Part shown: one piece after another, positions 1 through 64,000 of the stretch | Layout of the letters: the number at the start of each line of letters is the position of its first letter | Position numbering within the stretch: the first letter of the stretch is position 1 | Source of the DNA: a virus | Length of the DNA: 64,000 nucleotides | Direction: 5' to 3' (one strand) | IMG/VR virus record: IMGVR_UViG_3300027730_000009 | Coordinates: 27,974-91,973 of that record | Translations under genes and position numbers: made by a program | Notes under the pieces: generated by a model | Database searches by the model: none | The model's input: only the letters and a program-made list of their open reading frames with translations | What the model was told of the DNA's origin: nothing

Positions 1-18
1 TTCATATTTATAATTACT

Positions 19-366
19 ATGAGGTTAAAAATAGGGGATAATATCTTTAATGTAAAAGTTGTTACAAGTAATTTTGACAAAGCTCAAGGAATGATGAACA
101 GAACTTTCACTGATGAGTTCAACGGAATGTTATTTGTTATGGATGAAGACACCAGTTGTTTTTGGATGAAGAACTGTATAATCCCCTTAGACATAATCTT
201 TATTGAAGGAACAACGATAACTAAAGTACATCACAATTGCCAGCCTTGTAAGGATGAAGATTGTGATAGTTATTGCGGTAGAGGAAGATTAGTTCTTGAA
301 ATTCAAGGTGGTTCCGCAAATGAGCTTGACATAAAAAAAGGGGACCAAGTAAAACTTTTACTTTAG
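19..366 (+). CDS. DUF192 family protein
   Basis: GMMNR..GMLFV..FWMKNCIIPLDIIFI..VLEIQGG motifs typical of DUF192. Confidence 0.85.
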   Translation: MRLKIGDNIFNVKVVTSNFDKAQGMMNRTFTDEFNGMLFVMDEDTSCFWMKNCIIPLDIIFIEGTTITKVHHNCQPCKDEDCDSYCGRGRLVLEIQGGSANELDIKKGDQVKLLL

Positions 367-393
367 TCCCCATTTAATTTTAATTGGTTTTTA

Positions 394-783
394 TCAGAAC
401 AAACCAAGTTTGGATAACCATCTTTCGAAAAAGTTACCTCTGATACCTAACTCAACCATTTTTTCATAAACACTCGGTCCAGGAATTCCATCCACATCGA
501 GTTTCTCCATTTTTTGGAATTTCTTAAGTGCCTCAACCGTTGAAGGTCCCCACCTTTCATCAACAACTATTTTTGTTGGTATTTTTTTCATCTTAAAATA
601 TTCATTCAAAGCATTTTGAATTTCACGAACATCTCCCGATGATAGTTGATAACTTGAAAGTTGTTCATTGACCTTATTTTTTAAGTCTTTGACTTTCATT
701 TCTACAACCACTTCTTGTTCTTTAATCACATTGTCGATAATACGAGATAGTGCCTTTTCGGTGATACGGATATTTTTTTTCAT
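394..783 (-). CDS. Peptidoglycan-binding domain protein with N-terminal IIDNVIKEQ leader
   Basis: VREIQNAL..VDERWGPSTVEALKKFQK..L.VDGIPGP matches PG_binding_1. Confidence 0.75.
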   Translation of the reverse strand: MKKNIRITEKALSRIIDNVIKEQEVVVEMKVKDLKNKVNEQLSSYQLSSGDVREIQNALNEYFKMKKIPTKIVVDERWGPSTVEALKKFQKMEKLDVDGIPGPSVYEKMVELGIRGNFFERWLSKLGLF

Positions 784-1148
784 TCTAAAGTGAATAAGTA
801 TTTTCCTCTGTTTATTAACGCAACCATCTCATCTCTTAGGTTTAACAAATCTGTGTCAAGGGTTGGGTCATAGATTTCATCAAAAGACAATAGGAAGTTT
901 ACCGAGTCATCAACAAACTCTTGTAAAGACATCTGTGATAAATCTTCAATCTCTAAACTCAAACCTCCAAGATATTCGGGTCTTCCGTGTTTTCCCATAC
1001 ATACTTCAGCAAATTCATCAACTAAATTAACAAGTGCTTCGTATATCTTACCATAAGCCTTGTGTTTTGCATAGGAGAATGTCTGCCAATGCATAAATCT
1101 AAATTGCATTTGAATTTGGACTAACTTGGCTATAACTTCACTGTTCAT
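780..1148 (-). CDS. Ferritin/Dps-like four-helix protein (DUF5856-like)
   Basis: HWQT.SYA.HKA..D.F.E..G and LLNLRDEM..KYL.TL motifs. Confidence 0.7.
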   Translation of the reverse strand: MNSEVIAKLVQIQMQFRFMHWQTFSYAKHKAYGKIYEALVNLVDEFAEVCMGKHGRPEYLGGLSLEIEDLSQMSLQEFVDDSVNFLLSFDEIYDPTLDTDLLNLRDEMVALINRGKYLFTLE

Positions 1149-1181
1149 AAAAATTCTTTTATTATAAATACCTGAGATAAG

Positions 1182-1213
1182 AAAAAACCCCCACTTTTGG
1201 TGAGGGTCTTTCT
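1182..1213 (-). terminator. Probable intrinsic terminator
   Basis: Imperfect hairpin ACCCCCAC-tttg-GTGAGGGT flanked by A run and T-rich tract. Confidence 0.5.
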
Positions 1214-1339
1214 TTATTCTGATTGAGTCGAGAGTTTCTGAGCCTCTTGAATCATTAGGTCGGTACTGCCGTTGTATTTACAAGGGCAAGTAGGACGACC
1301 ATGTTCCTTAAGAATTTGTTTTGCTTGTTCGAGTGTCAT
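1214..1339 (-). CDS. 41-aa small protein with CPC motif (not in ORF track)
   Basis: Hand translation MTLEQAKQILKEHGRPTCPCKYNGSTDLMIQEAQKLSTQSE; TATTTAT motif just upstream, hairpin downstream. Confidence 0.6.
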   Translation of the reverse strand: MTLEQAKQILKEHGRPTCPCKYNGSTDLMIQEAQKLSTQSE

Positions 1340-1396
1340 GTTTATAAATATTACAAAAATATAGACAATAAAAATAATTTGAAAATATAAATCAGT

Positions 1397-1792
1397 TTAT
1401 TCCTTGTTGCAAATATAAAACCAAACCAAATCATTGTATTCGACCGCCAAAGTAATCAGAGCAGCATATCTTTCATCAAAGTGCATGGCAACATAACAAC
1501 TCTTACCATCAGAATCTTTACACAACCATCTTGATGTTCCAACAGACGCATCGACAGCGTTAACCACATGGTAATTCTGAGTTGTTTTACTATAAATAAC
1601 AACCTTAGTTTGGTGAAGTTCAACCAAGATGTTGACCTCCTTACTGTCAATAATCCACTCTGTGACTGGACTGTTTTCATCTTGTCTTACACCCATTGAA
1701 GCGTTTTGTGCTCTGAGGTAAGTAATCTTAGTTTCCTGAGAAAATAAACTTGTGAAGGACACAAGCAAAAATAAAAGTAATAGTTTTTTCAT
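1397..1792 (-). CDS. Secreted hypothetical protein
   Basis: Start reassigned to MKKLLLLFLLVSFTSLFSQ (signal peptide); TATTTAT at 1799-1805. Confidence 0.65.
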   Translation of the reverse strand: MKKLLLLFLLVSFTSLFSQETKITYLRAQNASMGVRQDENSPVTEWIIDSKEVNILVELHQTKVVIYSKTTQNYHVVNAVDASVGTSRWLCKDSDGKSCYVAMHFDERYAALITLAVEYNDLVWFYICNKE

Positions 1793-1884
1793 TATCAAAT
1801 AAATAGATAATTGAAACCTAATAAAAAAACCCCACTCTTTCAAGGGGGGTCAAATTATTTTTTAAGCGGTCTAAGTTGTCTACT

Positions 1885-2286
1885 TTAAATTAATTTAATT
1901 TCAAACCTGTTTTTCATTTGTTCTAACTTTTCTTCAGGTACTCCATGTTCGTTGACACCACCATGGCGGTTTTCCACAATCAAGGAATGAACACGATACC
2001 CATATTTTTCAGCCAACTTGTGGTAATATTCCATTTCCCACTCTTGGGTGAAAGTGTTTGATACAACAACAGGTGAATGTTCGTAATTAAACAAAAGCTC
2101 AACTTCGTTTTGACACCACATGTGTGCAAGTTTGATTTCAGATGGGTTGAACTTATAGTTCCCTTCCCTATCAACAAAATACATGTCAGTTTCTTTGTGA
2201 CAATAGTCTTTGTTCCCCACAATCATTTTAGCAATTGTTGATTTACCCGAGTTTGGTAATCCTCTCAAGAGATATAGTTCTTTCAT
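1885..2286 (-). CDS. AAA_33 / polynucleotide kinase-like P-loop protein
   Basis: Walker A GLPNSGKST; VVVSNTF; HGVPEE C-terminal motif. Confidence 0.75.
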   Translation of the reverse strand: MKELYLLRGLPNSGKSTIAKMIVGNKDYCHKETDMYFVDREGNYKFNPSEIKLAHMWCQNEVELLFNYEHSPVVVSNTFTQEWEMEYYHKLAEKYGYRVHSLIVENRHGGVNEHGVPEEKLEQMKNRFEIKLI

Positions 2287-2287
2287 T

Positions 2288-2935
2288 TTACAGTCGTTTT
2301 TCGTGGTGGTCTTTTGGTAGGGTCAATTTTCTGTGAAGACGGTCCTTCATAATGTTACGGATTTCCTCAAAAGAAATTGGGTAAAGGTCATTTCCGTCCA
2401 CACCAACATCCATTGCTCGTCCTTCGTTGATACGAAGGTTAGGTGGAAGGTGAACATGACCATGAAGGTGAGCAACACCGTCATTCATACCATCCCAAGA
2501 TGCAATCGGATAGTGCATACACACCATAGAATATTTCAGAACCTCTTTACCGATTGGTTTGCGAATATCCAAGTGAAGGTAGTCCTGACAAGATGAAAAA
2601 ATATCTTGGATATCTCCTTTGTTTCGACGGATGTGATGGTCGTGGTTTCCGAAGGTCAGGTGAATGTTCTTACAAAGAATCCGACTACGAAACTCAGCGA
2701 TGGATTCAAAACCGCCAAACGACCAGTCACCCAAGTGAATCAAAATATCGTCCTCACCTACCATCTCATTGATTCGGTTTACCAAAGTATCGTTCATGTG
2801 GTTTAAGGACTTATAATCACGGGTCAGGTTTTCAGCACCCACCCAATTGGTAGTAGCACGACAAATGTTTCCGTGGTTATAGTGAGTGTCTGATGTGAAA
2901 AACAGACCTTGCCCTTTTTCCAATACAATTTTCAT
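2288..2935 (-). CDS. Calcineurin-like metallophosphoesterase
   Basis: DTH, GD, GNHD, HYP, HGHVH, DVGVD motifs. Confidence 0.85.
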   Translation of the reverse strand: MKIVLEKGQGLFFTSDTHYNHGNICRATTNWVGAENLTRDYKSLNHMNDTLVNRINEMVGEDDILIHLGDWSFGGFESIAEFRSRILCKNIHLTFGNHDHHIRRNKGDIQDIFSSCQDYLHLDIRKPIGKEVLKYSMVCMHYPIASWDGMNDGVAHLHGHVHLPPNLRINEGRAMDVGVDGNDLYPISFEEIRNIMKDRLHRKLTLPKDHHEKRL

Positions 2936-2956
2936 AAGACAAAGATATAAAATATT

Positions 2957-4033
2957 TTACAACTTACGAAACTCAGGTTTGATTAATTTCCAAATGATTG
3001 GTTCTACATCCTTACCACCCAACATGGCAAATAAGATTGCTGGATGTTTAAACATTCGTGCACTTAGTGCAAAAAACTTTCGTATCCCCAATCCTTTTAT
3101 TGAATCAAAGTGGTTTTGGTATTCCTCCTCAAGTTGGTTGAACTGAATAATCAATTCTTTCTCATACTCTTTGATTTTGCGGTAGAATTCATCAGGAACA
3201 TGAGTTAAAATACTATCCATACTACCACCCGATGACAATACCTCCCAAACCGCAGTGGTTGAAAGATTGGTCATGACCTTGTGGAGACGAACATATTCTT
3301 CAAACTTGATTTTCATCCTGAAGTTACCAGGTTGGAATCTAAGGACAAAACCTTCTTTATTGGTCTCGTTCTTTTCTTTCAACGACTTGTATAACTCATC
3401 AGAGAAATTGAAATGTTGTTCGGTTTTAACCAAATCATCTTCTTCAACACCGTTAGCATGTAGAACCATCTTTGCGGTAGTCCAGTGTAGTTCGGTGTCG
3501 TCCGTTGGTTCCCATTTCCAACTCTCATTCAAAACCACGGATAAGAACACAATTTTTTCTTCATCGTATCGAACAACAATTCGATTCGCTTCATAAATTA
3601 TCTCCACTAAGTAGGCATATTCTTTTGACCATGAAGCCAAAAAATACTTTGATTTAACAATCTCAAGACCTTTGATTGCTTGTTCAGAAGCAAATGAACC
3701 ACGGGTTGCCATAATCCATTGGTCTTCGTAGTTGAACAAAATACCCAAAGACCCATCCATCTTTTCTTGGATGTAAACATAATCGCCCTTGGAAGGGATT
3801 ACTTCCTTACCAATAACCTCCTCGTAGTTAAAGAATTTTTTAAAGGGGCGAACCAATATTTTACCAGTGGTATTCTCAGTTATAAGACCTCTACATTGCA
3901 CCGTAACCTCGTCCCACAACCCTTCGTACTGAACTTTCTCGGTGTAGTTCCATATAGTCAATGGAAGGGTGGGATGAGTTTGTTTGTACAACAACCCATC
4001 TTCATAATAACGATTAAGCGTCTCAATAGTCAT
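2957..4033 (-). CDS. RNA ligase (T4 Rnl1-like)
   Basis: KKFFN, motif I EKMDGSL, TRGSF, motif IV EGFVL, motif V RMKIK. Confidence 0.85.
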   Translation of the reverse strand: MTIETLNRYYEDGLLYKQTHPTLPLTIWNYTEKVQYEGLWDEVTVQCRGLITENTTGKILVRPFKKFFNYEEVIGKEVIPSKGDYVYIQEKMDGSLGILFNYEDQWIMATRGSFASEQAIKGLEIVKSKYFLASWSKEYAYLVEIIYEANRIVVRYDEEKIVFLSVVLNESWKWEPTDDTELHWTTAKMVLHANGVEEDDLVKTEQHFNFSDELYKSLKEKNETNKEGFVLRFQPGNFRMKIKFEEYVRLHKVMTNLSTTAVWEVLSSGGSMDSILTHVPDEFYRKIKEYEKELIIQFNQLEEEYQNHFDSIKGLGIRKFFALSARMFKHPAILFAMLGGKDVEPIIWKLIKPEFRKL

Positions 4034-4046
4034 TTAACAAACATAA

Positions 4047-4667
4047 TCAATTTAAACTATTTGGAATATACAAAATCGTCGGATTTTTTTTCTGAACATC
4101 TACCTCAGGATAACGCTCTTTAAACTTTTGTAGATTAAAGGGTGAGGCAATAATATGAAACCCAACCCTAGTTGGGATGAAAGTCATCTCAACTTCTTTA
4201 CCAGTTTCACTTTGCAGTTCACTAATATACCGACGCATTTCTTTATAAAAAGGTGCATGAGCAAAACCATCAATTGATATTCCATCGATATCGATAACCC
4301 ATCGCTTTTCCAAAGTTTTCAATTGACCCACAACAGAATCAAATAAATGTTGCTGGCGATGCTGACCGTTACGAATACGCTCAGCCAAAGCAACTAACAT
4401 GTTCAACGACACATCGTGGTGACTTTGCTTTTGAACATGAATGTATGCCCTGGCTTTGAACATCTCACAAAGTTCTTTAATCTCTTCATACCTCTTTTCG
4501 AGATACTCAACACTTTCAATACAGTAGGTCTTTATCGTTCTAACTGATTGATGATTTGACTTATCAGTGGTTTGGTCTTTCTTACGCTTCAAAACATAAA
4601 GCATGTAAAAGTCCCCCTCCTTTTCGAAGTTAAGCAGAGACTTGATTTGATGTAGGTTGTCAATCAT
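4047..4667 (-). CDS. Hypothetical protein with AEP-like motifs
   Basis: WVIDID and PTRVGFHII resemble primase-polymerase motifs I and II. Confidence 0.4.
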   Translation of the reverse strand: MIDNLHQIKSLLNFEKEGDFYMLYVLKRKKDQTTDKSNHQSVRTIKTYCIESVEYLEKRYEEIKELCEMFKARAYIHVQKQSHHDVSLNMLVALAERIRNGQHRQQHLFDSVVGQLKTLEKRWVIDIDGISIDGFAHAPFYKEMRRYISELQSETGKEVEMTFIPTRVGFHIIASPFNLQKFKERYPEVDVQKKNPTILYIPNSLN

Positions 4668-4751
4668 ATAAACAAAGATACTAAAAAGTTTCGAAATAAA
4701 AAAACCCCCACCTTTACAGATAGAGGTCTCTCATGAAATTAAAAACTCAAC

Positions 4752-5072
4752 TTATTCGATTTCGCTAATGTGGGTTAATTCTTTGGGACATTCCACCGAC
4801 TGTAAAAGCCCGATGTAAAGGGGGATGTACTTCCGATTGATATAGTCAGCCCGTGATACGGCAAGTTGTAGGTTGTTTTCCACCACAGCTTGAACAAAAC
4901 TACCACCGGGGTATCCTATGTTCCATTTGGTACAAAGTATACTTTCTGCGATGTTTAAAATGTGTTGGTATTCATCATCCGTGGGTGTGAATCCGTGGGT
5001 GAGGAACATTTCCCGAGCACAGTAGTCTTCAACCAACTGTCGAACTGTTTCGATTTGTTGAGTTTTGGTCAT
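4752..5072 (-). CDS. Hypothetical phage protein
   Basis: Intact ORF behind a perfect Bacteroidota-type promoter. Confidence 0.6.
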   Translation of the reverse strand: MTKTQQIETVRQLVEDYCAREMFLTHGFTPTDDEYQHILNIAESILCTKWNIGYPGGSFVQAVVENNLQLAVSRADYINRKYIPLYIGLLQSVECPKELTHISEIE

Positions 5073-5099
5073 GTTTTTAGTTTTTATTAATCAACAAGA

Positions 5100-5131
5100 C
5101 AAACCTACAACAAAATTTCTATTCCGCCAAA
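5100..5131 (-). promoter_or_regulatory. Bacteroidota sigmaA-type promoter TTTG-N20-TAGGTTTG
   Basis: Exact -33/-7 consensus and spacing upstream of 5072. Confidence 0.7.
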
Positions 5132-5997
5132 TCTTTTTCAAAATTAATTTTTTGTTGTTTTTTCTCATCAATAAACCCCTGAACTCTCTTTCGAGCAACT
5201 TCGGTGTAGTTGGGTGACAATTCAATTCCAATCCAACGACGGTCTAATACTTCTGCGGCGACCAAACTAGTTCCACTACCAGCAAATGGGTCCAATACAA
5301 CATCATTCTTGTAAGTCAGAATTTTAATTGCTTTGGTTGGGATGTCCATTGAGAAAGTAGCTTTGGTCATACTCTTGGTATCGGCAAAATAATTCCACTG
5401 TCCAAATACCAAGTCAATGAATTCTCTTTTTTGGTCTTCAGTATAAACCTTTTTTTGTTTGGTAACACCATTCTCATCTTCAACATCAATCCATTCGTTT
5501 GTCCATTGAGGTTTACCCTTAATTTTTTTAATGTGTTCTTTCTTGTAAGCTAAGATAACACACTCTTTCGGGTTGTAGATGTAAGGTGAACTTGGGCTCA
5601 TCCAACTTCCCCATGCGGTGGTACGGCTACGGTGTGGTGACTCTTCTTCCAAATCAACGATTCCGAAGAATTTGTATCCGATTTGTTTCATAATCTGCCA
5701 AATTTCACTAACCATAAAAATTCTTCCACCCTTATTTTGCCGATTAATTTCATAAGGAATATTCAAAGCAATCCTTCCATCATCTTTTAAAACACGGAAA
5801 GCTTCAGTCATCCACTTTTTTGTGAATTCAAAATATTCTTCGGGTGTCATATCATCATCATGTACATCGTATTCAATACCAACCCCATATGGACAACTTG
5901 TAACAATCAAATCAACACAGGATTCAGGAAGGGTTTTCATTTCTTCAATACAATCTCCATTAATTATTGTACCGATAGTGTTTTCTAAATTTCTCAT
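5119..5997 (-). CDS. N4/N6 DNA methyltransferase, beta class, with variant SCPY motif
   Basis: GDC..DLIVTSCPY near N terminus; VVLDPFAGSGTS..GIEL near C terminus. Confidence 0.85.
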   Translation of the reverse strand: MRNLENTIGTIINGDCIEEMKTLPESCVDLIVTSCPYGVGIEYDVHDDDMTPEEYFEFTKKWMTEAFRVLKDDGRIALNIPYEINRQNKGGRIFMVSEIWQIMKQIGYKFFGIVDLEEESPHRSRTTAWGSWMSPSSPYIYNPKECVILAYKKEHIKKIKGKPQWTNEWIDVEDENGVTKQKKVYTEDQKREFIDLVFGQWNYFADTKSMTKATFSMDIPTKAIKILTYKNDVVLDPFAGSGTSLVAAEVLDRRWIGIELSPNYTEVARKRVQGFIDEKKQQKINFEKDLAE

Positions 5998-6760
5998 AGT
6001 TTTGTTTTTTTCTTTCTAAACATATTTTACAATCTGAGTAAATGTAATTATAAAAATTTACATTATCCAATTTGTTTTGTATTTGTAATCTAATTTTATC
6101 ATAAAGATTTATATTAATATTATTTCTCTTTAACTCTTCAACAACAAACTTTTGAAATTTTTCAGACGCTGAGACAATACTTGTGCAGTTTTTACTTTTT
6201 GTTGGATTGAAAGTGAATGACCCATCACCATCAAAATATCCTCTAATGAAATGTCTTTTGAGATTATTTTCAATGTTAGGGGAATCAATTGTAAATGTTT
6301 TTCGTGAGTGAATACCTTGTTTTTTTATTGAGTTTACCAATTTTTGTGAGTAAATTGCTAAGTGAACCATGTGAGACTTTGAAATCCCATCCTTGTATTT
6401 TACAGAATTATAACCCTCAACTATGAGATGATTTGATTTCAAATGTTCTCTAAAAAGTTCTAAATGTTCAACATCCTTATAAGACAATTTTAATTCGAGC
6501 GAACACCCTGAAGACCTCTCCCGAATATAACCATCCGCAAATAAAAAACCTAACCAGTATGCTTTCTCTTCGGAGTCAATTTTGTCAAAATAAGTTTCAT
6601 CAACTTTATAACGCCGATTATCCAATTCAATACCATGATTTTTCAATATTCGTCTAATTGGCGAAATTGACACACCGAAAAATTGTGAAACTTTATGAAT
6701 ACTTCTAAACTCTCTGTATTTGGACAGAACTTCTTGTTCATTCAATAATAACTTCTCCAC
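5960..6760 (-). mobile_element. Free-standing LAGLIDADG homing endonuclease
   Basis: Two motifs YWLGFLFADG and HFIRGYFDGDG; N-terminal HTH-like segment; overlaps methyltransferase start. Confidence 0.8.
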
Positions 6761-6801
6761 ACTAATAAATATGACTAAAAATCTAAAAAATTGGATTTAT
6801 T

Positions 6802-6969
6802 TCATTTTCTAAGTTCATTAATTAATCCAAATACAAAAACAAGTAATATCAGTGGCCAACCAAGGACCACCAATATTATTTCAGTAAATTCAACTTCTTG
6901 TTGAGTTACAATCATAACATAATGGAATAACATTCCAAATATCGAACCCCAAAGAAGATATAAAATCAT
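6802..6969 (-). CDS. 55-aa two-TM membrane protein (not in ORF track)
   Basis: Hand translation MILYLLWGSIFG...GWPLILLVFVFGLINELRK; ATGA overlap with upstream gene. Confidence 0.55.
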   Translation of the reverse strand: MILYLLWGSIFGMLFHYVMIVTQQEVEFTEIILVVLGWPLILLVFVFGLINELRK

Positions 6970-7205
6970 CGATTAGATTCCAAAAGTTGAATTTTTCTCT
7001 CTAAATACCAAAGAGCCTTTTTCAAGTCTTGGATTTCTTTGTCAGTTCCTTTTTTACCCGCCCGAGCGATGTACTTAAAAGTATTACCGAGATGGAAATC
7101 CATCTCAAGGGCTTCAATGACTTTAATAACTTCATAAGTATTCGAGGCACCTCCGTAATGTTGAGGATGATTTACATATTCGTGGTTCGTGGTATGCTCA
7201 GACAT
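6966..7205 (-). CDS. DUF3310 family protein
   Basis: VNHPQHY..GN.FKY..RAGKK..DLKKALWYL. Confidence 0.85.
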   Translation of the reverse strand: MSEHTTNHEYVNHPQHYGGASNTYEVIKVIEALEMDFHLGNTFKYIARAGKKGTDKEIQDLKKALWYLERKIQLLESNR

Positions 7206-7206
7206 T

Positions 7207-7836
7207 TTACTTCAGTTTTACTATAGGGCAATGATAGGTCTTCCATTCAGGATGCCAATAGAATCCTCCGTTTGCAGTTTGTTTATCTGGTCCGTCAATA
7301 TGATTCAACTCAATAGTTTCGAAGTCAATTTGACAGATAGGTGACAAAATGTCATATTCTTCTTGAGACATATGTAATCCTTTCTCGTCACCACGAGGAT
7401 TATTAAAGAATGAAAGGACACCCCCCTCTTTAAGCATGTTAGGTGTATTCTTCAAGAAGTCCCAAATCTGTTCATCCCAAGTGTCGATGTAGATACCATC
7501 AAACTTAGGTAAGTATTTAAGAAACCACTGCCAGTCTCCGTGTAGAATTTTTACATTGGATTTAAGGTGCCACCCGTCATCCATCATTTTAGTAAAGACA
7601 TCTAAGTGGGGTTCAATAATCCAATGTTCGGTGTTGGGATATTTTTCAATTTCAGTGTCAATAATTCCCATTCCGAATCCTACATTGAGAACTCGTCCAC
7701 CATTTTGGGTAATGACCTTTGCCGCTTGTTCCATAATTGGGCGTTCCCAATCCATCATTACCGCTTGTCCTGTTTCGTCCATTAACCTACCATCTTCAGT
7801 ATAGGTTAGAGTTTGTTGGATATAGGGTTTACTCAT
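7207..7836 (-). CDS. Rmt2/GAMT-like SAM-dependent methyltransferase
   Basis: AVMMDWERPIM, VLNVGFGMGIIDT, HWIIEPH, GDWQ, FDGIYIDT. Confidence 0.75.
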   Translation of the reverse strand: MSKPYIQQTLTYTEDGRLMDETGQAVMMDWERPIMEQAAKVITQNGGRVLNVGFGMGIIDTEIEKYPNTEHWIIEPHLDVFTKMMDDGWHLKSNVKILHGDWQWFLKYLPKFDGIYIDTWDEQIWDFLKNTPNMLKEGGVLSFFNNPRGDEKGLHMSQEEYDILSPICQIDFETIELNHIDGPDKQTANGGFYWHPEWKTYHCPIVKLK

Positions 7837-7858
7837 TATTAGAAAAATAATTTAATCT

Positions 7859-8053
7859 TTATAGTAATTCAAAATAAAATTTGCCCAACTTGAGGGACTT
7901 CTTTAATCTGTTTCTAACAGAAAACAAAGGTTGTGTTGTAACGGATATTCCTCGACCGAAAAATCTTATCCAAGCAGTTCCTTTGGATAAAGAAAAAGCA
8001 AAGATAGGTAAACGAAAAATTCTTAGCGAAACCGCCCAATGGTGTCTGTTCAT
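7859..8053 (-). CDS. Small basic hypothetical protein
   Basis: Fills operon gap; start moved to MNRHHW to avoid overlap. Confidence 0.4.
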   Translation of the reverse strand: MNRHHWAVSLRIFRLPIFAFSLSKGTAWIRFFGRGISVTTQPLFSVRNRLKKSLKLGKFYFELL

Positions 8054-8057
8054 CACC

Positions 8058-8252
8058 CTATGTAGTTTTACGAACATAATACTCCTTTCCCATCGGACTT
8101 TCTTCGACCATATCATCCTCGATTAACTTTTTCATTACTCTGTTGGTCACATCGTATTCTTGTTTGAGAATGTAACGAGCGATGTAACTAATATGAACAG
8201 GCTGACTAAGTTTGCTCATTAGAGTCTTGAGGGTGATTTGGTCGATTTCCAT
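8058..8252 (-). CDS. Small hypothetical protein (possible winged helix)
   Basis: Coupled ORF in operon. Confidence 0.5.
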   Translation of the reverse strand: MEIDQITLKTLMSKLSQPVHISYIARYILKQEYDVTNRVMKKLIEDDMVEESPMGKEYYVRKTT

Positions 8253-8464
8253 TAGTCTTGTTTATTGGTTTTTTTCTTCTTCTTTGGTTTTTCTTCCACA
8301 ACGGGAAGTATCTGAGTTCCACGGACTTCTTTTTTCCACTCTGACTTGGGCACGAACTCCCACACCCCTGTTGAAACCTTAAGGTCAGCTTCGAAGTCCT
8401 CCACACGGACAATATCCCCCACCTTATAGGTGTTGTTAAGTTTGGTTGATTTAATACACTTCAT
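8252..8464 (-). CDS. Hypothetical protein
   Basis: TAATG coupling to the downstream ORF. Confidence 0.55.
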   Translation of the reverse strand: MKCIKSTKLNNTYKVGDIVRVEDFEADLKVSTGVWEFVPKSEWKKEVRGTQILPVVEEKPKKKKKTNKQD

Positions 8465-8472
8465 AAAAATTC

Positions 8473-8673
8473 TTATTTTATATCTTGCTTAAAGATATTA
8501 AACAATTCCACATCTGTCAAACCCATAATGTAACTTTCGTAAACTTTAAGGGTAAACTCATCATTAAAGAAAAGTGCATCGGCACTTCCAAAAAGTTTGG
8601 ACACCGATTTTTCATTAAGATACTTGATGGTTTGTTCTTTGGTTATAATCCGTTTGTTAAAAGACATAAACAA
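8473..8673 (-). CDS. Hypothetical protein
   Basis: Tightly packed ORF. Confidence 0.5.
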   Translation of the reverse strand: MFMSFNKRIITKEQTIKYLNEKSVSKLFGSADALFFNDEFTLKVYESYIMGLTDVELFNIFKQDIK

Positions 8674-8675
8674 TA

Positions 8676-9464
8676 TTACGAAATTAATTTGGAACTATCA
8701 AAGTGTTTAAAGTCTTTTAATGGTATACTTTGAGTAAGGTACCCCACAATCTTTCTCTTAATCATCGGAATAAGAGTTTCTTCCATCGGAAATTTATTGT
8801 TTGTTGTAATCTCAAACAACGGCAATTTTTCAATGTCTTCGACATTTTCCCACGATGACCTCTCCAAACAGATGTCAAATATTTTTAATCCTTGAGGGTC
8901 ACCCTCCCAAATTAAATCCATAATCATTTTGGTTTCCCCTTTGGTGGTTCGGTTTTTTTCAAACCTGAATTCCCAAACTAAAACTTTTTTTAAATCCTTT
9001 ATAGGGAAATAAACAAACCCCCGACCGCTATTGACAAACTTTTTGTTTTTCTTTAAAACAACATTGGTAGATTCGTAAACTATGTTCCAAATTGATTTAC
9101 CAACATTGAAGACATCTAAAAGTTTGTTTCCCGAATACATAATCGTTTTTTCAATTTCGGCAAATTCATCCTCTGTTAGACCAGTAATTCTTTTGGGATA
9201 TAGTTCCTTAAGAAGAATTTCATCATCAGGGGATTGGAACTTTTTATTAGTTAAAAGAAGTATTCTTTCCTTCATAAGGGACTGAAGGTTGGCTAAGTGT
9301 AAAGAGATTTCCACAAAGTCGGGGTAAATCTCAAAGTTATCGAAACTTTTTTCACACTTTTGAAGGTACCCTAACAAAGTATATTTGTTATATTCAAAGT
9401 CAATAGGCTGAGTGAACATCCACTCAGGGCTTAACTTAAAATGTTGGTTTTTTCCTCTTCCCAT
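8676..9464 (-). CDS. Conserved-looking hypothetical protein
   Basis: 262 aa ORF; IDFEYNKYTLLGYLQ and FPMEETLIP motifs. Confidence 0.65.
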   Translation of the reverse strand: MGRGKNQHFKLSPEWMFTQPIDFEYNKYTLLGYLQKCEKSFDNFEIYPDFVEISLHLANLQSLMKERILLLTNKKFQSPDDEILLKELYPKRITGLTEDEFAEIEKTIMYSGNKLLDVFNVGKSIWNIVYESTNVVLKKNKKFVNSGRGFVYFPIKDLKKVLVWEFRFEKNRTTKGETKMIMDLIWEGDPQGLKIFDICLERSSWENVEDIEKLPLFEITTNNKFPMEETLIPMIKRKIVGYLTQSIPLKDFKHFDSSKLIS

Positions 9465-9491
9465 TTTTTAAAAAATAACAAACTAATCTTT

Positions 9492-10487
9492 TTAATCAAC
9501 TCGGACAATATAATATGTTGTCCCCTCAACATTTTCTTCACCTATTTTACCATCATATGGAGAAATTGCCGTGTATCCATCATTTCGAATAATTTTACCA
9601 ATTACATCACCTTGGTCAATAAAGTCAGATATGGCCAAATCATAATCTTCTATAAAGTCCAAAGGCGCTTCACGAACTTCTTCAACTTTTTTTTCAATTT
9701 CCTCCTCAATTTTTTCTTCGAGATAATCTCCCTGTGGGTCTGATTCAATTTCCTCTATTAATTCCAACATTTTTTCCATCTCAGATTCTAAAGTCTCAAT
9801 CAAATCTTGAAATTCTTCTTTCCTTTTTCCAGTTTCTTTTTCCGCAATTTTTTTGAAAGTTTCAAGTCTCTCAGCCAAAATTTTAGATTTTTTCTGATAA
9901 ACTTGATATTCTTTTTTTTGTTCATTGGACAAATCCTTAGCGTCATCATCCAAATAATTCTCAGGGGCCGAAGTAATCCAATCATTATAAAGGTCATATG
10001 CATAATCAACAACATCTCTCTCTGAAATACTACTCTCCAAAATCCAATCGGGTAATGAGTCGTAACCCTCTGAATCAAGAAAGTTCTCTAAGTTTTTTTT
10101 GGTAGCCTCATCGATATCATAATCATCACCCACAGCATAGGTCTGACCTAACTTTTCAATCAGATAAGATTTCATATAATATTCATAATCACCCTCAGGT
10201 TGTATATCATAAACATCAATATACTCATCATACTGAGACAACTCTTCATCAATCTGCTCAATTTGGGCAATGAGTTCAGGTGACGAAGTCTCTTCATATT
10301 GATTTTCCAACTCATCTTTACGATTCCTTAGTCTGTTCAAATTCTCTTGGATATCATCATCAATTTCATTTATCTCTCCCTCACTTACCAAATACTGATA
10401 AAGAGCATTGACCTGTCTTCCCTCTTCATCCAAACCAGGACCCAATTCCCATTTACCTGTTTTTCTTCTTTCCTCGGCTGCTGACAT
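9492..10487 (-). CDS. Highly acidic coiled-coil hypothetical protein
   Basis: 331 aa, D/E rich; TATTTAT upstream. Confidence 0.7.
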   Translation of the reverse strand: MSAAEERRKTGKWELGPGLDEEGRQVNALYQYLVSEGEINEIDDDIQENLNRLRNRKDELENQYEETSSPELIAQIEQIDEELSQYDEYIDVYDIQPEGDYEYYMKSYLIEKLGQTYAVGDDYDIDEATKKNLENFLDSEGYDSLPDWILESSISERDVVDYAYDLYNDWITSAPENYLDDDAKDLSNEQKKEYQVYQKKSKILAERLETFKKIAEKETGKRKEEFQDLIETLESEMEKMLELIEEIESDPQGDYLEEKIEEEIEKKVEEVREAPLDFIEDYDLAISDFIDQGDVIGKIIRNDGYTAISPYDGKIGEENVEGTTYYIVRVD

Positions 10488-10507
10488 AATTTTAATCTTT
10501 ATATTTG

Positions 10508-10535
10508 ATAAATACTATAATAAAACCATATTTAT
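10508..10535. promoter_or_regulatory. Back-to-back TATTTAT putative late promoters
   Basis: ATAAATA at 10508-10514 (minus) and TATTTAT at 10529-10535 (plus) between divergent genes. Confidence 0.55.
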
Positions 10536-10554
10536 AATATGTAGATGTTTGAAA

Positions 10555-11145
10555 ATGACCACCGGAATTTATAAAATAACTAATATCACAAATAATAAAG
10601 TCTACATAGGAAGTAGCATTAATATTTCCAGTAGGGAATATAAACATTTTTGGATGTTAGATAGAGGGATACACGACAATCCTCACTTACAAAATTCTTT
10701 CAACAAATATGGTTTAAATAGTTTTATTTTCGAGATTTTGGAAATTTGTGAGGAATCATCACTAATTGAAAAAGAAAATTATTATATTTCAACCCATCGT
10801 TCTAATATTTTTGAATCAGGGTACAATTTAGCAACCGTAAATGAATCAAGAAGAAATAACTCCAACACTGAAGTAAAAATAAAATTATCTAAATATAACT
10901 TGATAAAAAATGGAAATTTTACTATGTTTTCTTTAAGAAATATTATAACAGATAAAGAACACATATTCGAAAGTTTAGTTGATGCCGCAAATTATTTGAT
11001 TGAGAATGGTTTTTCGAAAGGGAAACCAACAAATGTAAGAATAAAAATTTCACAATGTTTACGAGGTTTAAAAGTTAATAATGGTCACAAAAATCACTCA
11101 ATCAGAAAAACTTGTTATAAACACAATTTCAGAATAATAAAATAA
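10555..11145 (+). mobile_element. GIY-YIG homing endonuclease
   Basis: MTTGIYKITN..VYIGSS..R..H..E..GYN; NUMOD1-like FESLVDAA; start moved to ATG 10555. Confidence 0.85.
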
Positions 11146-11160
11146 AAAAAAACAAAAATT

Positions 11161-11301
11161 ATGGGCGGATGTGGATGCAAAAACAAAAATCAAAACCCTC
11201 AACAAGCTGCAACTCAAGCCGCTGCACAGAGAGTTACCCAACAAGAGAGCGTCAAGGATGCCATCAAAAAGACAGTAGAAAAATATTATAACAAAAAGTA
11301 A
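11161..11301 (+). CDS. 46-aa MGGCGCK microprotein (not in ORF track)
   Basis: Hand translation MGGCGCKNKNQNPQQAATQAAAQRVTQQESVKDAIKKTVEKYYNKK; followed by a hairpin. Confidence 0.65.
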   Translation: MGGCGCKNKNQNPQQAATQAAAQRVTQQESVKDAIKKTVEKYYNKK

Positions 11302-11321
11302 TACGACCTTAGGTTCTCTTT

Positions 11322-11356
11322 AAAAAAGGGGGGATAGAAAAATCCATCCCCTTTTG
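11322..11356 (+). terminator. Intrinsic terminator
   Basis: AAAAAAGGGGGGAT..ATCCATCCCCTTTT. Confidence 0.55.
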
Positions 11357-11369
11357 TATTTATAATGGT

Positions 11370-12392
11370 ATGAGTAAGTATGATTTTTTACTTAGAAAAT
11401 TCAACAATGGTCAATTGGGAAATATTTTAGGCGCCTTGGATGGTAAGATAGAACCTATTATTGGATTATTAGATAAAAAAGGATTACTTGACCAAATAAA
11501 TTTGACTTCTAATGATAACGAAGAATATCATAACCATGGCTATTATTATATCGCCAAAAACCATCCAGAAAAGTTTTTATCGATGATGGTAGAATTCTTC
11601 GATGAAATTTCTGTTGAGGGCGATGGTAGAACATTTTTAACTATTGCTGACCGAAGTGACCTATCCGAGTTATTTTGTGATAGTATTAGAAATGGTTTGA
11701 GTCAAAGCACCGTTGCAAACATTTTGGATGGTGAAAATGATTGGAGAAGTTTTGATGTATCATCTGAAAACCTTTATCGGGATGTTATCGAAGATTTAAC
11801 TCCCAAAAATGAAACTATTTTATATCAAAGAGTGTTAAAAGATTTTCTGAATGAAAGTGAGAAGATTTATCCTGAAACAGAGCTACTTCAATCAATTGCC
11901 GAAGAACAAGGTCATAATGATTTCGTTGAACTAACCCAAGAGAATATCCCTAAGATTTTCTCAGATGAAGATAGTGCTCTCTCAGTATTGGGTATTTTGG
12001 AAGATTTGAGGTCAGATTTACATTCTTTATACGACAGCGCATACAACGACGCGTATGAACCTGAACTATATGAAAACATTTTCAATTCATTAAGTGATTT
12101 TTTTGTTGGCAGAGGTGATTGGGTTTCAAAACAATCCCCTAAAGACCCAACCAAAACTCAATATGATTTTAGAATTGAAGTCAATGACTTTGTTGGTTTA
12201 ATGAAAAGGTATTTCGATGAACTCAGAGGTGAAGGTACCCATACTATTGAAAATTATGGTTATTTTATGAGTGTTCTACAAAATGGTATTGATATGGGTG
12301 TATTTGAATGCGTTAGGGTATTCGCACCTGACTATGCCGACTGGACCAAAATGAAAGAAAGTTTTAACGAGTTATTTTCAGACTATATCTAA
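11370..12392 (+). CDS. Acidic hypothetical protein
   Basis: 340 aa ORF; TATTTAT 6 nt upstream. Confidence 0.7.
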
Positions 12393-15300
12393 ATCAGCAA
12401 ACCTTTTTCTTTCGCCCTATTAAATAATTTTTCAGCTCTTTCTTCGAGTTGATTGATTATAGTATCCTGTTCTTTAAGAGCCTCAACACAAATAGCAATT
12501 ACTTCACGATATCTTACCATGTAAGTATTTTGCTCAGAACCAACTACTAATTCAGGGTAAAACTGAAGTATTTCTTGTGCAATGAATCCTATTTCTGGCT
12601 CTTCTTTCTTTCCCCAAGCATAATCTTCTAACCAATTGAATTCAACACCTCTAATTTTCTGTATTGTCTCCAATGCGGATTCAATTTGATGAATGTTTGT
12701 CTTTAATCTAAAATCTGAAGGTCCAGTAGGACCGGGAGCTCCTTGAGCACCCTGTGGTCCAGTTGGACCTTGAGCACCTGTACCAACTTTTTGTCCCTGA
12801 GCACCTTGAGGACCTGCAAGAGCTCCACCTATGTCACCTTGTGCTCCTTGAGGACCTCCACCTCCTTGAGCACCTTGAGCACCTTGTGGTCCTATTGCCC
12901 CTTGTGAACCTTGGGAACCTTGGGGACCAACACCTCCTTGAACACCTTGTCCACCGGCAGCACCTTGGAATCCTTGAGCTCCAGCCGCTCCTTGGAAACC
13001 TTGACCTCCTTGGGCTCCTTGAGCTCCTTGAGCTCCAGTCGCTCCTTGGGAACCTTGAAAACCTACAGGTCCTTGAGCTCCTTGAGGTCCTTTAGAACCT
13101 TGTGCTCCTTGAGGCCCTTGTGCCCCTTGTCCTCCTTGAGCTCCTTGAGGTCCTACAGCTCCTTGAGCACCTTGACTTCCTTGAAATCCTTGTCCTCCAG
13201 TTGCTCCTTGGAAACCTTGAGCACCTTGACCTCCTGTCGCCCCTTGGAAACCTTGTCCGCCTTGAGCTCCTTGAGGTCCTACAGCCCCTTGAGCACCTTG
13301 AGCACCTTGAAATCCTTGACCTCCTTGAGCTCCTTGAGGTCCTTTCGCACCTTGAGCACCTTGAGCTCCTTGGAAACCAGTAGTTCCTTGGGCACCTTGT
13401 GGGCCAACAGCACCTATATGTCCCGTAGCTCCCTGAAAACCTTGTCCTCCTTGAGCTCCTTGAGCACCTTCAGGACCGGTTGCTCCTGTAGCTCCTTGGA
13501 ACCCTTGAGCTCCGACGGCACCTTGTGAACCCTGTGGCCCTATATGACCTTGAGCACCTTGGAATCCTTGACCTCCTACCGCTCCCTGAGAACCTTGTGG
13601 TCCTTGAGCTCCTTGAGCACCTTGGAATCCCTGACCCCCTTGAGCACCCTGAGACCCTTGAGCACCTATGGCTCCTTGAGCTCCTTGGAATCCTGTTCCA
13701 CCTTGAGCCCCTTGCGGACCTAAGGCCCCTTGAGCACCTACCGCTCCTTGATTCCCTTGTCCTCCTTGTGCACCTTGGGACCCTACTGGACCTTGAGCAC
13801 CTTGAGCTCCTTGAAATCCTTGACCTCCCTGCGCTCCTTGGGGACCTTGAGCACCTTGACCTCCTGTCGCCCCTTGAAATCCTTGTCCTCCTTGAGACCC
13901 TTGTGGACCTTTTGGTCCTTGGGCACCTTGAGCTCCTTGAAATCCTTGTATCCCTTGAGCTCCTTGTGAACCAATAGCACCTTGAGCTCCTTGTGCTCCT
14001 TGAAATCCTTGACCTCCTTGAGCTCCTTGTGGTCCAGTTCCACCCTGAGCTCCGACAGCACCTTGAAACCCCTGTCCTCCTTGTGCCCCTTGAGCTCCCT
14101 GAGGTCCTTGCGCCCCTTGAGCTCCTTGGAACCCTTGAGCTCCGACGGCACCTTGTGAACCCTGTGGCCCTATATGACCTTGAGCACCTTGGAATCCTTG
14201 ACCTCCTACCGCTCCCTGAGAACCTTGTGGTCCTTGAGCTCCTTGAGCACCTTGGAATCCCTGACCCCCTTGAGCACCCTGAGACCCTTGAGCACCTATG
14301 GCTCCTTGAGCTCCTTGGAATCCTGTTCCACCTTGAGCCCCTTGCGGACCTAAGGCCCCTTGAGCACCTACCGCTCCTTGATTCCCTTGTCCTCCTTGTG
14401 CACCTTGGGACCCTACTGGACCTTGAGCACCTTGAGCTCCTTGAAATCCTTGACCTCCCTGCGCTCCTTGGGGACCTTGAGCACCTTGACCTCCTGTCGC
14501 CCCTTGAAATCCTTGTCCTCCTTGAGACCCTTGTGGACCTTTTGGTCCTTGGGCACCTTGAGCTCCTTGAAATCCTTGTATCCCTTGAGCTCCTTGTGAA
14601 CCAATAGCACCTTGAGCTCCTTGTGCTCCTTGAAATCCTTGACCTCCTTGAGCTCCTTGAGAACCTATTGCACCCTGAGCTCCGATAGCTCCTTGAAGAC
14701 CGATACCTCCTTGAGCTCCTTGTGCGCCTATTGCACCTTGTGCTCCTTGAGCCCCTTGAAATCCTTGCCCTCCTTGAGCTCCTTGAGCACCTATCGCTCC
14801 TTGTGCACCGATTGCTCCTTGTACTCCCTGAGGTCCAATTGCTCCTTGTACTCCTTGAGCACCTTGACCACCTACATGACCTTGAACACCCTGACCCCCT
14901 TGAGCTCCTTGTGAACCTATTGGGCCTATCGCTCCTTGAGCTCCTTGGAACCCTTGTCCACCTTGAGAACCTTGAGAACCTCGGGGACCTTGAGAACCTT
15001 CTAATCCCTGAGCTCCTTGTCCTCCTTGAGCCCCTTGAGCACCTTGAGAACCTATAGCACCTTGAGAACCTTGAGCACCTTGAGCCCCTATCAAACCCTG
15101 TGGACCTGGAACTCCTTGGGAACCAGTTGCACCTTGTGACCCTTGAGCTCCTTGAGGTCCTGTATTTTTATTACCTAACCAACCCTGAGGACCTATAATG
15201 TTACCAAAATTATTTTGGATAATATTGGTTCGAGTGTTACCTGAAATTCTTAATGTAGGTGCCGCGTCTATTATTTTAACAATAGAACCTGAATTAGGTG

Positions 15301-15412
15301 TCGAATATACTAACCCTGAACTATTGGATAGATAAACCCAATTGGTAACAGTAGACGCGGAATCAAGGAACTCAAATTTTCCATCCAAAGGATAAATTAC
15401 TATGTCAGCCAC
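12389..15412 (-). CDS. Collagen-like fibre chain A with C-terminal peptidase S74 chaperone
   Basis: 271 Gly-X-Y units; [15 protein letters not shown]. Confidence 0.9.
13491..14659. repeat. About 540-bp exact direct repeat, 630-bp period
   Basis: 13491-14029 matches 14121-14659. Confidence 0.85.
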
Positions 15413-18400
15413 CGATTAATGATTTGAGTTGATTAAGTTTAGTTTGTATTGATTTCACTCTTGTATTATTTTCTTTTAAAGTTGCAATACCTACGGAAAC
15501 AAGTAAATCGTATTGTAGATTTTTAAAACCATAAATATCAGTGCTCACGACTTCAGGAAAAAGTTTTTCTATTTCTTGAGCAATAAATCCTATACTTTTT
15601 CCTTTTAATAGATATTTCTGGTTTGGTTTATACCCCTCCAATTGAGGAATATTGTCTCTCCATTCGAATCTGACACCCTTCATACCAATTACACGACTTT
15701 TTATATTTTCTAATGATTTTACATTAGTTTTTAGTCGTTTATCTGATGGGGGACCTTGCGCTCCTTGGGCCCCTTGTGGTCCTTTTGGCCCTTGAGCACC
15801 TGTACCCCCTCCTATCCCTTGTGCACCTTGAGGTCCATCTGGTGGTTCCCCACCACCACCAGCTATTCCTTGAGCCCCTTGAGAACCTTGAAAGAATCCA
15901 TTTGCACCTGTGGCTCCTTGAAAACCTTGGACATTGCCAGCCCCTTGAGCTCCTTGAGGTCCAGTTGGCCCTGTTGCACCGGGGGTGATATTGGGTTGAC
16001 CGGGATGTCCAGTCACCCCAAATGAACCTTGGGCACCCTGAGGACCACCCTGAGCTCCTACAGCAGATATGGCACCCTGAGCACCAGTAGCCCCTTTAGC
16101 ACCAATAGCTTCAATTGGGTCAGCTGCAGCCCCGGGATTACCAGTATCACCAACAGCTCCACCAAATCCCGGAGCACCTGTAGTTACACTTGCAGCCCCA
16201 TTATTACCTGTCGTTCCTTGAGCACCAGTAAATCCCGGTGCACCCTGTGTCACCCCTGCAGCTCCGTTGTGACCTGTTGCACCTCCATTACCATTAGCTC
16301 CGGTATGTCCTTGGACGGCACCTTGAGCACCTTGAAATCCTGTGGCACCCTGAGCACCTCCAAATCCCGGTGCACCTTGGGTGGCACCTTGAGCTCCTTG
16401 AAACCCTGTAGCTCCTTGTGCACCAGTAAATCCTAAATCACCCGTCACAGAACTTTGAGCTCCTTGGGCTCCTTGACTTCCTTGACTTCCTTGGGCTCCT
16501 ACATGCCCTGTTGGTCCTCCTTGAGCCCCTATTTGTCCTTGGGCTCCTTGTGGACCTGTTGCGCCAGTGTGTCCTTGAACTATCGATGCTGGTCCTTGAG
16601 CTCCTTGAGGACCTTTAGTACCTTGAGCTCCGACGGCTCCTGATACTTCACTTGCGGTCCCACCGTGTCCTGTAGGTCCTTGTGCACCTATACCTCCTGT
16701 ATGTCCTTGAACAGCTCCTTGGGCACCTATATGTCCTTGGTCACCTTGAGCACCTTGTGCTCCTTTGGCACCCACAGCTGAAATCGCGTCACCGGCAGCT
16801 CCAGTGTGACCTGTAGCCCCTTGGGAACCTTGTGCTCCGGTAGCCCCTTGAACCGCATTTTGTGCACCTTGAGCTCCTTGAGAGCCTTGTGAGCCAGTAA
16901 ATCCCGGCGCTCCTTGTGTTGCCCCTGCAGCACCGATGTTACCTGTGGCTCCTTGGGAACCTGCAGCTCCCGTATGTCCCTGAACCGCACCTTGTGCTCC
17001 CTGAAACCCTTGTGCTCCTTGTGCACCAAAAATACCATCATGACCAGGGTTGACCCCTTGAGCGCCTTGTTGACCCACGGCACCTTGTGCCCCTATAATA
17101 CCTCCATGTCCTGTCACTGCACTTTGAGCTCCTGTTGCACCTTGAGCTCCCTGAGCTCCTTGACCACCGACAGCACCTTGGACAGCTCCTTGAGCTCCAA
17201 TGTGTCCCTGAGCTCCTTGAGCTCCAATAACACCAACATGTCCCTGAACCGCCGATTGAGGTCCTTGAGCTCCTTGAGGACCTTTGGTACCTTGAGCACC
17301 CTGAGCACCTGAGACTTCACTTGCGGTCCCACCGTGTCCTGTAGGTCCTTGTGCACCTATACCACCTGTATGTCCTTGAACAGCTCCTTGAGCACCTATA
17401 TGGCCTTGGTTACCTTGAGCACCTTGAGCTCCTTTCGCCCCATCAGTACCTAATCCTGCAGCAGCTCCTGTATTTCCCGTTCCTCCTTGAGCACCTTGTG
17501 CTCCGATGTTACCGGTTGGTAATCCTTGTGCTCCCACGGCTCCTTGAGCACCTTGAAAACCCATTACTCCAGAAGCACCTTGAGTACCACCATCAGCACC
17601 GATATTACCTGTAGCTCCTTGGGAACCTGCAGCTCCCGTATGTCCCTGAACCGCACCTTGTGCTCCCTGAAACCCTTGTGCTCCTTGTGCACCAAAAATA
17701 CCATCATGACCAGGGTTGACCCCTTGAGCGCCTTGTTGACCCACGGCACCTTGTGCCCCTATAATACCTCCATGTCCTGTCACTGCACTTTGAGCTCCTG
17801 TTGCACCTTGAGCTCCCTGAGCTCCTTGACCACCGACAGCACCTTGGACAGCTCCTTGAGCTCCAATGTGTCCCTGAGCTCCTTGAGCTCCAATAACACC
17901 AACATGTCCCTGAACCGCCGATTGAGGTCCTTGAGCTCCTTGAGGACCTTTGGTACCTTGAGCACCCTGAGCACCTGAGACTTCACTTGCGGTCCCACCG
18001 TGTCCTGTAGGTCCTTGTGCACCGATACCACCTGTATGTCCTTGAACAGCTCCTTGAGCACCTATATGGCCTTGGTCACCTTGAGCACCTTGTGCTCCCT
18101 TAGCTCCAATATCTAAAAATTCCGATGCCGCAGCTCCTGTATTTCCAGTTCCTCCTTGAGCACCTTGTGCTCCGATGTTACCGGTTGGTAATCCTTGGGC
18201 TCCCACGGCTCCTTGAGCCCCTTGAAAACCCATTACCCCAGACGCACCTTGAGTGCCACCATCAGCACCGATGTTACCTGTGGCTCCTTGGGAACCTTCA
18301 GCTCCCGTATGTCCCTGAACCGCACCTTGTGCTCCCTGAAACCCTTGCGCTCCTTGAGCACCAAAAATACCATCATGACCAGGGTTGACCCCTTGAGCGC

Positions 18401-19271
18401 CTTGTTGACCTACGGCACCTTGTGCACCTTCAAACCCTATATGTCCTTGTACAGCCCCTTGTGAACCGATAGCACCCTGTGCTCCTTGAGCACCGATTGC
18501 CCCTTGTGCTCCCTGAACAGCCCCTTGTGCTCCAACCTCACCTTGTGCCCCTTGGGCACCAATTGAACCTGTTTCACCTGCAACACCACCTTGGGCACCA
18601 ATACCACCTTGAGCTCCTTGAAAACCTTGAGCACCTTGTGCACCTATTGTTTCATTTGCCAATCCAACAACTCCCTCACCACCTTGAGCCCCTTGAGCTC
18701 CTTGAGCCCCTACGGTAGCCCCTTGAGCTCCTTGAGCACCTTGTGGTCCTTTAACACCTTGAGCACCTTGTGCTCCTTGTATACCTCCTTGGGCACCTTG
18801 AGCTCCGGCACCCCCTTGGGCACCTTGTGCTCCTTGTGCACCTGACACACCACCTTTAGCACCTTGAGCTCCTGTGTCCCCTTGAATCCCTTTAGCACCT
18901 TGAGCTCCTTGAGAACCTTGAGCACCCTGAGGACCTATAGGTCCAACTGCGCCCTGGGCTCCTTGGCCACCGATAGCACCTTGGAATCCTTGAATATTTA
19001 GTGGTGGTCCGACCCATTCACCGATGGTGTTTATCATCAGGGTTTCACCAGCCCAAACCCCTGATGTAGCATTGGTAATTGCAAGTCCTTTAGAGACTAA
19101 TCCTGTTGTCGAAATTTCAACAGTGTCAAATTGGGTTACCGAGGAGAAATTAATTCTGTCCGCCTCCAACATAACCACAACCATACCTGATGATACAGAA
19201 TCATCAAAAACAAAAAGTGGGTCAAGAGTTAAGGGAGAACCTTGAGGAAAAATAGTTACATTCAATGCCAT
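15405..19271 (-). CDS. Collagen-like fibre chain B with C-terminal peptidase S74 chaperone
   Basis: 341 units with periodic insertions; [15 protein letters not shown]. Confidence 0.9.
16630..18410. repeat. Tandem super-repeat, 666/669-bp period, nearly three copies
   Basis: 16948-17357 matches 17614-18023; GVNPGHD occurs three times. Confidence 0.85.
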
Positions 19272-19272
19272 A

Positions 19273-22200
19273 TCAATTTATTTCATTTTCAAGGTCTTCA
19301 ATTAATTTTTGTAGTTCTTCAATAAATACTTGTTGTTCTTTAATACCTTCAACAAGTAGGGCATTTAACTTCGGATAATCGATAGAATAATAACCGTTGT
19401 CTTTTAAGTCAACCACTTGTGGTATTACGGCTCTAACTTCTTGAGCAATAAATCCAATAGAGTGTATTTGTCCTAATTCTTTATAGGTATCATAATGTGG
19501 TGCCGATTCCAACCAATCAAATTCAACGGGATTCAATTTCAAAATTTTATCTAAAGCGTCTTCAATTGTAGTAACATTTGTTTTGAGTCTCGCGTCGGAC
19601 TTTTCACATGCTGTTTGGTTAGATAGTGCAGCGCCAGGCCCAGGGTCACATTCACCTATTGTCCAACAATTCACCCCATCACTAAAATTAGCGCCTCCAA
19701 AACAAGGAGGACAACTCGTACAGGCACTATCTGAGAAAATGTTACAACCGTTAGCCAGCGTCGCACAGTTGGAGTAGAAGGTAACATTTTCACCAGAACA
19801 TACTGCCTCACAGCTCTCTGGATTACAATTCGCATTGTGGGGATAACAAGCTACTCCAGTAGCTCCTTGTGCTCCTTGAAACCCGGTAGCACCTGGTGCA
19901 CCTGTATCACTAGCACCAGGAGCACCTTGGAATCCTATTATACCGACGTCCGGAATCCCTTGGGCTCCTTTTTGTCCTTGTGGTCCACCAGGGGTACCTT
20001 GAGCACCTGTTGCACCAGGGGTAGTGTTATTAGCACCTGGTGCGCCACCAGGTCCAGGTGGACCGCCCCCGCCAGGAGGTCCTGCAGCTCCTTGTGAACC
20101 TTGCGGACCCTTAGTACCTTGCGCGCCTGTTGGACCTGGATTACCTGGAGGTAAAGTTGAACCTGTAGCTCCTTGTGCTCCCTGTACCCCTTGAGGACCT
20201 CTCGCCCCTTGTGACCCTTGTGGCCCAACAGCACCCTGAGCACCTTGAGGACCTGTAGCTCCTATGGTACCTTGCGCCCCTTGTGGTCCAACAGCACCCT
20301 GTATCCCTTGTGCTCCTTGAGGTCCTCTACCTCCTTGAGCTCCTTGAGGTCCTACTCCTCCTTGACTTCCTTGAGAACCTTGAGGTCCTCGGGCACCGAC
20401 ATCACCAGTTCCTCCTCCAGCACCTTGTGAACCTTGAGAACCCTGTGGTCCTCTAGCACCGACATCACCAGTTCCTCCTCCAGCACCTTGTGAACCCTGA
20501 CCCCCTTGAGGTCCTCTATTACCTTGAGCTCCTGTACCTCCTGTTGCTCCTTGTGAACCTTGACCACCTTGAGGTCCACGAGCACCTTGCGAACCTTGAG
20601 CTCCCTTGGCTCCTTGTGCCCCTTGAGACCCTTGTGGTCCGATATTTCCTTGAGCGCCAGTTTCTCCTGTTGCCCCTTGTACCCCTTGTGCTCCTTGACC
20701 CCCTATCAGTCCTTGAGCTCCTTGGAATCCGACAGCACCTTGAGCTCCTTGAACTCCTTGTGGACCTCTAGCCCCTTGGACACCTATTGGACCTTGAGCA
20801 CCTTGTGCTCCTTGTACTCCTTGTGGACCTCTTGGTCCTTGGACTCCCTGAGGACCTATGGCACCTTGAACACCTTGGGAACCTTGTGGTCCTCTATTAC
20901 CTTGAGCACCTGTTCCTCCTTGCGCACCTTGCGACCCTTGGGCTCCTTGAGGTCCTCTATCTCCTTGAGCTCCTTGGCCTCCTTGAGCCCCTTGAGCACC
21001 TTGAGCACCCTGAGGTCCTAAGGCTCCGGTGTGTCCAGTGGCTCCAGCAGCACTCTGTGAACCTTGAGACCCTTGTGGTCCTCTTGCCCCGATTTCTCCA
21101 GTAGCTCCTTGAGCTCCTTGGGACCCTTGAGCACCTTGTGGTCCTACGCTACCCTGAGCTCCAGTTCCTCCAGTTGCTCCTTGTACACCTTGTGCTCCTT
21201 GAGGTCCAACGGACCCTTGGGACCCTTGAGCTCCCTTAGCCCCTTGAGCTCCTTGAGACCCTTGTGGTCCGACATTTCCTTGAGCTCCAGTCTCTCCAGT
21301 TGCTCCTTGTGCCCCTTGTGCTCCTTGACCTCCTATCAGTCCTTGTGCTCCTTGGAATCCGACAGCACCTTGAGCCCCTTGGGCTCCTTGCGGACCTCTA
21401 GCTCCTTGAGACCCTATTGGACCTTGAGCCCCTTCCGCTCCTTGTACTCCTTGTGGACCTCTTGCCCCTTGTGAACCTTGTGGTCCGACAGCACCCTGAA
21501 GTCCTTGTGCCCCTTGAGGTCCTCTGGCACCTTGGGCTCCTTGAGCTCCTACGGCATCATTTTGTGCTCCTTGTGCCCCTTGAGGTCCTCTACCTCCTTG
21601 TGACCCTTGAGGTCCAACAGCACCTTGAACTCCTTGGGCACCCTGAGGTCCTAAAGCTCCGGTATCTCCTGTTGCTCCAGGAGCACTCTGAGAACCTTGA
21701 GACCCTTGTGGTCCTCTTGCCCCGATTTCTCCAGTAGCTCCTTGAGCTCCTTGGGACCCTTGAGCACCTTGAGGTCCTACGCTACCCTGAGCTCCAGTTC
21801 CTCCAGTTGCTCCTTGTACACCTTGTGCTCCTTGAGGTCCAACGGACCCTTGGGACCCTTGAGCTCCCTTAGCCCCTTGTGCCCCTTGAGACCCTTGTGG
21901 TCCGACATTTCCTTGAGCACCTGTTTCTCCAGTTGCTCCTTGTACCCCTTGTGCTCCTTGACCTCCTATCAGTCCTTGTGCTCCTTGGAATCCGACAGCA
22001 CCTTGAGCCCCTTGGGCTCCTTGCGGACCTCTAGCTCCTTGAGACCCTATTGGACCTTGAGCCCCTTCCGCTCCTTGTACTCCTTGTGGACCTCTTGCCC
22101 CTTGTGAACCTTGTGGTCCGACGGCACCCTGAACACCTTGTGCCCCTTGAGGTCCTCGGGCTCCTTGGGCACCTTGAGCACCTACGGCATCATTTTGTGC

Positions 22201-23778
22201 TCCTTGTGCCCCTTGAGGTCCTCTATTTCCTTGAGCTCCTTGGCCTCCTTGAGCCCCTTGAGCTCCTTGAGCGCCCTGAGGTCCTAAGGCTCCGGTGTGT
22301 CCAGTGGCTCCAGCAGCACTCTGAGAACCTTGAGACCCTTGTGGTCCTCTTGCCCCGATTTCTCCAGTAGCCCCTTGTGCTCCTTGGGACCCTTGAGCAC
22401 CTTGGGGTCCTATGTTTCCCTGAGCACCTTGGGCACCTTCACCACCTTGTGCTCCTTGAGCACCCTGTGGACCAACTAATCCTTGAGCCCCTTGAGCCCC
22501 TTTTGAGCCTTGTGACCCTTGTGGCCCGAAAGGTCCTACTAATCCTTGGGCACCTTGTCCTCCTTTTGCTCCTTGTACCCCTTGAGCTCCTTGGGGACCC
22601 GCAGCACCTTGAGCACCTTGAGAACCTATTCCTCCTTGAGCACCTTGTGCCCCTTGAGGCCCGATAGCACCTGTGGCTCCTTGGAAACCCTCGGCACCTT
22701 GTGCTCCGATGTTACCCGTGGAGCCGATTGCCCCCTCAGAACCTTGAGCACCAGTAGTTCCCTCAGCACCTTGAGCACCAGTAGGTCCTATTGCTCCTTG
22801 AACACCCTGAGGCCCTTTGGGACCTTGTGCACCTTGAGCACCAACAGCAGCATTTAGAGTATTGTTGTAATCCAAAAATTCGATACCAAAAAACATTTTG
22901 ATATCTTGATTCACATTAGTGCTTCCTGAAGTAAAAGATATCCCAAAATCCCAATAGTTACCAAACAAGGATGTACTAGTAACATTATAGAGATAATTAC
23001 CATCGAGAGGTCCATCAACATCGAGTAATTCAACTCTTAAATCCCAGTTATTATCAATTTGAGAAAATATACTACTTAAATCAACAAGTCCAGCTCCTTG
23101 AGGTGTAGTTCCTCCTGAAACTGAGACTGACATTGTGTTAACACCAGTCACTGTTGTGTCACTATTAGTCGCCGCAACCCTTAGAGCCCCATCAAAAGTC
23201 GAGTCAGCTACCCATGTCCACCAATATGGACCATAAATTGTTGGTTGACCACCACCTTGATTTCCTTGTGGTCCTTGAGCACCTTGCGCACCTTGGGCAC
23301 CAATGGCACCCTGAGCACCTGTAATATTGGTACCAGGTCCTGTCCAATTTCCTGTACCATCCAAGACTTGTGTACCTCCGACCGATAAAAAGTTAGTGAC
23401 CGTAAGGGTTGAAAACACATAAACCTCAGGAGAACATCCTCCCAAGTTTGATGAAAGAACATCACTAATATCTGTTACTGTACTTGGTCTTACACAACGA
23501 TAATAAGTTAGACCCGAAGGAACATTAATAGTTTCTAATACCCCTGTACTACAATTACGATATGTCGCAACCCCCGTTCCTCCACCAGTTGCCAAAAATG
23601 AAAAGTAATCACAATTTTCTTGGGGTGCAAATAAAACTTGGTTTTCAAATAACAAAGAGGCATCATATAACACCAAAATTTTGAACTTAAAACTTGGGTC
23701 AGTCTCAAATAATATTTCAGGAATGTTTCCAGGTCTTGAACGTATATTACTTGGAAATATTGTTAGATTCTTTGCCAT
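19273..23778 (-). CDS. Collagen-like fibre chain C with inserted domains and C-terminal peptidase S74 chaperone
   Basis: 8 + 330 units; Cys-rich domain; [15 protein letters not shown]. Confidence 0.9.
20590..22400. repeat. Tandem super-repeat, 633/630-bp period, nearly three copies
   Basis: About 21060-21500 matches 21693-22133; [17 protein letters not shown] occurs three times. Confidence 0.85.
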
Positions 23779-23795
23779 TGAGTTTTACAGATACT

Positions 23796-23802
23796 ATAAA
23801 TA
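23796..23802 (-). promoter_or_regulatory. TATTTAT putative late promoter of the collagen operon
   Basis: 17 nt upstream of chain C start. Confidence 0.55.
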
Positions 23803-23869
23803 CATCTAAACAAAGTTTAGAGCACCAAAGTTTATTAGATATTATAATAAAATTATAATAAGGGTAAAC

Positions 23870-24157
23870 CTACTCCTTGAGATGTTTTTTGATTATGTCA
23901 ACCGCTTCGGTTAACTCTTGATAGTCCCTGTCGGGAGCATACAGAAATGACTTGTGTTTATCACCCCCCTTTTCTTGGATTATCAAAAGAGCAGGTACAT
24001 AGTCGTTTTCTGTTGCCTTAACAAAAATATCATATTCTTCTTTATTGTCATCGATATCCCTGTCAACAAAATCGATACCTTCACTTGTGAGCATATCTTT
24101 AAAGTCATAACAATGGGGACATCCTTTCATTGTATAGACAACTATATGTGTAGACAT
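23870..24157 (-). CDS. Glutaredoxin
   Basis: VYTMKGCPHC, VP cis-Pro motif. Confidence 0.85.
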   Translation of the reverse strand: MSTHIVVYTMKGCPHCYDFKDMLTSEGIDFVDRDIDDNKEEYDIFVKATENDYVPALLIIQEKGGDKHKSFLYAPDRDYQELTEAVDIIKKHLKE

Positions 24158-24159
24158 CT

Positions 24160-24471
24160 TTAGTATTTGTTTATCACCTCCAGCAATTGAGATTGACTCA
24201 TAACTCCCACATTAGAGAACACCTCTTTACCTTCTTTATACACTTTAAGTGTGGGAACCGAGCGGATTCCAAGTTCCATAACGAAATCTCTGTCAGAGTC
24301 GATATCTAAACTAAAGATACCCATGGATAGTTCTTGTCCTGACTTTTCCAAACTCCCGAGGTTACCCATTAAAACTTTACAGGGACCACACCATGTGGCA
24401 AACAAATCCAAGACAAATGTCTCGTTATTTTTGATTTTTTCTTTTACTTGTTCAGATGATAGTTGTGTCAT
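24160..24471 (-). CDS. trxA: Thioredoxin
   Basis: FATWCGPCK, IRSVPT. Confidence 0.9.
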   Translation of the reverse strand: MTQLSSEQVKEKIKNNETFVLDLFATWCGPCKVLMGNLGSLEKSGQELSMGIFSLDIDSDRDFVMELGIRSVPTLKVYKEGKEVFSNVGVMSQSQLLEVINKY

Positions 24472-24772
24472 TTTTTTTCAATATTGAATTCAGGAATATT
24501 TGAATGGGTCCAATTTGATTGGGAAGGAAATAGACCTCCAACGAATAGTAACCAGTTGTTCCTGTTGTCTTATACAATAAATAGAACCCCCCCTTTGTTT
24601 TGTAAATAACTTCATTAAACTCAGGTGTTGGATAAATAGAGTTTACATACACCATCTCGAACTTGTCTTTTGGGGTTTCCGTTTTTTTTACTCTATCCAA
24701 TCGAAATACCGAAAAAGAAGTTTCTTCTTTTTGTTCGACTTTTTCAATAAAGGGGTGGGGTTTTATAAACAT
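24452..24772 (-). CDS. Hypothetical protein
   Basis: Coupled ORF. Confidence 0.55.
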   Translation of the reverse strand: MFIKPHPFIEKVEQKEETSFSVFRLDRVKKTETPKDKFEMVYVNSIYPTPEFNEVIYKTKGGFYLLYKTTGTTGYYSLEVYFLPNQIGPIQIFLNSILKKNDTTII

Positions 24773-24775
24773 ATG

Positions 24776-26389
24776 TTAGAAAAAATAATCGATATCCGTA
24801 ATAAGTTCAATAGGATTCTCCCATACAACAAATCCCTGTTCATTAAATACGGTATTATAGGTACTCACCTTGTCTTTCTTTTCTTTTGTTAGGACCATTT
24901 CATATCCTTTTTCTAAGATTAGACTCGATACCATTTCGTCGACTTTTTTTAATGCCTTATCCCAAGTGGGGTCAAGTTCTTGGTTGAATCTACCAAGACT
25001 TTGAGCTCTTTCAGTTCTAACTTTTCTCTTTAAAAATTTAATGTGGTATTCTACCGTTGCTCTGTCCTCTTGGTTTCTTATGGAAAGAATAAAACTACCC
25101 GGTTTTGTAAGATATGTTTTCACGCAGTTTTGCTGGTGTTCACTCTCTTGGTAGAACTCATCTTGGGTGGACAATAAATTAACCGAATAGGTAATAAGTT
25201 CTGAGTTGTCATTCAATAGGGTAATATCTTTATTCAAAGTTGAATAAAACACCTCAGGATATTTTCGGTTGAAAATACCTTTTTTAAGTTTGGTAACCTC
25301 ATCAGAGAGGGTCTTGTGTTCGATAAGAAAATCTTTATATGTTTTACTTTTCCAACCTACATTGATTCCATTTTTTTTAAGAAAAACGATAAATTCAATA
25401 TGGTCCCTGATTACTGTCATTCGTGGTAGAGTATTTTTTACAAAATTCCAAATTCGTTTCTTTTCCGCATCACTAAGCCAAGAAACATCATGAGGTATCA
25501 AAATGTCATTTTGATGAGAAAGATAAATCATTAACACCCTATAATCTTGTTGTACCTTAGTTGTCCCAACCAAATTAATCAAAGATTTGAGAGTGTTAAA
25601 GGTAAAAGGAACGTCAGTGTGTAACGCTTTTTTGATGATATCACCACCGAATCCATGAAAGGACATAAGGGAATCAATATATTTGTTTTTACCCTTTTTG
25701 AAAAATTTAGCAGGGACAAGACCATCAAACCCATTGCGTTGGAACCCATAGAAGTTGTCAGGAATACTCACCCCCCTTTTAAAAAGGTAAAATTCATAAA
25801 ATCTCCACCCCAAACATGAATTGATGTCATGACCTTCATTTCCCCTTAAATGAAAATCAGGTATCTGACTTAGAAAAATGTCCTGCAATGATTCATACTC
25901 TTTCTGATGATTCTCAAGTTTACAAAACAAATGCAAAGCGTCACTCATAATCATAAAAGGGTTACGATGAAAATAATTTGTTCTTATCCTCCGATTTTTT
26001 TTCTTTTTATGTAACCCCATTATTTCACCCTGATACAAAATACCAGTCCTAATGTTCAAAGTAAAAAAAGAAACACTCCTTACTTTTTTGAAATAATGAA
26101 CACCCTCTCGTCGTTCATTATGATAACGGAATACCTTGAACGATATCTTATCTCCATTTTTTTCAATCACCATAGTTGTCTTAGAATGGGAAACTCTCGC
26201 CAACTTATTGGCATAGTGTTTCAAAAACTCCTCTGATGAATTAAGATATGTGTGATGCTTATCCCAATAAGGATTTTTAAGTTTTGGAGTGTTTAGTAAA
26301 AACCCATAATTTTCGATAACTAAATGGTCTTTGTGTACCTGAACCTCGTAGTCCTCTTTTACTTTTTTGTAAATCTCTATTTTTTCCAT
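24776..26389 (-). CDS. PcfJ-like domain protein
   Basis: C-terminal ESEHQQNCVKTY..ILSIR..RATVE..QSLGRFN; start moved to MEKIE. Confidence 0.7.
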   Translation of the reverse strand: MEKIEIYKKVKEDYEVQVHKDHLVIENYGFLLNTPKLKNPYWDKHHTYLNSSEEFLKHYANKLARVSHSKTTMVIEKNGDKISFKVFRYHNERREGVHYFKKVRSVSFFTLNIRTGILYQGEIMGLHKKKKNRRIRTNYFHRNPFMIMSDALHLFCKLENHQKEYESLQDIFLSQIPDFHLRGNEGHDINSCLGWRFYEFYLFKRGVSIPDNFYGFQRNGFDGLVPAKFFKKGKNKYIDSLMSFHGFGGDIIKKALHTDVPFTFNTLKSLINLVGTTKVQQDYRVLMIYLSHQNDILIPHDVSWLSDAEKKRIWNFVKNTLPRMTVIRDHIEFIVFLKKNGINVGWKSKTYKDFLIEHKTLSDEVTKLKKGIFNRKYPEVFYSTLNKDITLLNDNSELITYSVNLLSTQDEFYQESEHQQNCVKTYLTKPGSFILSIRNQEDRATVEYHIKFLKRKVRTERAQSLGRFNQELDPTWDKALKKVDEMVSSLILEKGYEMVLTKEKKDKVSTYNTVFNEQGFVVWENPIELITDIDYFF

Positions 26390-26393
26390 AGTC

Positions 26394-26421
26394 AAAAAGG
26401 GGGATGGTCTCCCATCCCCCA
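26394..26421 (-). terminator. Intrinsic terminator
   Basis: GGGGGATGG-tctc-CCATCCCCC stem followed by T run on the minus strand. Confidence 0.7.
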
Positions 26422-26442
26422 AGGGTTAGTAATTGTTAGGGT

Positions 26443-27198
26443 TTAGCAGTAAGACTCGGCCAGTTCCCACAAGTCAGAGTTGATACGGTTGACAACATCG
26501 AAGTTCTTAAGTTCACGCATCTTGATGAAACGACCCTTCTGATTCTGAACCTGCTCTCCACCACGGACAAACTTCTCTTGAACTCGGTTGAAGACCTTCC
26601 ACATGGTGGGTTCTTGGTCTCCTTCACGAAGAGGGTTCAACCATGAATTAACATCAATCTTAGGTAGTGAACCTGAGTTCCAACGAAGCATTGTAGCCTT
26701 GTTGACAAAATCTACACTCTCCGACTCGGTCATCATCTTAGACTCGAACATCTCAACCTTTTGTTGAAGAAGGGGTAGGGTGGTTGCGAATTGGTCGGTG
26801 ATACGACGAATATCACCCATCTCCAATCCTTTGTGACGAAGTTTAAAGTCCGAAGTCGTTTGGGTGGGAACAGTCAATCCATTTGAACATACCAAACGGA
26901 AAAGACCCGCTTGGATTTGAAGGGGTTTGGTTCCGTTGTGAGAGTTTTGAATCACCGCCTGAATCAGAGAGTCACCAACAGCAGGGAGGGTTCCATTGGT
27001 AAGACGAATCTCGTGAGCGTGGTACTGAGTTTTTCCTTTTTGAACTGCCGAGGCAATCTTCCACCCATCTTGTTCAAACTTCTCTAAGATTTCTAAAGAA
27101 GAAACAAAGGTGTATTTGTCAGACACCTTAGGAGATGCTTGGTTGGCGAAAATCGAGGGGACTTTTAAGGTCAGGGTTTCAAGAGAGAGAGTGTTCAT
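26443..27198 (-). CDS. DUF932/DUF945 family protein
   Basis: NSHNG..AGLFRLVCSNGL..H; W.VFNRVQE. Confidence 0.85.
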   Translation of the reverse strand: MNTLSLETLTLKVPSIFANQASPKVSDKYTFVSSLEILEKFEQDGWKIASAVQKGKTQYHAHEIRLTNGTLPAVGDSLIQAVIQNSHNGTKPLQIQAGLFRLVCSNGLTVPTQTTSDFKLRHKGLEMGDIRRITDQFATTLPLLQQKVEMFESKMMTESESVDFVNKATMLRWNSGSLPKIDVNSWLNPLREGDQEPTMWKVFNRVQEKFVRGGEQVQNQKGRFIKMRELKNFDVVNRINSDLWELAESYC

Positions 27199-27223
27199 GG
27201 GTTTTTGTTTTTGAATTACACTT

Positions 27224-27255
27224 CAAAGATAAAACAAAAAAACTTTTCAGCCAAA
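27224..27255 (-). promoter_or_regulatory. Bacteroidota-type promoter TTTG-N20-TATCTTTG
   Basis: Exact consensus upstream of the DUF932 gene. Confidence 0.7.
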
Positions 27256-27262
27256 TCTTTTT

Positions 27263-27535
27263 TCAATTAAGAAAAAAGTTTCCAAACTCAGTCTCCACAA
27301 AAATCTTGTCTTCTTTTTTTGGAGGATTACCATTCAACCCAACACAAAGTTCGATAAGTTGTTTTCTAGTTAAAGGAATCTCATTTCCACCTTCAGCATT
27401 TTTACTGGCAATCACTTGAACCTTTTCATAGAACTTATCCTTGAGTTCCAACGGAATCAAATTAGACAGGTCCTCAGGATTGTCATCAAAGAACTTCATC
27501 AAGTTAGACATATAAATTGCAACATCCACATTCAT
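27263..27535 (-). CDS. Hypothetical protein
   Basis: Start moved to MNVDV, directly after TATTTTTG. Confidence 0.6.
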   Translation of the reverse strand: MNVDVAIYMSNLMKFFDDNPEDLSNLIPLELKDKFYEKVQVIASKNAEGGNEIPLTRKQLIELCVGLNGNPPKKEDKIFVETEFGNFFLN

Positions 27536-27587
27536 AAGACAAAAATAAGGGAAAAAAATAAAGGGTTCAATATGAACCCTTAAATTA

Positions 27588-28895
27588 TTATTGTGCAACC
27601 TCCCAAAGTCCTGAGTCCCATTCGACACCTCTGTCGGCAATACCTTGAGGTATCTCCAAATTATCAGACTCCTTGACATTGATAAACAATAAATCAGGAA
27701 GGTCAGCAATACAGTCAGGGATGGTTCTCAGTTCAGGATTTTTCTGTAGGGTTAAAAACTTTAAATTTTTAAGTTCACAAACTTGTTCAGGAAGATAATC
27801 AATACAATTAATCAAAACCAAAGCCTCAAGGTTTTTAAACTTACCAATACTCGGTGGAATAACCAAAGTATGTTGTCCTCTCCCGTTGATGTTAATTTCA
27901 TTCAAATCATCAGGTAGAGCATCGAATAATTCGTCTAATCCATAAAGACCAATGAACTTACCAACAGACCCCGAATTAAAACCATCAATTTCAAGTTTTT
28001 CACCACCGACGGTAAGACCCTTAGCAAACTCAGGTTTAAAATATTGTTTTAATTCCTCCATTGGTCCGTTTAACAACTGAACCAAATCAACACTACGGTC
28101 ATCCTTGTCCATAAACTGATTGCTAGGGAAGTGGAACTGATATCTATCAACAGGAAGACCTGTAGAAGGTGCCACTCTAGTGTCATTGGGATTGTATACA
28201 ACATACAAAGGACCATCCTTAATATAACGGTCAAACCAGTTAAGACCAGGGGCTGATGTACACCAGCGAGTCTCTTGTTGGTTCCCACCATAGAAACATG
28301 CCGCCTCTCTACCCTTATCACCCTTATCTTCAATTTTTACGACCTTCCAAGTCTCACCCTCAAAACCACTTTCTGCACCAGGGTGAACCGCCAAATTCTT
28401 TCTCTCCGCCTTAGTGGTAGTTGCCATAGTTAAGTCAAAGTCCTTAACCGCGTCATACAAATCATCAACACTCAACTTATTGATGTCTCTTAACTCAACA
28501 GGAAGTCTATTTTTGAAACGATGAAACTTCTTCAAATCATCGGTCACCTTATAAAGGTCCTCCATGAAACGGTCCTTACTTTGGACAACCTCCCTATCGT
28601 AACCATACTCACCATACTGAAGTTCAGTCTTAGGACGAAGGTAGTTTTTAATAATCCATGGAGTGTATTCCCCCACCTTTACCTTAGACATATCTTCCTT
28701 ACTGATTCTATCATCACCCAAGTTTACATCGTTCAAACGAGTGGTCGGGTCCGCAGCAATTAACTGAAGTAATTCAGTTTTTTTCAAAAGGGGTTTTTTT
28801 TCCGAACCTTTCTTCGGATTTACAAACTTGTCCATCAACACCTCAAAACGAGAGGCTTCCTTAATAAGTGTACGCAGTAAAGAATTAAACTTCAT
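27588..28895 (-). CDS. YG..TRWCT domain protein with C-terminal leucine-rich repeats
   Basis: RDINK, ACFYG..TRWCTS; IPPSIGKFKNL, LPEQVCELKNL, IPDCIADLPDL LRRs. Confidence 0.7.
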   Translation of the reverse strand: MKFNSLLRTLIKEASRFEVLMDKFVNPKKGSEKKPLLKKTELLQLIAADPTTRLNDVNLGDDRISKEDMSKVKVGEYTPWIIKNYLRPKTELQYGEYGYDREVVQSKDRFMEDLYKVTDDLKKFHRFKNRLPVELRDINKLSVDDLYDAVKDFDLTMATTTKAERKNLAVHPGAESGFEGETWKVVKIEDKGDKGREAACFYGGNQQETRWCTSAPGLNWFDRYIKDGPLYVVYNPNDTRVAPSTGLPVDRYQFHFPSNQFMDKDDRSVDLVQLLNGPMEELKQYFKPEFAKGLTVGGEKLEIDGFNSGSVGKFIGLYGLDELFDALPDDLNEININGRGQHTLVIPPSIGKFKNLEALVLINCIDYLPEQVCELKNLKFLTLQKNPELRTIPDCIADLPDLLFINVKESDNLEIPQGIADRGVEWDSGLWEVAQ

Positions 28896-28938
28896 TATAA
28901 TGAGATTTTATTATAAATATACGATGCTAATATAATAC

Positions 28939-29784
28939 TCAGTAATTCATTATAAGCAACTCCTCACCCATATTTTGTTTTTTTCCCTTAGTAGCGGCAG
29001 CGGCCTTAGCAAAAGAACGACGTTCCCATCGATACCCATTCTCAGGGAACCACTGACCCAAGAGTTCAAAGTCATAGTACGACAAAGAGAACTTACCCTG
29101 AATCTCTTTCAAGGCATTCGCCAACCTCTCGTGGTCGTTCCTGTCAAAGTCATGGTTAGAATAGTAATTCTCGGTTTTCCAATAGGGTGGGTCCATGTAG
29201 AAATAAGTGGTTGGTGAATCGTATTTTGAAATAACCTCTTGAAAGTCCATATTTTCAACAAAAGTAATCTTTTCGAAATGTTCACGAAAAGAAAGTTTTT
29301 TCAGTTTGTCCATAAAGATTAGAACTTTACAACGATATTTGCCCTTATAATCCGTGTAATTGGAAGTTTCTGGTTTAGAACCCGAAAAAACTTGACACAA
29401 GACATATACATACTTCGCAGCAATTACAAAGTTAGGTTCATCACCAATGACCAAATTTTCATTGAATATTTCTTTTTGAAATGTTTTGAACATAACCTCA
29501 AATTCGGGTGGGGTGTTTTCAACACCAAGTTGTTGACATGGATATCGGGAGAGTTCATCCCAAAGTCTATCATACTCTTTTGCACATTTGAATAGGTTAG
29601 CGTTTAGTCTATTGTAGTCATTATAAACGACTGTCTTGAGGTTTGGGTACTTTTTGAGGTCCATATTAAAGAACACCCAGAACATCCCTGAAAATCCCTC
29701 TACATATGTTTCAATGTTAGTGGGGATAAACGGAACAATCCATTTACCAATCCTAGCCTTTCCTCCGATATATGATATTGCCAT
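28939..29784 (-). CDS. Dam-like (D12 class) adenine methyltransferase
   Basis: YIGGK..YVEGFSG..ND; FYMDPPY; EELLIMNY. Confidence 0.85.
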   Translation of the reverse strand: MAISYIGGKARIGKWIVPFIPTNIETYVEGFSGMFWVFFNMDLKKYPNLKTVVYNDYNRLNANLFKCAKEYDRLWDELSRYPCQQLGVENTPPEFEVMFKTFQKEIFNENLVIGDEPNFVIAAKYVYVLCQVFSGSKPETSNYTDYKGKYRCKVLIFMDKLKKLSFREHFEKITFVENMDFQEVISKYDSPTTYFYMDPPYWKTENYYSNHDFDRNDHERLANALKEIQGKFSLSYYDFELLGQWFPENGYRWERRSFAKAAAATKGKKQNMGEELLIMNY

Positions 29785-29816
29785 ATTAATTTTTCTGTTT
29801 TTTTAGAATGTACTAA

Positions 29817-29848
29817 CAAATATACAAATAGCAAGTAATAAAAACAAA
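29817..29848 (-). promoter_or_regulatory. Bacteroidota-type promoter TTTG-N20-TATATTTG
   Basis: Exact consensus upstream of the Dam-like gene. Confidence 0.65.
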
Positions 29849-29985
29849 TCTCAAACAAAATGTTTCATTAGACCTTTACAACACTTTTAGAAAAAATTTA
29901 ACATTGCAAATTGTACTAATGGGATTCTAATGTTATATTTATGTTAAGAGAATATCAATAAACTTTACAAAAACTTAACAAAAAA

Positions 29986-30327
29986 ATGAAAACTATTTTA
30001 ATTATCACCCTACTTTTTCTAAATTCAAACTTATTTGCACAAAAAGCCATTTATACTGACAACGATGGTGATGGTGTTATTGAATATACTTTGATGGACG
30101 ATTTCAAAAAAGTTTTGGAGACAGGTTATTACCAAAACAACAAGATGGTTGGGACGTGGACTTTATTCTACCCCGACGGTAAAAAAAGAATGGTTGCAAA
30201 ATTCAAAAACGGAATTAAACAAGGTCTTTGGTTAGTTTACGATGATAAGGGTAGAATTTTAACTGAGGTGTTTTACAAAGACGATAAAAAAATTAGCGCA
30301 TCTCAACACAACTACGCTAATAACTAA
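29986..30327 (+). CDS. Secreted MORN-variant repeat protein
   Basis: Signal peptide; G.W..YY.DGK repeats. Confidence 0.7.
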   Translation: MKTILIITLLFLNSNLFAQKAIYTDNDGDGVIEYTLMDDFKKVLETGYYQNNKMVGTWTLFYPDGKKRMVAKFKNGIKQGLWLVYDDKGRILTEVFYKDDKKISASQHNYANN

Positions 30328-30518
30328 TAACAATTCTTGTAAGGTCTACACGAAGCTTTCTGACTGAATCCCATAGACTTACAAGATGTTTTTTTACAGT
30401 AAGATTCTGACCATTTTCTCGGTTTCTTAAATTTTTTAACCTCTTCTAAACTATCGGGATGTTTATTTTCAGTTTTTTCTACATATTCTTTTAGATACTT
30501 AATAATCAAATCTCTCAT
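30324..30518 (-). CDS. Small Cys-rich late protein
   Basis: LIIKYLKE leader; C-x4-C..GFSQKASC..C. Confidence 0.65.
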   Translation of the reverse strand: MRDLIIKYLKEYVEKTENKHPDSLEEVKKFKKPRKWSESYCKKTSCKSMGFSQKASCRPYKNCY

Positions 30519-30528
30519 ACATATAAAT

Positions 30529-30672
30529 ATGTCATGTCAAAATTGTAAAAATAAAACACCTTTTCAAATTTCATCCAAGTTAAATTGGATGCTTGTTTTC
30601 ACCTCTTACGGATTCGTATCGGTTATTTACTCAACTTATAAATTAGTTTCCTACCTTCTCAGTTTGATTTGA
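30529..30672 (+). CDS. 47-aa CxxC membrane microprotein (not in ORF track)
   Basis: Hand translation [40 protein letters not shown]. Confidence 0.5.
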
Positions 30673-31578
30673 TTTATCAAACCTAACATTTAATTTTACA
30701 TACATATCCCCATTTGGGAACCCTTTATTTTTTAACCTCAGGGGTTTAGATGTATCAAAAATAATGGGTGCAGGTATTTTAAGTTCACCATCAGGGTGGT
30801 GTATAATATAAAAGTCCTCAGTAATTGTTTGTAAGTCCAAAAACAAATTGTAAATTAAATCCGAACCCATTTTTTGAAATTCACCGTTTTGTTCGATGAT
30901 TGGTTGGATAACCAAATTACCATACATACCTTGGATAAAGTCACCTCGACCTTCTAACTTCATGAATTGACCATCATCAATCCCTTTTGGAAGGGATACC
31001 GTAATAGATTCAAAATGATTTTTAGTTCCAACACCCGAACAACTATGACATCTATTGATTAATATTTGCCCTTTAGCTTGGCAATGTACACACGCCACTC
31101 TAACTCTCTGTTGAAAAAATCCTGAACCTAAAACTTGAATGCTGTGTCCCGCACCATGACAGACGGCACACAATTGAGTGTCCCCTCCTGAACCACCACA
31201 ATCTGAACAGGCAATGTTCCTTTGATAGTTGATTGTTTTTGGACCTCCTTTATAGGACTCCATTACCGTTACAGGTAGTTTTATTATCTTATCAGCAACT
31301 TTTCTTATTGGCGGTGCTCCCCCACCTTGATTGTACATGTTTTTGAAAAACTCTTCGAATGAGCCACCAGCAAAAGGATTGTCTTTTTGTCTAAGATAAT
31401 CTATTTTTTTCTTAGGGTCTGAAAGAACATCGTATGCCTCGGCAATCTCTTTGAATTTCTCTCCCCCATCAGGATTTACATCAGGATGATATTTCTTAGA
31501 TAGTAATCTATATTGTTTTTTAATTTCTTCATCAGTGGCATCTTCCTTAACACCTAAAATTTCAAAGTAGTTTTTCAT
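30643..31578 (-). CDS. dnaJ: DnaJ co-chaperone
   Basis: J-domain HPD, four CxxCxGxG-like repeats, C-terminal domain. Confidence 0.9.
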
Positions 31579-31582
31579 TGTA

Positions 31583-32227
31583 ATGACACCAAAATATTAT
31601 GTAGTCCTGTTTAAGAATAAGGTTCGGAAAAAAATAATAAAGAAATTTAGTAATTTCAAAAATTCTGAAAACTTTTATAACAATTTAATTAAAGAGAGTT
31701 CTGCGGTAATTTTCCCAAAAAAGATAGAGAATGGTAAAAACTCACACTATGAGTTGGCACTCTTACAAAATAAAAGTAATCAGGATAATGATATTTATAT
31801 GACTGATGAGTTAGGTAGAAATGTTAAGGTTGTTTTAGAAGATGAAAGTTTTGAAATGTTAAAAATCAAACTATACGAAGTTGAGGAGTTAATTTATGAT
31901 ACTCAAAAAAAACAAAAAATTTCAACCCTTAAATTAATACAAACTTATTTGAAGGGAGATGGTGTTAAAATGGTTTTCTCATTAAACAATAAATTTATCA
32001 TTCAAAAAGACGAAGACATTAAATTGTTTTCATTAAAGTCTGAAATGGAAACTGACCGATTTATTGATTGTATTTCAAAACAATTTTACAAGGAAGGTCG
32101 TAAAGATTGTCTTTTTATAAAAGATACCTCTACAGCACAAAAAAAATACCTCTTTTCAGTTTTATCTGAAATGGGTATTGATAAGAAAGTTTTATATCGA
32201 AAGTTTACGACTTATCCTCGTCAGTAA
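31583..32227 (+). CDS. Hypothetical Lys-rich protein
   Basis: 214 aa ORF. Confidence 0.6.
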
Positions 32228-32462
32228 TTTCCGTTTCTTTTTCCTCTAACATAAAATGAAAATCGACTCCTGATATTTCCACGGTGAATTGTTTGTGATG
32301 CCGGTCAATTTCTCGGAAGTGACTTTGCATTTTTTTAAAATCGGGTTCCTTAAGTTCGAATACCACGACTGTATTTCCATCTGGAAACATATCCAAAAAA
32401 GAATCCGAAAGTATTGCCAACTTTTCTAAATCCCCCAAATCATTTTTTTGAGTCTCTTCCAT
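32205..32462 (-). CDS. Hypothetical protein
   Basis: ORF in operon. Confidence 0.55.
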   Translation of the reverse strand: MEETQKNDLGDLEKLAILSDSFLDMFPDGNTVVVFELKEPDFKKMQSHFREIDRHHKQFTVEISGVDFHFMLEEKETEITDEDKS

Positions 32463-32605
32463 AATGTTGGTTTTTCTTTTTTAAATAAATCTTCTTTTTT
32501 TAATTTTTGAAATTTAGAAACCAAATCTTTTTTGTATTTCTCAATTTCGACATCATCTTTTGTTTTTTCCTTATTCAGCCAATCCAATAGTCTCTGTTGG
32601 TTCAT
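32426..32605 (-). CDS. 59-aa hypothetical protein (not in ORF track)
   Basis: Hand translation MNQQRLLDWLNKEK..LWKRLKKMIWGI; fills the gap. Confidence 0.55.
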   Translation of the reverse strand: MNQQRLLDWLNKEKTKDDVEIEKYKKDLVSKFQKLKKEDLFKKEKPTLWKRLKKMIWGI

Positions 32606-32999
32606 CTTCTTCTAATTCTTTTGGTTTGTTATCTTCAAAATAAAAGTTTAGTTTTTTAAGACTCTCTAAGTCAGAAGACTCGAAGGTTTTTTTCAAATCG
32701 GAAATGACTTCTTTGAAAAGTAATTCTTTTTCTTCTCGTTCCTTATTTATCTTAATTAATCTAAGAATGTTTTGAACAGTTTTTTCAACTTCCTGTTCGT
32801 TAATCTCACAAACAATACTTAGACCACGAAAATTTTCTCCTTTTTGTGACTCGAACGGTATTGTTTGACCGTCGGTTGAAATGCTTTTAGGAACTCCCCA
32901 AGATTTAGGGATTTCAATATCGAAAGAAAAATATGACTCTAATTTCCTTATTGAAAAAAAATATTCCAAAAATGGTTCTATTGATTTGAAAAAATTCAT
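32571..32999 (-). CDS. Hypothetical protein
   Basis: 142 aa ORF, ATGA coupling. Confidence 0.6.
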   Translation of the reverse strand: MNFFKSIEPFLEYFFSIRKLESYFSFDIEIPKSWGVPKSISTDGQTIPFESQKGENFRGLSIVCEINEQEVEKTVQNILRLIKINKEREEKELLFKEVISDLKKTFESSDLESLKKLNFYFEDNKPKELEEDEPTETIGLAE

Positions 33000-33175
33000 G
33001 TTGTGATTAAATATGTTAGAAAATAACTGATTGATAAATATAAAAATAAAAGGTCCCTACTTGAAAATAATGCTTCATTTCCAAGCAGGACACCTATGAA
33101 TTTTACTATATTTTTTATAATAATTTGAGATGTTAGGATAAACAAAAATAAAAATAAAGTGTCTAAACTTAACAT
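32996..33175 (-). CDS. 59-aa two-TM membrane protein (not in ORF track)
   Basis: Hand translation MLSLDTLFLFLFIL..LLFLYLSISYFLTYLITT. Confidence 0.55.
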   Translation of the reverse strand: MLSLDTLFLFLFILTSQIIIKNIVKFIGVLLGNEALFSSRDLLFLYLSISYFLTYLITT

Positions 33176-33176
33176 T

Positions 33177-33350
33177 TTATTTTTTTTTGTTTTCTTCCAA
33201 AATCTCGATTCTAAGTTGTTGCAAAAGAGCTTTCAATTCTTGCGCAGTTTTTCTTGCACGAGTACCAGCACTTTTGTTTCCCTTGAAGAATTTTTCAGTG
33301 TCACTTGAGAGTAACTCTGTCAAATCTTTGATGTTCTGTAATGTTTCCAT
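33177..33350 (-). CDS. Histone H1-like Hc1 family protein, Bacteroidota type (not in ORF track)
   Basis: METLQNIKDL..EKFFKGNKSAGTRARKTAQELK..R.EI signature. Confidence 0.8.
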   Translation of the reverse strand: METLQNIKDLTELLSSDTEKFFKGNKSAGTRARKTAQELKALLQQLRIEILEENKKK

Positions 33351-33403
33351 TTTAAAGTATTTTTTATTGTTTATGGATAATCTAAGACAATATAATCATA
33401 TTG

Positions 33404-33886
33404 TCACTCTCCGTCAAGTGTTCTAACATGAACAACATTCTTATCTAATAATTTATAAATCTCAGTCAAGATATCTAAATCTGATTTGGCAAAGGGTTTA
33501 TCTTGGTCAAATAAATCTTTTATAAAATCAGGTATGGCACTTCTCATATTAATTGTTTCTTGATGATAAAAACTATCGTCAAAGAATTTTTTTAAATATT
33601 CTTTGTGTTCCCCTTTAGGTTTTAATATTATATTTTCCAATTCAAAATTTTTAACTATAGTCTTCCAACACCACTCAAAATGACTTTCGATATCTTTTTC
33701 AGACATAGTAATTTTTGTTTCATTTGTGTTGTCACCCAAATAAGTGTCATTAATAGTCTGTGCCAAGGAAAGAAAAATATCACCAAACAAATCGATTTTC
33801 TCAGATATTATGTTATGTACTTGAAACCATACCTCCACTTCGTGGTTAGGTATGGGCTTAGACATCCAATTAAAAAAATTCTCCAT
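33404..33886 (-). CDS. Hypothetical protein
   Basis: 160 aa ORF. Confidence 0.6.
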   Translation of the reverse strand: MENFFNWMSKPIPNHEVEVWFQVHNIISEKIDLFGDIFLSLAQTINDTYLGDNTNETKITMSEKDIESHFEWCWKTIVKNFELENIILKPKGEHKEYLKKFFDDSFYHQETINMRSAIPDFIKDLFDQDKPFAKSDLDILTEIYKLLDKNVVHVRTLDGE

Positions 33887-33932
33887 AGGGTTTCTATGGA
33901 GAATTATAACAAATTGTAATGAAATTTATAGG

Positions 33933-35387
33933 TTATTGAGTTTTTTGATTATAATCAACAATTTTTTTCATTCTATTAATTTCTTCTGAAATAATTTTTT
34001 CATTTTTGTTTTCAACAGATTCTAATTGATTCATAATCTTTTGAGACTTAGCCGCCCCTTTTTTCAAATTAAGTGCACCTTGTTCAGTACTTTCACCCGC
34101 TTGGTCAACAGGTTGTGGGTATCTTTTATAAGATGCATTCATTTGCTCAGCACCATAAACATTGTCTTTGAAATTTTTATAGAACTTATCACCAACTTTA
34201 GATGGAACAACATTACCTAAGGCTTTTCCATCTTTATCGACTTGTGCATTTCCTGTTTTAGATGCTCCCTTGAGGTTAGCTTCAATCCATTCATCATTTG
34301 GTTTGATTTCATCATACACCAAATTGGTTTGACCAGGGAATGCAAACGCATCAATGTACTCTTCAACAGCATCAGAAGCCTTGTAAGCCTTCTTGGGAGT
34401 TTCTTTCATCTCACCATTTCCAACGGGAAATCCTTCAGGGTCCATTTCATATGTACCCTCAGACCCAGTCTTCAAATAATCTTTCATTTTTTTAACAACA
34501 GCATCTAAGTGGTCTTTGTTAACTTCCTTATTTTTATTTGAAATTTTATTAAAGTCAGGTTCAACTGACGAACTTTTCTTTTGCATATTGTTTTTTTGTT
34601 CTTTGATAATCATTTCAATTAGGTCAATGATTTCACTTTCATACAACTTTAAAACTTTTTTATTTGAATTGGACTCTTGTAAATTTTTACATTTGTCTTT
34701 ATTCATATTTAAATATAATTGAGCCATTTTAGCAGGGTGTCCTCCAATCTTTTTTGCCGTTGTTGCGCATTTACATGTAACATCACCATCACTATCTACC
34801 ATTTTCTTACGACTACACCATTTTGTGAAAGCACCCTTTTTCATGTCCACATCTTGAATCCATTTGTCATCTTTAGCTTCTTTAACGGGGTAAGTTTTAC
34901 CATCGACAGTAAAAGTTTTTTTACCTTCTTCTCTTGCCTTAGCTAACTCCCCAGAGAACTCATTTCCCTCAACAGTTTCATCTTCTTCACCCATTCTCTG
35001 TTTATCAATATTTGAATAAACACCCATTACTTTAGATTTTCTACCATCGAACTCATCTCTATCTTCATGGTCCTCCTCTTCGTACCCTTCATTTTTGATA
35101 TCATGGATTTTAGGTTTTTCAGTTTTGAAGTCACCATATGGTTCAACTTCATCATCTTCAGTATCTCCAAAAGTAACTTCTTTCATGTCTCTTAACTTTT
35201 TAAAGTCGGCTGAAGTGAGTTTACCTTTAGGTTTAGCAACATCAAGTTTATGTTGGTTTCCCTGTAACTTCTCGTTAGTTTCCATTTTCTCAACAATTTG
35301 AGATACTAACTTCTCACTTTTTTCTCTTAAAGATTCATTCAAAACCTTCTCAACAATTTTATCAATGTGTTTTTCAAAATTATTCAT
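33933..35387 (-). CDS. Modular charged late protein, putative prohead/internal protein
   Basis: IVEKVLNE leader, internal LIEMIIKEQ, terminal EEINRMKKI; TATTTAT upstream. Confidence 0.55.
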   Translation of the reverse strand: MNNFEKHIDKIVEKVLNESLREKSEKLVSQIVEKMETNEKLQGNQHKLDVAKPKGKLTSADFKKLRDMKEVTFGDTEDDEVEPYGDFKTEKPKIHDIKNEGYEEEDHEDRDEFDGRKSKVMGVYSNIDKQRMGEEDETVEGNEFSGELAKAREEGKKTFTVDGKTYPVKEAKDDKWIQDVDMKKGAFTKWCSRKKMVDSDGDVTCKCATTAKKIGGHPAKMAQLYLNMNKDKCKNLQESNSNKKVLKLYESEIIDLIEMIIKEQKNNMQKKSSSVEPDFNKISNKNKEVNKDHLDAVVKKMKDYLKTGSEGTYEMDPEGFPVGNGEMKETPKKAYKASDAVEEYIDAFAFPGQTNLVYDEIKPNDEWIEANLKGASKTGNAQVDKDGKALGNVVPSKVGDKFYKNFKDNVYGAEQMNASYKRYPQPVDQAGESTEQGALNLKKGAAKSQKIMNQLESVENKNEKIISEEINRMKKIVDYNQKTQ

Positions 35388-35426
35388 TTTATTGTTTTCT
35401 TAATAAATATCAATCTTCTTTGAAGA

Positions 35427-36212
35427 TTACTGGTTATTTTTTTTATCTTGGATTTTCTTTAGGATTTCAATAATCGTACTTTCACTAAGACCTAATCTTT
35501 GACTTGCGTTTTTTAAGATGTGTTTCTTATTATCTATTTCGGATAAATCAATTGCACCAGCACCCTGATTACAATATGGGAATGTTAAACACTTCTTTTT
35601 GATTTTTACAAATTTACCACCCTTATAAATAGGTTTCTTACCACCTCTCCAATTTTTACTCCCTTTAGCAATAAATGCCGGTGTGGAATAGGCACCACTA
35701 GATGCTGAGGTTGTTGCCTCAGTTGTTTCTTCCTTTGACTCCTCAATTCTTTTTAATTTAGTGTAATAGTTGGGGTCTTCAGCCAAATGGTCCATAGCAA
35801 TTTCTTTCGCAATTTTCATATCATCGCTGTGTTCCATTTCTACTTTGATACCCTTGACTAGTTGTTGAGCCAAATGCATTATCATTTTTGAAATTCTTTG
35901 AGGACTTTGTTTTTTTACTGTCTTATCACCAACATGTTTCATTGCTAAATCGTATAGTGTTGACGCATCTGCCAGTCCACCTTTTAATTTATTATCTTCT
36001 TTGGTTTCTTCCTTTGTAAATAAAGGGGCTGAATATTGACCAGCTGAAGATGCACCTGTAGCTTCTTGTGATTCGATTTTTTTATTGTTTTCTTTCATGT
36101 CTTGTTGATATTTTATCGCATCACTCATAGTGTCCGAGTTTAATTCGATGTTTGGTTGTTTTAAAAATGCGTCTGTGACCGCTTTTTGAAATATTTGTTT
36201 TGTACTTCTCAT
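35427..36212 (-). CDS. DUF5661-like domain protein
   Basis: GIKVEMEH..AKEIAMDHLAEDPNYYTKL flanked by two EAT.ASS.G.YS.P.F repeats. Confidence 0.65.
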   Translation of the reverse strand: MRSTKQIFQKAVTDAFLKQPNIELNSDTMSDAIKYQQDMKENNKKIESQEATGASSAGQYSAPLFTKEETKEDNKLKGGLADASTLYDLAMKHVGDKTVKKQSPQRISKMIMHLAQQLVKGIKVEMEHSDDMKIAKEIAMDHLAEDPNYYTKLKRIEESKEETTEATTSASSGAYSTPAFIAKGSKNWRGGKKPIYKGGKFVKIKKKCLTFPYCNQGAGAIDLSEIDNKKHILKNASQRLGLSESTIIEILKKIQDKKNNQ

Positions 36213-36213
36213 T

Positions 36214-36459
36214 TTATGCGTTTTTCAATCTTGGTTCCCAATAACTTCTGTTCATCCACATAAATTGGTAAAACTCTCTAAACATCTTAACAACCAACTC
36301 TTTAACCTCACCTTCGAGTTTACCTCTTTTGATTTCCTTAGCAATTTTATCCAACATTTTGTCTTCAAATTGTTTTAGAGTTTGGCTATCAAGAAACTGT
36401 TTGATTTCTTTTCTAACCAAGACCTCTATTTCTTTCATATCTGTATTTGTCAGTGCCAT
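36214..36459 (-). CDS. Hypothetical protein
   Basis: Coupled ORF. Confidence 0.6.
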   Translation of the reverse strand: MALTNTDMKEIEVLVRKEIKQFLDSQTLKQFEDKMLDKIAKEIKRGKLEGEVKELVVKMFREFYQFMWMNRSYWEPRLKNA

Positions 36460-36887
36460 TACTTTGTAATTAAAAAATATGCTAAGGTTATTATGACACC
36501 CGAAGACATCAAATTAGTAAACTTAGACTTAACTTTTTGTTTTTTTAGTTCCTTACTCACAGTCTTAAACTCACTATCAAGGATTACAACTTTTCTTTCA
36601 AGACCCTCAATGATTTTTTTATTGTTTTCATCAACAGTTTTGAAAGTCGAAATCATCTCATCTTGTGTTTTAGATTTGGTTTCTAATTCTGTAATATGTA
36701 GATTAGCTTGAGTTAACTGTGCCATTGCAGAGTCACCCCTGACTAAATCAACCACAATTCTCTTTACAACAGGAACAGGAATTTTAATGAATTCTTGTGT
36801 CGTTGTAGCGTTCTGACAGAAAAGTGACGAGTTGGTTATGGTCAAACCCACGAACAACATTAATTTTTTCACCGTATTCACCTGCAA
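36459..36887 (-). CDS. Exported coiled-coil protein with C-terminal TM, spanin-like
   Basis: Signal-like N terminus with Cys24, coiled coil, terminal hydrophobic helix. Confidence 0.45.
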   Translation of the reverse strand: MQVNTVKKLMLFVGLTITNSSLFCQNATTTQEFIKIPVPVVKRIVVDLVRGDSAMAQLTQANLHITELETKSKTQDEMISTFKTVDENNKKIIEGLERKVVILDSEFKTVSKELKKQKVKSKFTNLMSSGVIITLAYFLITK

Positions 36888-37170
36888 TTTGATTTTTAAT
36901 ATCTTTTATGGTTTTAAGGTTTTCATCCATAACCACTAACTTTTCCTCATATTGTTGAATCTCATCATAGAGGATATTTTGTTCTAATTTAATTGTTTCG
37001 ATGTCTTCATCGATTTTCTTTAATTCCTCAACCGCACCTGCAGACATTTTTACTGAAGGTGTTAATACGAAAATTACCCAATACAAAACAAACAGGAAAC
37101 CTAATCCGATTCCAATTTGTTTGTAATAGGTTTTCACTATGGGTATAATTTTATCAAAGTTCATCTTCAT
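36784..37170 (-). CDS. N-terminal TM plus coiled coil, i-spanin-like
   Basis: IGIGLGFLFVLYWVIFVL then heptads; about 100-nt overlap with the downstream gene. Confidence 0.45.
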   Translation of the reverse strand: MKMNFDKIIPIVKTYYKQIGIGLGFLFVLYWVIFVLTPSVKMSAGAVEELKKIDEDIETIKLEQNILYDEIQQYEEKLVVMDENLKTIKDIKNQIAGEYGEKINVVRGFDHNQLVTFLSERYNDTRIH

Positions 37171-37738
37171 AACCAACTTGTTTGCGGATTGCCAGTACTC
37201 TCGCCCATCTAGCTTTAAACTTACCATAGTAATCATATAGATTATCTATCATTGTCTTACTGTCGTCATCTAGTTTGATTAAGTTTCCATCGATGTATAC
37301 CCCCGAACTTTCTCCAATGGTGTAAAGGAACCCAAAATCTTTATCAATGATACTTCCTGACCATTCAACCGTATTAGAATATACATTCAACTGGTTAAAC
37401 TCTGTAAGGTCTGAAACCTCATTATTGAATTCATCAATAGTATCTTGGAACGCCACTTTATCATCAGTGGTAATTTCCGTGGAAGCTTTGGTGGGACCGT
37501 GGATAGCCAAGATATTACCTGAGATTCTGTATTTTGTCTCGAATTCTTCTTGAGCCTCTTTCGGGTCAAGTGTTGTTAGTTGAGATTGTGTGGCAACATC
37601 ATCACCAATTTTATCGGTTATGTCTGTGGCGACATCAACTTGTCCAAGTTTCTCGGCATTTAGTTGTTCGTTGATAAGTCTGGCGTTTTTAACCAAGTTT
37701 TTGATTTCATCGTATCTTTCGTTCATCAAATTGTTCAT
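37154..37738 (-). CDS. Hypothetical protein
   Basis: Start moved to MNNLMNE. Confidence 0.6.
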   Translation of the reverse strand: MNNLMNERYDEIKNLVKNARLINEQLNAEKLGQVDVATDITDKIGDDVATQSQLTTLDPKEAQEEFETKYRISGNILAIHGPTKASTEITTDDKVAFQDTIDEFNNEVSDLTEFNQLNVYSNTVEWSGSIIDKDFGFLYTIGESSGVYIDGNLIKLDDDSKTMIDNLYDYYGKFKARWARVLAIRKQVGYEDEL

Positions 37739-38327
37739 ATTCAAATATTTTTTTAAAGTTGTTGAAATCAAACGCAGGACTCAAATCGGTAAATCTTTGG
37801 TTAAAATTACTTCGTGAACACACTCCACTGAATAATTCAATACCTTCGATTTTAGTATTGTGTCCTACGAATTTACGGGGGATTTTATGTTCATCACACA
37901 ACCACTTACACAATTCAGTCGTTTTATCAACTTGAACATCAGTATATGGTTGCCAAAGTCCGTAATCTCTCCACCTTTTTTCGTAAACCTCTTGTTTATA
38001 AATATTACCAATCCAATTCAAGTGGTAACTACTTAATGGTTTTCTAGTTAACCATCCAAGATTCTCTAAACTTATTATAATACCGTCTTTATTTAATATT
38101 TCATTACCGAAAAAGTTGGAGATGGAATTAGTGGATAATAACTGTATTATTTTACCATCCCTACCAATAACAAAGTGTGGTAATCGACAATAATTTCCAT
38201 TATGTCTTAATCGAAGAGAGGTCAGATATTCTCCAACCTCTCTTGATGTATGACATAGGATTATTTGTCTTTTATTTTTATTTTTTCCAAGACCTTTAAA
38301 TTTTCCAAAATGGGAAATAACTTCCAT
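37707..38327 (-). CDS. N-acetylmuramoyl-L-alanine amidase-like protein (Amidase_2)
   Basis: IILCHT, PHFVIGRDGKIIQL, ISLEN.G, YTDVQ, DLSPAFD; Zn ligands look partly divergent. Confidence 0.65.
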   Translation of the reverse strand: MEVISHFGKFKGLGKNKNKRQIILCHTSREVGEYLTSLRLRHNGNYCRLPHFVIGRDGKIIQLLSTNSISNFFGNEILNKDGIIISLENLGWLTRKPLSSYHLNWIGNIYKQEVYEKRWRDYGLWQPYTDVQVDKTTELCKWLCDEHKIPRKFVGHNTKIEGIELFSGVCSRSNFNQRFTDLSPAFDFNNFKKIFEYEQFDERKIR

Positions 38328-39004
38328 TAGGGTTTGGTGTAAGTTAATCGGTTTATTTTAGTTTGGTCTTCGATTTCCTCAGGTTTTTCTTCATTTCGTT
38401 GAATTTGACTAATGACCTCTTCCAATTTTTGTAGTTCATCCTCGGTCGGAGTGTATTTTTGGTTTTCTATTTCACCTTCTTTTCTACCAGCTTCCTTGGA
38501 TAATTCATCGATATCCACAACAGGGTGAATTTCTTTTTTCTTACTTTCTTGCTCAAACTTAACCAACATGTGAAGAAACGATAATGAAATTAAAGGTAAC
38601 ATCCCACCAGCAAAAAGGGCTAAAAATCTTTTATGAGAAATAAGATTTCCACCCTCAACACCCAAATAACTTACCACAGGGTCAACCATTTCCACCCAAT
38701 CCAAAAATATCTTCGAACTTACATCAATGTACTGATAAGCAAAAAAGATATTACCCAAAAACTGAATGAAAGTAACTATTCCGAAAGGAACATAAACTAC
38801 TCTTCCCATGTTTGCCGAGATTGCCGCAAGGGCCGATAATGCTGCGATTTCTATACCAATTGACAAATAAATTGCCCAAGATATTGGGTTAGTTATTCCA
38901 TACCACGAAGTCACGTGAGAAATAGAAACAAACGCAACGGTGAGAATAGGAATCAAAAACGCCATATAGATGATGTTTCTGAAATTCTTCTGAAACCAAC
39001 TCAT
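38327..39004 (-). CDS. Four-TM membrane protein (holin candidate)
   Basis: Four hydrophobic segments and a charged tail; adjacent to the amidase. Confidence 0.5.
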   Translation of the reverse strand: MSWFQKNFRNIIYMAFLIPILTVAFVSISHVTSWYGITNPISWAIYLSIGIEIAALSALAAISANMGRVVYVPFGIVTFIQFLGNIFFAYQYIDVSSKIFLDWVEMVDPVVSYLGVEGGNLISHKRFLALFAGGMLPLISLSFLHMLVKFEQESKKKEIHPVVDIDELSKEAGRKEGEIENQKYTPTEDELQKLEEVISQIQRNEEKPEEIEDQTKINRLTYTKP

Positions 39005-39005
39005 T

Positions 39006-39287
39006 TTATTTTGCCCTTAAATTTTTGATTTCCTCTTCGATTTCAGTTTGTCTTCTAACATCTAACAATTTTCTGTCGGTTGCTTGAATCATTCTTTTCT
39101 CTACTTCCAACCCACTGATAAGAAGTTCTTTGTTGAACTCACTTTGGGTTACTGAAGAATCTTTTATTTCTTTTATTTCTTTTTTGATTGCTGTGAGTTC
39201 TCTACCGTCCCCACAACTTTTAAAAAAGTTTAACACCGCAATTACTAACACAATTACCGTAAAATTTTTTTTGATAAATTCTTTCAT
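39006..39287 (-). CDS. Membrane-anchored coiled-coil protein
   Basis: TVIVLVIAVLNFFKSC then coiled coil. Confidence 0.55.
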   Translation of the reverse strand: MKEFIKKNFTVIVLVIAVLNFFKSCGDGRELTAIKKEIKEIKDSSVTQSEFNKELLISGLEVEKRMIQATDRKLLDVRRQTEIEEEIKNLRAK

Positions 39288-39337
39288 AATAATAAAAATT
39301 TTTACTTTTTATTATAATAAATACTAATCAACAAGAA

Positions 39338-40138
39338 TTAAAGGTATTCGAATAGTTCCCCCGATTCGTTTCGTAGTTTTCTGAGTGCTTTTTCTTTGAT
39401 TTGACGAACTCTTTCTTTAGTTAGTTTAAAGTCATTACCAATGTCTTCAAGTGTTCTTGACTGACCTGACAGACCAAAATAGTCTTCAATAATAACCCTT
39501 TCTCTTTCATCCAAGATATTCATAATACCAAAAAGTTTTTCCTTTAACATCTCTTTGGTATCAAAAATTGCATCGGGTAATGCTGCATCAGGGTTTTTGA
39601 TAACATCCAACAAAGTATCCCCCTCTTCATTTAAAGGTGCATCATAGTTGATTGTATATGGTAATAATGCAAATTTGTCGGGCAAATCTTCTCCGTTGTT
39701 TTCAACCACCTTTTTTGCCTTGTGAAGTTCTTGAACCACATTGACAGGAAGACGAATAGTACGCGAATTTTCATTTAAACACTGCAAAATAGATTGACGA
39801 ATCCACCACACCGCATATGAAATAAAACGAAGTTGTTGTGTCCAATCGAACTTTTGGACAGCCTTTAGAAGTCCCATATTACCCTCAGCAATCAAATCAG
39901 CCAATTCCATACCTTGGTTTTGATACTGTTTTGCTACGGTAATAACAAAACGAAGGTTACCCACCAAGAGTTCACGCTCGATTTCTTTTTTTTCAACCAA
40001 AGAAATATTACCTGAGAGGATTCTTTGAGCCAGTTCCCGTTCTCTATCGGGAGTCATTACCTTAATTTTACGAATATCTTTTAGATAGGTTGCGATTTCT
40101 TCTTGGTTAATTGGAATGGTAGATAGTTTGTCTTTCAT
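39338..40138 (-). CDS. Sigma70-family RNA polymerase sigma factor (Bacteroidota primary-sigma-like)
   Basis: NLRFVITVAKQYQNQG, DLIAEGN.GL, RFISYAVWWIRQSILQ, RERVRQIKEKAL-like region 4; no region 1.1. Confidence 0.9.
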   Translation of the reverse strand: MKDKLSTIPINQEEIATYLKDIRKIKVMTPDRERELAQRILSGNISLVEKKEIERELLVGNLRFVITVAKQYQNQGMELADLIAEGNMGLLKAVQKFDWTQQLRFISYAVWWIRQSILQCLNENSRTIRLPVNVVQELHKAKKVVENNGEDLPDKFALLPYTINYDAPLNEEGDTLLDVIKNPDAALPDAIFDTKEMLKEKLFGIMNILDERERVIIEDYFGLSGQSRTLEDIGNDFKLTKERVRQIKEKALRKLRNESGELFEYL

Positions 40139-40141
40139 AGA

Positions 40142-40675
40142 TTAGTTACTTAGGGTATTTAAAATTTGTCGTTCTTTGTTATTGAGGGATTTATATCCGT
40201 AAATATGGATTTTCTCCAAAATTTGGTCAAGGCTTGGTTCTTTAGGTTTAGTCTTTAATAGTTTGATTTCATCTTCTTCCTCGTCGTCAAAAACGATGGG
40301 TAGATTAATCAAATCTTGTTCCAAAAGACCATCCTCACCTTTACGAATTTTATCCATATCGATAACCATGTTTGAGTTCTCACTCTCACTGAGGTCCATA
40401 AGATGTCTTTTCATGGAGTTATCCATGTAGTAAGAGAGTTTTTTTTCTTCAGAAACAAAAAACATATTTACCATATCGTATTGTATTGCCGAATGGATAA
40501 ACATATAGATTTCTTCTTGGGAGTTTTCACTTTGAAAATGGCAGATTATTGACAAATCGTTATAATTAAATTTTAGATTTTCAGATTCAACCACTGGGGT
40601 GATACAAGTCATCACTTCATAAACAGTTCGTGTATTTTTAAACTCACCAAAGAGAATAACAATATAGTCTTTCAT
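40142..40675 (-). CDS. Hypothetical protein with DUF6576-like C terminus
   Basis: LDQILEKI...GYKSL...E..IL; start moved downstream of TATCTTTG. Confidence 0.55.
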   Translation of the reverse strand: MKDYIVILFGEFKNTRTVYEVMTCITPVVESENLKFNYNDLSIICHFQSENSQEEIYMFIHSAIQYDMVNMFFVSEEKKLSYYMDNSMKRHLMDLSESENSNMVIDMDKIRKGEDGLLEQDLINLPIVFDDEEEDEIKLLKTKPKEPSLDQILEKIHIYGYKSLNNKERQILNTLSN

Positions 40676-40731
40676 AGTTTTTGTGTTTTTATAAATCAAA
40701 GATACAATCCTAATATGATATTATTCTATCA

Positions 40732-43104
40732 TTATTGTAAAACTTTTGAAACATTTTCTTCCTTCTTGATTTTCACAACATTATCAGCCCAATTCGATAC
40801 CAAAGGGTTGTGGGTGATAACAAAAATTTTCTCAAAGTACTCTTTTATCTTGGTAAAAAACTCCCCAACAAGTTCCAAATTATCGTTCGAAATCTTACCA
40901 AACACTTCGTCCCACACCATCAGATTTGGTTTTGGAAGGGAACAAATCTTACTCAATACCGCCCTTAAAGCCATACTGGCAATTGTTCTCTCATAACCTG
41001 AACCCGATGCCATCAACTTCTCAACACCAGTTGAATTATCAATCATTATAAACTCAACTTCATTCTTATCGTTAATTTGAACCTCCAAATTAAAATAACA
41101 AGAGTCCTGAAGTAGTCTCTGAAGTTCTTGATTAATAAGTGGCATCATAGTTTTCATAATGATTTTACTAATACCATTCTTACCAAATAACTCCAAATAG
41201 ACTTTGTATAACTTTTCCTTCTCGAACTCCTGTTTGATTTTTTCAATTAACTCTTTGTTCTTCTCGATTTTCGTTTTGAGATTGGTTATAGAATTGGTGT
41301 TGAGACTCTGTTGTTTTTCTAAATTTCTTTTTTCATTGATAAGTTCATCAATACGAAGTTGCGCTTTGATAATCGTAGCATCGATTTCTTGGTTCTTCTT
41401 AATCTTATCTTGTGATTCCTCATACCTCTTTGAGGTTTCCTTAGCCTTGTCAAGTTTCAACTTTTGAGCCTCTAAAGTAACCTCAAACTTTTCCTTGATG
41501 AGTTTGTTTTTCTCATATTCATCGAAGTCTTTTTTCAACTGAGTGTAACCCTTCTCTTGAGCATCCAACTGAGCCACCTCAATAACAACTTTATTGAGTG
41601 ATGAAACCAATTCATCCTTTTTATCAATTCGTGCTTTATTTAACTGAGCATTGATGAGTTCAATACCACAGTGTTCGCACTTAATCCCCCCCGATAAAGA
41701 CTTAGTCAATTCGTCAATACCTTCGATTTGTATTTTGTAGTTTGACTCCGCAATTCGTTTGTCACTGAGTTCTCCACGAATTTTATCGTGTTGGTCTTCG
41801 TGATAGAAGTTAGTGGGTTCTTTAACGACAATAGACTTGAGTTGGTCTTTAGTTACCTCAATATCCCCTTCAATATTACTGATGTCAGATTTAAGATTCA
41901 AAGGATTTAATTTGACAAGTTCTTGGTCGATGTCATTGTACTTTGAATTTAGAAGACCATCTTTGAAATCTTGTCCTGTAGATAGTCTTTCCTGAACATC
42001 TTTTAGCTCCGTCTTTAATTTTTCATCCTCCCGCTCAATTTGGTTGATACCCTCGGATGACTCATCAATTTCTTGTTTTAGAGTTTCACCGTTGTATACA
42101 TTACTGAGCATCCCACGAGTAAATTCAGAGACCAATTCCTTGGCAACCTCTTCTTTTCTTTTTAGAAACTCCAAACCCATAAAACGAGACAAAACCTGTC
42201 CTCGAGCAGTGGGTTTCGCATCGATGAGTTCCTCCAAATTAGTGGCGGTAGTTAAAATGGTCATCAAAAAGTCATCCATCTCACCAATAGATTTCTTTAT
42301 AAACTTCTCGGTTTCCCTTCTTTGTTCTCCAACAAAATTTTGGAAGGTACCATCCGATAACTTCTTAAGAAAATCCAAATCAGTTTTTATATTCCATTCA
42401 CCCTTCTTTGATAGTTTTCTTTCGATAGTACGACTTACGACATATTCATCACCATCAATTAAAATCTCACCACGAACCGAAACCTTATCGTCATTTCTGA
42501 AACGATTGAAGATTTCTTCCGCCTTTTGAGTTTTAGTGGTGGTGTTGAAGAAAAGGAAAAGTAAAAGGTCAACAGTCAACACAGTCTTCCCACCGAAATT
42601 GGGGGGGTCTGATTCAACGACTGTAATACCATTACATTTGTCAAAGTCCAACACTTGGTTTTCACCAAATGAAAGGAAGTTAGAAAAATGGATTCGTTTA
42701 ATGTACCATTTCTGAAATGGATTAACTTCTATATCTTGTAAAACGAGTTTGTTGTCAACCACATCATCGATGTTGATAACATCCTCAAAATAATTACCCT
42801 GACCTTTTACCTCTAAAAAACTACGCATAAGTTCCCGTTGGTAGTTTTTGTCCATGATATTCATAGACACATCTACCGTGTGAGTTACCTCTTCAGATTG
42901 TTTTGTTTTGGTAATGATGTTAACATTTGTGGTTGAATACTTCTTGTTGAAGTATTGCTTGACACTTTTGATTCTTTCTTGTGTGAAATTTTCCGCAACA
43001 TCTTCCCATACTACCTGAACATAGGGGTTGTCGTAATTTTCTGTTGTAATTTCTTTAGACATAGTTTTTAAATCAAAAATTGGTGGTTGGTCAAACAAGT
43101 CCAT
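40732..43104 (-). CDS. Rad50/SbcC (gp46-like) ATPase subunit
   Basis: NFLSFG, NFGGKT, coiled coil with CEHC hook, SGSGYE signature, WDE, ITH. Confidence 0.85.
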   Translation of the reverse strand: MDLFDQPPIFDLKTMSKEITTENYDNPYVQVVWEDVAENFTQERIKSVKQYFNKKYSTTNVNIITKTKQSEEVTHTVDVSMNIMDKNYQRELMRSFLEVKGQGNYFEDVINIDDVVDNKLVLQDIEVNPFQKWYIKRIHFSNFLSFGENQVLDFDKCNGITVVESDPPNFGGKTVLTVDLLLFLFFNTTTKTQKAEEIFNRFRNDDKVSVRGEILIDGDEYVVSRTIERKLSKKGEWNIKTDLDFLKKLSDGTFQNFVGEQRRETEKFIKKSIGEMDDFLMTILTTATNLEELIDAKPTARGQVLSRFMGLEFLKRKEEVAKELVSEFTRGMLSNVYNGETLKQEIDESSEGINQIEREDEKLKTELKDVQERLSTGQDFKDGLLNSKYNDIDQELVKLNPLNLKSDISNIEGDIEVTKDQLKSIVVKEPTNFYHEDQHDKIRGELSDKRIAESNYKIQIEGIDELTKSLSGGIKCEHCGIELINAQLNKARIDKKDELVSSLNKVVIEVAQLDAQEKGYTQLKKDFDEYEKNKLIKEKFEVTLEAQKLKLDKAKETSKRYEESQDKIKKNQEIDATIIKAQLRIDELINEKRNLEKQQSLNTNSITNLKTKIEKNKELIEKIKQEFEKEKLYKVYLELFGKNGISKIIMKTMMPLINQELQRLLQDSCYFNLEVQINDKNEVEFIMIDNSTGVEKLMASGSGYERTIASMALRAVLSKICSLPKPNLMVWDEVFGKISNDNLELVGEFFTKIKEYFEKIFVITHNPLVSNWADNVVKIKKEENVSKVLQ

Positions 43105-43112
43105 TTCATTTT

Positions 43113-43289
43113 TTATTGTGCAACGAATCCTTCAGTGTCTGTCTTGCCTGAGGTCTGAGCGGTTTTGAGTTCCTCCAAATATTTTTGATAGGCATCATTC
43201 ATAACTTTTTGATAAGTTTTTTCCATACCTTTTATTTTAGCGTTTCGAGCCACTACTTTTTTGCGATGTTCCTTAGCATTCTTACCCAT
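43113..43289 (-). CDS. Small basic hypothetical protein
   Basis: MGKNAKEHRKKVVARN start. Confidence 0.55.
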   Translation of the reverse strand: MGKNAKEHRKKVVARNAKIKGMEKTYQKVMNDAYQKYLEELKTAQTSGKTDTEGFVAQ

Positions 43290-43293
43290 AATA

Positions 43294-43632
43294 TTAACCT
43301 CTATTGTTTTCGAACCATTCAACAATGGCGTTTATTGTCCATACAGCTCCTGAGGCAAGGAGTCCATCAAAAAACCATGAAATATCTGATGTCAGATTAA
43401 AGTATTGATGCGTTGGTGAGTAAATAAAAATCCCCAAAAAAAATCCATTCCAAGTACTAGAACACATCATGCACGAGATTATACCAGAAATAAATTTGAA
43501 AATTGGCGATAACGGGTTAAAAATATCCTCTCCCATCAAAGCAATTTTATTTCTCATTCCAGCAAAAATAGAACCCCAAACTATAATGTTAGTGAAGCCA
43601 TATGCCAGAAAAAACCAAATTAATATATTCAT
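43294..43632 (-). CDS. Membrane protein with CxxC (DUF1360-like)
   Basis: Hydrophobic; ISCMMCSSTW.G. Confidence 0.55.
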   Translation of the reverse strand: MNILIWFFLAYGFTNIIVWGSIFAGMRNKIALMGEDIFNPLSPIFKFISGIISCMMCSSTWNGFFLGIFIYSPTHQYFNLTSDISWFFDGLLASGAVWTINAIVEWFENNRG

Positions 43633-43639
43633 TTTTTAA

Positions 43640-44479
43640 TTATTTATAAAGTTTATTGTCCAAATTTGAACCTCTTAAATATACAGCTTTTTGTTGCTGT
43701 TGTAAGCTCTTTAGTGAATTTATTTCATCCTCAAGCTGTTTTATCTTAACATCCTTATCAATAGATTGTTGCCGTAGTTTGTTAAGTGTTTCCTGTAGTC
43801 GTTGAGTGTCCTCTGAGGTTTTTTTCTCCACTAGAACTTCCCTAATAACCTCCACGGGTACCTCTACTGTGACTTCCTTGACCACCTGAATTTCTTTAAT
43901 AACTTCATAGGGAACTTGGATTTCTTTGATAACCTCTCTGTCCACGATGGTTGGAGGTAAATTCCTAAGCCGTTCAAGTTCCTCCACGAGTTCAGCGACT
44001 TTTGACTCGTCTGTGATATACTCGGTTCGGGTGACAATCTTTTCAACCGGAACTTCTTTGATGACTTCCTGTATAACAATCCTGTCGACCGGTATTTCTT
44101 TAATGACTTCCACAGTTTTTTCGATAACTTTCTCAAATGGGATTTCTTTAACGACTTCAACGATTTTTTCAACAACAATTTCTCGAGGGACTTCTCGGAT
44201 GATTTCTTTTTCAATTTCGACATATTCTACAACAATTTTTTCGATTATAACTTCTACTGGCACTTCCACCCGTTTTTCAACAATTACCTCTTTTTCCACC
44301 CATTTTTCTTGCGGCTCCCCCGTTTTTCCTAATAACCCATATTTTTCGATTCTAAAACCTTGAAGATACGAATCCTTCAACACCTTTTCAACTTCGAAAC
44401 CATTGAGTTTACAATAGGATTCAAGGTCTTTTAACTCTTGGGGTGTGAGGATTATATTCTTTTCAACTTTAGAGTTCAT
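43640..44479 (-). CDS. V/I-E-K repeat (alveolin/articulin-like) protein
   Basis: Many EKIVEVIKEVPV repeats and a C-terminal coiled coil. Confidence 0.7.
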   Translation of the reverse strand: MNSKVEKNIILTPQELKDLESYCKLNGFEVEKVLKDSYLQGFRIEKYGLLGKTGEPQEKWVEKEVIVEKRVEVPVEVIIEKIVVEYVEIEKEIIREVPREIVVEKIVEVVKEIPFEKVIEKTVEVIKEIPVDRIVIQEVIKEVPVEKIVTRTEYITDESKVAELVEELERLRNLPPTIVDREVIKEIQVPYEVIKEIQVVKEVTVEVPVEVIREVLVEKKTSEDTQRLQETLNKLRQQSIDKDVKIKQLEDEINSLKSLQQQQKAVYLRGSNLDNKLYK

Positions 44480-44480
44480 T

Positions 44481-45260
44481 TTATAAGTTCAATAGTTTTT
44501 CCGAACCAGTCTCTAAATCTTGGTATGAAGTAATCTTAAATGACAAAAATGGTTTGGTGTTAGGCAAGTCCACAAAGGTGTATTCATTAGATACCACATC
44601 ATACACCCCATATCCGTGTTTTGTGATACTTTCACCAAAATTTTGTTGTATGGTTGAACCAATCATATATGCTTTTTTAACACCTGGTATATCAAAAACT
44701 TGTCTTTTGTGAATATCACCACAGAGCACTAAATCACAACCTTCAAACTTTGAAGCCTCAAAACCATCGTCAAATTTAAATCCAATACTTGTTGTAAGTC
44801 CCAAAACGGGACCATGAAACAATCCAATTTTTTTCAAATCGGTTGTCGGAATTTCGGGTGGAATGTTATGACTTGTTAGAGAATATACCACCCACAGAAT
44901 ATTTTCATCTTCGTATACACCTCGGTCCTTATAGTAAACGATATTAGGGTCATTCAAAGAATCAATGATTGGGGATAACGCATCTAAACGAGACAAATTG
45001 TTTTCTAAAAAGTCGTGGTTACCAATTATTAAAATTGTTTTTGTAATTTTGGAACACTCTGTTAAAAACCAAGCAACAAAATCAATAAGTTCGGGTGTCA
45101 TTTGGTTTTTGGAATGGACTAAGTCTCCCGTGAAAACAATTCTATCAGGTTTTAGGGACTTCCATTCAGATAATGCATTTGTAAGAATCGAGCGGTAAAG
45201 GCTATGGTCTTTGAATAGTCGAATATGAAGGTCAGAAAAATGTACTAATCTACTAATCAT
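44481..45260 (-). CDS. Mre11/SbcD (gp47-like) nuclease subunit
   Basis: SDLH, TGD, GNHD, FHG, GDIH, GS..QQNFGE. Confidence 0.85.
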   Translation of the reverse strand: MISRLVHFSDLHIRLFKDHSLYRSILTNALSEWKSLKPDRIVFTGDLVHSKNQMTPELIDFVAWFLTECSKITKTILIIGNHDFLENNLSRLDALSPIIDSLNDPNIVYYKDRGVYEDENILWVVYSLTSHNIPPEIPTTDLKKIGLFHGPVLGLTTSIGFKFDDGFEASKFEGCDLVLCGDIHKRQVFDIPGVKKAYMIGSTIQQNFGESITKHGYGVYDVVSNEYTFVDLPNTKPFLSFKITSYQDLETGSEKLLNL

Positions 45261-45463
45261 TCTGGCATTTGAAATTCTTCATTTATGTGTTCACAGGATT
45301 CACACTTATACATTGGGAATGGTACTAAAGCATCTTGACTTGAACCAGTTAAGAGTTTAGAAACTTTCTTGAATGAAAATACTTCGCTAAAAATTGTGTT
45401 ATTACATTTTTCGCAGACTACCGTCTCAGCGGCTTTTAAATCTATTTTTAAACCGTTATCCAT
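45257..45463 (-). CDS. Zinc-ribbon protein
   Basis: CEKC and CESC. Confidence 0.7.
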   Translation of the reverse strand: MDNGLKIDLKAAETVVCEKCNNTIFSEVFSFKKVSKLLTGSSQDALVPFPMYKCESCEHINEEFQMPE

Positions 45464-45464
45464 T

Positions 45465-46352
45465 TTATACTAATTGTTTATTTATTCCATCAAGGAAACT
45501 TTTTATGATTTCATCTGCCGCTCGATAATCGAAAAACATGTTATCAGCATACAATTGAGACTGCCAATCTTTTATAATAGTCATATCATCGTGAAGTTGT
45601 TGAAAATTCAACGACTGAATTACACTGAGCTTTCGTTTGACATTATTTTCAGCCTTACTGAGTCTAAATTTGGTGTAAGCATACTGACGAAATTTCATGA
45701 ATAATTTGAAAAGAGTTTCAATGTTCCATTCAGCAGCAATTAAAGCCGCATCATTTTGCAAGACATCTGATGAATCAAAAATCATAATTTCACAAGAAAG
45801 AGGTGATTCAGCATCTTCGGTCCATAATGCAATTTTGTTAAATTTGGAAACATTTTTTTCCTCTTTGGAAATCAAATAAGCCAAAAATCCGGTTTTGTTA
45901 TATCGGTTGAATGTATATTCATCATTTTTGGATGCCGTACACCATCGAGTATTTGCTCCATATTTCAAAGAGCCTCGGTGGGTTTTGGGGGAAAGAAAAA
46001 TGTAGTCTTTTGTTTCTTCAATTACACTTACATGGTCCTCTCGAACAAATGTTTTTTCTTCCTTTATAAGTTCAGCATTGTCAATTTCTTTTTGCACACT
46101 TTTGAGTGTTGTGTAAGTATCTGAGTAAACATCTTTGTTTGTAATATAAGGCAAAAGTTCATCGAACTTTTTCATTGTCTTAATCAAAGTAGGTGATGTA
46201 AAACTTTCATGGGTAGTTTTTTTTCCATACCAAATTTTTACCATGAAAGGGAAATATTTCTTGGATGGTGTCCAGTCCTCATTATACAACTTTTGTAAAG
46301 TAGCATTATTAACCGAAGGAAATTGTTCTTTTACTTTTTCAAATTTTGACAT
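45465..46352 (-). CDS. YG..TRWCT domain protein (paralogue of 27588-28895)
   Basis: NKDVY, SLKYGANTRWCTAS, FNRY..G.L.Y. Confidence 0.65.
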   Translation of the reverse strand: MSKFEKVKEQFPSVNNATLQKLYNEDWTPSKKYFPFMVKIWYGKKTTHESFTSPTLIKTMKKFDELLPYITNKDVYSDTYTTLKSVQKEIDNAELIKEEKTFVREDHVSVIEETKDYIFLSPKTHRGSLKYGANTRWCTASKNDEYTFNRYNKTGFLAYLISKEEKNVSKFNKIALWTEDAESPLSCEIMIFDSSDVLQNDAALIAAEWNIETLFKLFMKFRQYAYTKFRLSKAENNVKRKLSVIQSLNFQQLHDDMTIIKDWQSQLYADNMFFDYRAADEIIKSFLDGINKQLV

Positions 46353-46356
46353 ATGA

Positions 46357-46388
46357 CAAAGATACTAAAAAAAATTATTACAATCAAA
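46357..46388 (-). promoter_or_regulatory. Bacteroidota-type promoter TTTG-N20-TATCTTTG
   Basis: Exact consensus; ATG follows 4 nt later. Confidence 0.7.
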
Positions 46389-47246
46389 TCAATTTTTCAA
46401 AACTAATGACATATCCATTTCCATAATTGTGTTGAGTATAGGTTTTGGAACTCTGAACTCTTCATACTCTTGGGTTTCCTTTAATAAAACAACTATACAT
46501 CCAAATAGTTTGATGTTTTCATATTTTGTACCCTCCAACATTTTAATCAATAATTTACCATAGAATGGGAGTTGTAAATAATAATGTCCCAAAGCATTGT
46601 CGGGATATTCCTCGAATGGTGCCAACATGCGTTTAGTGTAAGAGTTAACTTGAAAATTTTTTTCTTTGTTAGATTTCCAATCCGTAATTAATAACCCAAA
46701 TTCAGTCCCCGTGGCATTCATAGTAATCCACACCTTATCAGGTTGTCCTGTGTAACCCAATTCAGGGTGTCCTAAGACCATTTCGGTGTCAAGTAATACT
46801 AAGTTACGATTCTCACACAAATCGAGGTATGTGTGACCCGCTCGTATCATATTATCACTCTTAGACTCGGAAAAAATATCACACTCGAAAATAGGTTGTC
46901 GAATCTCTTTGTATGACCCATAACGGGAAATAAGTTCTTGTTCCAAATAAAAGTGCACTCGACTACCCATATTAGTCGAGTCTTTCCCAGCCTGTGCCCA
47001 CTCAGCCATGAGTTGTTGCGCTTCAAGGTAATCCCCACCAGCCTTTTTAAGTGCCGCTTCTTCAGTGGGAAACTCAGTGTAAAAGTGTTTTAAAATTTTG
47101 GAAACTGATGGAAAGTTATCTCGTATATCACCATCAACATCTTTCATTAAGTATTTGTGGTCATCTTCAAAAAATTGAAGCCCTAATTCCTGTTGTTTTT
47201 CCTTTATGACATTTCTAATGTCTGATGCAATTTCTTGTAAGTTCAT
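46389..47246 (-). CDS. PD-(D/E)XK nuclease
   Basis: PSVS, GSRVH, E, GQPD, DWKS, QL..Y. Confidence 0.8.
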   Translation of the reverse strand: MNLQEIASDIRNVIKEKQQELGLQFFEDDHKYLMKDVDGDIRDNFPSVSKILKHFYTEFPTEEAALKKAGGDYLEAQQLMAEWAQAGKDSTNMGSRVHFYLEQELISRYGSYKEIRQPIFECDIFSESKSDNMIRAGHTYLDLCENRNLVLLDTEMVLGHPELGYTGQPDKVWITMNATGTEFGLLITDWKSNKEKNFQVNSYTKRMLAPFEEYPDNALGHYYLQLPFYGKLLIKMLEGTKYENIKLFGCIVVLLKETQEYEEFRVPKPILNTIMEMDMSLVLKN

Positions 47247-47247
47247 A

Positions 47248-48171
47248 TTATTGTATTTCGTAGTAATAATTGGAAATGTCTCCCCTTAAATCACAGACAT
47301 CTTTGTCTTTTGGGAGTTTAATAATTTTGATTCGGTTATAGAGTTTACCACCATTGAGGTTATGATACAATTTTAAAGCATCTGTCCAAGCATCACCATC
47401 CAAACAGATGTGTAAATTACCCTCAGCGTTGTCGTACAGTTTTTGAAATAGGTTAGTAGAGAGGAATTTACCGAGCATAGGAATTGGATTAGGTAAAAAA
47501 AATGCGTCAAAGACACCCTCACAAAGATAAATATCCTTTGTCCAATCAACCCTACTTTCATTAAAGATAATCTCTTCTTTAGGGACTGATGGGTTTTTGT
47601 ATTTCATTTTTTTGGGAACCCAAGCCCGACTAACAAAATAATTCAAGTATCCATCCTCATTATAGGACGGTACAATAATACGATAAGCGTAATCTCCACT
47701 CACAGTGTAACCAATATCGTATTTTTCTATCATCTCATCAGTAATACCCCGAGAGTAAAGATAATTAATAGCCTCACGATGGGGTATAAATCTAATGTTA
47801 GAATCCTTAAACTTGGTATACCCTTGAGGTAACCTAAGATATATTTTGGGTTTTTCCTTTTCACCTTCCTCTTCGGGTTTCAACAAATCCCAAATTTGTT
47901 TCTGTTTCTTAGTTCCAAATTTGTCAAATAGTTTTCCAAGGACTCCTTGGGTACCGTGAGTTTCTGCACAAGCCCAACACTTGTACACACCACGAAAATA
48001 GTTGATTTCCAAGTTACCCTTACCATCACCCTCAACACCTTTTTCTGCAGCACAGACAGGACAGTCAAATGAAATTTGTTTTTTGGAGTCATAATGTTGT
48101 TTTTCATGCCCGAGAACATCTCGGAGAAGGTCAACCAAAACTTCGGTCTTTTCCTCTTCAGATTCTATCAT
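47248..48171 (-). CDS. DNA primase (Zn finger plus TOPRIM)
   Basis: CPVC..CWAC, YL.SRGI, CEGVFDA, LDGDA, KDVCD. Confidence 0.85.
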   Translation of the reverse strand: MIESEEEKTEVLVDLLRDVLGHEKQHYDSKKQISFDCPVCAAEKGVEGDGKGNLEINYFRGVYKCWACAETHGTQGVLGKLFDKFGTKKQKQIWDLLKPEEEGEKEKPKIYLRLPQGYTKFKDSNIRFIPHREAINYLYSRGITDEMIEKYDIGYTVSGDYAYRIIVPSYNEDGYLNYFVSRAWVPKKMKYKNPSVPKEEIIFNESRVDWTKDIYLCEGVFDAFFLPNPIPMLGKFLSTNLFQKLYDNAEGNLHICLDGDAWTDALKLYHNLNGGKLYNRIKIIKLPKDKDVCDLRGDISNYYYEIQ

Positions 48172-48530
48172 ACCCAAGTAACTTTCTTTATTCTAATGTC
48201 TAAATCGGGACCCAAAAATTTGGTAAGTTCAAATTTGACTAGCCATTGTAATTCGTGACGAATAAGTCTATTGATTCTTGTCTTGGATGCGGTTGGGTTG
48301 TTTAGAAAATCGGATTTAACCCACTCAGGTGTCCAAGAGGTTCCGAAATGACCAAGGAGCTCACCTTTAAATACAACATCAACCTCATGATAATCTAATG
48401 AAAAGGGACGGTATTTACGAATTTGAATAATCTCAAACTTACCTCGTATCCGATTATTTGTGATAGTATGAGTCTTCCAATTAAAAAACTTTTGGAATTT
48501 ATTCAGAGTCTTGTCTTTTACCTTTTTCAT
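48168..48530 (-). CDS. Hypothetical protein
   Basis: ORF between resolvase and primase. Confidence 0.55.
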   Translation of the reverse strand: MKKVKDKTLNKFQKFFNWKTHTITNNRIRGKFEIIQIRKYRPFSLDYHEVDVVFKGELLGHFGTSWTPEWVKSDFLNNPTASKTRINRLIRHELQWLVKFELTKFLGPDLDIRIKKVTWV

Positions 48531-48558
48531 ACCACTAAGGTACAAAAAGATTTTTAAA

Positions 48559-49158
48559 CTACCAAATCTTTTTTGATTTCATGTAACCCAACACACAAGT
48601 ATAAGAGTCGGTCATATCAAAACATTCTTTTTTGAGTGTGTTGTTTCTAGTGTATAACCAAGTAATCTGAGGTTCTCTTTTGGCAACATGTTCCCAAATA
48701 ATTTCTTTTTTGTCCACCGTTTTGGGATACCCACCGAACAAAACAAATTTACCCTTATCATTCTTTTGAACCAAGTCAGGGAATGCCGATTTACGAGCGT
48801 TGTATGTAGTTATAAACTCAGGAACAATACCCAACACATCATAAACCTCTTTACAGATAAGAGTGTTATACCTCATAAGAGTACTAACGGTATAAATGTT
48901 ATTTGAATTTAGAAGGGGTTCTTCAATAATAACTTTTGTTATTCCCAAATCTTGGTACTCCAACAACTTTTGTTTAAAGATACCACTTTTAAGAATTAAC
49001 TCCTCGATTTTGTCTTCAGATTTTGGTTTGGGTAATGGTGATACATGAGTGAGCTCAAGAAGTTGTTGAGTTGGTGTATCGAAAAGAGCAATACCAATTG
49101 TTTTGGTACTAACATCTAAACCGAGTATTTTAGGTGAATTCTTTTGGAGTTTTGACAT
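48559..49158 (-). CDS. RuvC-like Holliday junction resolvase
   Basis: ILGLDVST..G, IIEE, DMTDS catalytic acidic residues. Confidence 0.75.
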   Translation of the reverse strand: MSKLQKNSPKILGLDVSTKTIGIALFDTPTQQLLELTHVSPLPKPKSEDKIEELILKSGIFKQKLLEYQDLGITKVIIEEPLLNSNNIYTVSTLMRYNTLICKEVYDVLGIVPEFITTYNARKSAFPDLVQKNDKGKFVLFGGYPKTVDKKEIIWEHVAKREPQITWLYTRNNTLKKECFDMTDSYTCVLGYMKSKKIW

Positions 49159-49159
49159 A

Positions 49160-51367
49160 TTAGAAATCTAACTTTACTACAAACTGCTGTATACCTTGTC
49201 GTTTCACAGGAGATTGTAACTTAGAGATAACCATAAGGTCTTTGTCACTATTGTAAAGTCCAATTTCAGTAATGAATGGTGATGTACCTTGAATAAAGGT
49301 TGGGTTTGATGTTGTAGTAAACTGATTATTTCCCAAGTTCACAAGGTACTTCATCTCATAAATGGTTGCCATAATGTCAGTCTCAAGGTTACCATAAAAA
49401 AAGTACTCATCACCAAAGTTTAAAACATTTGGTTCCGCCAAAGTTGGTAAGTCAATATAGTTAGCCAAATTGTAGGTCGTAGCACCTGTGTAATTTTCTT
49501 TGGTTATTTGGAAAACTTGAGAGGCAATCCCTGAACCAACAATAAATCCGCCACCAACAGTAGTACCTGTTAATTGATTTGTAACATCAATTTCTCTCCA
49601 TTGCGTTGGAGAAGGTCGAGTGTCACCTGAAACTAACTGACAAAGAATTTTCATACTCGTTGCAGTATAACCCGATGTGGTACCTGATGTTAAAAATGGA
49701 AACTCATTACCAAATCTAATGGCAACATTTTGAGTAACACTTGTACAACCTGAAGAGGGTCCGTTAATAACAGAGTAGTAATTACAATGAAGAGATTCAG
49801 TAAATCCTGTATTATCAAATCGATAACTGACCCACATTCTTTCAATTTCATTGTTCATTATACCCACAGAATCTACACTATCTGAAAAACAAGAATTAGG
49901 TGTTAGAAGACTAAGCTGAGGTGCCGACAAGGTCCAATTTCTATTTGCTTTGTAAGACATCGCAGCACAGATTTCTTCATCATCAAAAATTACAATTTCT
50001 TGGTCAGGGAAAACTTTACCGACTCTATTTAAATTATTATTTGAATCAGGGTTCGTATCATACAAATGATAATATCTAATACCAGGGTCATTCATCTCTG
50101 AATTCACTTTTGACAGAATGTAAAAAGGAGTACACAAATCATAACCCGGTGGGTCTATGTAAAAAGTTTCACCGATGGTATTTCCTGTGGATTTATGCCA
50201 CATAAGTGTCGGAAGAGATATTTTGAAATTTCTTGCAAGACCCGTTTGGTTTGTTGGGTTTTGTGGGTCAAAAGGAAGAGTTGCAAATTTTTCACCATAG
50301 ACATTATCAATAGATTGATTTGTATAATGAACAATTGAAATACACTTTTGGTCTTGGGGTTGAACCACAATCTTTTCATCAAATGAGTTATAATAGAATA
50401 CCTCACTTGTATCTGTTTGACCACTTGGTTCTTGGTACCCTAAGTATTCTTTGGTTCCGATGTAGGTTACAGACCCGTATTTTGTGTAATCTTCATAAAT
50501 GTTATTGAACAAACCTGCCGGACTTTCACTCCAAGGAATATTCATATTCCAAATGGGAGTGTTTTCACGATTCGAAATGTCACAAGGACTTTCAAAATTT
50601 ATAGTATCATCTTGCCAATAAGGTGCAGGGGTGATAGTATCGTAAAGTTGTGTCATCCCTGAGGGATAGACATAAACGGACCCCAAATTTCCTATCGATA
50701 GACCACTAAAATTAGGGACTGGTCGGTCTAAAGTTAAATTCCATGTTGTCTGTCCTGTAGTTCCTGTTGCAGGGTCTAACGATTGAATCTGATATGTTAA
50801 AACAGGACTAGTTAGGAAATAGTTATTACTTCCAAGTTTGTCCATATAGATGGTAACCAAATCTCCAATTTGAGGGGTACCTGTTGTAGGAATTGGAGAT
50901 GCTCCATCAAAAATCAAAGTTACAGGAGAACTTTGACCTGATAAGGTATTCATTTCAACATAATAATTCGATGTGACTGTGTAGGCTGAAGATGTTTGAA
51001 CTGAAAAAGGATATGTTCCACCACTGGTAAAAAATCCGAAAGGTGACTGAGAGTTGTAAATGGGTTGTACTTGAGCATCCATAAATGGAATTCCGTAAGT
51101 ATTACCAGTGGTGCCCTCAACATAGAATGGGTATTTTACATTTTGTTTGTTTGACTCTGGACTTCCAGTATCATTTTGGGCGTTGAACGCCGGCATTAAA
51201 ATATTGTTTCTCGGTTGAGAATAATTGGGAACTGCAGTGTAATTTACCTCACTATCACCAAGTGAAAAATATGAAATACTAAAATTTCCTTGAGACATGT
51301 ACCTTCTACCAACATCCGTAAGACGGGTGTTAATTAAAGCCGAAGTATTTTTTATAATGTAACTCAT
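49160..51367 (-). CDS. Virion structural protein (baseplate/tail collar-like)
   Basis: LTDVGR..FSLGDSE N terminus; ITEIGLYN..ISKL..PV C terminus. Confidence 0.6.
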   Translation of the reverse strand: MSYIIKNTSALINTRLTDVGRRYMSQGNFSISYFSLGDSEVNYTAVPNYSQPRNNILMPAFNAQNDTGSPESNKQNVKYPFYVEGTTGNTYGIPFMDAQVQPIYNSQSPFGFFTSGGTYPFSVQTSSAYTVTSNYYVEMNTLSGQSSPVTLIFDGASPIPTTGTPQIGDLVTIYMDKLGSNNYFLTSPVLTYQIQSLDPATGTTGQTTWNLTLDRPVPNFSGLSIGNLGSVYVYPSGMTQLYDTITPAPYWQDDTINFESPCDISNRENTPIWNMNIPWSESPAGLFNNIYEDYTKYGSVTYIGTKEYLGYQEPSGQTDTSEVFYYNSFDEKIVVQPQDQKCISIVHYTNQSIDNVYGEKFATLPFDPQNPTNQTGLARNFKISLPTLMWHKSTGNTIGETFYIDPPGYDLCTPFYILSKVNSEMNDPGIRYYHLYDTNPDSNNNLNRVGKVFPDQEIVIFDDEEICAAMSYKANRNWTLSAPQLSLLTPNSCFSDSVDSVGIMNNEIERMWVSYRFDNTGFTESLHCNYYSVINGPSSGCTSVTQNVAIRFGNEFPFLTSGTTSGYTATSMKILCQLVSGDTRPSPTQWREIDVTNQLTGTTVGGGFIVGSGIASQVFQITKENYTGATTYNLANYIDLPTLAEPNVLNFGDEYFFYGNLETDIMATIYEMKYLVNLGNNQFTTTSNPTFIQGTSPFITEIGLYNSDKDLMVISKLQSPVKRQGIQQFVVKLDF

Positions 51368-51393
51368 TTATATTAAATATTTTGTTGCAGGTT

Positions 51394-53085
51394 TTATACC
51401 CCCACTGCATGGGAGAAGGTTGCAGTTCCTTGGTTAAATGACGCGGTACAACAGTTACATCCACTTATATTAACATTCGTTAGAGAAACGGTAATATTTT
51501 GTGTTAATAATGTTGAACATCCGTTTATGTTTGCCGGGTTATCCAAACTAATTTGTGATATACTTGTTCCACTTATTATATCACCACTTGTCATTGTAAG
51601 TGGGAATATTTCGGTGAAGTCCGTTTCTGTTTGAGTCTGTGGTGAACAGAATGGTCGTGGTTGTAGTGAAGTCGTTGTTGTTGCAGTGGTAAATTGCGCT
51701 ACCCCGTTTTTCTTAACAACAGTTGCGTAATCTATAATACCATTACCTGGTCTTTGTTCGAGTTGGTCAATAAGAATATTAAGGTTATACGACATTGTAA
51801 CTCCCGCAGGAAGTGCCGGTGATACCACCACTTGCCATTGTTGTTGTTTGGTAATTGATGCTGTATTTAAACTCAAAACTTGTAATCCAACAGAGTAGTT
51901 AATTATTGTACCCGCATTCGGTACGATAACTTGTTGGGTATAGGTGTTTCCTGAAGAATCAAGGAGCGTTATTGGGTAACTGCCACCACAGATACTACTG
52001 AAGATATTACCATTTTGATAACTGGAACCATTATCAATTGAATATTGATAGGGTGGTACCCCACCGAATGGTGTGACAATCACCGAACCATTACATACAC
52101 CCTCACAATTTGCCGGTGCAATTTGAGTGTTAAAGAATAAACTATTGAATGGTTGGCAAACCCCTTGGTTGACATTAACTGTAGCGGTGTAAGTACCTGC
52201 AATAGATATCCATCCACTTGTTGGTATAATTGATGTGGTATTACTTCCCAGGATTGCACCTTGGTATGTGTATCCTGTTATTCTCCATCCTTGAATTGGT
52301 GACCATTGAACATAATATCCATTTGTTGCGTCAAACCATCTTGGATATCCATTTAAGTATCCATTGAAGGTAAACTCAAGTTGTTGTGTTGTTCCATCAC
52401 TCCAAATAATATTGAAACAAAGTCCTGAGAAACTTGGTGTTGCCGACGGGGTGACTGTCGGAGTGGCAGTATTGGTTGGTGTTGGTGAGGGAGCAATAAG
52501 TTCACAATTGGTAATTGCCGTGTAATCACCCCAATAATCAACTACGGTGACATTGTAAAATCCACCACCCAAATTAAACAAGTAAGGAGTTTTCTGCCCA
52601 CCCTCCCAACTAATATTATATGGTGAGGTTCCACCAGTGATTCTTAAAAATAACTTACCATCTAAACTATCAGGACCCGTTGGGTTAATCCCCGAACATT
52701 CCACACCCAATGGAAACAAAGTAATAACATCACAATCATTTTTGGTTGTAAATACAGCCTCCCTTGATGGAGTTGGAGTAACTGTTGGTGTATGTGTTGA
52801 AGTTGGCGATATTGTTGGGGTTGGGGTGTTTGATGCTGTATTTGTCGGTGTAACAGTCGGGGTAGGAGTTGTAGTTGGTGTGGGACAAACAGTAGATGCC
52901 GGGACATTCAATATGTTAACCCCCGCATAGGGTAAAGCGTAATTTAAACTTACAAGTTCTTCTAAACCATATCCTTCTTGGAAATTACCACAACAATCGG
53001 TGTAGTAGTAATTACCAGTGGTAACACCTGAACCACACAGAATCGGTGTGGGAGAAGGGGTAGTTGTTGGTGTTGGTGTACTCAT
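51394..53085 (-). CDS. Pro/Thr-rich virion protein with SprB-like repeats
   Basis: TPTPT linkers; GGTSPYNISW..G.Y.VTVVD and GGVPPYQYSID..G.Y.ITL.D. Confidence 0.65.
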   Translation of the reverse strand: MSTPTPTTTPSPTPILCGSGVTTGNYYYTDCCGNFQEGYGLEELVSLNYALPYAGVNILNVPASTVCPTPTTTPTPTVTPTNTASNTPTPTISPTSTHTPTVTPTPSREAVFTTKNDCDVITLFPLGVECSGINPTGPDSLDGKLFLRITGGTSPYNISWEGGQKTPYLFNLGGGFYNVTVVDYWGDYTAITNCELIAPSPTPTNTATPTVTPSATPSFSGLCFNIIWSDGTTQQLEFTFNGYLNGYPRWFDATNGYYVQWSPIQGWRITGYTYQGAILGSNTTSIIPTSGWISIAGTYTATVNVNQGVCQPFNSLFFNTQIAPANCEGVCNGSVIVTPFGGVPPYQYSIDNGSSYQNGNIFSSICGGSYPITLLDSSGNTYTQQVIVPNAGTIINYSVGLQVLSLNTASITKQQQWQVVVSPALPAGVTMSYNLNILIDQLEQRPGNGIIDYATVVKKNGVAQFTTATTTTSLQPRPFCSPQTQTETDFTEIFPLTMTSGDIISGTSISQISLDNPANINGCSTLLTQNITVSLTNVNISGCNCCTASFNQGTATFSHAVGV

Positions 53086-53086
53086 A

Positions 53087-53731
53087 TTAGCAAGCAACAA
53101 AATCAGTTATGTACCCAGACGAATCTATCTGTACCGCGTAGTTCACACCATTGAAGACCATCAACCTCCATTGGTTGTTTTGGTTTACAGGAGAAAACAA
53201 TCCTCCCCCAAAAGTAAGTTGATAGACTGTTGCCCCCAAAACAGGGATTGTTGGTGTTTCACTATAGGAAGTATAGTATGGTGTGGCTAAAAGGGTATCC
53301 AAACAAGCCGAAGCCGAGGAAGCATAAAGGAACCTTCCAATCAAATGAGCGTAAACCAAACTTGTAGGGGTCGGAGACGGAGTCTGAGTTTGTGTTTGAG
53401 TAGGGGTAGCACCAGGTGTTCTTGTCGGAGTAATTGAAGGTGTTTGGGTAACTGTTCCCGTCGGAGTATTCGATGGAGTCTGAGTGGGAGATGCCGTTAA
53501 TGTCAATGTCGGAGTGGGTGTCACCAAAATTGGTACAATATCCTCACAAGATGCCGTGTCAATAATCTTAATCGTAAAATCTGACGTAGCATAAGTGTCA
53601 TCAACCTCAAACTGATAAGGAAATACAGCAACAGTTGCAACATAAGTACAACCCGACCCCACACTGTCACAGACAAATATCTGAACTGGGGTGTTACCTG
53701 TTACGGATTGTATTTGAACATTGATTGGCAT
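53087..53731 (-). CDS. Pro/Thr-rich virion protein
   Basis: Start MPINVQ; N-domain paralogous to the upstream 73-aa gene. Confidence 0.6.
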   Translation of the reverse strand: MPINVQIQSVTGNTPVQIFVCDSVGSGCTYVATVAVFPYQFEVDDTYATSDFTIKIIDTASCEDIVPILVTPTPTLTLTASPTQTPSNTPTGTVTQTPSITPTRTPGATPTQTQTQTPSPTPTSLVYAHLIGRFLYASSASACLDTLLATPYYTSYSETPTIPVLGATVYQLTFGGGLFSPVNQNNQWRLMVFNGVNYAVQIDSSGYITDFVAC

Positions 53732-53952
53732 TATACTGTCGTGGCACCTGATATTACACAACCGAAGTTGTCGATTATTTTCAATAAATAACTCTCTGAG
53801 CTATTATATGGGGCAGGGATATCAAATTCATAGGGTATATCTCCATCGGTAATCTCAGAAATAAAGAAACAACCTGTGTTTCCTGTCTGACAGATATAAA
53901 CCTGATATGGTGTTGAACCCGTGATATCATTTATGTATACTCTAACTGCCAT
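53731..53952 (-). CDS. Small Cys-containing beta protein
   Basis: ITG.TPYQVYIC....GC..PY.F..KIID..GC. Confidence 0.6.
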   Translation of the reverse strand: MAVRVYINDITGSTPYQVYICQTGNTGCFFISEITDGDIPYEFDIPAPYNSSESYLLKIIDNFGCVISGATTV

Positions 53953-56699
53953 TATTCACATTCTGTTATTGAAGAGGGGGTTATGGATTGAATTCCTGTG
54001 ATTGTTTTGGTAACGGTTTCTGGTAATGTTGTCGCAGGGCAACTCTCACAAGTGGTAGAATCAAATATAGTTTGTCCTTGAACAAGTCCTTGAGGAACTG
54101 TCACGGTTAAGGTTTCATTTTGAGTTCCGAGACAATCATTTCTTTGGACATCGAATGTTACAACCACATTGTTGGTTGCCGCTACAAGGGCGTTAGTTAC
54201 GGAATTTCTAAGTTGAACAATCACTCGGCTTTGTTCTCTTGTATATCCACCACAAGAATCAGGAAGATTCTGTGTCCATGGAAGGATGTCGTAAGTTATA
54301 CATAATGACACTGGTTCACCACCACCTTGAGGAGTTAATCCTTGGTCAATCGGTGCTGTCTGACATGTTAAACAGTTTGAGTAAACCGTTGGAATGAAGT
54401 TAAAGTAATTACCTGAGAAATTAACCAATATGGTGATAAACTCAGGAGAGTAACTTGTGAAACTACCAAGGTATGACCAACAGTTCCCTGCGTTGTCCTT
54501 GAAAGACTGACCGATATTAATTCCAAATCCTACAGGACTTGTCTGAACTATTGTTGTTTGATTACCACCTTGTGGATTCAAATTACAACTTACAAACACA
54601 TAAACCAATTCTAATGTTGTTGTAGAGGGGGTTGGAGTCACCGTTGGAGTTTGTGTTGGGGAAGGAGTAATGGTCGGAGTGTTAGATGGTGTTGGAGTAG
54701 CAATCTGATTACATGTCTCACAGTTTCCATAAATACCGATTATAGAATCGATTGTACTATTTGAAGATAGGTTATCGTCGTTTCTATCGTATATTAAACA
54801 GAACAAGGCCCCACCGATATAAGCGGCAAACGATACTCCGATATTAATAGGTGTACCACTAAACTCCAAGTCATCGGTTGTATAAAACTCTAAATTACTA
54901 TTACAATCGACCAATACTTTTGTGGTAGGACAACTAAACTCCTCTTGGAAGAAGGTATATGTAATTTGACCTTCTACGGGAACTGTCTTTGTCGGAGTTA
55001 ATGACACTGTCGGCGATGGTGTTGGAGTAATGGGAGTATAACCACTCATAGCAAAATCCAACCCAACAATACACGCATTGGGTGGAGTAGTTGGTGTTGG
55101 TGTAATTGGAAATGCGGTCACAAACATGTCTACCAATTCACATGGAATCGATGGTGTGGGTGTTACAAATGGTTCGAAATCACAATCGAAAAAAGCTGTA
55201 AAATCTAAGATATTACAATTAATAGGTGATGGCGTAGGTGTTGGACATGGACCCGTAGTAAATAAGTTTGCCGAAATATCAGGACATGAAGAATAACATG
55301 GGTTATTACCCTCGAGTAGACAAACACCACCCAAAGAATCACTCAAACACCAATAAGAACCAGTGTAATAGATGTAGGCAATCGGAGTTGTATCACCCGT
55401 GTAATAAGTTCTTGAGTTATATGTACCACCTGAAGTGTAGTTTCCACTATAACCTGACAAAGACGGTAAAATGGTACTTAGACAGAAAACCGAAGAATCA
55501 CAAGCACTTGGTGTTGTAGAGGGACTTGGAGTAACTGTCGGTGTAACATTTGGCGTTGGGGTTGGAGTTGGGGTAACAGAACAGAATGAACAATCAAAAA
55601 AATCGGGTTGACCTAAATTCGGTCCACCAGGTCCCGAAAACTCAACAAATTCATAACACTCATCATTATAGAGGTATGCCGCACCCACAAATGCCACGTC
55701 TTGTTGTACTATAGCATAAAATACTGTTCCATCAGAACATTTTGTCAGAAGTGCATTTGTTAGAGTCGCACTTCCCGTTTCACTTGGAGTTGGGGTATTG
55801 GTTGGGGTAAAGGAAGGTGTTGGTGTGTTCGTTGTTGTTGGTGTCTGAGTTGGTGTTGGACAAGGTGAGAACCCTTGACATACCACACAATCACCCCCTG
55901 AGTTTGTGAAAACAACACCCGAACCTGTGTATAGTGGTCCCGTCGCAGAAAATGGTAAAACTGTGGCACATCCGTTGAAATCAACTGAACTTGATATAAT
56001 ATATGTCACACCCTCAGATAGTATTCCCGAAACATTTTCAAATCTGAACACAGAACTGTCACAACAACTACTAAACAAATAAACATCATAAGGCTCCGTT
56101 GGTGTTGGTGTTGTAGTATTTGTCGGTGTTGGCGTTGGTGTTGCCGGACACGCTGCTGATGGGTTGAATGCAATACAATCTCCACATTCCAAATATGTAC
56201 CATTTATTGTATCTGTGGCTATGTTCCAGGAATATGTGGAGTATGGTCCAGGAAGTGAAGCTTCTGCTGTTGTACATCCTGTAAACGAAAGTGAAGGTAT
56301 TTCTAAATAATAGCTGTTCCCAGGTCCAACAAACAAATCAGTATTTGAGGTGACCTCCAACTCCAATACTGGGCTACAACAACCAGAAAAATAATAAGTA
56401 AAACTGGCTGGAGTTGGTGTTGGAGTTGCTGTTGGTGTAGGTGTTAAATCTCCACAAGTTTCTTGAGATGTGATTAAACCAGCCCCACCAGTTACAACAA
56501 AAACAGTAATTGGGTCAACATTATAATTAATATACCAACCATTAGATACTGGAGTTGTGCATGCAGCGTCTAAGTACAAACTTTGTCCAACTGCCGGAAG
56601 GGTACTAGGACTCACATAAAAATTATCAATGCCAGGTGAAGTACATGCAGCATTTTTGCTGACAGTACTCCATCTCATTTGATTAACTATTGTGCACAT
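53952..56699 (-). CDS. Large Cys-rich, Pro/Thr-linker modular virion protein
   Basis: Repeated modules starting Y.F..C and ending CxxC, separated by TPTP linkers. Confidence 0.65.
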   Translation of the reverse strand: MCTIVNQMRWSTVSKNAACTSPGIDNFYVSPSTLPAVGQSLYLDAACTTPVSNGWYINYNVDPITVFVVTGGAGLITSQETCGDLTPTPTATPTPTPASFTYYFSGCCSPVLELEVTSNTDLFVGPGNSYYLEIPSLSFTGCTTAEASLPGPYSTYSWNIATDTINGTYLECGDCIAFNPSAACPATPTPTPTNTTTPTPTEPYDVYLFSSCCDSSVFRFENVSGILSEGVTYIISSSVDFNGCATVLPFSATGPLYTGSGVVFTNSGGDCVVCQGFSPCPTPTQTPTTTNTPTPSFTPTNTPTPSETGSATLTNALLTKCSDGTVFYAIVQQDVAFVGAAYLYNDECYEFVEFSGPGGPNLGQPDFFDCSFCSVTPTPTPTPNVTPTVTPSPSTTPSACDSSVFCLSTILPSLSGYSGNYTSGGTYNSRTYYTGDTTPIAYIYYTGSYWCLSDSLGGVCLLEGNNPCYSSCPDISANLFTTGPCPTPTPSPINCNILDFTAFFDCDFEPFVTPTPSIPCELVDMFVTAFPITPTPTTPPNACIVGLDFAMSGYTPITPTPSPTVSLTPTKTVPVEGQITYTFFQEEFSCPTTKVLVDCNSNLEFYTTDDLEFSGTPINIGVSFAAYIGGALFCLIYDRNDDNLSSNSTIDSIIGIYGNCETCNQIATPTPSNTPTITPSPTQTPTVTPTPSTTTLELVYVFVSCNLNPQGGNQTTIVQTSPVGFGINIGQSFKDNAGNCWSYLGSFTSYSPEFITILVNFSGNYFNFIPTVYSNCLTCQTAPIDQGLTPQGGGEPVSLCITYDILPWTQNLPDSCGGYTREQSRVIVQLRNSVTNALVAATNNVVVTFDVQRNDCLGTQNETLTVTVPQGLVQGQTIFDSTTCESCPATTLPETVTKTITGIQSITPSSITECE

Positions 56700-56802
56700 T
56701 ATAAAATTTGACTACTGATAAATACCCTGCTGGTTTTTTTTCCTTATTGTATAATAAAATAACAATACGCTAATAATGAAAAATTTGAATATATTTATCG
56801 GT

Positions 56803-56970
56803 ATGAGGCTCTTAAAAACAATAGAAAAGATTATTCAAGAAGCTGAAGAACAGTACAACTCCAGTATCGATAAAGGTTTACCCCTTAACGAAGTAGACCG
56901 ATTAGAAGAAAACTACAGGAAGTCCTTAAAATTAATGGACATGCTGGAAACCAAGAAAAAGAAAAAATAA
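56803..56970 (+). CDS. Small late protein
   Basis: MRLLKTIEKIIQEAEE; TATTTAT at 56792-56798. Confidence 0.55.
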   Translation: MRLLKTIEKIIQEAEEQYNSSIDKGLPLNEVDRLEENYRKSLKLMDMLETKKKKK

Positions 56971-57013
56971 GTTTTACTTTGAAAAGTAATTGCTTATTTT
57001 TTCAGAAAAAAAA

Positions 57014-57802
57014 ATGCCTTACAGCCATTCATTTTTCAAACAAGATGTAAAAGTTTTTTTTGAAAAAACTTTATCCTTAGATTCCAAAATTTTGGACGTT
57101 GGACCTGGTTTGGGAACTTACTCCAACTTATTAAAACCTTTAGGGTTCAAACTGGATTGTTTGGAAATTTTTGCACCCTATATCTCAGAGTACGATTTAG
57201 TAAACAAGTACGAAAATGTTATAGAAGGTGATATTAGAGATTTTGACTTTTCAGACTATGATTTTATTATTATGGGCGATGTGTTGGAGCATTTAACAAT
57301 AGAGGACTCACAAAAAATTCTCAACAAAATAATAGAAAAAAACCAAGAGTGTTTGATTGCCGTACCTTATTTATGTGAGCAAGGTACTATGGAAGAAAAC
57401 GAATATGAAACTCATCTTCAACCAGAACTTACACCAGAGCTTGTAATTAAACAATACCCTCAACTAGACTTGCTTGTTAGAAATCAATACTATGGATATT
57501 ACATAAATCGAAGGGGTGATGGTAATTTGCGTTGGGATTTGGACAGACAAGAGTTTGTTAGTATCCCACAACAAAAAATATATTTAGATACAATTACTGA
57601 AGATGAGGTTTTTTTCACAAACCAAACAGATAACGAAGTTGAAGTTGACGTAATTGTTAGTAGTGATACTGGAACACATTACACCACAAAATTAAATTTA
57701 GTTCCTCACGTGAGATATTTTGTAAAAGTTCCCGGAAAGTTTTCAAATAAAAAAATTTCATTTGTATCTGAAAATATAAACAAACATTATTGGATGAATT
57801 AA
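57014..57802 (+). CDS. Class I SAM-dependent methyltransferase
   Basis: ILDVGPGLG, GDIRDF, YDFIIMGDVLEH. Confidence 0.85.
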   Translation: MPYSHSFFKQDVKVFFEKTLSLDSKILDVGPGLGTYSNLLKPLGFKLDCLEIFAPYISEYDLVNKYENVIEGDIRDFDFSDYDFIIMGDVLEHLTIEDSQKILNKIIEKNQECLIAVPYLCEQGTMEENEYETHLQPELTPELVIKQYPQLDLLVRNQYYGYYINRRGDGNLRWDLDRQEFVSIPQQKIYLDTITEDEVFFTNQTDNEVEVDVIVSSDTGTHYTTKLNLVPHVRYFVKVPGKFSNKKISFVSENINKHYWMN

Positions 57803-57803
57803 T

Positions 57804-60800
57804 ATGTCTTTTTATTTTAAGGGTATTAAAATTGCCGATTGTTGTTATGTTCTCAATCTACCAACCAGGATAGATAGAAAAAAAGTTGTTGATGAACTTT
57901 TATCATCATTGTTTTTTTCTGGTTACACTTTTTTTGATGGTCAAGTAATTGAAAATCCAGAATTAAAAAAATTTGGATGCACCTTTTCTCATTTACAGAT
58001 TTTTCAAGAATTTTTAAAAACCGATAAACAAACTATTGTCATATTGGAGGACGACATAAAATTATTCAATGGGGTCAACAATTATCATTTGGATAATGTA
58101 TTCAATAATTGGGAAGAAACGATTTCTAATTATGATGTAATTGCTTTGGGGACAAAACTTTTACCAAGAAGTGTAATAGAACCTGAAGGTGAAACGCATG
58201 GAAATTTCAAAGAATTACTTTGCGCACATGGATTTTTTTACCACCGGACTGTTGTAGAACATATTGTTGATAAGTTATCAAATTTCGATAAACCTGGACA
58301 CCCTTTATACAAGTGTGCGATTGATATGTTTTTAAATGACATTTCAAATGTAAGATATCGGTTCAGACATTTTCATGAACTTAAAAGTTTTAAATTTGGA
58401 ATTACAATTCCAATGATTTTTAATCAATCAGCCGGCTATTCAGATAATGAAGAAACTAACGAAAATTACGAAAATTTAATTGAGCAAGCATATTGGAATG
58501 CTTTACCCATCCCAAAAAATGAAGTTATGAAAGACGAAAAAAAACCAAGAGGTTTTGTATATTATTGCAACGAAAAATACATTCCAATTGTTGAGCAATC
58601 TATACGATTAATGAGGAAATATACATCATTACCCATATACGTTTACCTTGTTGACTGCAGTTATGATTTCAAACTACCCAATGTAAACACCATAATATGG
58701 TCAGTCGAATTAGAAAATTTCGATGATGAGATGTATACCAAAGAGGATGAGAATTTTTACATTCGAAGAGAAGACAAAAGGTTCTACAAGCTTTTAATTC
58801 AACGACCATTAATTGTAAAACATTGTTTAGAAAATTTTTTAGAAACCGCAGCTTATGTTGACACCGATTCAGTCCCTATGCCTTGGGTTGAAAACTTTTT
58901 CAATCATTTTCATTATGATTCAGAAGTCCCTTATTTTACAGAATGTTTTTACAGTTATCTATCCCTCAATGGTAGAGGAAGTGGTCCTGATAATGACTTT
59001 ACAAACACGCTAGAACACGAAACTTGTGAGCTATTAGGTGTTGACCAAAGTGTGAGAAAATGGTATCGTCAAACTGGCTATTTTATCGCAGGACAAAACT
59101 GTTTGGATTTCTTAGACGAATGGCATTGGTTTTGCACCCACCCAAAAATTTTGGAAAATCCTGAGCTTTATGCTCCCTTCCATGAAGAAACCATTATGAA
59201 CGTAATGATGTGGAAAAAAAAGGTTTTCAAAGGGCTTCATTTGGTTTACGTAAACGCTACGTCTGAAACCGTTGATAAGCTCTTTAATGAAATTACTTTC
59301 AATGGTGAAAATCAAATTTTGGGTCCATGGTTTGGAGTTCCCGGTGAATTAGAACACATCTACTTTTTACATGGTGAAAAAAGATTGGAAGTAATGAGTG
59401 AAATGTCAAAAAAAATAGACAACTACACAACCAAAACTAAACCAAGAATTCTTTTTCTAGCCCCCCATTTATCAACTGGAGGAATGCCAGGATTTTTACT
59501 TAAAAGGATTTTGACCCTTCAAGAATATAGAAACGAGTTTGATTTATATGTTGTTGAATACTCCAATTACAGTGATGAATATGTTGTTCAAAAAACTAGC
59601 ATAAAACACATCATTCCAAAATCCAATTATTTCACTTTGGGTTCAGACAAAATGGAGTTAATTGACATTATTAAGAGGAATAAAATTGATGTAGTTCACA
59701 TTGACGACAATATTGAATCTTTAGAAACTTTCAATCGGACCCCAACAGCATTGATGAATGCGTTGTATGCAAACGACAGGTCTTGGTTTATTGTAGAGAC
59801 TTGTCACAACGTTTCTTTCAAACCTGAATTATCTAAAACTTTTCATCCGGATGCTTATGCTTTTTGTAGCCCATGGCACAAAGCAGTTAGTTTTTCTACA
59901 ATGCCTTCATATTCCGAGGTTATCGAATTTCCCATCGATACTTTGTCAACACCAGATGAAATTAAAGAGGGGATTCAAACTGCACTTGGTTTAAATCCAG
60001 AAAAAATTCATATTGTAAATGTAGGTCTTTGGACACCAGGAAAGAATCAAAAAGAGGGTATTGAACTTGCAAGATTATTTGAATTTAGTAATCCCGAATA
60101 TGAGTTTCACTTTATTGGCAATCAGGCACCTAATTTCAAGGACTACTGGGAACCATTGATGATGAATTTACCAAGTAATGTTAAAGTTTGGGGTGAACGT
60201 AAAGACGCATCACTTTTTATTCAAGCTTCTGATGCATTCCTCTTTAATTCTACTTGGGAATGTAATCCTTTAGTTTTGCGTGAAGCCATATCTTTTGGTA
60301 AAAAAATTCTAGCAAGAAACCTTCCGGAATATATGGGAATGTTTGACGAGTATATCGTACCAATTAACAGCAACTTAGAGGAGCTTAAAACTAAGCTCGT
60401 TGACTTGGTAAAATCAGACATTTGTTATTTGGTTCCCGAGGGACAATCCAAGGATTTTGCAAATAAAAATGCTGATTTATATCATAAGGTAATTAATTCT
60501 CCAAAAATGGAGAATGAAAGAATGGTTACGGATGTAAAAATTATTCAACATTTTGTAAATCAACCATTCCTAGAAATCGTTGGTAACTCGGATTCGGATT
60601 TTAGAGTTGAATTTTATGATGAACAGGGTGTTTGCCATTATAACAACACGATTAAATCAAATCATTGGATACGACTTAATCGACAATACTACACCAAATG
60701 GACAACTAAAGTTTATAAAGACGACAAATTGATTCACAACAAAACTTTGGATTTAAAAAATAAGAGAGTCTTCATTTCTTTTGATAGCAAATCTTTAGGA

Positions 60801-61598
60801 GATAGCGTTGCTTGGATACCTTATGTTCTAGAGTTTCAAACTAAACATGACTGCAAAGTTATTGTATCCACATTTTGGAATAAGCTTTTCAAAAACACAT
60901 ATCCCGAACTTGAATTTGTTGAGCCAGGAGCTGTTGTCCACAACTTAATGGCTATGTACAAGTTAGGTTGGTTTTACAATATGGATATGGAACCAGTTGC
61001 ACCAAATCTTATTCCACTGCAAAAAGCAGCATCGAACATTTTAGGTTTAGATTTCGAAGAAATTCAACCGAGAATAGATGTCCATATTAAAGAAAGACCC
61101 TACAAGGAAAAGTATGTGGCTATTGCAACCAATTCAACTGCAGGTTTGAAATTTTGGACAAGAGATGGTTGGCAACAACTTGTTGATTACTTAATATCAA
61201 AAGGGTATAAGGTGATTAACGTTTCAAAAGAAAAAAATCCTTTCAGGGGAGTGAACGAATTAAAAGATACTTCTATTGAAAATACAATGAACGTGATACA
61301 CCACAGTGAATTTCTAATAGGACTTTCCAGTGGATTGTCTTGGCTTAGTTGGGGTATGGGAAAACACGTTGTAATGATTTCGAACTTTACAAAAGATGAC
61401 CACGAATTTACTTCAAATTGTACTAGAATCACGAATCCTGAAGTATGTAATGGTTGTTGGAATAATCCAAAATTTGTATTCGACAAAGGAGATTGGGATT
61501 GGTGTCCAGAACACAAAGGAACCCCAAGACAATTTGAATGTCACACTTCTATCACCCCAAAAATGGTGATAAATAAAATTGAAAAACTAGTTAGTTGA
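57804..61598 (+). CDS. Four-domain glycosyltransferase: GT25 + GT-A (DxD) + GT4 + Aah/TibC-like GT9
   Basis: NL..R.DR, GC..SH, LEDD; YVDTD; HLSTGG, KNQ, ECNPLVLRE; SLGDSVAW, GLSSGLSWL, CNGCW..WCP.HKGT.RQFEC. Confidence 0.8.
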   Translation: MSFYFKGIKIADCCYVLNLPTRIDRKKVVDELLSSLFFSGYTFFDGQVIENPELKKFGCTFSHLQIFQEFLKTDKQTIVILEDDIKLFNGVNNYHLDNVFNNWEETISNYDVIALGTKLLPRSVIEPEGETHGNFKELLCAHGFFYHRTVVEHIVDKLSNFDKPGHPLYKCAIDMFLNDISNVRYRFRHFHELKSFKFGITIPMIFNQSAGYSDNEETNENYENLIEQAYWNALPIPKNEVMKDEKKPRGFVYYCNEKYIPIVEQSIRLMRKYTSLPIYVYLVDCSYDFKLPNVNTIIWSVELENFDDEMYTKEDENFYIRREDKRFYKLLIQRPLIVKHCLENFLETAAYVDTDSVPMPWVENFFNHFHYDSEVPYFTECFYSYLSLNGRGSGPDNDFTNTLEHETCELLGVDQSVRKWYRQTGYFIAGQNCLDFLDEWHWFCTHPKILENPELYAPFHEETIMNVMMWKKKVFKGLHLVYVNATSETVDKLFNEITFNGENQILGPWFGVPGELEHIYFLHGEKRLEVMSEMSKKIDNYTTKTKPRILFLAPHLSTGGMPGFLLKRILTLQEYRNEFDLYVVEYSNYSDEYVVQKTSIKHIIPKSNYFTLGSDKMELIDIIKRNKIDVVHIDDNIESLETFNRTPTALMNALYANDRSWFIVETCHNVSFKPELSKTFHPDAYAFCSPWHKAVSFSTMPSYSEVIEFPIDTLSTPDEIKEGIQTALGLNPEKIHIVNVGLWTPGKNQKEGIELARLFEFSNPEYEFHFIGNQAPNFKDYWEPLMMNLPSNVKVWGERKDASLFIQASDAFLFNSTWECNPLVLREAISFGKKILARNLPEYMGMFDEYIVPINSNLEELKTKLVDLVKSDICYLVPEGQSKDFANKNADLYHKVINSPKMENERMVTDVKIIQHFVNQPFLEIVGNSDSDFRVEFYDEQGVCHYNNTIKSNHWIRLNRQYYTKWTTKVYKDDKLIHNKTLDLKNKRVFISFDSKSLGDSVAWIPYVLEFQTKHDCKVIVSTFWNKLFKNTYPELEFVEPGAVVHNLMAMYKLGWFYNMDMEPVAPNLIPLQKAASNILGLDFEEIQPRIDVHIKERPYKEKYVAIATNSTAGLKFWTRDGWQQLVDYLISKGYKVINVSKEKNPFRGVNELKDTSIENTMNVIHHSEFLIGLSSGLSWLSWGMGKHVVMISNFTKDDHEFTSNCTRITNPEVCNGCWNNPKFVFDKGDWDWCPEHKGTPRQFECHTSITPKMVINKIEKLVS

Positions 61599-61602
61599 AA
61601 AT

Positions 61603-62508
61603 TTATTGAGAACGGTTTTCCCAAGGAAAATCTTCGGTAGTGTTTTCTAAACCCAACCAATTTGTGAATTTCTTTAATTCTCCTGGTTTTTCAATTTCAA
61701 CAATAAAAAAGTTTTTCTTTTTGGAAAAAAAATTCACACAATTTTCAATGTGTGTATCATATACTTTTGTTAATTTGTTTTCCAGATTATCTAAACTATC
61801 TATGCCCCATGATTTAAAAATAGGATATAGGTGACCTATAAGTTTAGATTGTGTCCCATCCGACATGTATGTGTGAATATATGAATTATCGAAAATTAAA
61901 GCATTCCCTTTAAGCGAATCGTAAAAGTTTACAACGCTCTTAACCCATTTTTTGGTGTTTGCTCTAAGGGTTAACACATAAATGTCATTTGGTCTATTAT
62001 CAAATATTATTTCATGAATGCCTGGAAAAGAAAATGGCGCATCATTAAATACATTGTACTGGGGGTTATTTAAAATAGATATTAATTTACCATAATCTTT
62101 GTGAAAAACATCTGGAACAACATTGTGTAATAAGGCTTGTTCTGGAAAAACACTATAACCGAAATTATCTAATGCTTTGACAAAAGAAGATGTACCAGTT
62201 TTGTTCAAACCCAAACAAATTATGTTTTGTGTTTTACTTGAATCAGATAACTCAGTTTCAATAAGTTTTTCTGACAAAAGCTCCTTAGATGTTGCATCCC
62301 TCAAAATTAGTTTTGAACAGCCACGATAATCTAAATTTGGTATAAACCAAACCCCTTTTCCTTGAAAACAAAACGTGATTGTTCGATTAACCCATTCAAC
62401 ACCCAAAAGGTTTGTAGATATTGTTACAGTAATTGGGTCTGAACCTAAATAAATTATCTTATATCTATTATTAACAATTTCAAATTTAAAAATGTCTTTC
62501 CAGTGCAT
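61603..62508 (-). CDS. Sulfotransferase-family protein (Sulfotransfer_4-like)
   Basis: ICLGLNKTGTSS PAPS loop, LTLR....WVKS, FPWEN. Confidence 0.7.
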   Translation of the reverse strand: MHWKDIFKFEIVNNRYKIIYLGSDPITVTISTNLLGVEWVNRTITFCFQGKGVWFIPNLDYRGCSKLILRDATSKELLSEKLIETELSDSSKTQNIICLGLNKTGTSSFVKALDNFGYSVFPEQALLHNVVPDVFHKDYGKLISILNNPQYNVFNDAPFSFPGIHEIIFDNRPNDIYVLTLRANTKKWVKSVVNFYDSLKGNALIFDNSYIHTYMSDGTQSKLIGHLYPIFKSWGIDSLDNLENKLTKVYDTHIENCVNFFSKKKNFFIVEIEKPGELKKFTNWLGLENTTEDFPWENRSQ

Positions 62509-62543
62509 GAGTAAAAAATAGTTTTTTGTTTTGTTTTATAAAT

Positions 62544-62570
62544 AAAAAAGGGGACCTAAGTCCCCTTTTT
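62544..62570. terminator. Intrinsic terminator
   Basis: AAAAAAGGGGAC-ctaa-GTCCCCTTTTT. Confidence 0.75.
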
Positions 62571-62571
62571 G

Positions 62572-63999
62572 TTATACTTTCTTGGGATAGTATTCCAACC
62601 AAACTTTTGGAACATCTTTACGCTCTGCGTGAACGATGAAGAACGCACTTATTTCTCCACAACCACATCCTATAAAGACTTTGTTGTCTTCGGTTTTTTC
62701 AACGTAATGTGTGCAACCTTTTCCGATTGGTGTTAAGTAAACTGTGATACTATTCTCATCCACAAGACCTACCCAATAGTCCGGTAATTCGATTTCAGTT
62801 GAATTTGTCTTTCCTCTGAAATAAACACCATGTTCTGGTCCCTCCAAGTTACCGTATTGAAGTCTCCATGGTTCTTCTTTTGTTGGGTGGGAAATATCAA
62901 ATGATTTTGAAACTGCTGTGATTGCACTGAAGTTCAACAAACTAGCACTTCCTTGACCATCAAAAGTACCTGTATTGACATCTACTTCAGTAACAGCACC
63001 AAGTCCGATTGTTGTTCCATCATCAGAAATACTGGAGTCACCGATAGCCGTTGAACCAGTAAACTTAACTACTTGGTTTGTAGTACCTCCAACTGCAACT
63101 GAAGTTCCGCTTGTTCCTGAAGAACCACTTGTTCCCGAAGTACCTGCACTACCAGAACTACCCTGTATTCCAACAGTGTAAAAACTAACTACACAACCCT
63201 CAGATGGACCTGACGGTAATGATGTACCATTATCATCGATAAAAGTTACCCCAAAAGTCCAATAAGAACCACTATCTGTTATACTTGTTATTTCATACGC
63301 AGCTCGTCTAATAGTGCTAGGAATGTATAAACTAATTATTGAACCTAATCCCAAACCTTGCCAGAAAGTTGACCATATTTGCGGTACTGAATAATTGTTA
63401 ACCTCACTAATTTTTATTGTTGTGACATTGGTCGTAACATTGGAATCTGTGGACATTCCTAAAGGCACTGGATTAGCACCTGATGTACTTGTCAAGAACC
63501 AAGCCCCAGAGTTTCCTGGGGGTCCTATCTCACCTGAGCTTCCTGAAGAACCGCTTGTTCCCGAAGTACCACTTGTCCCAGAAGAACCCGAAGTACCAGT
63601 TGAACCACTTGTTCCAGATGAACCTGAAGTTCCTGAGGTTCCAGTCGTACCTGATGTTCCTGAGGTTCCAGTTGTACCACTTGTTCCCGATGTTCCCGAT
63701 GTACCAGTTGTTCCTGAAGTACCCGAAGTTCCAGTAGTACCACTTGTTCCCGAAGTTCCTGATGAACCTGAAGTGCCGGTGGTTCCACTTGTCCCAGATG
63801 TCCCTGCGGTACCGCTTGTTCCTGATGAACCTGAAGTTCCTGAGGTTCCAGTCGTACCTGATGTTCCTGAGGTTCCAGTTGTACCACTTGTTCCCGAGGT
63901 GCCTGATGTACCAGTTGTTCCTGAGGTACCCGAAGTTCCTGTTGTTCCGCTAGTTCCAGAGGTACCTGAGGTTCCTGAAGTACCTGTTGTGCCACTTGT
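62572..63999 (-). CDS. 3' part of (Gly-Thr-Ser)n collagen-like tail fibre, open beyond the window
   Basis: Frame is stop-free from 63999 (TSGTTGTSGTS...); C-terminal KSFDISHP..LEGPE.GVY.RG fibre-type domain. Confidence 0.8.
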   Translation of the reverse strand, partial: TSGTTGTSGTSGTSGTSGTTGTSGTSGTTGTSGTSGTSGTTGTSGTSGTTGTSGTSGSSGTSGTAGTSGTSGTTGTSGSSGTSGTSGTTGTSGTSGTTGTSGTSGTSGTTGTSGTSGTTGTSGTSGSSGTSGSTGTSGSSGTSGTSGTSGSSGSSGEIGPPGNSGAWFLTSTSGANPVPLGMSTDSNVTTNVTTIKISEVNNYSVPQIWSTFWQGLGLGSIISLYIPSTIRRAAYEITSITDSGSYWTFGVTFIDDNGTSLPSGPSEGCVVSFYTVGIQGSSGSAGTSGTSGSSGTSGTSVAVGGTTNQVVKFTGSTAIGDSSISDDGTTIGLGAVTEVDVNTGTFDGQGSASLLNFSAITAVSKSFDISHPTKEEPWRLQYGNLEGPEHGVYFRGKTNSTEIELPDYWVGLVDENSITVYLTPIGKGCTHYVEKTEDNKVFIGCGCGEISAFFIVHAERKDVPKVWLEYYPKKV

Positions 64000-64000
64000 T

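Follow-up and report, generated by a model that had tools for sequence, protein, structure and literature searches.

The DNA analysed here, called the window below, is a stretch of 64,000 nt (positions 27,974 to 91,973) of IMG/VR record IMGVR_UViG_3300027730_000009. It derives from a large, uncultured aquatic phage, probably a jumbo phage. Three adjoining genes on the minus strand, in the order C-B-A, each encode a very long Gly-X-Y rod with one of three related heads at its N-terminal end and, at the C-terminus, a Peptidase_S74 domain, predicted to act as a self-cleaving chaperone. These genes, their parts and their neighbours are as follows.

11370..12392, plus strand: 340-aa gene of unknown family, convergent with and abutting gene A
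12389-15412, minus strand: gene A, 1007 aa, GTG start; head type A (residues 1-84), rod (85-898), S74 type A (899-1007, SDFRLK)
13490..14659, minus strand: 540-nt exact repeat inside gene A, two copies 630 nt apart (14120-14659 and 13490-14029)
15405-19271, minus strand: gene B, 1288 aa; head type B (residues 1-94), rod (95-1175), S74 type B (1176-1288, SDKRLK)
19273-23778, minus strand: gene C, 1501 aa; made up, from the N-terminus, of head type C, a short 8-triplet helix, a globular insert, the main rod, a tip rich in Cys and S74 type C
23320..23778, minus strand: C residues 1-153, head type C, MAKNLTIFP to NWTGPG
23248..23319, minus strand: C residues 154-177, short 8-triplet helix preceding the inserted module
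22843..23247, minus strand: C residues 178-312, inserted 135-aa globular module
19849..22842, minus strand: C residues 313-1310, main collagen rod, 323 strict triplets, 10 short breaks
19600..19848, minus strand: C residues 1311-1393, Cys-rich tip lying between the end of the helix and the cleavage Ser of the S74 domain
19276..19599, minus strand: C residues 1394-1501, Peptidase_S74 type C, SDARLK, acidic C-terminal helix
23841..23868, minus strand: promoter-like site TTTACC-16-TATAAT just upstream of gene C, from a consensus scan only
23870..24157, minus strand: thioredoxin-fold gene, 95 aa, directly upstream of the operon

The start codon of gene B lies 1 nt after the stop of gene C, the GTG start of gene A and the stop of gene B overlap by 8 nt, and no convincing terminator was seen between genes C, B and A. 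A non-ATG start of the A-type gene is conserved across the related triads described below. We infer a single operon with translational coupling of all three genes; equimolar synthesis of the three chains would fit the tight gene junctions and the conserved A-type start. The surroundings are conserved as well: of 14 related loci, 13 have the thioredoxin-fold gene upstream of their triad (55-74% identity), and all 14 keep the convergent 340-aa gene in its position. PHROG and Pfam scans of the neighbouring genes recognised no tail or head module around the operon, and a pattern scan with the 548-aa upstream ORF found no relatives. No match was obtained when 24 kb of the window were compared with GenBank phages by megablast, nor when the B head, or the C head together with its insert, served as query in word-based homologue searches.

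An earlier reading of the window, made from the sequence only, had described shared N-terminal motifs, a W-x-G motif before the helix and a C-terminal S74 domain, and all of these are present in the three chains. The N-terminal motifs are MADIVIYP in A (with GTG read as M), MALNVTIFP in B and MAKNLTIFP in C. The S74 domains scored 54 (A), 43.9 (B) and 60.5 bits (C) against PF13884, whose gathering cut-off is 22. Identity among the three S74 types is only about 32%, and a profile of the C-type tails matches the phage tail-fibre proteins 6F45 (E 1e-9) and 8JOV, the closest solved relatives. The motif S-D-x-R-[LFMY]-K, with the catalytic Ser and a Lys five residues downstream, was found in 45/45 chains of the 15 triads. 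The S74 domain of endosialidases (CIMCD) cleaves N-terminal to the Ser of S-D-x-R-L-K and uses a Ser-Lys dyad; we therefore place the cut before the Ser, and not at Ser-Asp as the earlier reading had it. S74 domains of type C consistently end in an acidic helix (mean net charge -4.3); the corresponding helix of type B is basic (+2.3) and that of type A neutral. This pattern falls inside the spread of a general sample and is no more than suggestive of chain selection.

Chain C carries two further elements. Its inserted module also occurs as a stand-alone element in L010, within an unrelated 1878-aa protein with Pro/Thr linkers. AlphaFold2 models of the insert (pLDDT 43.6) and of the tip plus S74 domain (pLDDT 54.9) were of low confidence and too poor to place the domain termini, that is, to distinguish a looped-out from an in-line insert.

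Pfam Collagen (PF01391) matched all three rods with E values of 1e-64 to 1e-113, and the rods are predicted to form a collagen triple helix. Position X is mostly Ala, Y is Gln in about 60-75% of triplets, Pro occupies 5-18% of X positions, and charged residues are few. We counted strict Gly-X-Y triplets (A 273; B 323, in 48 runs; C 8+323) and triplet-equivalents, in which a short break contributes floor(length/3). The latter give 274 for A, 345 for B and 8+330 for C, so the hand counts made earlier (271, 341 and 8+330) were essentially right. The rod of A contains an uninterrupted run of 260 triplets, the longest in the window, with a 21-residue period carrying Phe. In B, one extra residue occurs about every 7 triplets (22-residue period), giving 47 breaks, and the helix is not continuous. 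The main rod of C contains a 633/630-nt super-repeat of 97-100% identity. Each rod has a break near its helix end, LA in A, PD in B and DV in C, at 11, 10 and 10 triplets from the end, respectively; the break noticed earlier 10-11 units before the helix end is thus real in the window, but it does not serve as a general register mark in the relatives.

We compared 15 syntenic triads: that of the window and 14 from related phage contigs. Triplet-equivalents for ten of them are given below, in the order C/B/A unless stated otherwise.

L033: 98/98/98
L032: 157/157/156
L029: 167/167/166
L035: 222/221/219
L026: 269/269/270
L028: 304/302/304
L014: 314/314/320
L020: 356/356/365
Window: 338/345/274
L041: mismatched triad, 131/160/145 (chains not assigned)

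Between phages the rod ranges from 98 to 365 triplets (3.7-fold), whereas the median range within a triad is 3 (15 triads). The three lengths co-vary over the 15 triads with Pearson coefficients of 0.976-0.996. The mean within-triad range is 9.9 triplets compared with 133.9 under permutation, and 0 of 100,000 permutations reached the observed match. In 8/15 triads the chains match within 0-3 triplets; the exceptions to the match are chain A of the window, L041, and L036, where A is at -7. From L014 to L020 the chains grow by 42, 42 and 45 triplets; near-identical repeats are absent from these genes. The sequence-only reading had proposed a length constraint and had named independent length variation in related genomes as the result that would speak against it; in the 14 further triads the chains instead change length together. 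A constraint that holds the three chain lengths equal is strongly supported by these sequence comparisons.

It is the number of triplets that is locked; residue number and the length of the contiguous rod are not. The within-triad range was 3.7 in triplet-equivalents, 7.9 when residues were divided by 3, and 8.4 when only the main segment was considered. The chain with periodic breaks differs from the others by -0.6 triplets in triplet-equivalents but by +5.9 by residues; in 12 of the 13 triads analysed, the residues of B exceed the mean of its two partners by 1.4-4.5%. Chain C matches only when the helix pieces around its inserts (16-221 aa) are summed, and in the window the 8-triplet helix must be included for C to match B.

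Every triad (15/15) contains one of each of the three head types and one of each of the three S74 types, and no gene loss was found. In L035 the linkage between heads and S74 domains is permuted (N_C-S_B, N_A-S_C, N_B-S_A), and both the full set and the length match are retained. Helix breaks are unaligned between chains, and the distances from A and C breaks to the closest break in B scatter widely; in L020, C has no break in 349 triplets, the longest uninterrupted run of all, while B has 49 and A has 6. We looked for coincidence of breaks between chains and for a conserved phase between their 7-triplet signatures, and neither gave a clear signal.

Chain A of the window is the largest departure, with 274 triplets compared with 338-345, or about 70 short. 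The difference of 70 units noted earlier was recovered: B minus A is 71 triplets, equivalent to one 70-triplet (630-nt) super-repeat. Because the missing unit exists as the 540-nt exact repeat, chain A is probably short by one 630-nt unit through assembly collapse. Every related contig is broken within the A orthologue. Short reads cannot count the exact repeats of 178-540 nt that the window genes contain.

Several other causes of equal length were considered. Our initial reading was that the match is coincidental since large repeats make length labile; it was dropped after the orthologous triads were found. Assembly artefact was rejected as the cause in the relatives, where the other triads are without any exact repeat longer than 115 nt. 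Inter-paralog gene conversion was likewise rejected, the best identity over 300 nt of rod being only 0.50-0.76.

Most likely, as far as the sequences can tell, the triad encodes a mixed three-strand rope, a design so far known only from animal collagens. We lean, with somewhat better than even confidence, towards one natural A·B·C heterotrimeric collagen outside animals, in which three diverged S74 domains would select and register the chains. Each gene would contribute one strand to one virion fibre, collagen-like and very long, with a rod of about 290 nm if it has about 340 triplets. The three S74 domains would associate 1:1:1 at the C-terminus and set the chain register, this assembly would start the zipping-up of one A·B·C triple helix from the C- towards the N-terminus, and each S74 domain would then remove itself by cutting before its Ser. 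The mature fibre would dock to the virion through three related but distinct N-terminal heads. Chain C would provide its only Cys-rich tip and its one looped-out globular module, and chain B would bulge out by one residue about every 7 triplets. Since each triplet would pair with the other two strands, any change in length would have to be copied into all three genes, and rod length would evolve through coordinated repeat gain or loss.

The main rival, to which we give a substantial though minority share of our confidence, is that A3, B3 and C3 are separate homotrimeric fibres, each with its own S74 and head type. Equal length would then be selected because the fibres act side by side, as a lateral bundle or in spanning the same distance, and the divergence of the S74 domains would serve to block mixed trimers. 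Every S74 fibre and every prokaryotic collagen characterised so far is a homotrimer (PMC8968730), and this counts against the heterotrimer. So do the interruptions: they are chain-specific and not aligned, which leaves the classical sense of "in register" unsupported, and the 10-50 extra residues of B would each have to bulge against two unbroken strands. The 7-triplet signature peculiar to each chain could serve lateral packing of homotrimers, the low identity among the three S74 types fits separate assembly, and the moderate mismatches in window A, L041 and L036 also speak for this rival. Against this, flexible rods of 84-305 nm would not require a match nearly as tight as the 0-3 triplets seen in 8 triads. 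Because triplets and not residues are conserved, separate homotrimers would differ in physical length: B3 would be about 2-5% longer by residues in most triads, and C3 longer still through its inserted domains. The tip is present on exactly one chain in 14/15 triads (L029 has none), and in the two tipless chains of a triad the helix ends at the cleavage Ser; A3 and B3 would thus be bare rods without any distal domain. Independent fibres should also be individually dispensable, yet no triad has lost a gene. The locked triplet count, the invariable retention of one head and one S74 domain of each type, and the single tip together favour the A·B·C heterotrimer over three equal-length homotrimers.

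Two further explanations were considered. That the Gly-X-Y regions adopt some other repetitive fold, with the matched lengths reflecting a different assembly, is very unlikely in our view. The composition is unusual (Ala/Gln-rich and poor in Pro and charged residues), and it is mainly the Gly period that the Pfam Collagen model picks up; however, Gly-Ala-Gln-type triplets are among the better imino-free ones for the triple helix in host-guest data, Gly recurs at every third residue for hundreds of consecutive triplets, and the rod runs straight into a trimerising S74 domain, a widespread architecture (PMC12220804). We put still less weight on the absence of any structural constraint, with equal lengths inherited from an ancestral triplication or produced by assembly artefacts in repetitive genes. 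The paralogs do share a 7-triplet unit and higher-order repeats of 42 or 70 triplets, and so similar indel quanta, and the window genes do contain repeats beyond short-read counting. However, the three genes changed together in each lineage across the whole spread of lengths, the concerted step between L014 and L020 occurred without near-identical repeats, and gene conversion between the paralogs was not seen.

Under either the heterotrimer or the homotrimer model, the triad is a rare natural case of three gene lengths held equal across a 3.7-fold range, and a clean system for the co-evolution of repeat arrays in different genes. L033, with its 98 triplets, is small enough for expression. Controlling chain composition and register is a central unsolved problem for recombinant heterotrimeric collagen. 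If the heterotrimer is true, the use of three small self-removing S74 domains to bring together one copy of each chain would amount to a new biological principle and offer a practical tool.

The triad shares its C-terminal S74 domain and Ser...Lys motif with known phage fibres (K1F/NF endosialidases, the T5 L-shaped fibre, S16-type 6F45, and 8JOV). There the domain provides trimerisation, rod folding and self-release, and the same role is expected in the triad; the known fibres, however, are single-gene homotrimers, whereas the triad always holds three S74 types together on length-locked rods. The same two-domain architecture, collagen repeats plus S74, occurs in proteins annotated as "tail fiber domain-containing protein" from phages, prophages and polinton-like viruses (PLV), and there is a published description of it in PLV fibres (PMC12220804). 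A search with only the C-terminus of A retrieved more than 130 such proteins of 554-1729 aa (best identity 39-48%). Unlike the triad, they are described as single homotrimeric fibres, and the searched literature held no description of an obligatory triad or length lock.

Type I collagen has 338 triplets, and the procollagen C-terminal domain selects and registers the chains and is then removed. The animal heterotrimeric collagens (procollagen I, collagen IV NC1, C1q A/B/C) resemble the triad in having distinct chains with equal triplet numbers, a likeness of functional class and not of homology, as there is no sequence relationship and a C-propeptide takes the place of the self-cleaving S74. 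The matching positions of interruptions expected of such collagens were not found in the triad, although in C1q and type IV some interruptions also occur in one chain only. The triad differs further in its mostly unaligned breaks, the periodic one-residue insertion in one chain, and its imino-poor, Gln-rich rods. Scl1/Scl2 of Streptococcus and BclA of Bacillus likewise combine Gly-X-Y repeats without hydroxyproline with a globular trimerisation domain. Prokaryotic and viral collagens are regarded as homotrimers; the bacterial ones have tens to about 80 triplets and attached nucleators, the N-terminal V domain in Scl and the C-terminal C1q-like domain in BclA (PMC8968730). In contrast, the triad has 98-365 triplets, three chain types and a chaperone that is predicted to be released.

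Genes C (1501 aa), B (1288 aa) and A (1007 aa, GTG start) together fill 12389-23778 on the minus strand. The B start lies 1 nt after the C stop, and the A start overlaps the B stop by 8 nt. A promoter-like site directly precedes C, and the stretches between C, B and A show no convincing terminator. In every A-type orthologue the start codon (15410-15412 in the window) is GTG or TTG and lies about 8 nt over the upstream stop; this non-ATG coupled start is conserved, and the gene arrangement suggests that the three genes are translationally coupled.

All three chains matched the Pfam families Collagen and Peptidase_S74. They have the first nine residues in common, as well as a W-x-G motif ahead of the helix; the S74 domains of B and C show 33-42% identity to the A domain, and all three carry S-D-x-R-L-K. 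The composition of the rods is unusual, with mostly Ala at X, about 60-75% Gln at Y, and few Pro or charged residues. We recounted the rods in triplet-equivalents (Gly-X-Y triplets plus, for each short break, its length divided by three and rounded down), and the hand counts of the sequence-only reading proved good; what it had observed is confirmed:

Rods of the three window chains
Chain A: 273 strict Gly-X-Y triplets; 274 triplet-equivalents
Chain B: 323 strict Gly-X-Y triplets (48 runs); 345 triplet-equivalents
Chain C: 8+323 strict Gly-X-Y triplets; 8+330 triplet-equivalents

The rod of chain A is nearly without breaks (one run comprises 260 triplets), with Phe marking a period of 21 residues. 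In chain B, approximately every seven triplets are followed by an extra residue, giving a 22-residue period; in its rod (15747-18989, minus strand) the insertion follows each seventh triplet, is strictly periodic, and typically reads G-A-V-Q-G-H. This insertion is present in all B-type orthologues, in exactly one chain per triad; we know of no described collagen with so regular a 22-residue period. In chain C a helix of 8 triplets is followed by a globular insert of 135 aa, a main rod interrupted by 10 short breaks, an 83-aa Cys-rich tip, and the S74 domain. The insert (22843-23247, minus strand) recurs with 79% identity at 2728-3129 of another locus (L010), in an unrelated 1878-aa protein composed of Cys-rich modules on Pro/Thr linkers; apart from this the module is very rare, as 1.84 billion representatives gave 3 hits.

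Related triads were located by searching viral and metagenome contigs with the head of chain B. Their locus order is invariably thioredoxin-like gene, C, B, A, and a convergent 340-aa gene.

Rod lengths in triplet-equivalents, in the order C, B, A (n=15 including the window; L-numbers denote related phage contigs)
L033: 98, 98, 98
L041: 131, 160, 145
L027: 142, 140, 137
L036: 142, 141, 134
L037: 144, 143, 141
L034: 153, 154, 151
L039: 153, 154, 148
L032: 157, 157, 156
L029: 167, 167, 166
L035: 222, 221, 219
L026: 269, 269, 270
L028: 304, 302, 304
L014: 314, 314, 320
Window: 338, 345, 274
L020: 356, 356, 365

The correlations of rod length over the triads are 0.996 (C-B), 0.979 (C-A) and 0.976 (B-A). 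Within a triad the rods range on average over 9.9 triplets, compared to 133.9 after permutation, and none of 100,000 permutations reached the observed match. The longest unbroken run is equal in A and C in two triads (234 triplets in L026, 279 in L028), and between L014 and L020 the three genes differ by +42, +42 and +45 triplets. The relatives' rod lengths can be trusted, because these sequences contain no exact repeats above 115 nt. The sole relative with a clear mismatch is L041 (7929-13982), whose B gene has a 115-nt exact repeat spaced at 66 nt. The chains are genuinely locked in length, and this holds for the clade as a whole. The sequence-only reading had inferred a length constraint among the chains and proposed comparing orthologous triads; the constraint is supported by that comparison, in which counts from 98 to 365 change together.

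Coincidence, our initial expectation for the match, was dropped once syntenic triads with co-varying lengths were found. Gene conversion does not account for the match either, since paralogous rods (identity 0.50-0.76 over 300 nt) are no closer to one another than the Gly-X-Y background.

In the window, each gene contains a super-repeat of about 70 triplets (630 nt in A, 666/669 nt in B, 633/630 nt in C), whose copies are nearly or fully identical within a gene; the longest exact runs are 540, 410 and 178 nt in A, B and C, respectively. The deficit of A relative to B is 71 triplets, which equals one super-repeat unit. The related contigs found via the downstream gene all end inside the A orthologue, so this region is evidently difficult for assembly, and window chain A may be one unit (about 630 bp) longer than assembled, which would give it 344 triplets and restore the match. 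In a relative (A orthologues L012 and L013) the rod of gene A is about 95% identical in DNA, whereas the adjoining 340-aa protein is only 77% identical, which hints at a recent exchange of the fibre gene between phages.

It is the triplet number that is locked. When the window and L041 are left out, the chains of a triad range over 3.7 in triplet-equivalents, over 7.9 in residues/3, and over 8.4 when only the longest contiguous segment is considered. The chain with the periodic insertion differs from the others by a mean of -0.6 triplets by triplet count, and by +5.9 by residues. Chain C matches only when its helix pieces are summed across inserts of 16 to 221 aa. Because the match holds with insertions discounted and C pieces summed, the rods of three separate, length-locked homotrimers would not be physically equal in length. 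Such homotrimers are a possibility to which we give limited credence. Two points speak against one mixed helix: the S74 fibres and prokaryotic collagens known so far are homotrimeric, and length mismatches do occur (window A, L041). A single A·B·C heterotrimer is somewhat favoured, on the combined evidence of the triplet lock, the one-of-each head and S74 types, the single tip, and the putative translational coupling. In the clustering, every triad has exactly one each of the three head types and of the three S74 types. In L035 (3774-12586) the head-to-S74 linkage is cyclically permuted, the full set of types is kept, and the rods match (222/221/219); this is a natural module-swap experiment in which the lengths still match. 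The periodic-break chain of this triad bears two inserts, of 165 and 67 aa.

The Cys-rich tip occurs on exactly one chain in 14 of the 15 triads; in L029 (7870-14252) it is found on no chain. In the two tipless chains the helix runs up to the cleavage Ser, and homotrimers of these would be bare rods. In the last 30 residues of S74, type C is consistently acidic (mean net charge -4.3), type B basic (+2.3) and type A neutral; the spread seen in a general sample covers these charges, which are therefore only suggestive of a heterotrimer. Also counting against one mixed helix, the breaks are unaligned between chains (in L020, C has 0 in 349 triplets, B 49 and A 6), and the distances from A and C breaks to the closest B break scatter widely.

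The source contig comprises 91,973 bp, of which the window is the final 64 kb. The G+C content of the window is about 33%, rising to 46-57% in the collagen region because of the Gly, Ala and Gln codons. The phage is probably a jumbo phage, since a 117-kb contig 94% related to it is rated 49% complete, and a further relative sits on a 317-kb contig. Its suspected hosts are freshwater Bacteroidota. Genes around the triad encode replication, methylase, sigma-factor and unknown proteins; no recognisable tail module was found among these neighbours.

Further genes in the window
10408-11145, plus strand: GIY-YIG homing endonuclease, between conserved 340-aa and 331-aa genes
11370-12392: convergent 340-aa gene, kept at the end of the triad order
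23870-24157, minus strand: thioredoxin-fold gene next to the operon on its upstream side; in 13 of 14 related loci a gene with 55-74% identity precedes the triad
57804-61598, plus strand: 1264-aa fusion protein matching glycosyltransferase families GT25, GT1/GT4 and GT9

The GIY-YIG gene is a mobile insertion, as only 2 of 14 related loci contain it. The thioredoxin-fold gene may have a role for the Cys-rich tip and the head of chain C; it is also retained in L029, the triad without a tip. GT25 includes the collagen galactosyltransferases, and on this family match the fusion protein could decorate the fibres.

We found neither an obligatory triad with locked lengths nor a viral heterotrimeric collagen described in the literature that we searched. 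Collagen-like tail fibres of phages have long been known (PMC4621102). The combination of collagen and S74 is common (one search recovered over 130 such proteins, 554-1729 aa long), and the fibres described for polinton-like viruses have the same collagen-plus-S74 architecture as the window chains (PMC12220804).

Follow-up and report, generated by a model that had tools for sequence, protein, structure and literature searches.

Three adjoining collagen-like genes of an uncultured large phage share a seven-triplet period that is probably a selected structural register, held in common by three co-evolving chains of one phage fibre system. The genes (A, B, and C) lie on the minus strand of the window, the 64,000-nucleotide stretch of DNA analyzed, and their products are very long collagen-like fibre chains.

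Gene layout and the period of each chain

Sequence analysis gives the three genes a common plan, in which 270-345 collagen triplets follow an N-terminal domain and precede a predicted self-cleaving Peptidase_S74 domain. Gene C (19273..23778, minus strand, 1501 aa) encodes an N-domain (23320-23778) and a first set of 8 triplets (23248-23319), followed by a globular insert of 135 aa (22843-23247), the main collagen domain of ~330 units with a 21-aa period (19849-22842), a Cys-rich domain (19600-19848), and the Peptidase_S74 domain (19276-19599; PF13884, 60.5 bits, residues 1394-1456). Such globular domains are present in C and absent from A and B. Gene B (15405..19271, minus strand, 1288 aa) encodes an N-domain (18990-19271), a collagen domain of ~345 units with a 22-aa period, that is, seven triplets plus one residue (15747-18989), and the Peptidase_S74 domain (15408-15746; PF13884, 43.9 bits). 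Gene A (12389..15412, minus strand, 1007 aa) encodes an N-domain (15161-15412), ~271 collagen units with GGQ-GFQ each 21 aa (12719-15160), and the Peptidase_S74 domain (12392-12718; PF13884, 54 bits). The collagen span given in the initial annotation (12716-22842) agrees with these boundaries, as the A collagen ends at about 12716 and the main C collagen starts at 22842. The Pfam collagen family PF01391 scores 371.5, 211.9, and 290.5 bits in the three chains against a cut-off of 27.2 (E = 1e-113 for gene C), and the single PF13884 match at each C terminus is above its cut-off of 22 bits. The three S74 domains each contain a Ser-Lys dyad, five residues apart (SDARLK, SDKRLK, and SDFRLK), with the same spacing as the S911/K916 dyad of endoNF (PMC8326128).

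The ATG of B lies 1 nt past the TGA of C, and the GTG start of A overlaps the last codons and stop of B, the annotated ORFs sharing 8 nt. This spacing suggests that translation of C, B, and A is tightly coupled. Because the chains contain only 3.5-7% Pro (with 16-25% Gln), stability of a triple helix would need sources other than imino acids. The collagen genes have a G+C content of 48-57%, compared with ~33% around them, which is due to their Gly, Ala, and Gln codons. Plus-strand ORFs within the three genes (e.g. 12911-13528) were rejected as by-products of repeat composition.

The initial annotation predicted autocorrelation peaks at 21 aa in A and C and at 22 aa in B, and these were found, with z values of 11-27. 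When z was computed against 200 triplet shuffles per chain, the rarity-weighted autocorrelation of non-Gly residues peaked at lag 21 in A (z = 10.9), at lag 22/44 in B (z = 19.5), and at lag 21 in C (z = 26.7). Parsing of the chains into units, by our own heuristic, placed 260 triplets of chain A in one unbroken run, with GGx at one heptad position (26/35) and GFx at the next (26/28). Chain B consists of runs of seven (n = 25) or six (n = 16) triplets with spacers of one (n = 27) or four (n = 14) residues between them; of 47 distances between successive run starts, 37 measure 22 aa and 4 measure 25 aa, and the unit after the interruption begins with GH (n = 17) or GA (n = 21). In chain C, GPQ occupies one heptad position (35/46) and GxR stands directly before that position (21/21); three SAA/SAP units are Gly-to-Ser replacements. 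The proposal of a strict heptad code is thus confirmed in all three chains but is not without exceptions, as chain B contains four slips of one additional triplet each (the 25-aa units) and chain C has seven irregular units of other than three residues, two of them NDAV. The helix geometry invoked in the initial annotation is also sound, in that seven triplets (~6 nm) are the true repeat of the 7/2 collagen helix and imino-poor peptides tend to 10/3 symmetry (PMC3933592).

At the DNA level, Tandem Repeats Finder detected 63-bp (A and C) and 66-bp (B) periods with matches of only 66-74%. Synonymous codon choice in A, B, and C is without a 21/22-codon period, the same-codon fraction at period lags and at other in-frame lags being 0.520 versus 0.524 in A, 0.463 versus 0.430 in B, and 0.498 versus 0.469 in C.

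A register shared between chains and kept among related cassettes

A junction motif, W-x-G-x3-N-(I/T)-x, closes the N-domains of A, B, and C, and units were indexed from it. Every seventh unit is a node. The A node is Gly-Gly-Gln, the B node is a four-residue G/S-x-(V/T/P)-(Q/T) unit (one inserted residue), and the C node is Gly-Pro-(Q/T), which in some lineages follows an Arg. From unit 16 on, the A and B nodes have an identical unit index, and the C node is at most one triplet away. In three lineages the B node index is 1 mod 7 (40/43, 34/36), and the A Gly-Gly index is 1 mod 7 in 26 of 35 cases in this window and 19 of 36 in locus L004; in C, the index mod 7 is 6 for GxR and 0 for GPQ.

Syntenic C-B-A cassettes were found in many viral and metagenome contigs. 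Their neighbours are DUF932, orf548, orf106, and thioredoxin at one end and orf340 plus orf331 at the opposite end, the full flanking set being present in part of the loci. The thioredoxin gene (24160..24471, minus strand; PF00085, E = 4.6e-19 in this window) lies directly upstream of gene C and holds the same position in all related cassettes examined (11 loci, 55-84% identity). Among these relatives, N-domains are 27-47% and flanking proteins 31-56% identical, and the periods are still 21/22/21. This conservation in deeply diverged orthologues, with the absence of the period at synonymous sites, shows that the period is not merely a history of 63-bp duplication. In the phage collection, neither orf548 nor the N-domain of B has a cultured-phage relative, and an SbcC-like gene gave weak matches to uncultured huge-phage records only. 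The sole match to a search with the C N-domain (L001) was a 130-aa module of 79% identity in a 1878-aa Thr/Pro-linker protein; this protein is without collagen and S74 and was rejected as a C orthologue.

The node features kept across lineages are Gly-Gly in A, the one-residue insertion in B, and Gly-Pro in C. The Phe, His, and Arg residues at the nodes are lineage-specific, being missing or rare in other lineages, and by eye no acidic partner for the Arg of C was seen at the matching level in A or B. The expectation that markers are conserved while synonymous sites diverge therefore holds for the first set of features and fails for the second, and the proposed stripes of Phe, bulge/His, and Arg/Pro markers are not upheld. 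From these sequence comparisons, a conformational node appears to fit better than side-chain stripes.

When the 22-residue unit of B is counted as one heptad, the three chains have equal unit numbers. In other cassettes the C/B/A counts were 301/300/301, 314/314/320, and 356/356/365, where the 320 of A becomes ~314 if its three 5-6-aa interruptions are read as insertions and the 365 has also been put at ~356. Within the periodic zone, nearly every indel spans a whole number of heptads (22, 22, 22, 44, 66, and 132 aa in B; 21, 42, 63, and 126 aa in C). Compared with locus L010, to which it is 89-92% identical, locus L026 has 132 additional aa in A, 132 (6 × 22) in B, and 126 (6 × 21) in C, all at about unit 153. 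L010 itself contains a 21-unit repeat at units ~202-270, and one sublineage has a 12-aa deletion near unit 290 in A, B, and C alike. The heptad self-similarity matrices of locus L011 were correlated across chains at zero shift only (B-C, z = 5.4; A-B, z = 4.5), and the B node type predicts the C heptad type (14/0 versus 4/18, Fisher p = 1.6e-6). In this window the cross-chain matrix correlation is flat, because a 10-heptad super-repeat makes the matrix shift-invariant and A is ten rows short.

This super-repeat is present in A as two copies of 70 units (630 bp; 13397..14656, minus strand) and in B and C as copies of 666/669 and 633/630 bp, respectively, with the same starting unit index as in A (~50-57). 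The nucleotide identity between copies is 93.6% in A, 92.7% in B, and 92.6% in C, which points to a 70-unit duplication of equal age in the three genes; an older copy (82-87%) is also found in B and C. These 630-669-bp super-repeats are the only recent duplications. In this window the C/B/A unit counts are 338/345/271, so that A is exactly one 70-unit super-repeat short. Because the 93%-identical pair in A was resolved, simple assembly collapse is not an obvious cause of the short A chain. In some related contigs B is one or two heptads off C (293 versus 301, 289-290 versus 297, and 310 versus 297), mismatches that could be either genuine or a product of faulty assembly.

The suggestion that the markers serve chain registration is strongly backed by the co-located nodes, the matched unit counts, the coordinated indels, and the zero-shift covariation. 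As units are gained and lost together in the three chains, A, B, and C are very probably aligned side by side within one fibre, and perhaps form a mixed triple helix.

Possible assembly of the chains and alternative explanations

An A·B·C heterotrimer would be the simplest mechanism for such a register. The three C-terminal S74 domains would gather a single chain of each kind, and the three would zip into a mixed triple helix ~290 nm long. The extra residue of B would loop out once per 7/2 supercoil repeat (~6 nm), beside the side-chain-free Gly-Gly of A, and self-cleavage at the Ser of S-D-x-R-L-K would then release the S74 domains. With the heptad, slips of register and changes of length would be tolerable solely in whole units; where the fibre changes length, A, B, and C gain or lose equal numbers of units at matching coordinates. 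We regard as evenly poised the full proposal of a natural non-animal collagen, encoded by these cassettes as an A·B·C heterotrimer, with a ~290-nm register set by a seven-triplet node code that matches the 7/2 repeat and a length that evolves in whole, coordinated heptads. Several points count against it. With chain A 70 units short, part of a strict A·B·C helix would consist of two chains only; B differs from C by one or two heptads in some related contigs; the globular domains of C have no counterpart in A and B; and the shared node phase could be partly inherited from a common ancestor of the paralogues. Further, an insertion in all three chains naturally suits a homotrimer, where it keeps a one-residue stagger; if just one of the three chains has it, a bulge is required. 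Moreover, all S74/ICA domains for which PMC8326128 gives a solved structure are homotrimers.

The last two points would favor three separate homotrimeric fibres (A3, B3, and C3), for each of which the gene's own S74 domain acts as folding chaperone. The nodes would then serve as periodic hinges or as sticky stripes, and selection would keep equal reach or in-register side-by-side packing. Each gene does have a complete S74 domain with its dyad, phages often have fibre genes as tandem paralogues, and a short A chain would be harmless, as would a B chain that differs by one or two heptads. We nonetheless consider separate homotrimers rather unlikely, as equal reach leaves unexplained both the indels at the same unit coordinate in three genes and the correlation of heptad flavours at zero shift only. 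In addition, the chains match in units and not in residues; at equal units B is 36-45 residues longer than A or C, so that in-line insertions would put B3 ~13 nm (two nodes) out of step. Once S74 was released, A3 and B3 would also end as bare collagen without a tip domain.

It is improbable that the nodes are instead recognition sites, placed each 6 nm for a binding or modifying partner (a decorating protein or glycosyltransferase) or for a periodic host surface, an idea that could coexist with either assembly model. The motifs recur strictly and the window contains a 1264-aa multi-glycosyltransferase gene (57804-61598), but the conserved node features are Gly, Pro, and the insertion only, a candidate partner was not identified, and the coordinated indels are left unexplained. 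A mere footprint of amplified 63-bp or 66-bp DNA units is scarcely credible and already largely refuted, since, despite Tandem Repeats Finder arrays of 63, 66, 126, and 189 bp, large recent internal duplications, and periods of 12, 15, 24, and 48 aa in other collagen-like proteins, the signal is absent at synonymous sites, periods and node positions persist across the lineages, changes are coordinated across three genes, and the abundant 9-bp GAQ repeats should slip by single triplets, yet indels are whole heptads.

Comparison with known systems

Collagen-like phage fibres are common and are treated as plain homotrimeric rods. A, B, and C resemble collagen-like phage tail-fibre proteins in having a Gly-X-Y shaft followed by S74 with an S-x4-K dyad, and PHROG tail-fibre families match as well. 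PHROG and Pfam scans of the neighbouring genes and the rest of the contig detected no capsid or tail hallmark, so gene context does not place the fibre on the virion. Our homologue search scored >7,000 collagen-like proteins, and S74 is present in many of the best matches. The largest collagen-plus-S74 group sampled (P0016-like, ~1560 aa) is without the heptad rule, unlike A, B, and C. In contrast to plain rods, the three chains have a conserved long-range register in sequence and genes that change in lock-step. In the literature on collagen-like S74 tail fibres we found no description of a matched three-gene cassette or of a periodic one-residue insertion, and no publication on the conserved heptad pattern was found in the literature searched.

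Other collagen-like proteins are periodic at 21 aa (P0014, P0101, and P0115) or at 23 aa (P0062, P0109, and P0071), the latter period being eight triplets minus one residue, which is a regular G-x-G interruption. Their terminal domains differ from those of A, B, and C, and a motif search did not find the S74 motif in them. Regular interruptions are therefore not unique to the phage chains. The regular one-residue insertion, called very unusual in the initial annotation, offers a ready-made model for how a triple helix tolerates interruptions.

BclA of Bacillus anthracis has a 21-residue (GPT)5GDTGTT repeat, the number of which sets filament length; it is a single-gene homotrimer with a C1q-like head, and its repeat is a recent, polymorphic DNA unit. 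Its likeness to A, B, and C is limited to a seven-triplet repeat in a prokaryotic collagen-like filament, as BclA is without the insertion and without partner chains. No C1q-like or TNF-like trimerization head is present in A, B, or C, in which Pfam gives only Collagen and Peptidase_S74. Excerpts of a study of Pasteuria ramosa describe collagen-like gene triplets to which each of three groups contributes one member, the order being fixed and all three genes pointing the same way (PMC13233619). In these excerpts the products are bacterial spore-surface proteins with terminal domains other than those of A, B, and C, and, unlike for the phage chains, a heptad period or coordinated indels are not reported (PMC13233619).

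Animal heterotrimeric collagens and C1q likewise have three paralogous chains of matched length with interruptions at matching levels. In the phage cassettes the chain lengths match in three lineages, but in this window only those of B and C do (345/338, with A at 271). The A, B, and C chains of C1q come from adjacent genes and combine, at one level, a one-residue insertion specific to one chain with a Gly replacement, and type IV collagen is a heterotrimer whose interruptions are aligned between chains. Alignment of interruptions and local features is also found in the phage chains (node index, indels, and covariation), but there the interruption recurs ~45 times at a fixed seven-triplet spacing, whereas in animal collagens and C1q it occurs once or irregularly. 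Homology is confined to the Gly-X-Y region, and animal collagens trimerize by C-propeptides, NC1, or gC1q, where A, B, and C would use S74 domains. For the phage chains the heterotrimer is inferred. In the design of collagen-mimetic peptides, how to specify chain register in a Pro-poor helix is still an unsolved problem. If the mixed helix is correct, the cassettes would hold a natural answer to this problem, allow a direct test of 7/2 symmetry in a Pro-poor natural collagen, and be a prokaryotic-virus counterpart to the animal heterotrimeric collagens.

Gene organization and domains of the three chains

The genes C (positions 19273-23778, 1501 aa), B (15405-19271, 1288 aa), and A (12389-15412, 1007 aa) lie head to tail on the minus strand; one base separates the TGA of C from the ATG of B, and A starts with a GTG that overlaps the end of B. 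Each product has a small N-terminal domain, a very long stretch of Gly-X-Y triplets (Pfam Collagen, 212-372 bits), and a C-terminal Peptidase_S74, or intramolecular chaperone auto-cleaving (ICA), domain (44-60 bits, cut-off 22) with first residues S-D-x-R-L-K. The N-terminal domains are homologous, beginning M-A-x-N-I-x-I-F-P and ending W-x-G-x3-N-I/T-x. In all three sequence motifs the S74 Ser precedes the Lys by five residues, the spacing found in the S911/K916 dyad of endoNF (PMC8326128), and in A and B the cleavage Ser directly ends the collagen with nothing between. The helices are low in Pro (3.5-7%) and high in Gln (16-25%).

Chain C also contains an 83-aa Cys-rich domain before S74 and, following the first 8 triplets, a globular insert of 135 aa (22843-23247, minus strand). 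This insert has a 79% identical counterpart within an unrelated protein of 1878 aa (L001:721-6357) encoded on a different viral contig, with many Thr/Pro linkers and Cys and neither collagen nor S74. The insert looks like a mobile module. A thioredoxin gene (24160-24471, minus strand) lies directly upstream of C and at the same position in 11 of 11 related loci checked (55-84% identity). Since Cys-rich domains occur in C alone among the three chains, a role for this thioredoxin in their disulfide chemistry is conceivable.

Besides a T4-type RNA ligase/tail-fibre attachment gene, the 92-kb source contig from IMG/VR (CheckV completeness estimate, 31%) carries an SbcC-like gene that matches best to uncultured huge-phage records. 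A fourth collagen-like ORF, truncated by the window end (62572-63999, minus strand), has GTS/GTT triplets with GTT spacing alternating between 4 and 3 triplets, roughly a seven-triplet period, and a C-terminal domain of another, non-S74 type. A 1264-aa protein (57804-61598, plus strand) carries glycosyltransferase domains of types GT25, GT1/GT4, and GT9. Animal collagen galactosyltransferases belong to GT25, but a link would be tentative, as the A, B, and C fibres contain almost no Lys. The minus strand further encodes an N6/N4 DNA methylase adjoining a LAGLIDADG endonuclease-like ORF (5119-6760), a D12 adenine methylase (28939-29784), and a full-length DnaJ (30643-31578) with J domain, CXXCXGXG, and C-terminal domain.

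The seven-triplet period and its history

The initial annotation had assigned each chain its own seven-triplet code, and both unit parsing and weighted autocorrelation against triplet shuffles bear out this periodicity, with peaks at lag 21 for A (z = 10.9), 22 for B (z = 19.5), and 21 for C (z = 26.7). The collagen of A is 260 triplets without interruption, in which GGQ-GFQ keeps one phase over more than 30 consecutive heptads (seven-triplet units). The extra residue per heptad of B appears as runs of 7 or 6 triplets with 1 or 4 residues between, and run starts are 22 aa apart in 37 of 47 cases and 25 aa apart four times. In C, GPQ occupies one phase in 35 of 46 cases and G-x-R the preceding position in 21 of 21. 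Units were parsed heuristically, and every sequence used is a metagenomic assembly of repeats.

Searches by pattern and by N-domain found the C-B-A cassette in many viral and metagenome contigs, flanked on one side by DUF932, orf548, orf106, and thioredoxin and on the other by convergent orf340 and orf331, the full set being present in part of the loci. Flanking proteins of the most distant lineage are only 31-56% identical, and B N-domains share 27-47% identity across lineages; every lineage has a period of 21 aa in A and C and 22 aa in B. The node, the special unit in each heptad, is conserved as Gly-Gly-Gln in A, four-residue G/S-x-(V/T/P)-(Q/T) in B, and Gly-Pro in C. The Phe, His, and Arg markers originally proposed proved lineage-restricted among related cassettes: Phe after GGQ is common in the window and the L010/L026 loci and rare in L011/L004 and L009, His following the B insertion is mostly confined to this phage, and Arg before GPQ is absent from the L002/L011 lineage.

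A history of 63-bp duplication alone does not explain the period, since the orthologues keep 21/22/21 and silent sites lack it. Among synonymous codon pairs, the same-codon fraction showed no excess at period lags over other in-frame lags (A, 0.520 versus 0.524; B, 0.463 versus 0.430; C, 0.498 versus 0.469) and was near the expectation from codon usage alone; heptads are thus saturated at silent sites, with the protein pattern persisting. The sole recent duplications are large, at 630 (A), 666/669 (B), and 633/630 bp (C), or ten heptads each. The start of this 70-unit super-repeat lies near unit 50-57 in each of the three window chains, and its copies are equally old (nucleotide identity 93.6, 92.7, and 92.6%; third-position identity 0.886, 0.870, and 0.864 in A, B, and C, respectively). 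A holds two copies (13397-14656, minus strand) versus three in B and C, which makes it exactly 70 units shorter (271 versus 345 and 338 units), and the resolved 93% pair argues against simple assembly collapse. The shortened A remains in register with B and C at both ends.

Shared register of A, B, and C

Units were counted from a junction motif common to the chains, each triplet, together with any insertion it carries, making one unit. In three lineages the B insertion recurs at index 15, 22, 29, and every seventh unit thereafter (in phase in 40 of 43 and 34 of 36), and the GG of A shares this index, which is 1 mod 7 (26 of 35 in the window, 19 of 36 in L004, and the first rows of L010). For C, the window and L010 have G-x-R and GPQ at 6 and 0 mod 7, and L011 has them at 1 mod 7. 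Unit counts vary between lineages and match within them: C, B, and A have 301, 300, and 301 units in several L011-type contigs, 314, 314, and 320 in L010 (A about 314 if three 5-6-aa interruptions are insertions), and 356, 356, and 365 in L026 (A lower on the same reading). Residue counts do not match in this way: with the same number of units, B exceeds the other chains by 36-45 residues.

Length changes are also shared. L026 and L010 (89-92% identical) differ by one indel per gene, of 132 aa in A, 132 (6 × 22) in B, and 126 (6 × 21) in C, longer in L026 and, after conversion to unit coordinates, all at about unit 153, gap placement in repeats being ambiguous up to repeat length. All three chains have a three-heptad repeat at about units 202-270 in L010 and, in one sublineage, have lost 12 aa near unit 290. 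Where relatives share at least 80% identity, periodic-zone indels were 22, 22, 22, 44, 66, and 132 aa (and one of 19) in B and 21, 42, 63, and 126 aa in C.

Heptads fall into types that correspond from chain to chain. The heptad self-similarity matrices of L011 correlate between chains at zero shift alone (B-C, r = 0.27, z = 5.4; A-B, r = 0.25, z = 4.5; A-C, z = 2.6), values reached by 0, 0, and 8 of 2000 permutations, respectively; in L010, z was 2.8-3.7. B nodes of the GA(S/N)(T/Q) type in L011 face a non-Pro C unit in 14 of 14 cases, and other node types face GP in 18 of 22 (Fisher p = 1.6e-6). These data show a selected seven-unit node pattern, co-located in three chains (C within one triplet) that co-evolve unit by unit. 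In some metagenome contigs B and C differ by one or two heptads, and the common node phase could be in part ancestral.

A proposed fibre and its relation to known systems

From this register we infer that A, B, and C lie side by side; the simplest arrangement would be an A·B·C triple helix whose folding starts at the three S74 domains, with the extra residue of B extruded at each node beside the Gly-Gly of A. Such a fibre would be ~290 nm long (about 340 units × 0.86 nm), and its regular nodes might be hinges. The true repeat is 7 triplets, ~6 nm, in the 7/2 collagen model and 10 triplets in the 10/3 model, which imino-poor peptides favour (PMC3933592). Alternatively, the cassette would specify three matched homotrimeric fibres. 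All ICA structures described in PMC8326128 are homotrimers, and given also the shortfall of A in the window, the B offsets, the possibly ancestral phase, and the limits of assembly and parsing, this alternative retains about a quarter of the probability. The unit-count match suggests that the extra residue of B adds no rise, a situation easier to envisage if two regular chains template the spacing than if all three chains are B.

Literature searches turned up no account of a heptad-node triple cassette. A, B, and C belong to the collagen-like, S74-capped phage fibres but are atypical of that class, whose largest sampled subgroup lacks the heptad rule. In how they work they would resemble animal heterotrimeric collagens and C1q, and the gene organization resembles the Pasteuria collagen-like gene triplets (PMC13233619). 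With BclA, the sole common feature is the 21-aa repeat. Three unrelated collagen-like proteins (P0062, P0109, and P0071) have a 23-residue period, 8 triplets minus one residue, with a G-x-G interruption at every node. Because 21-aa and 23-aa periods occur in other, unrelated proteins, regular nodes 21-23 residues apart may be a wider theme.
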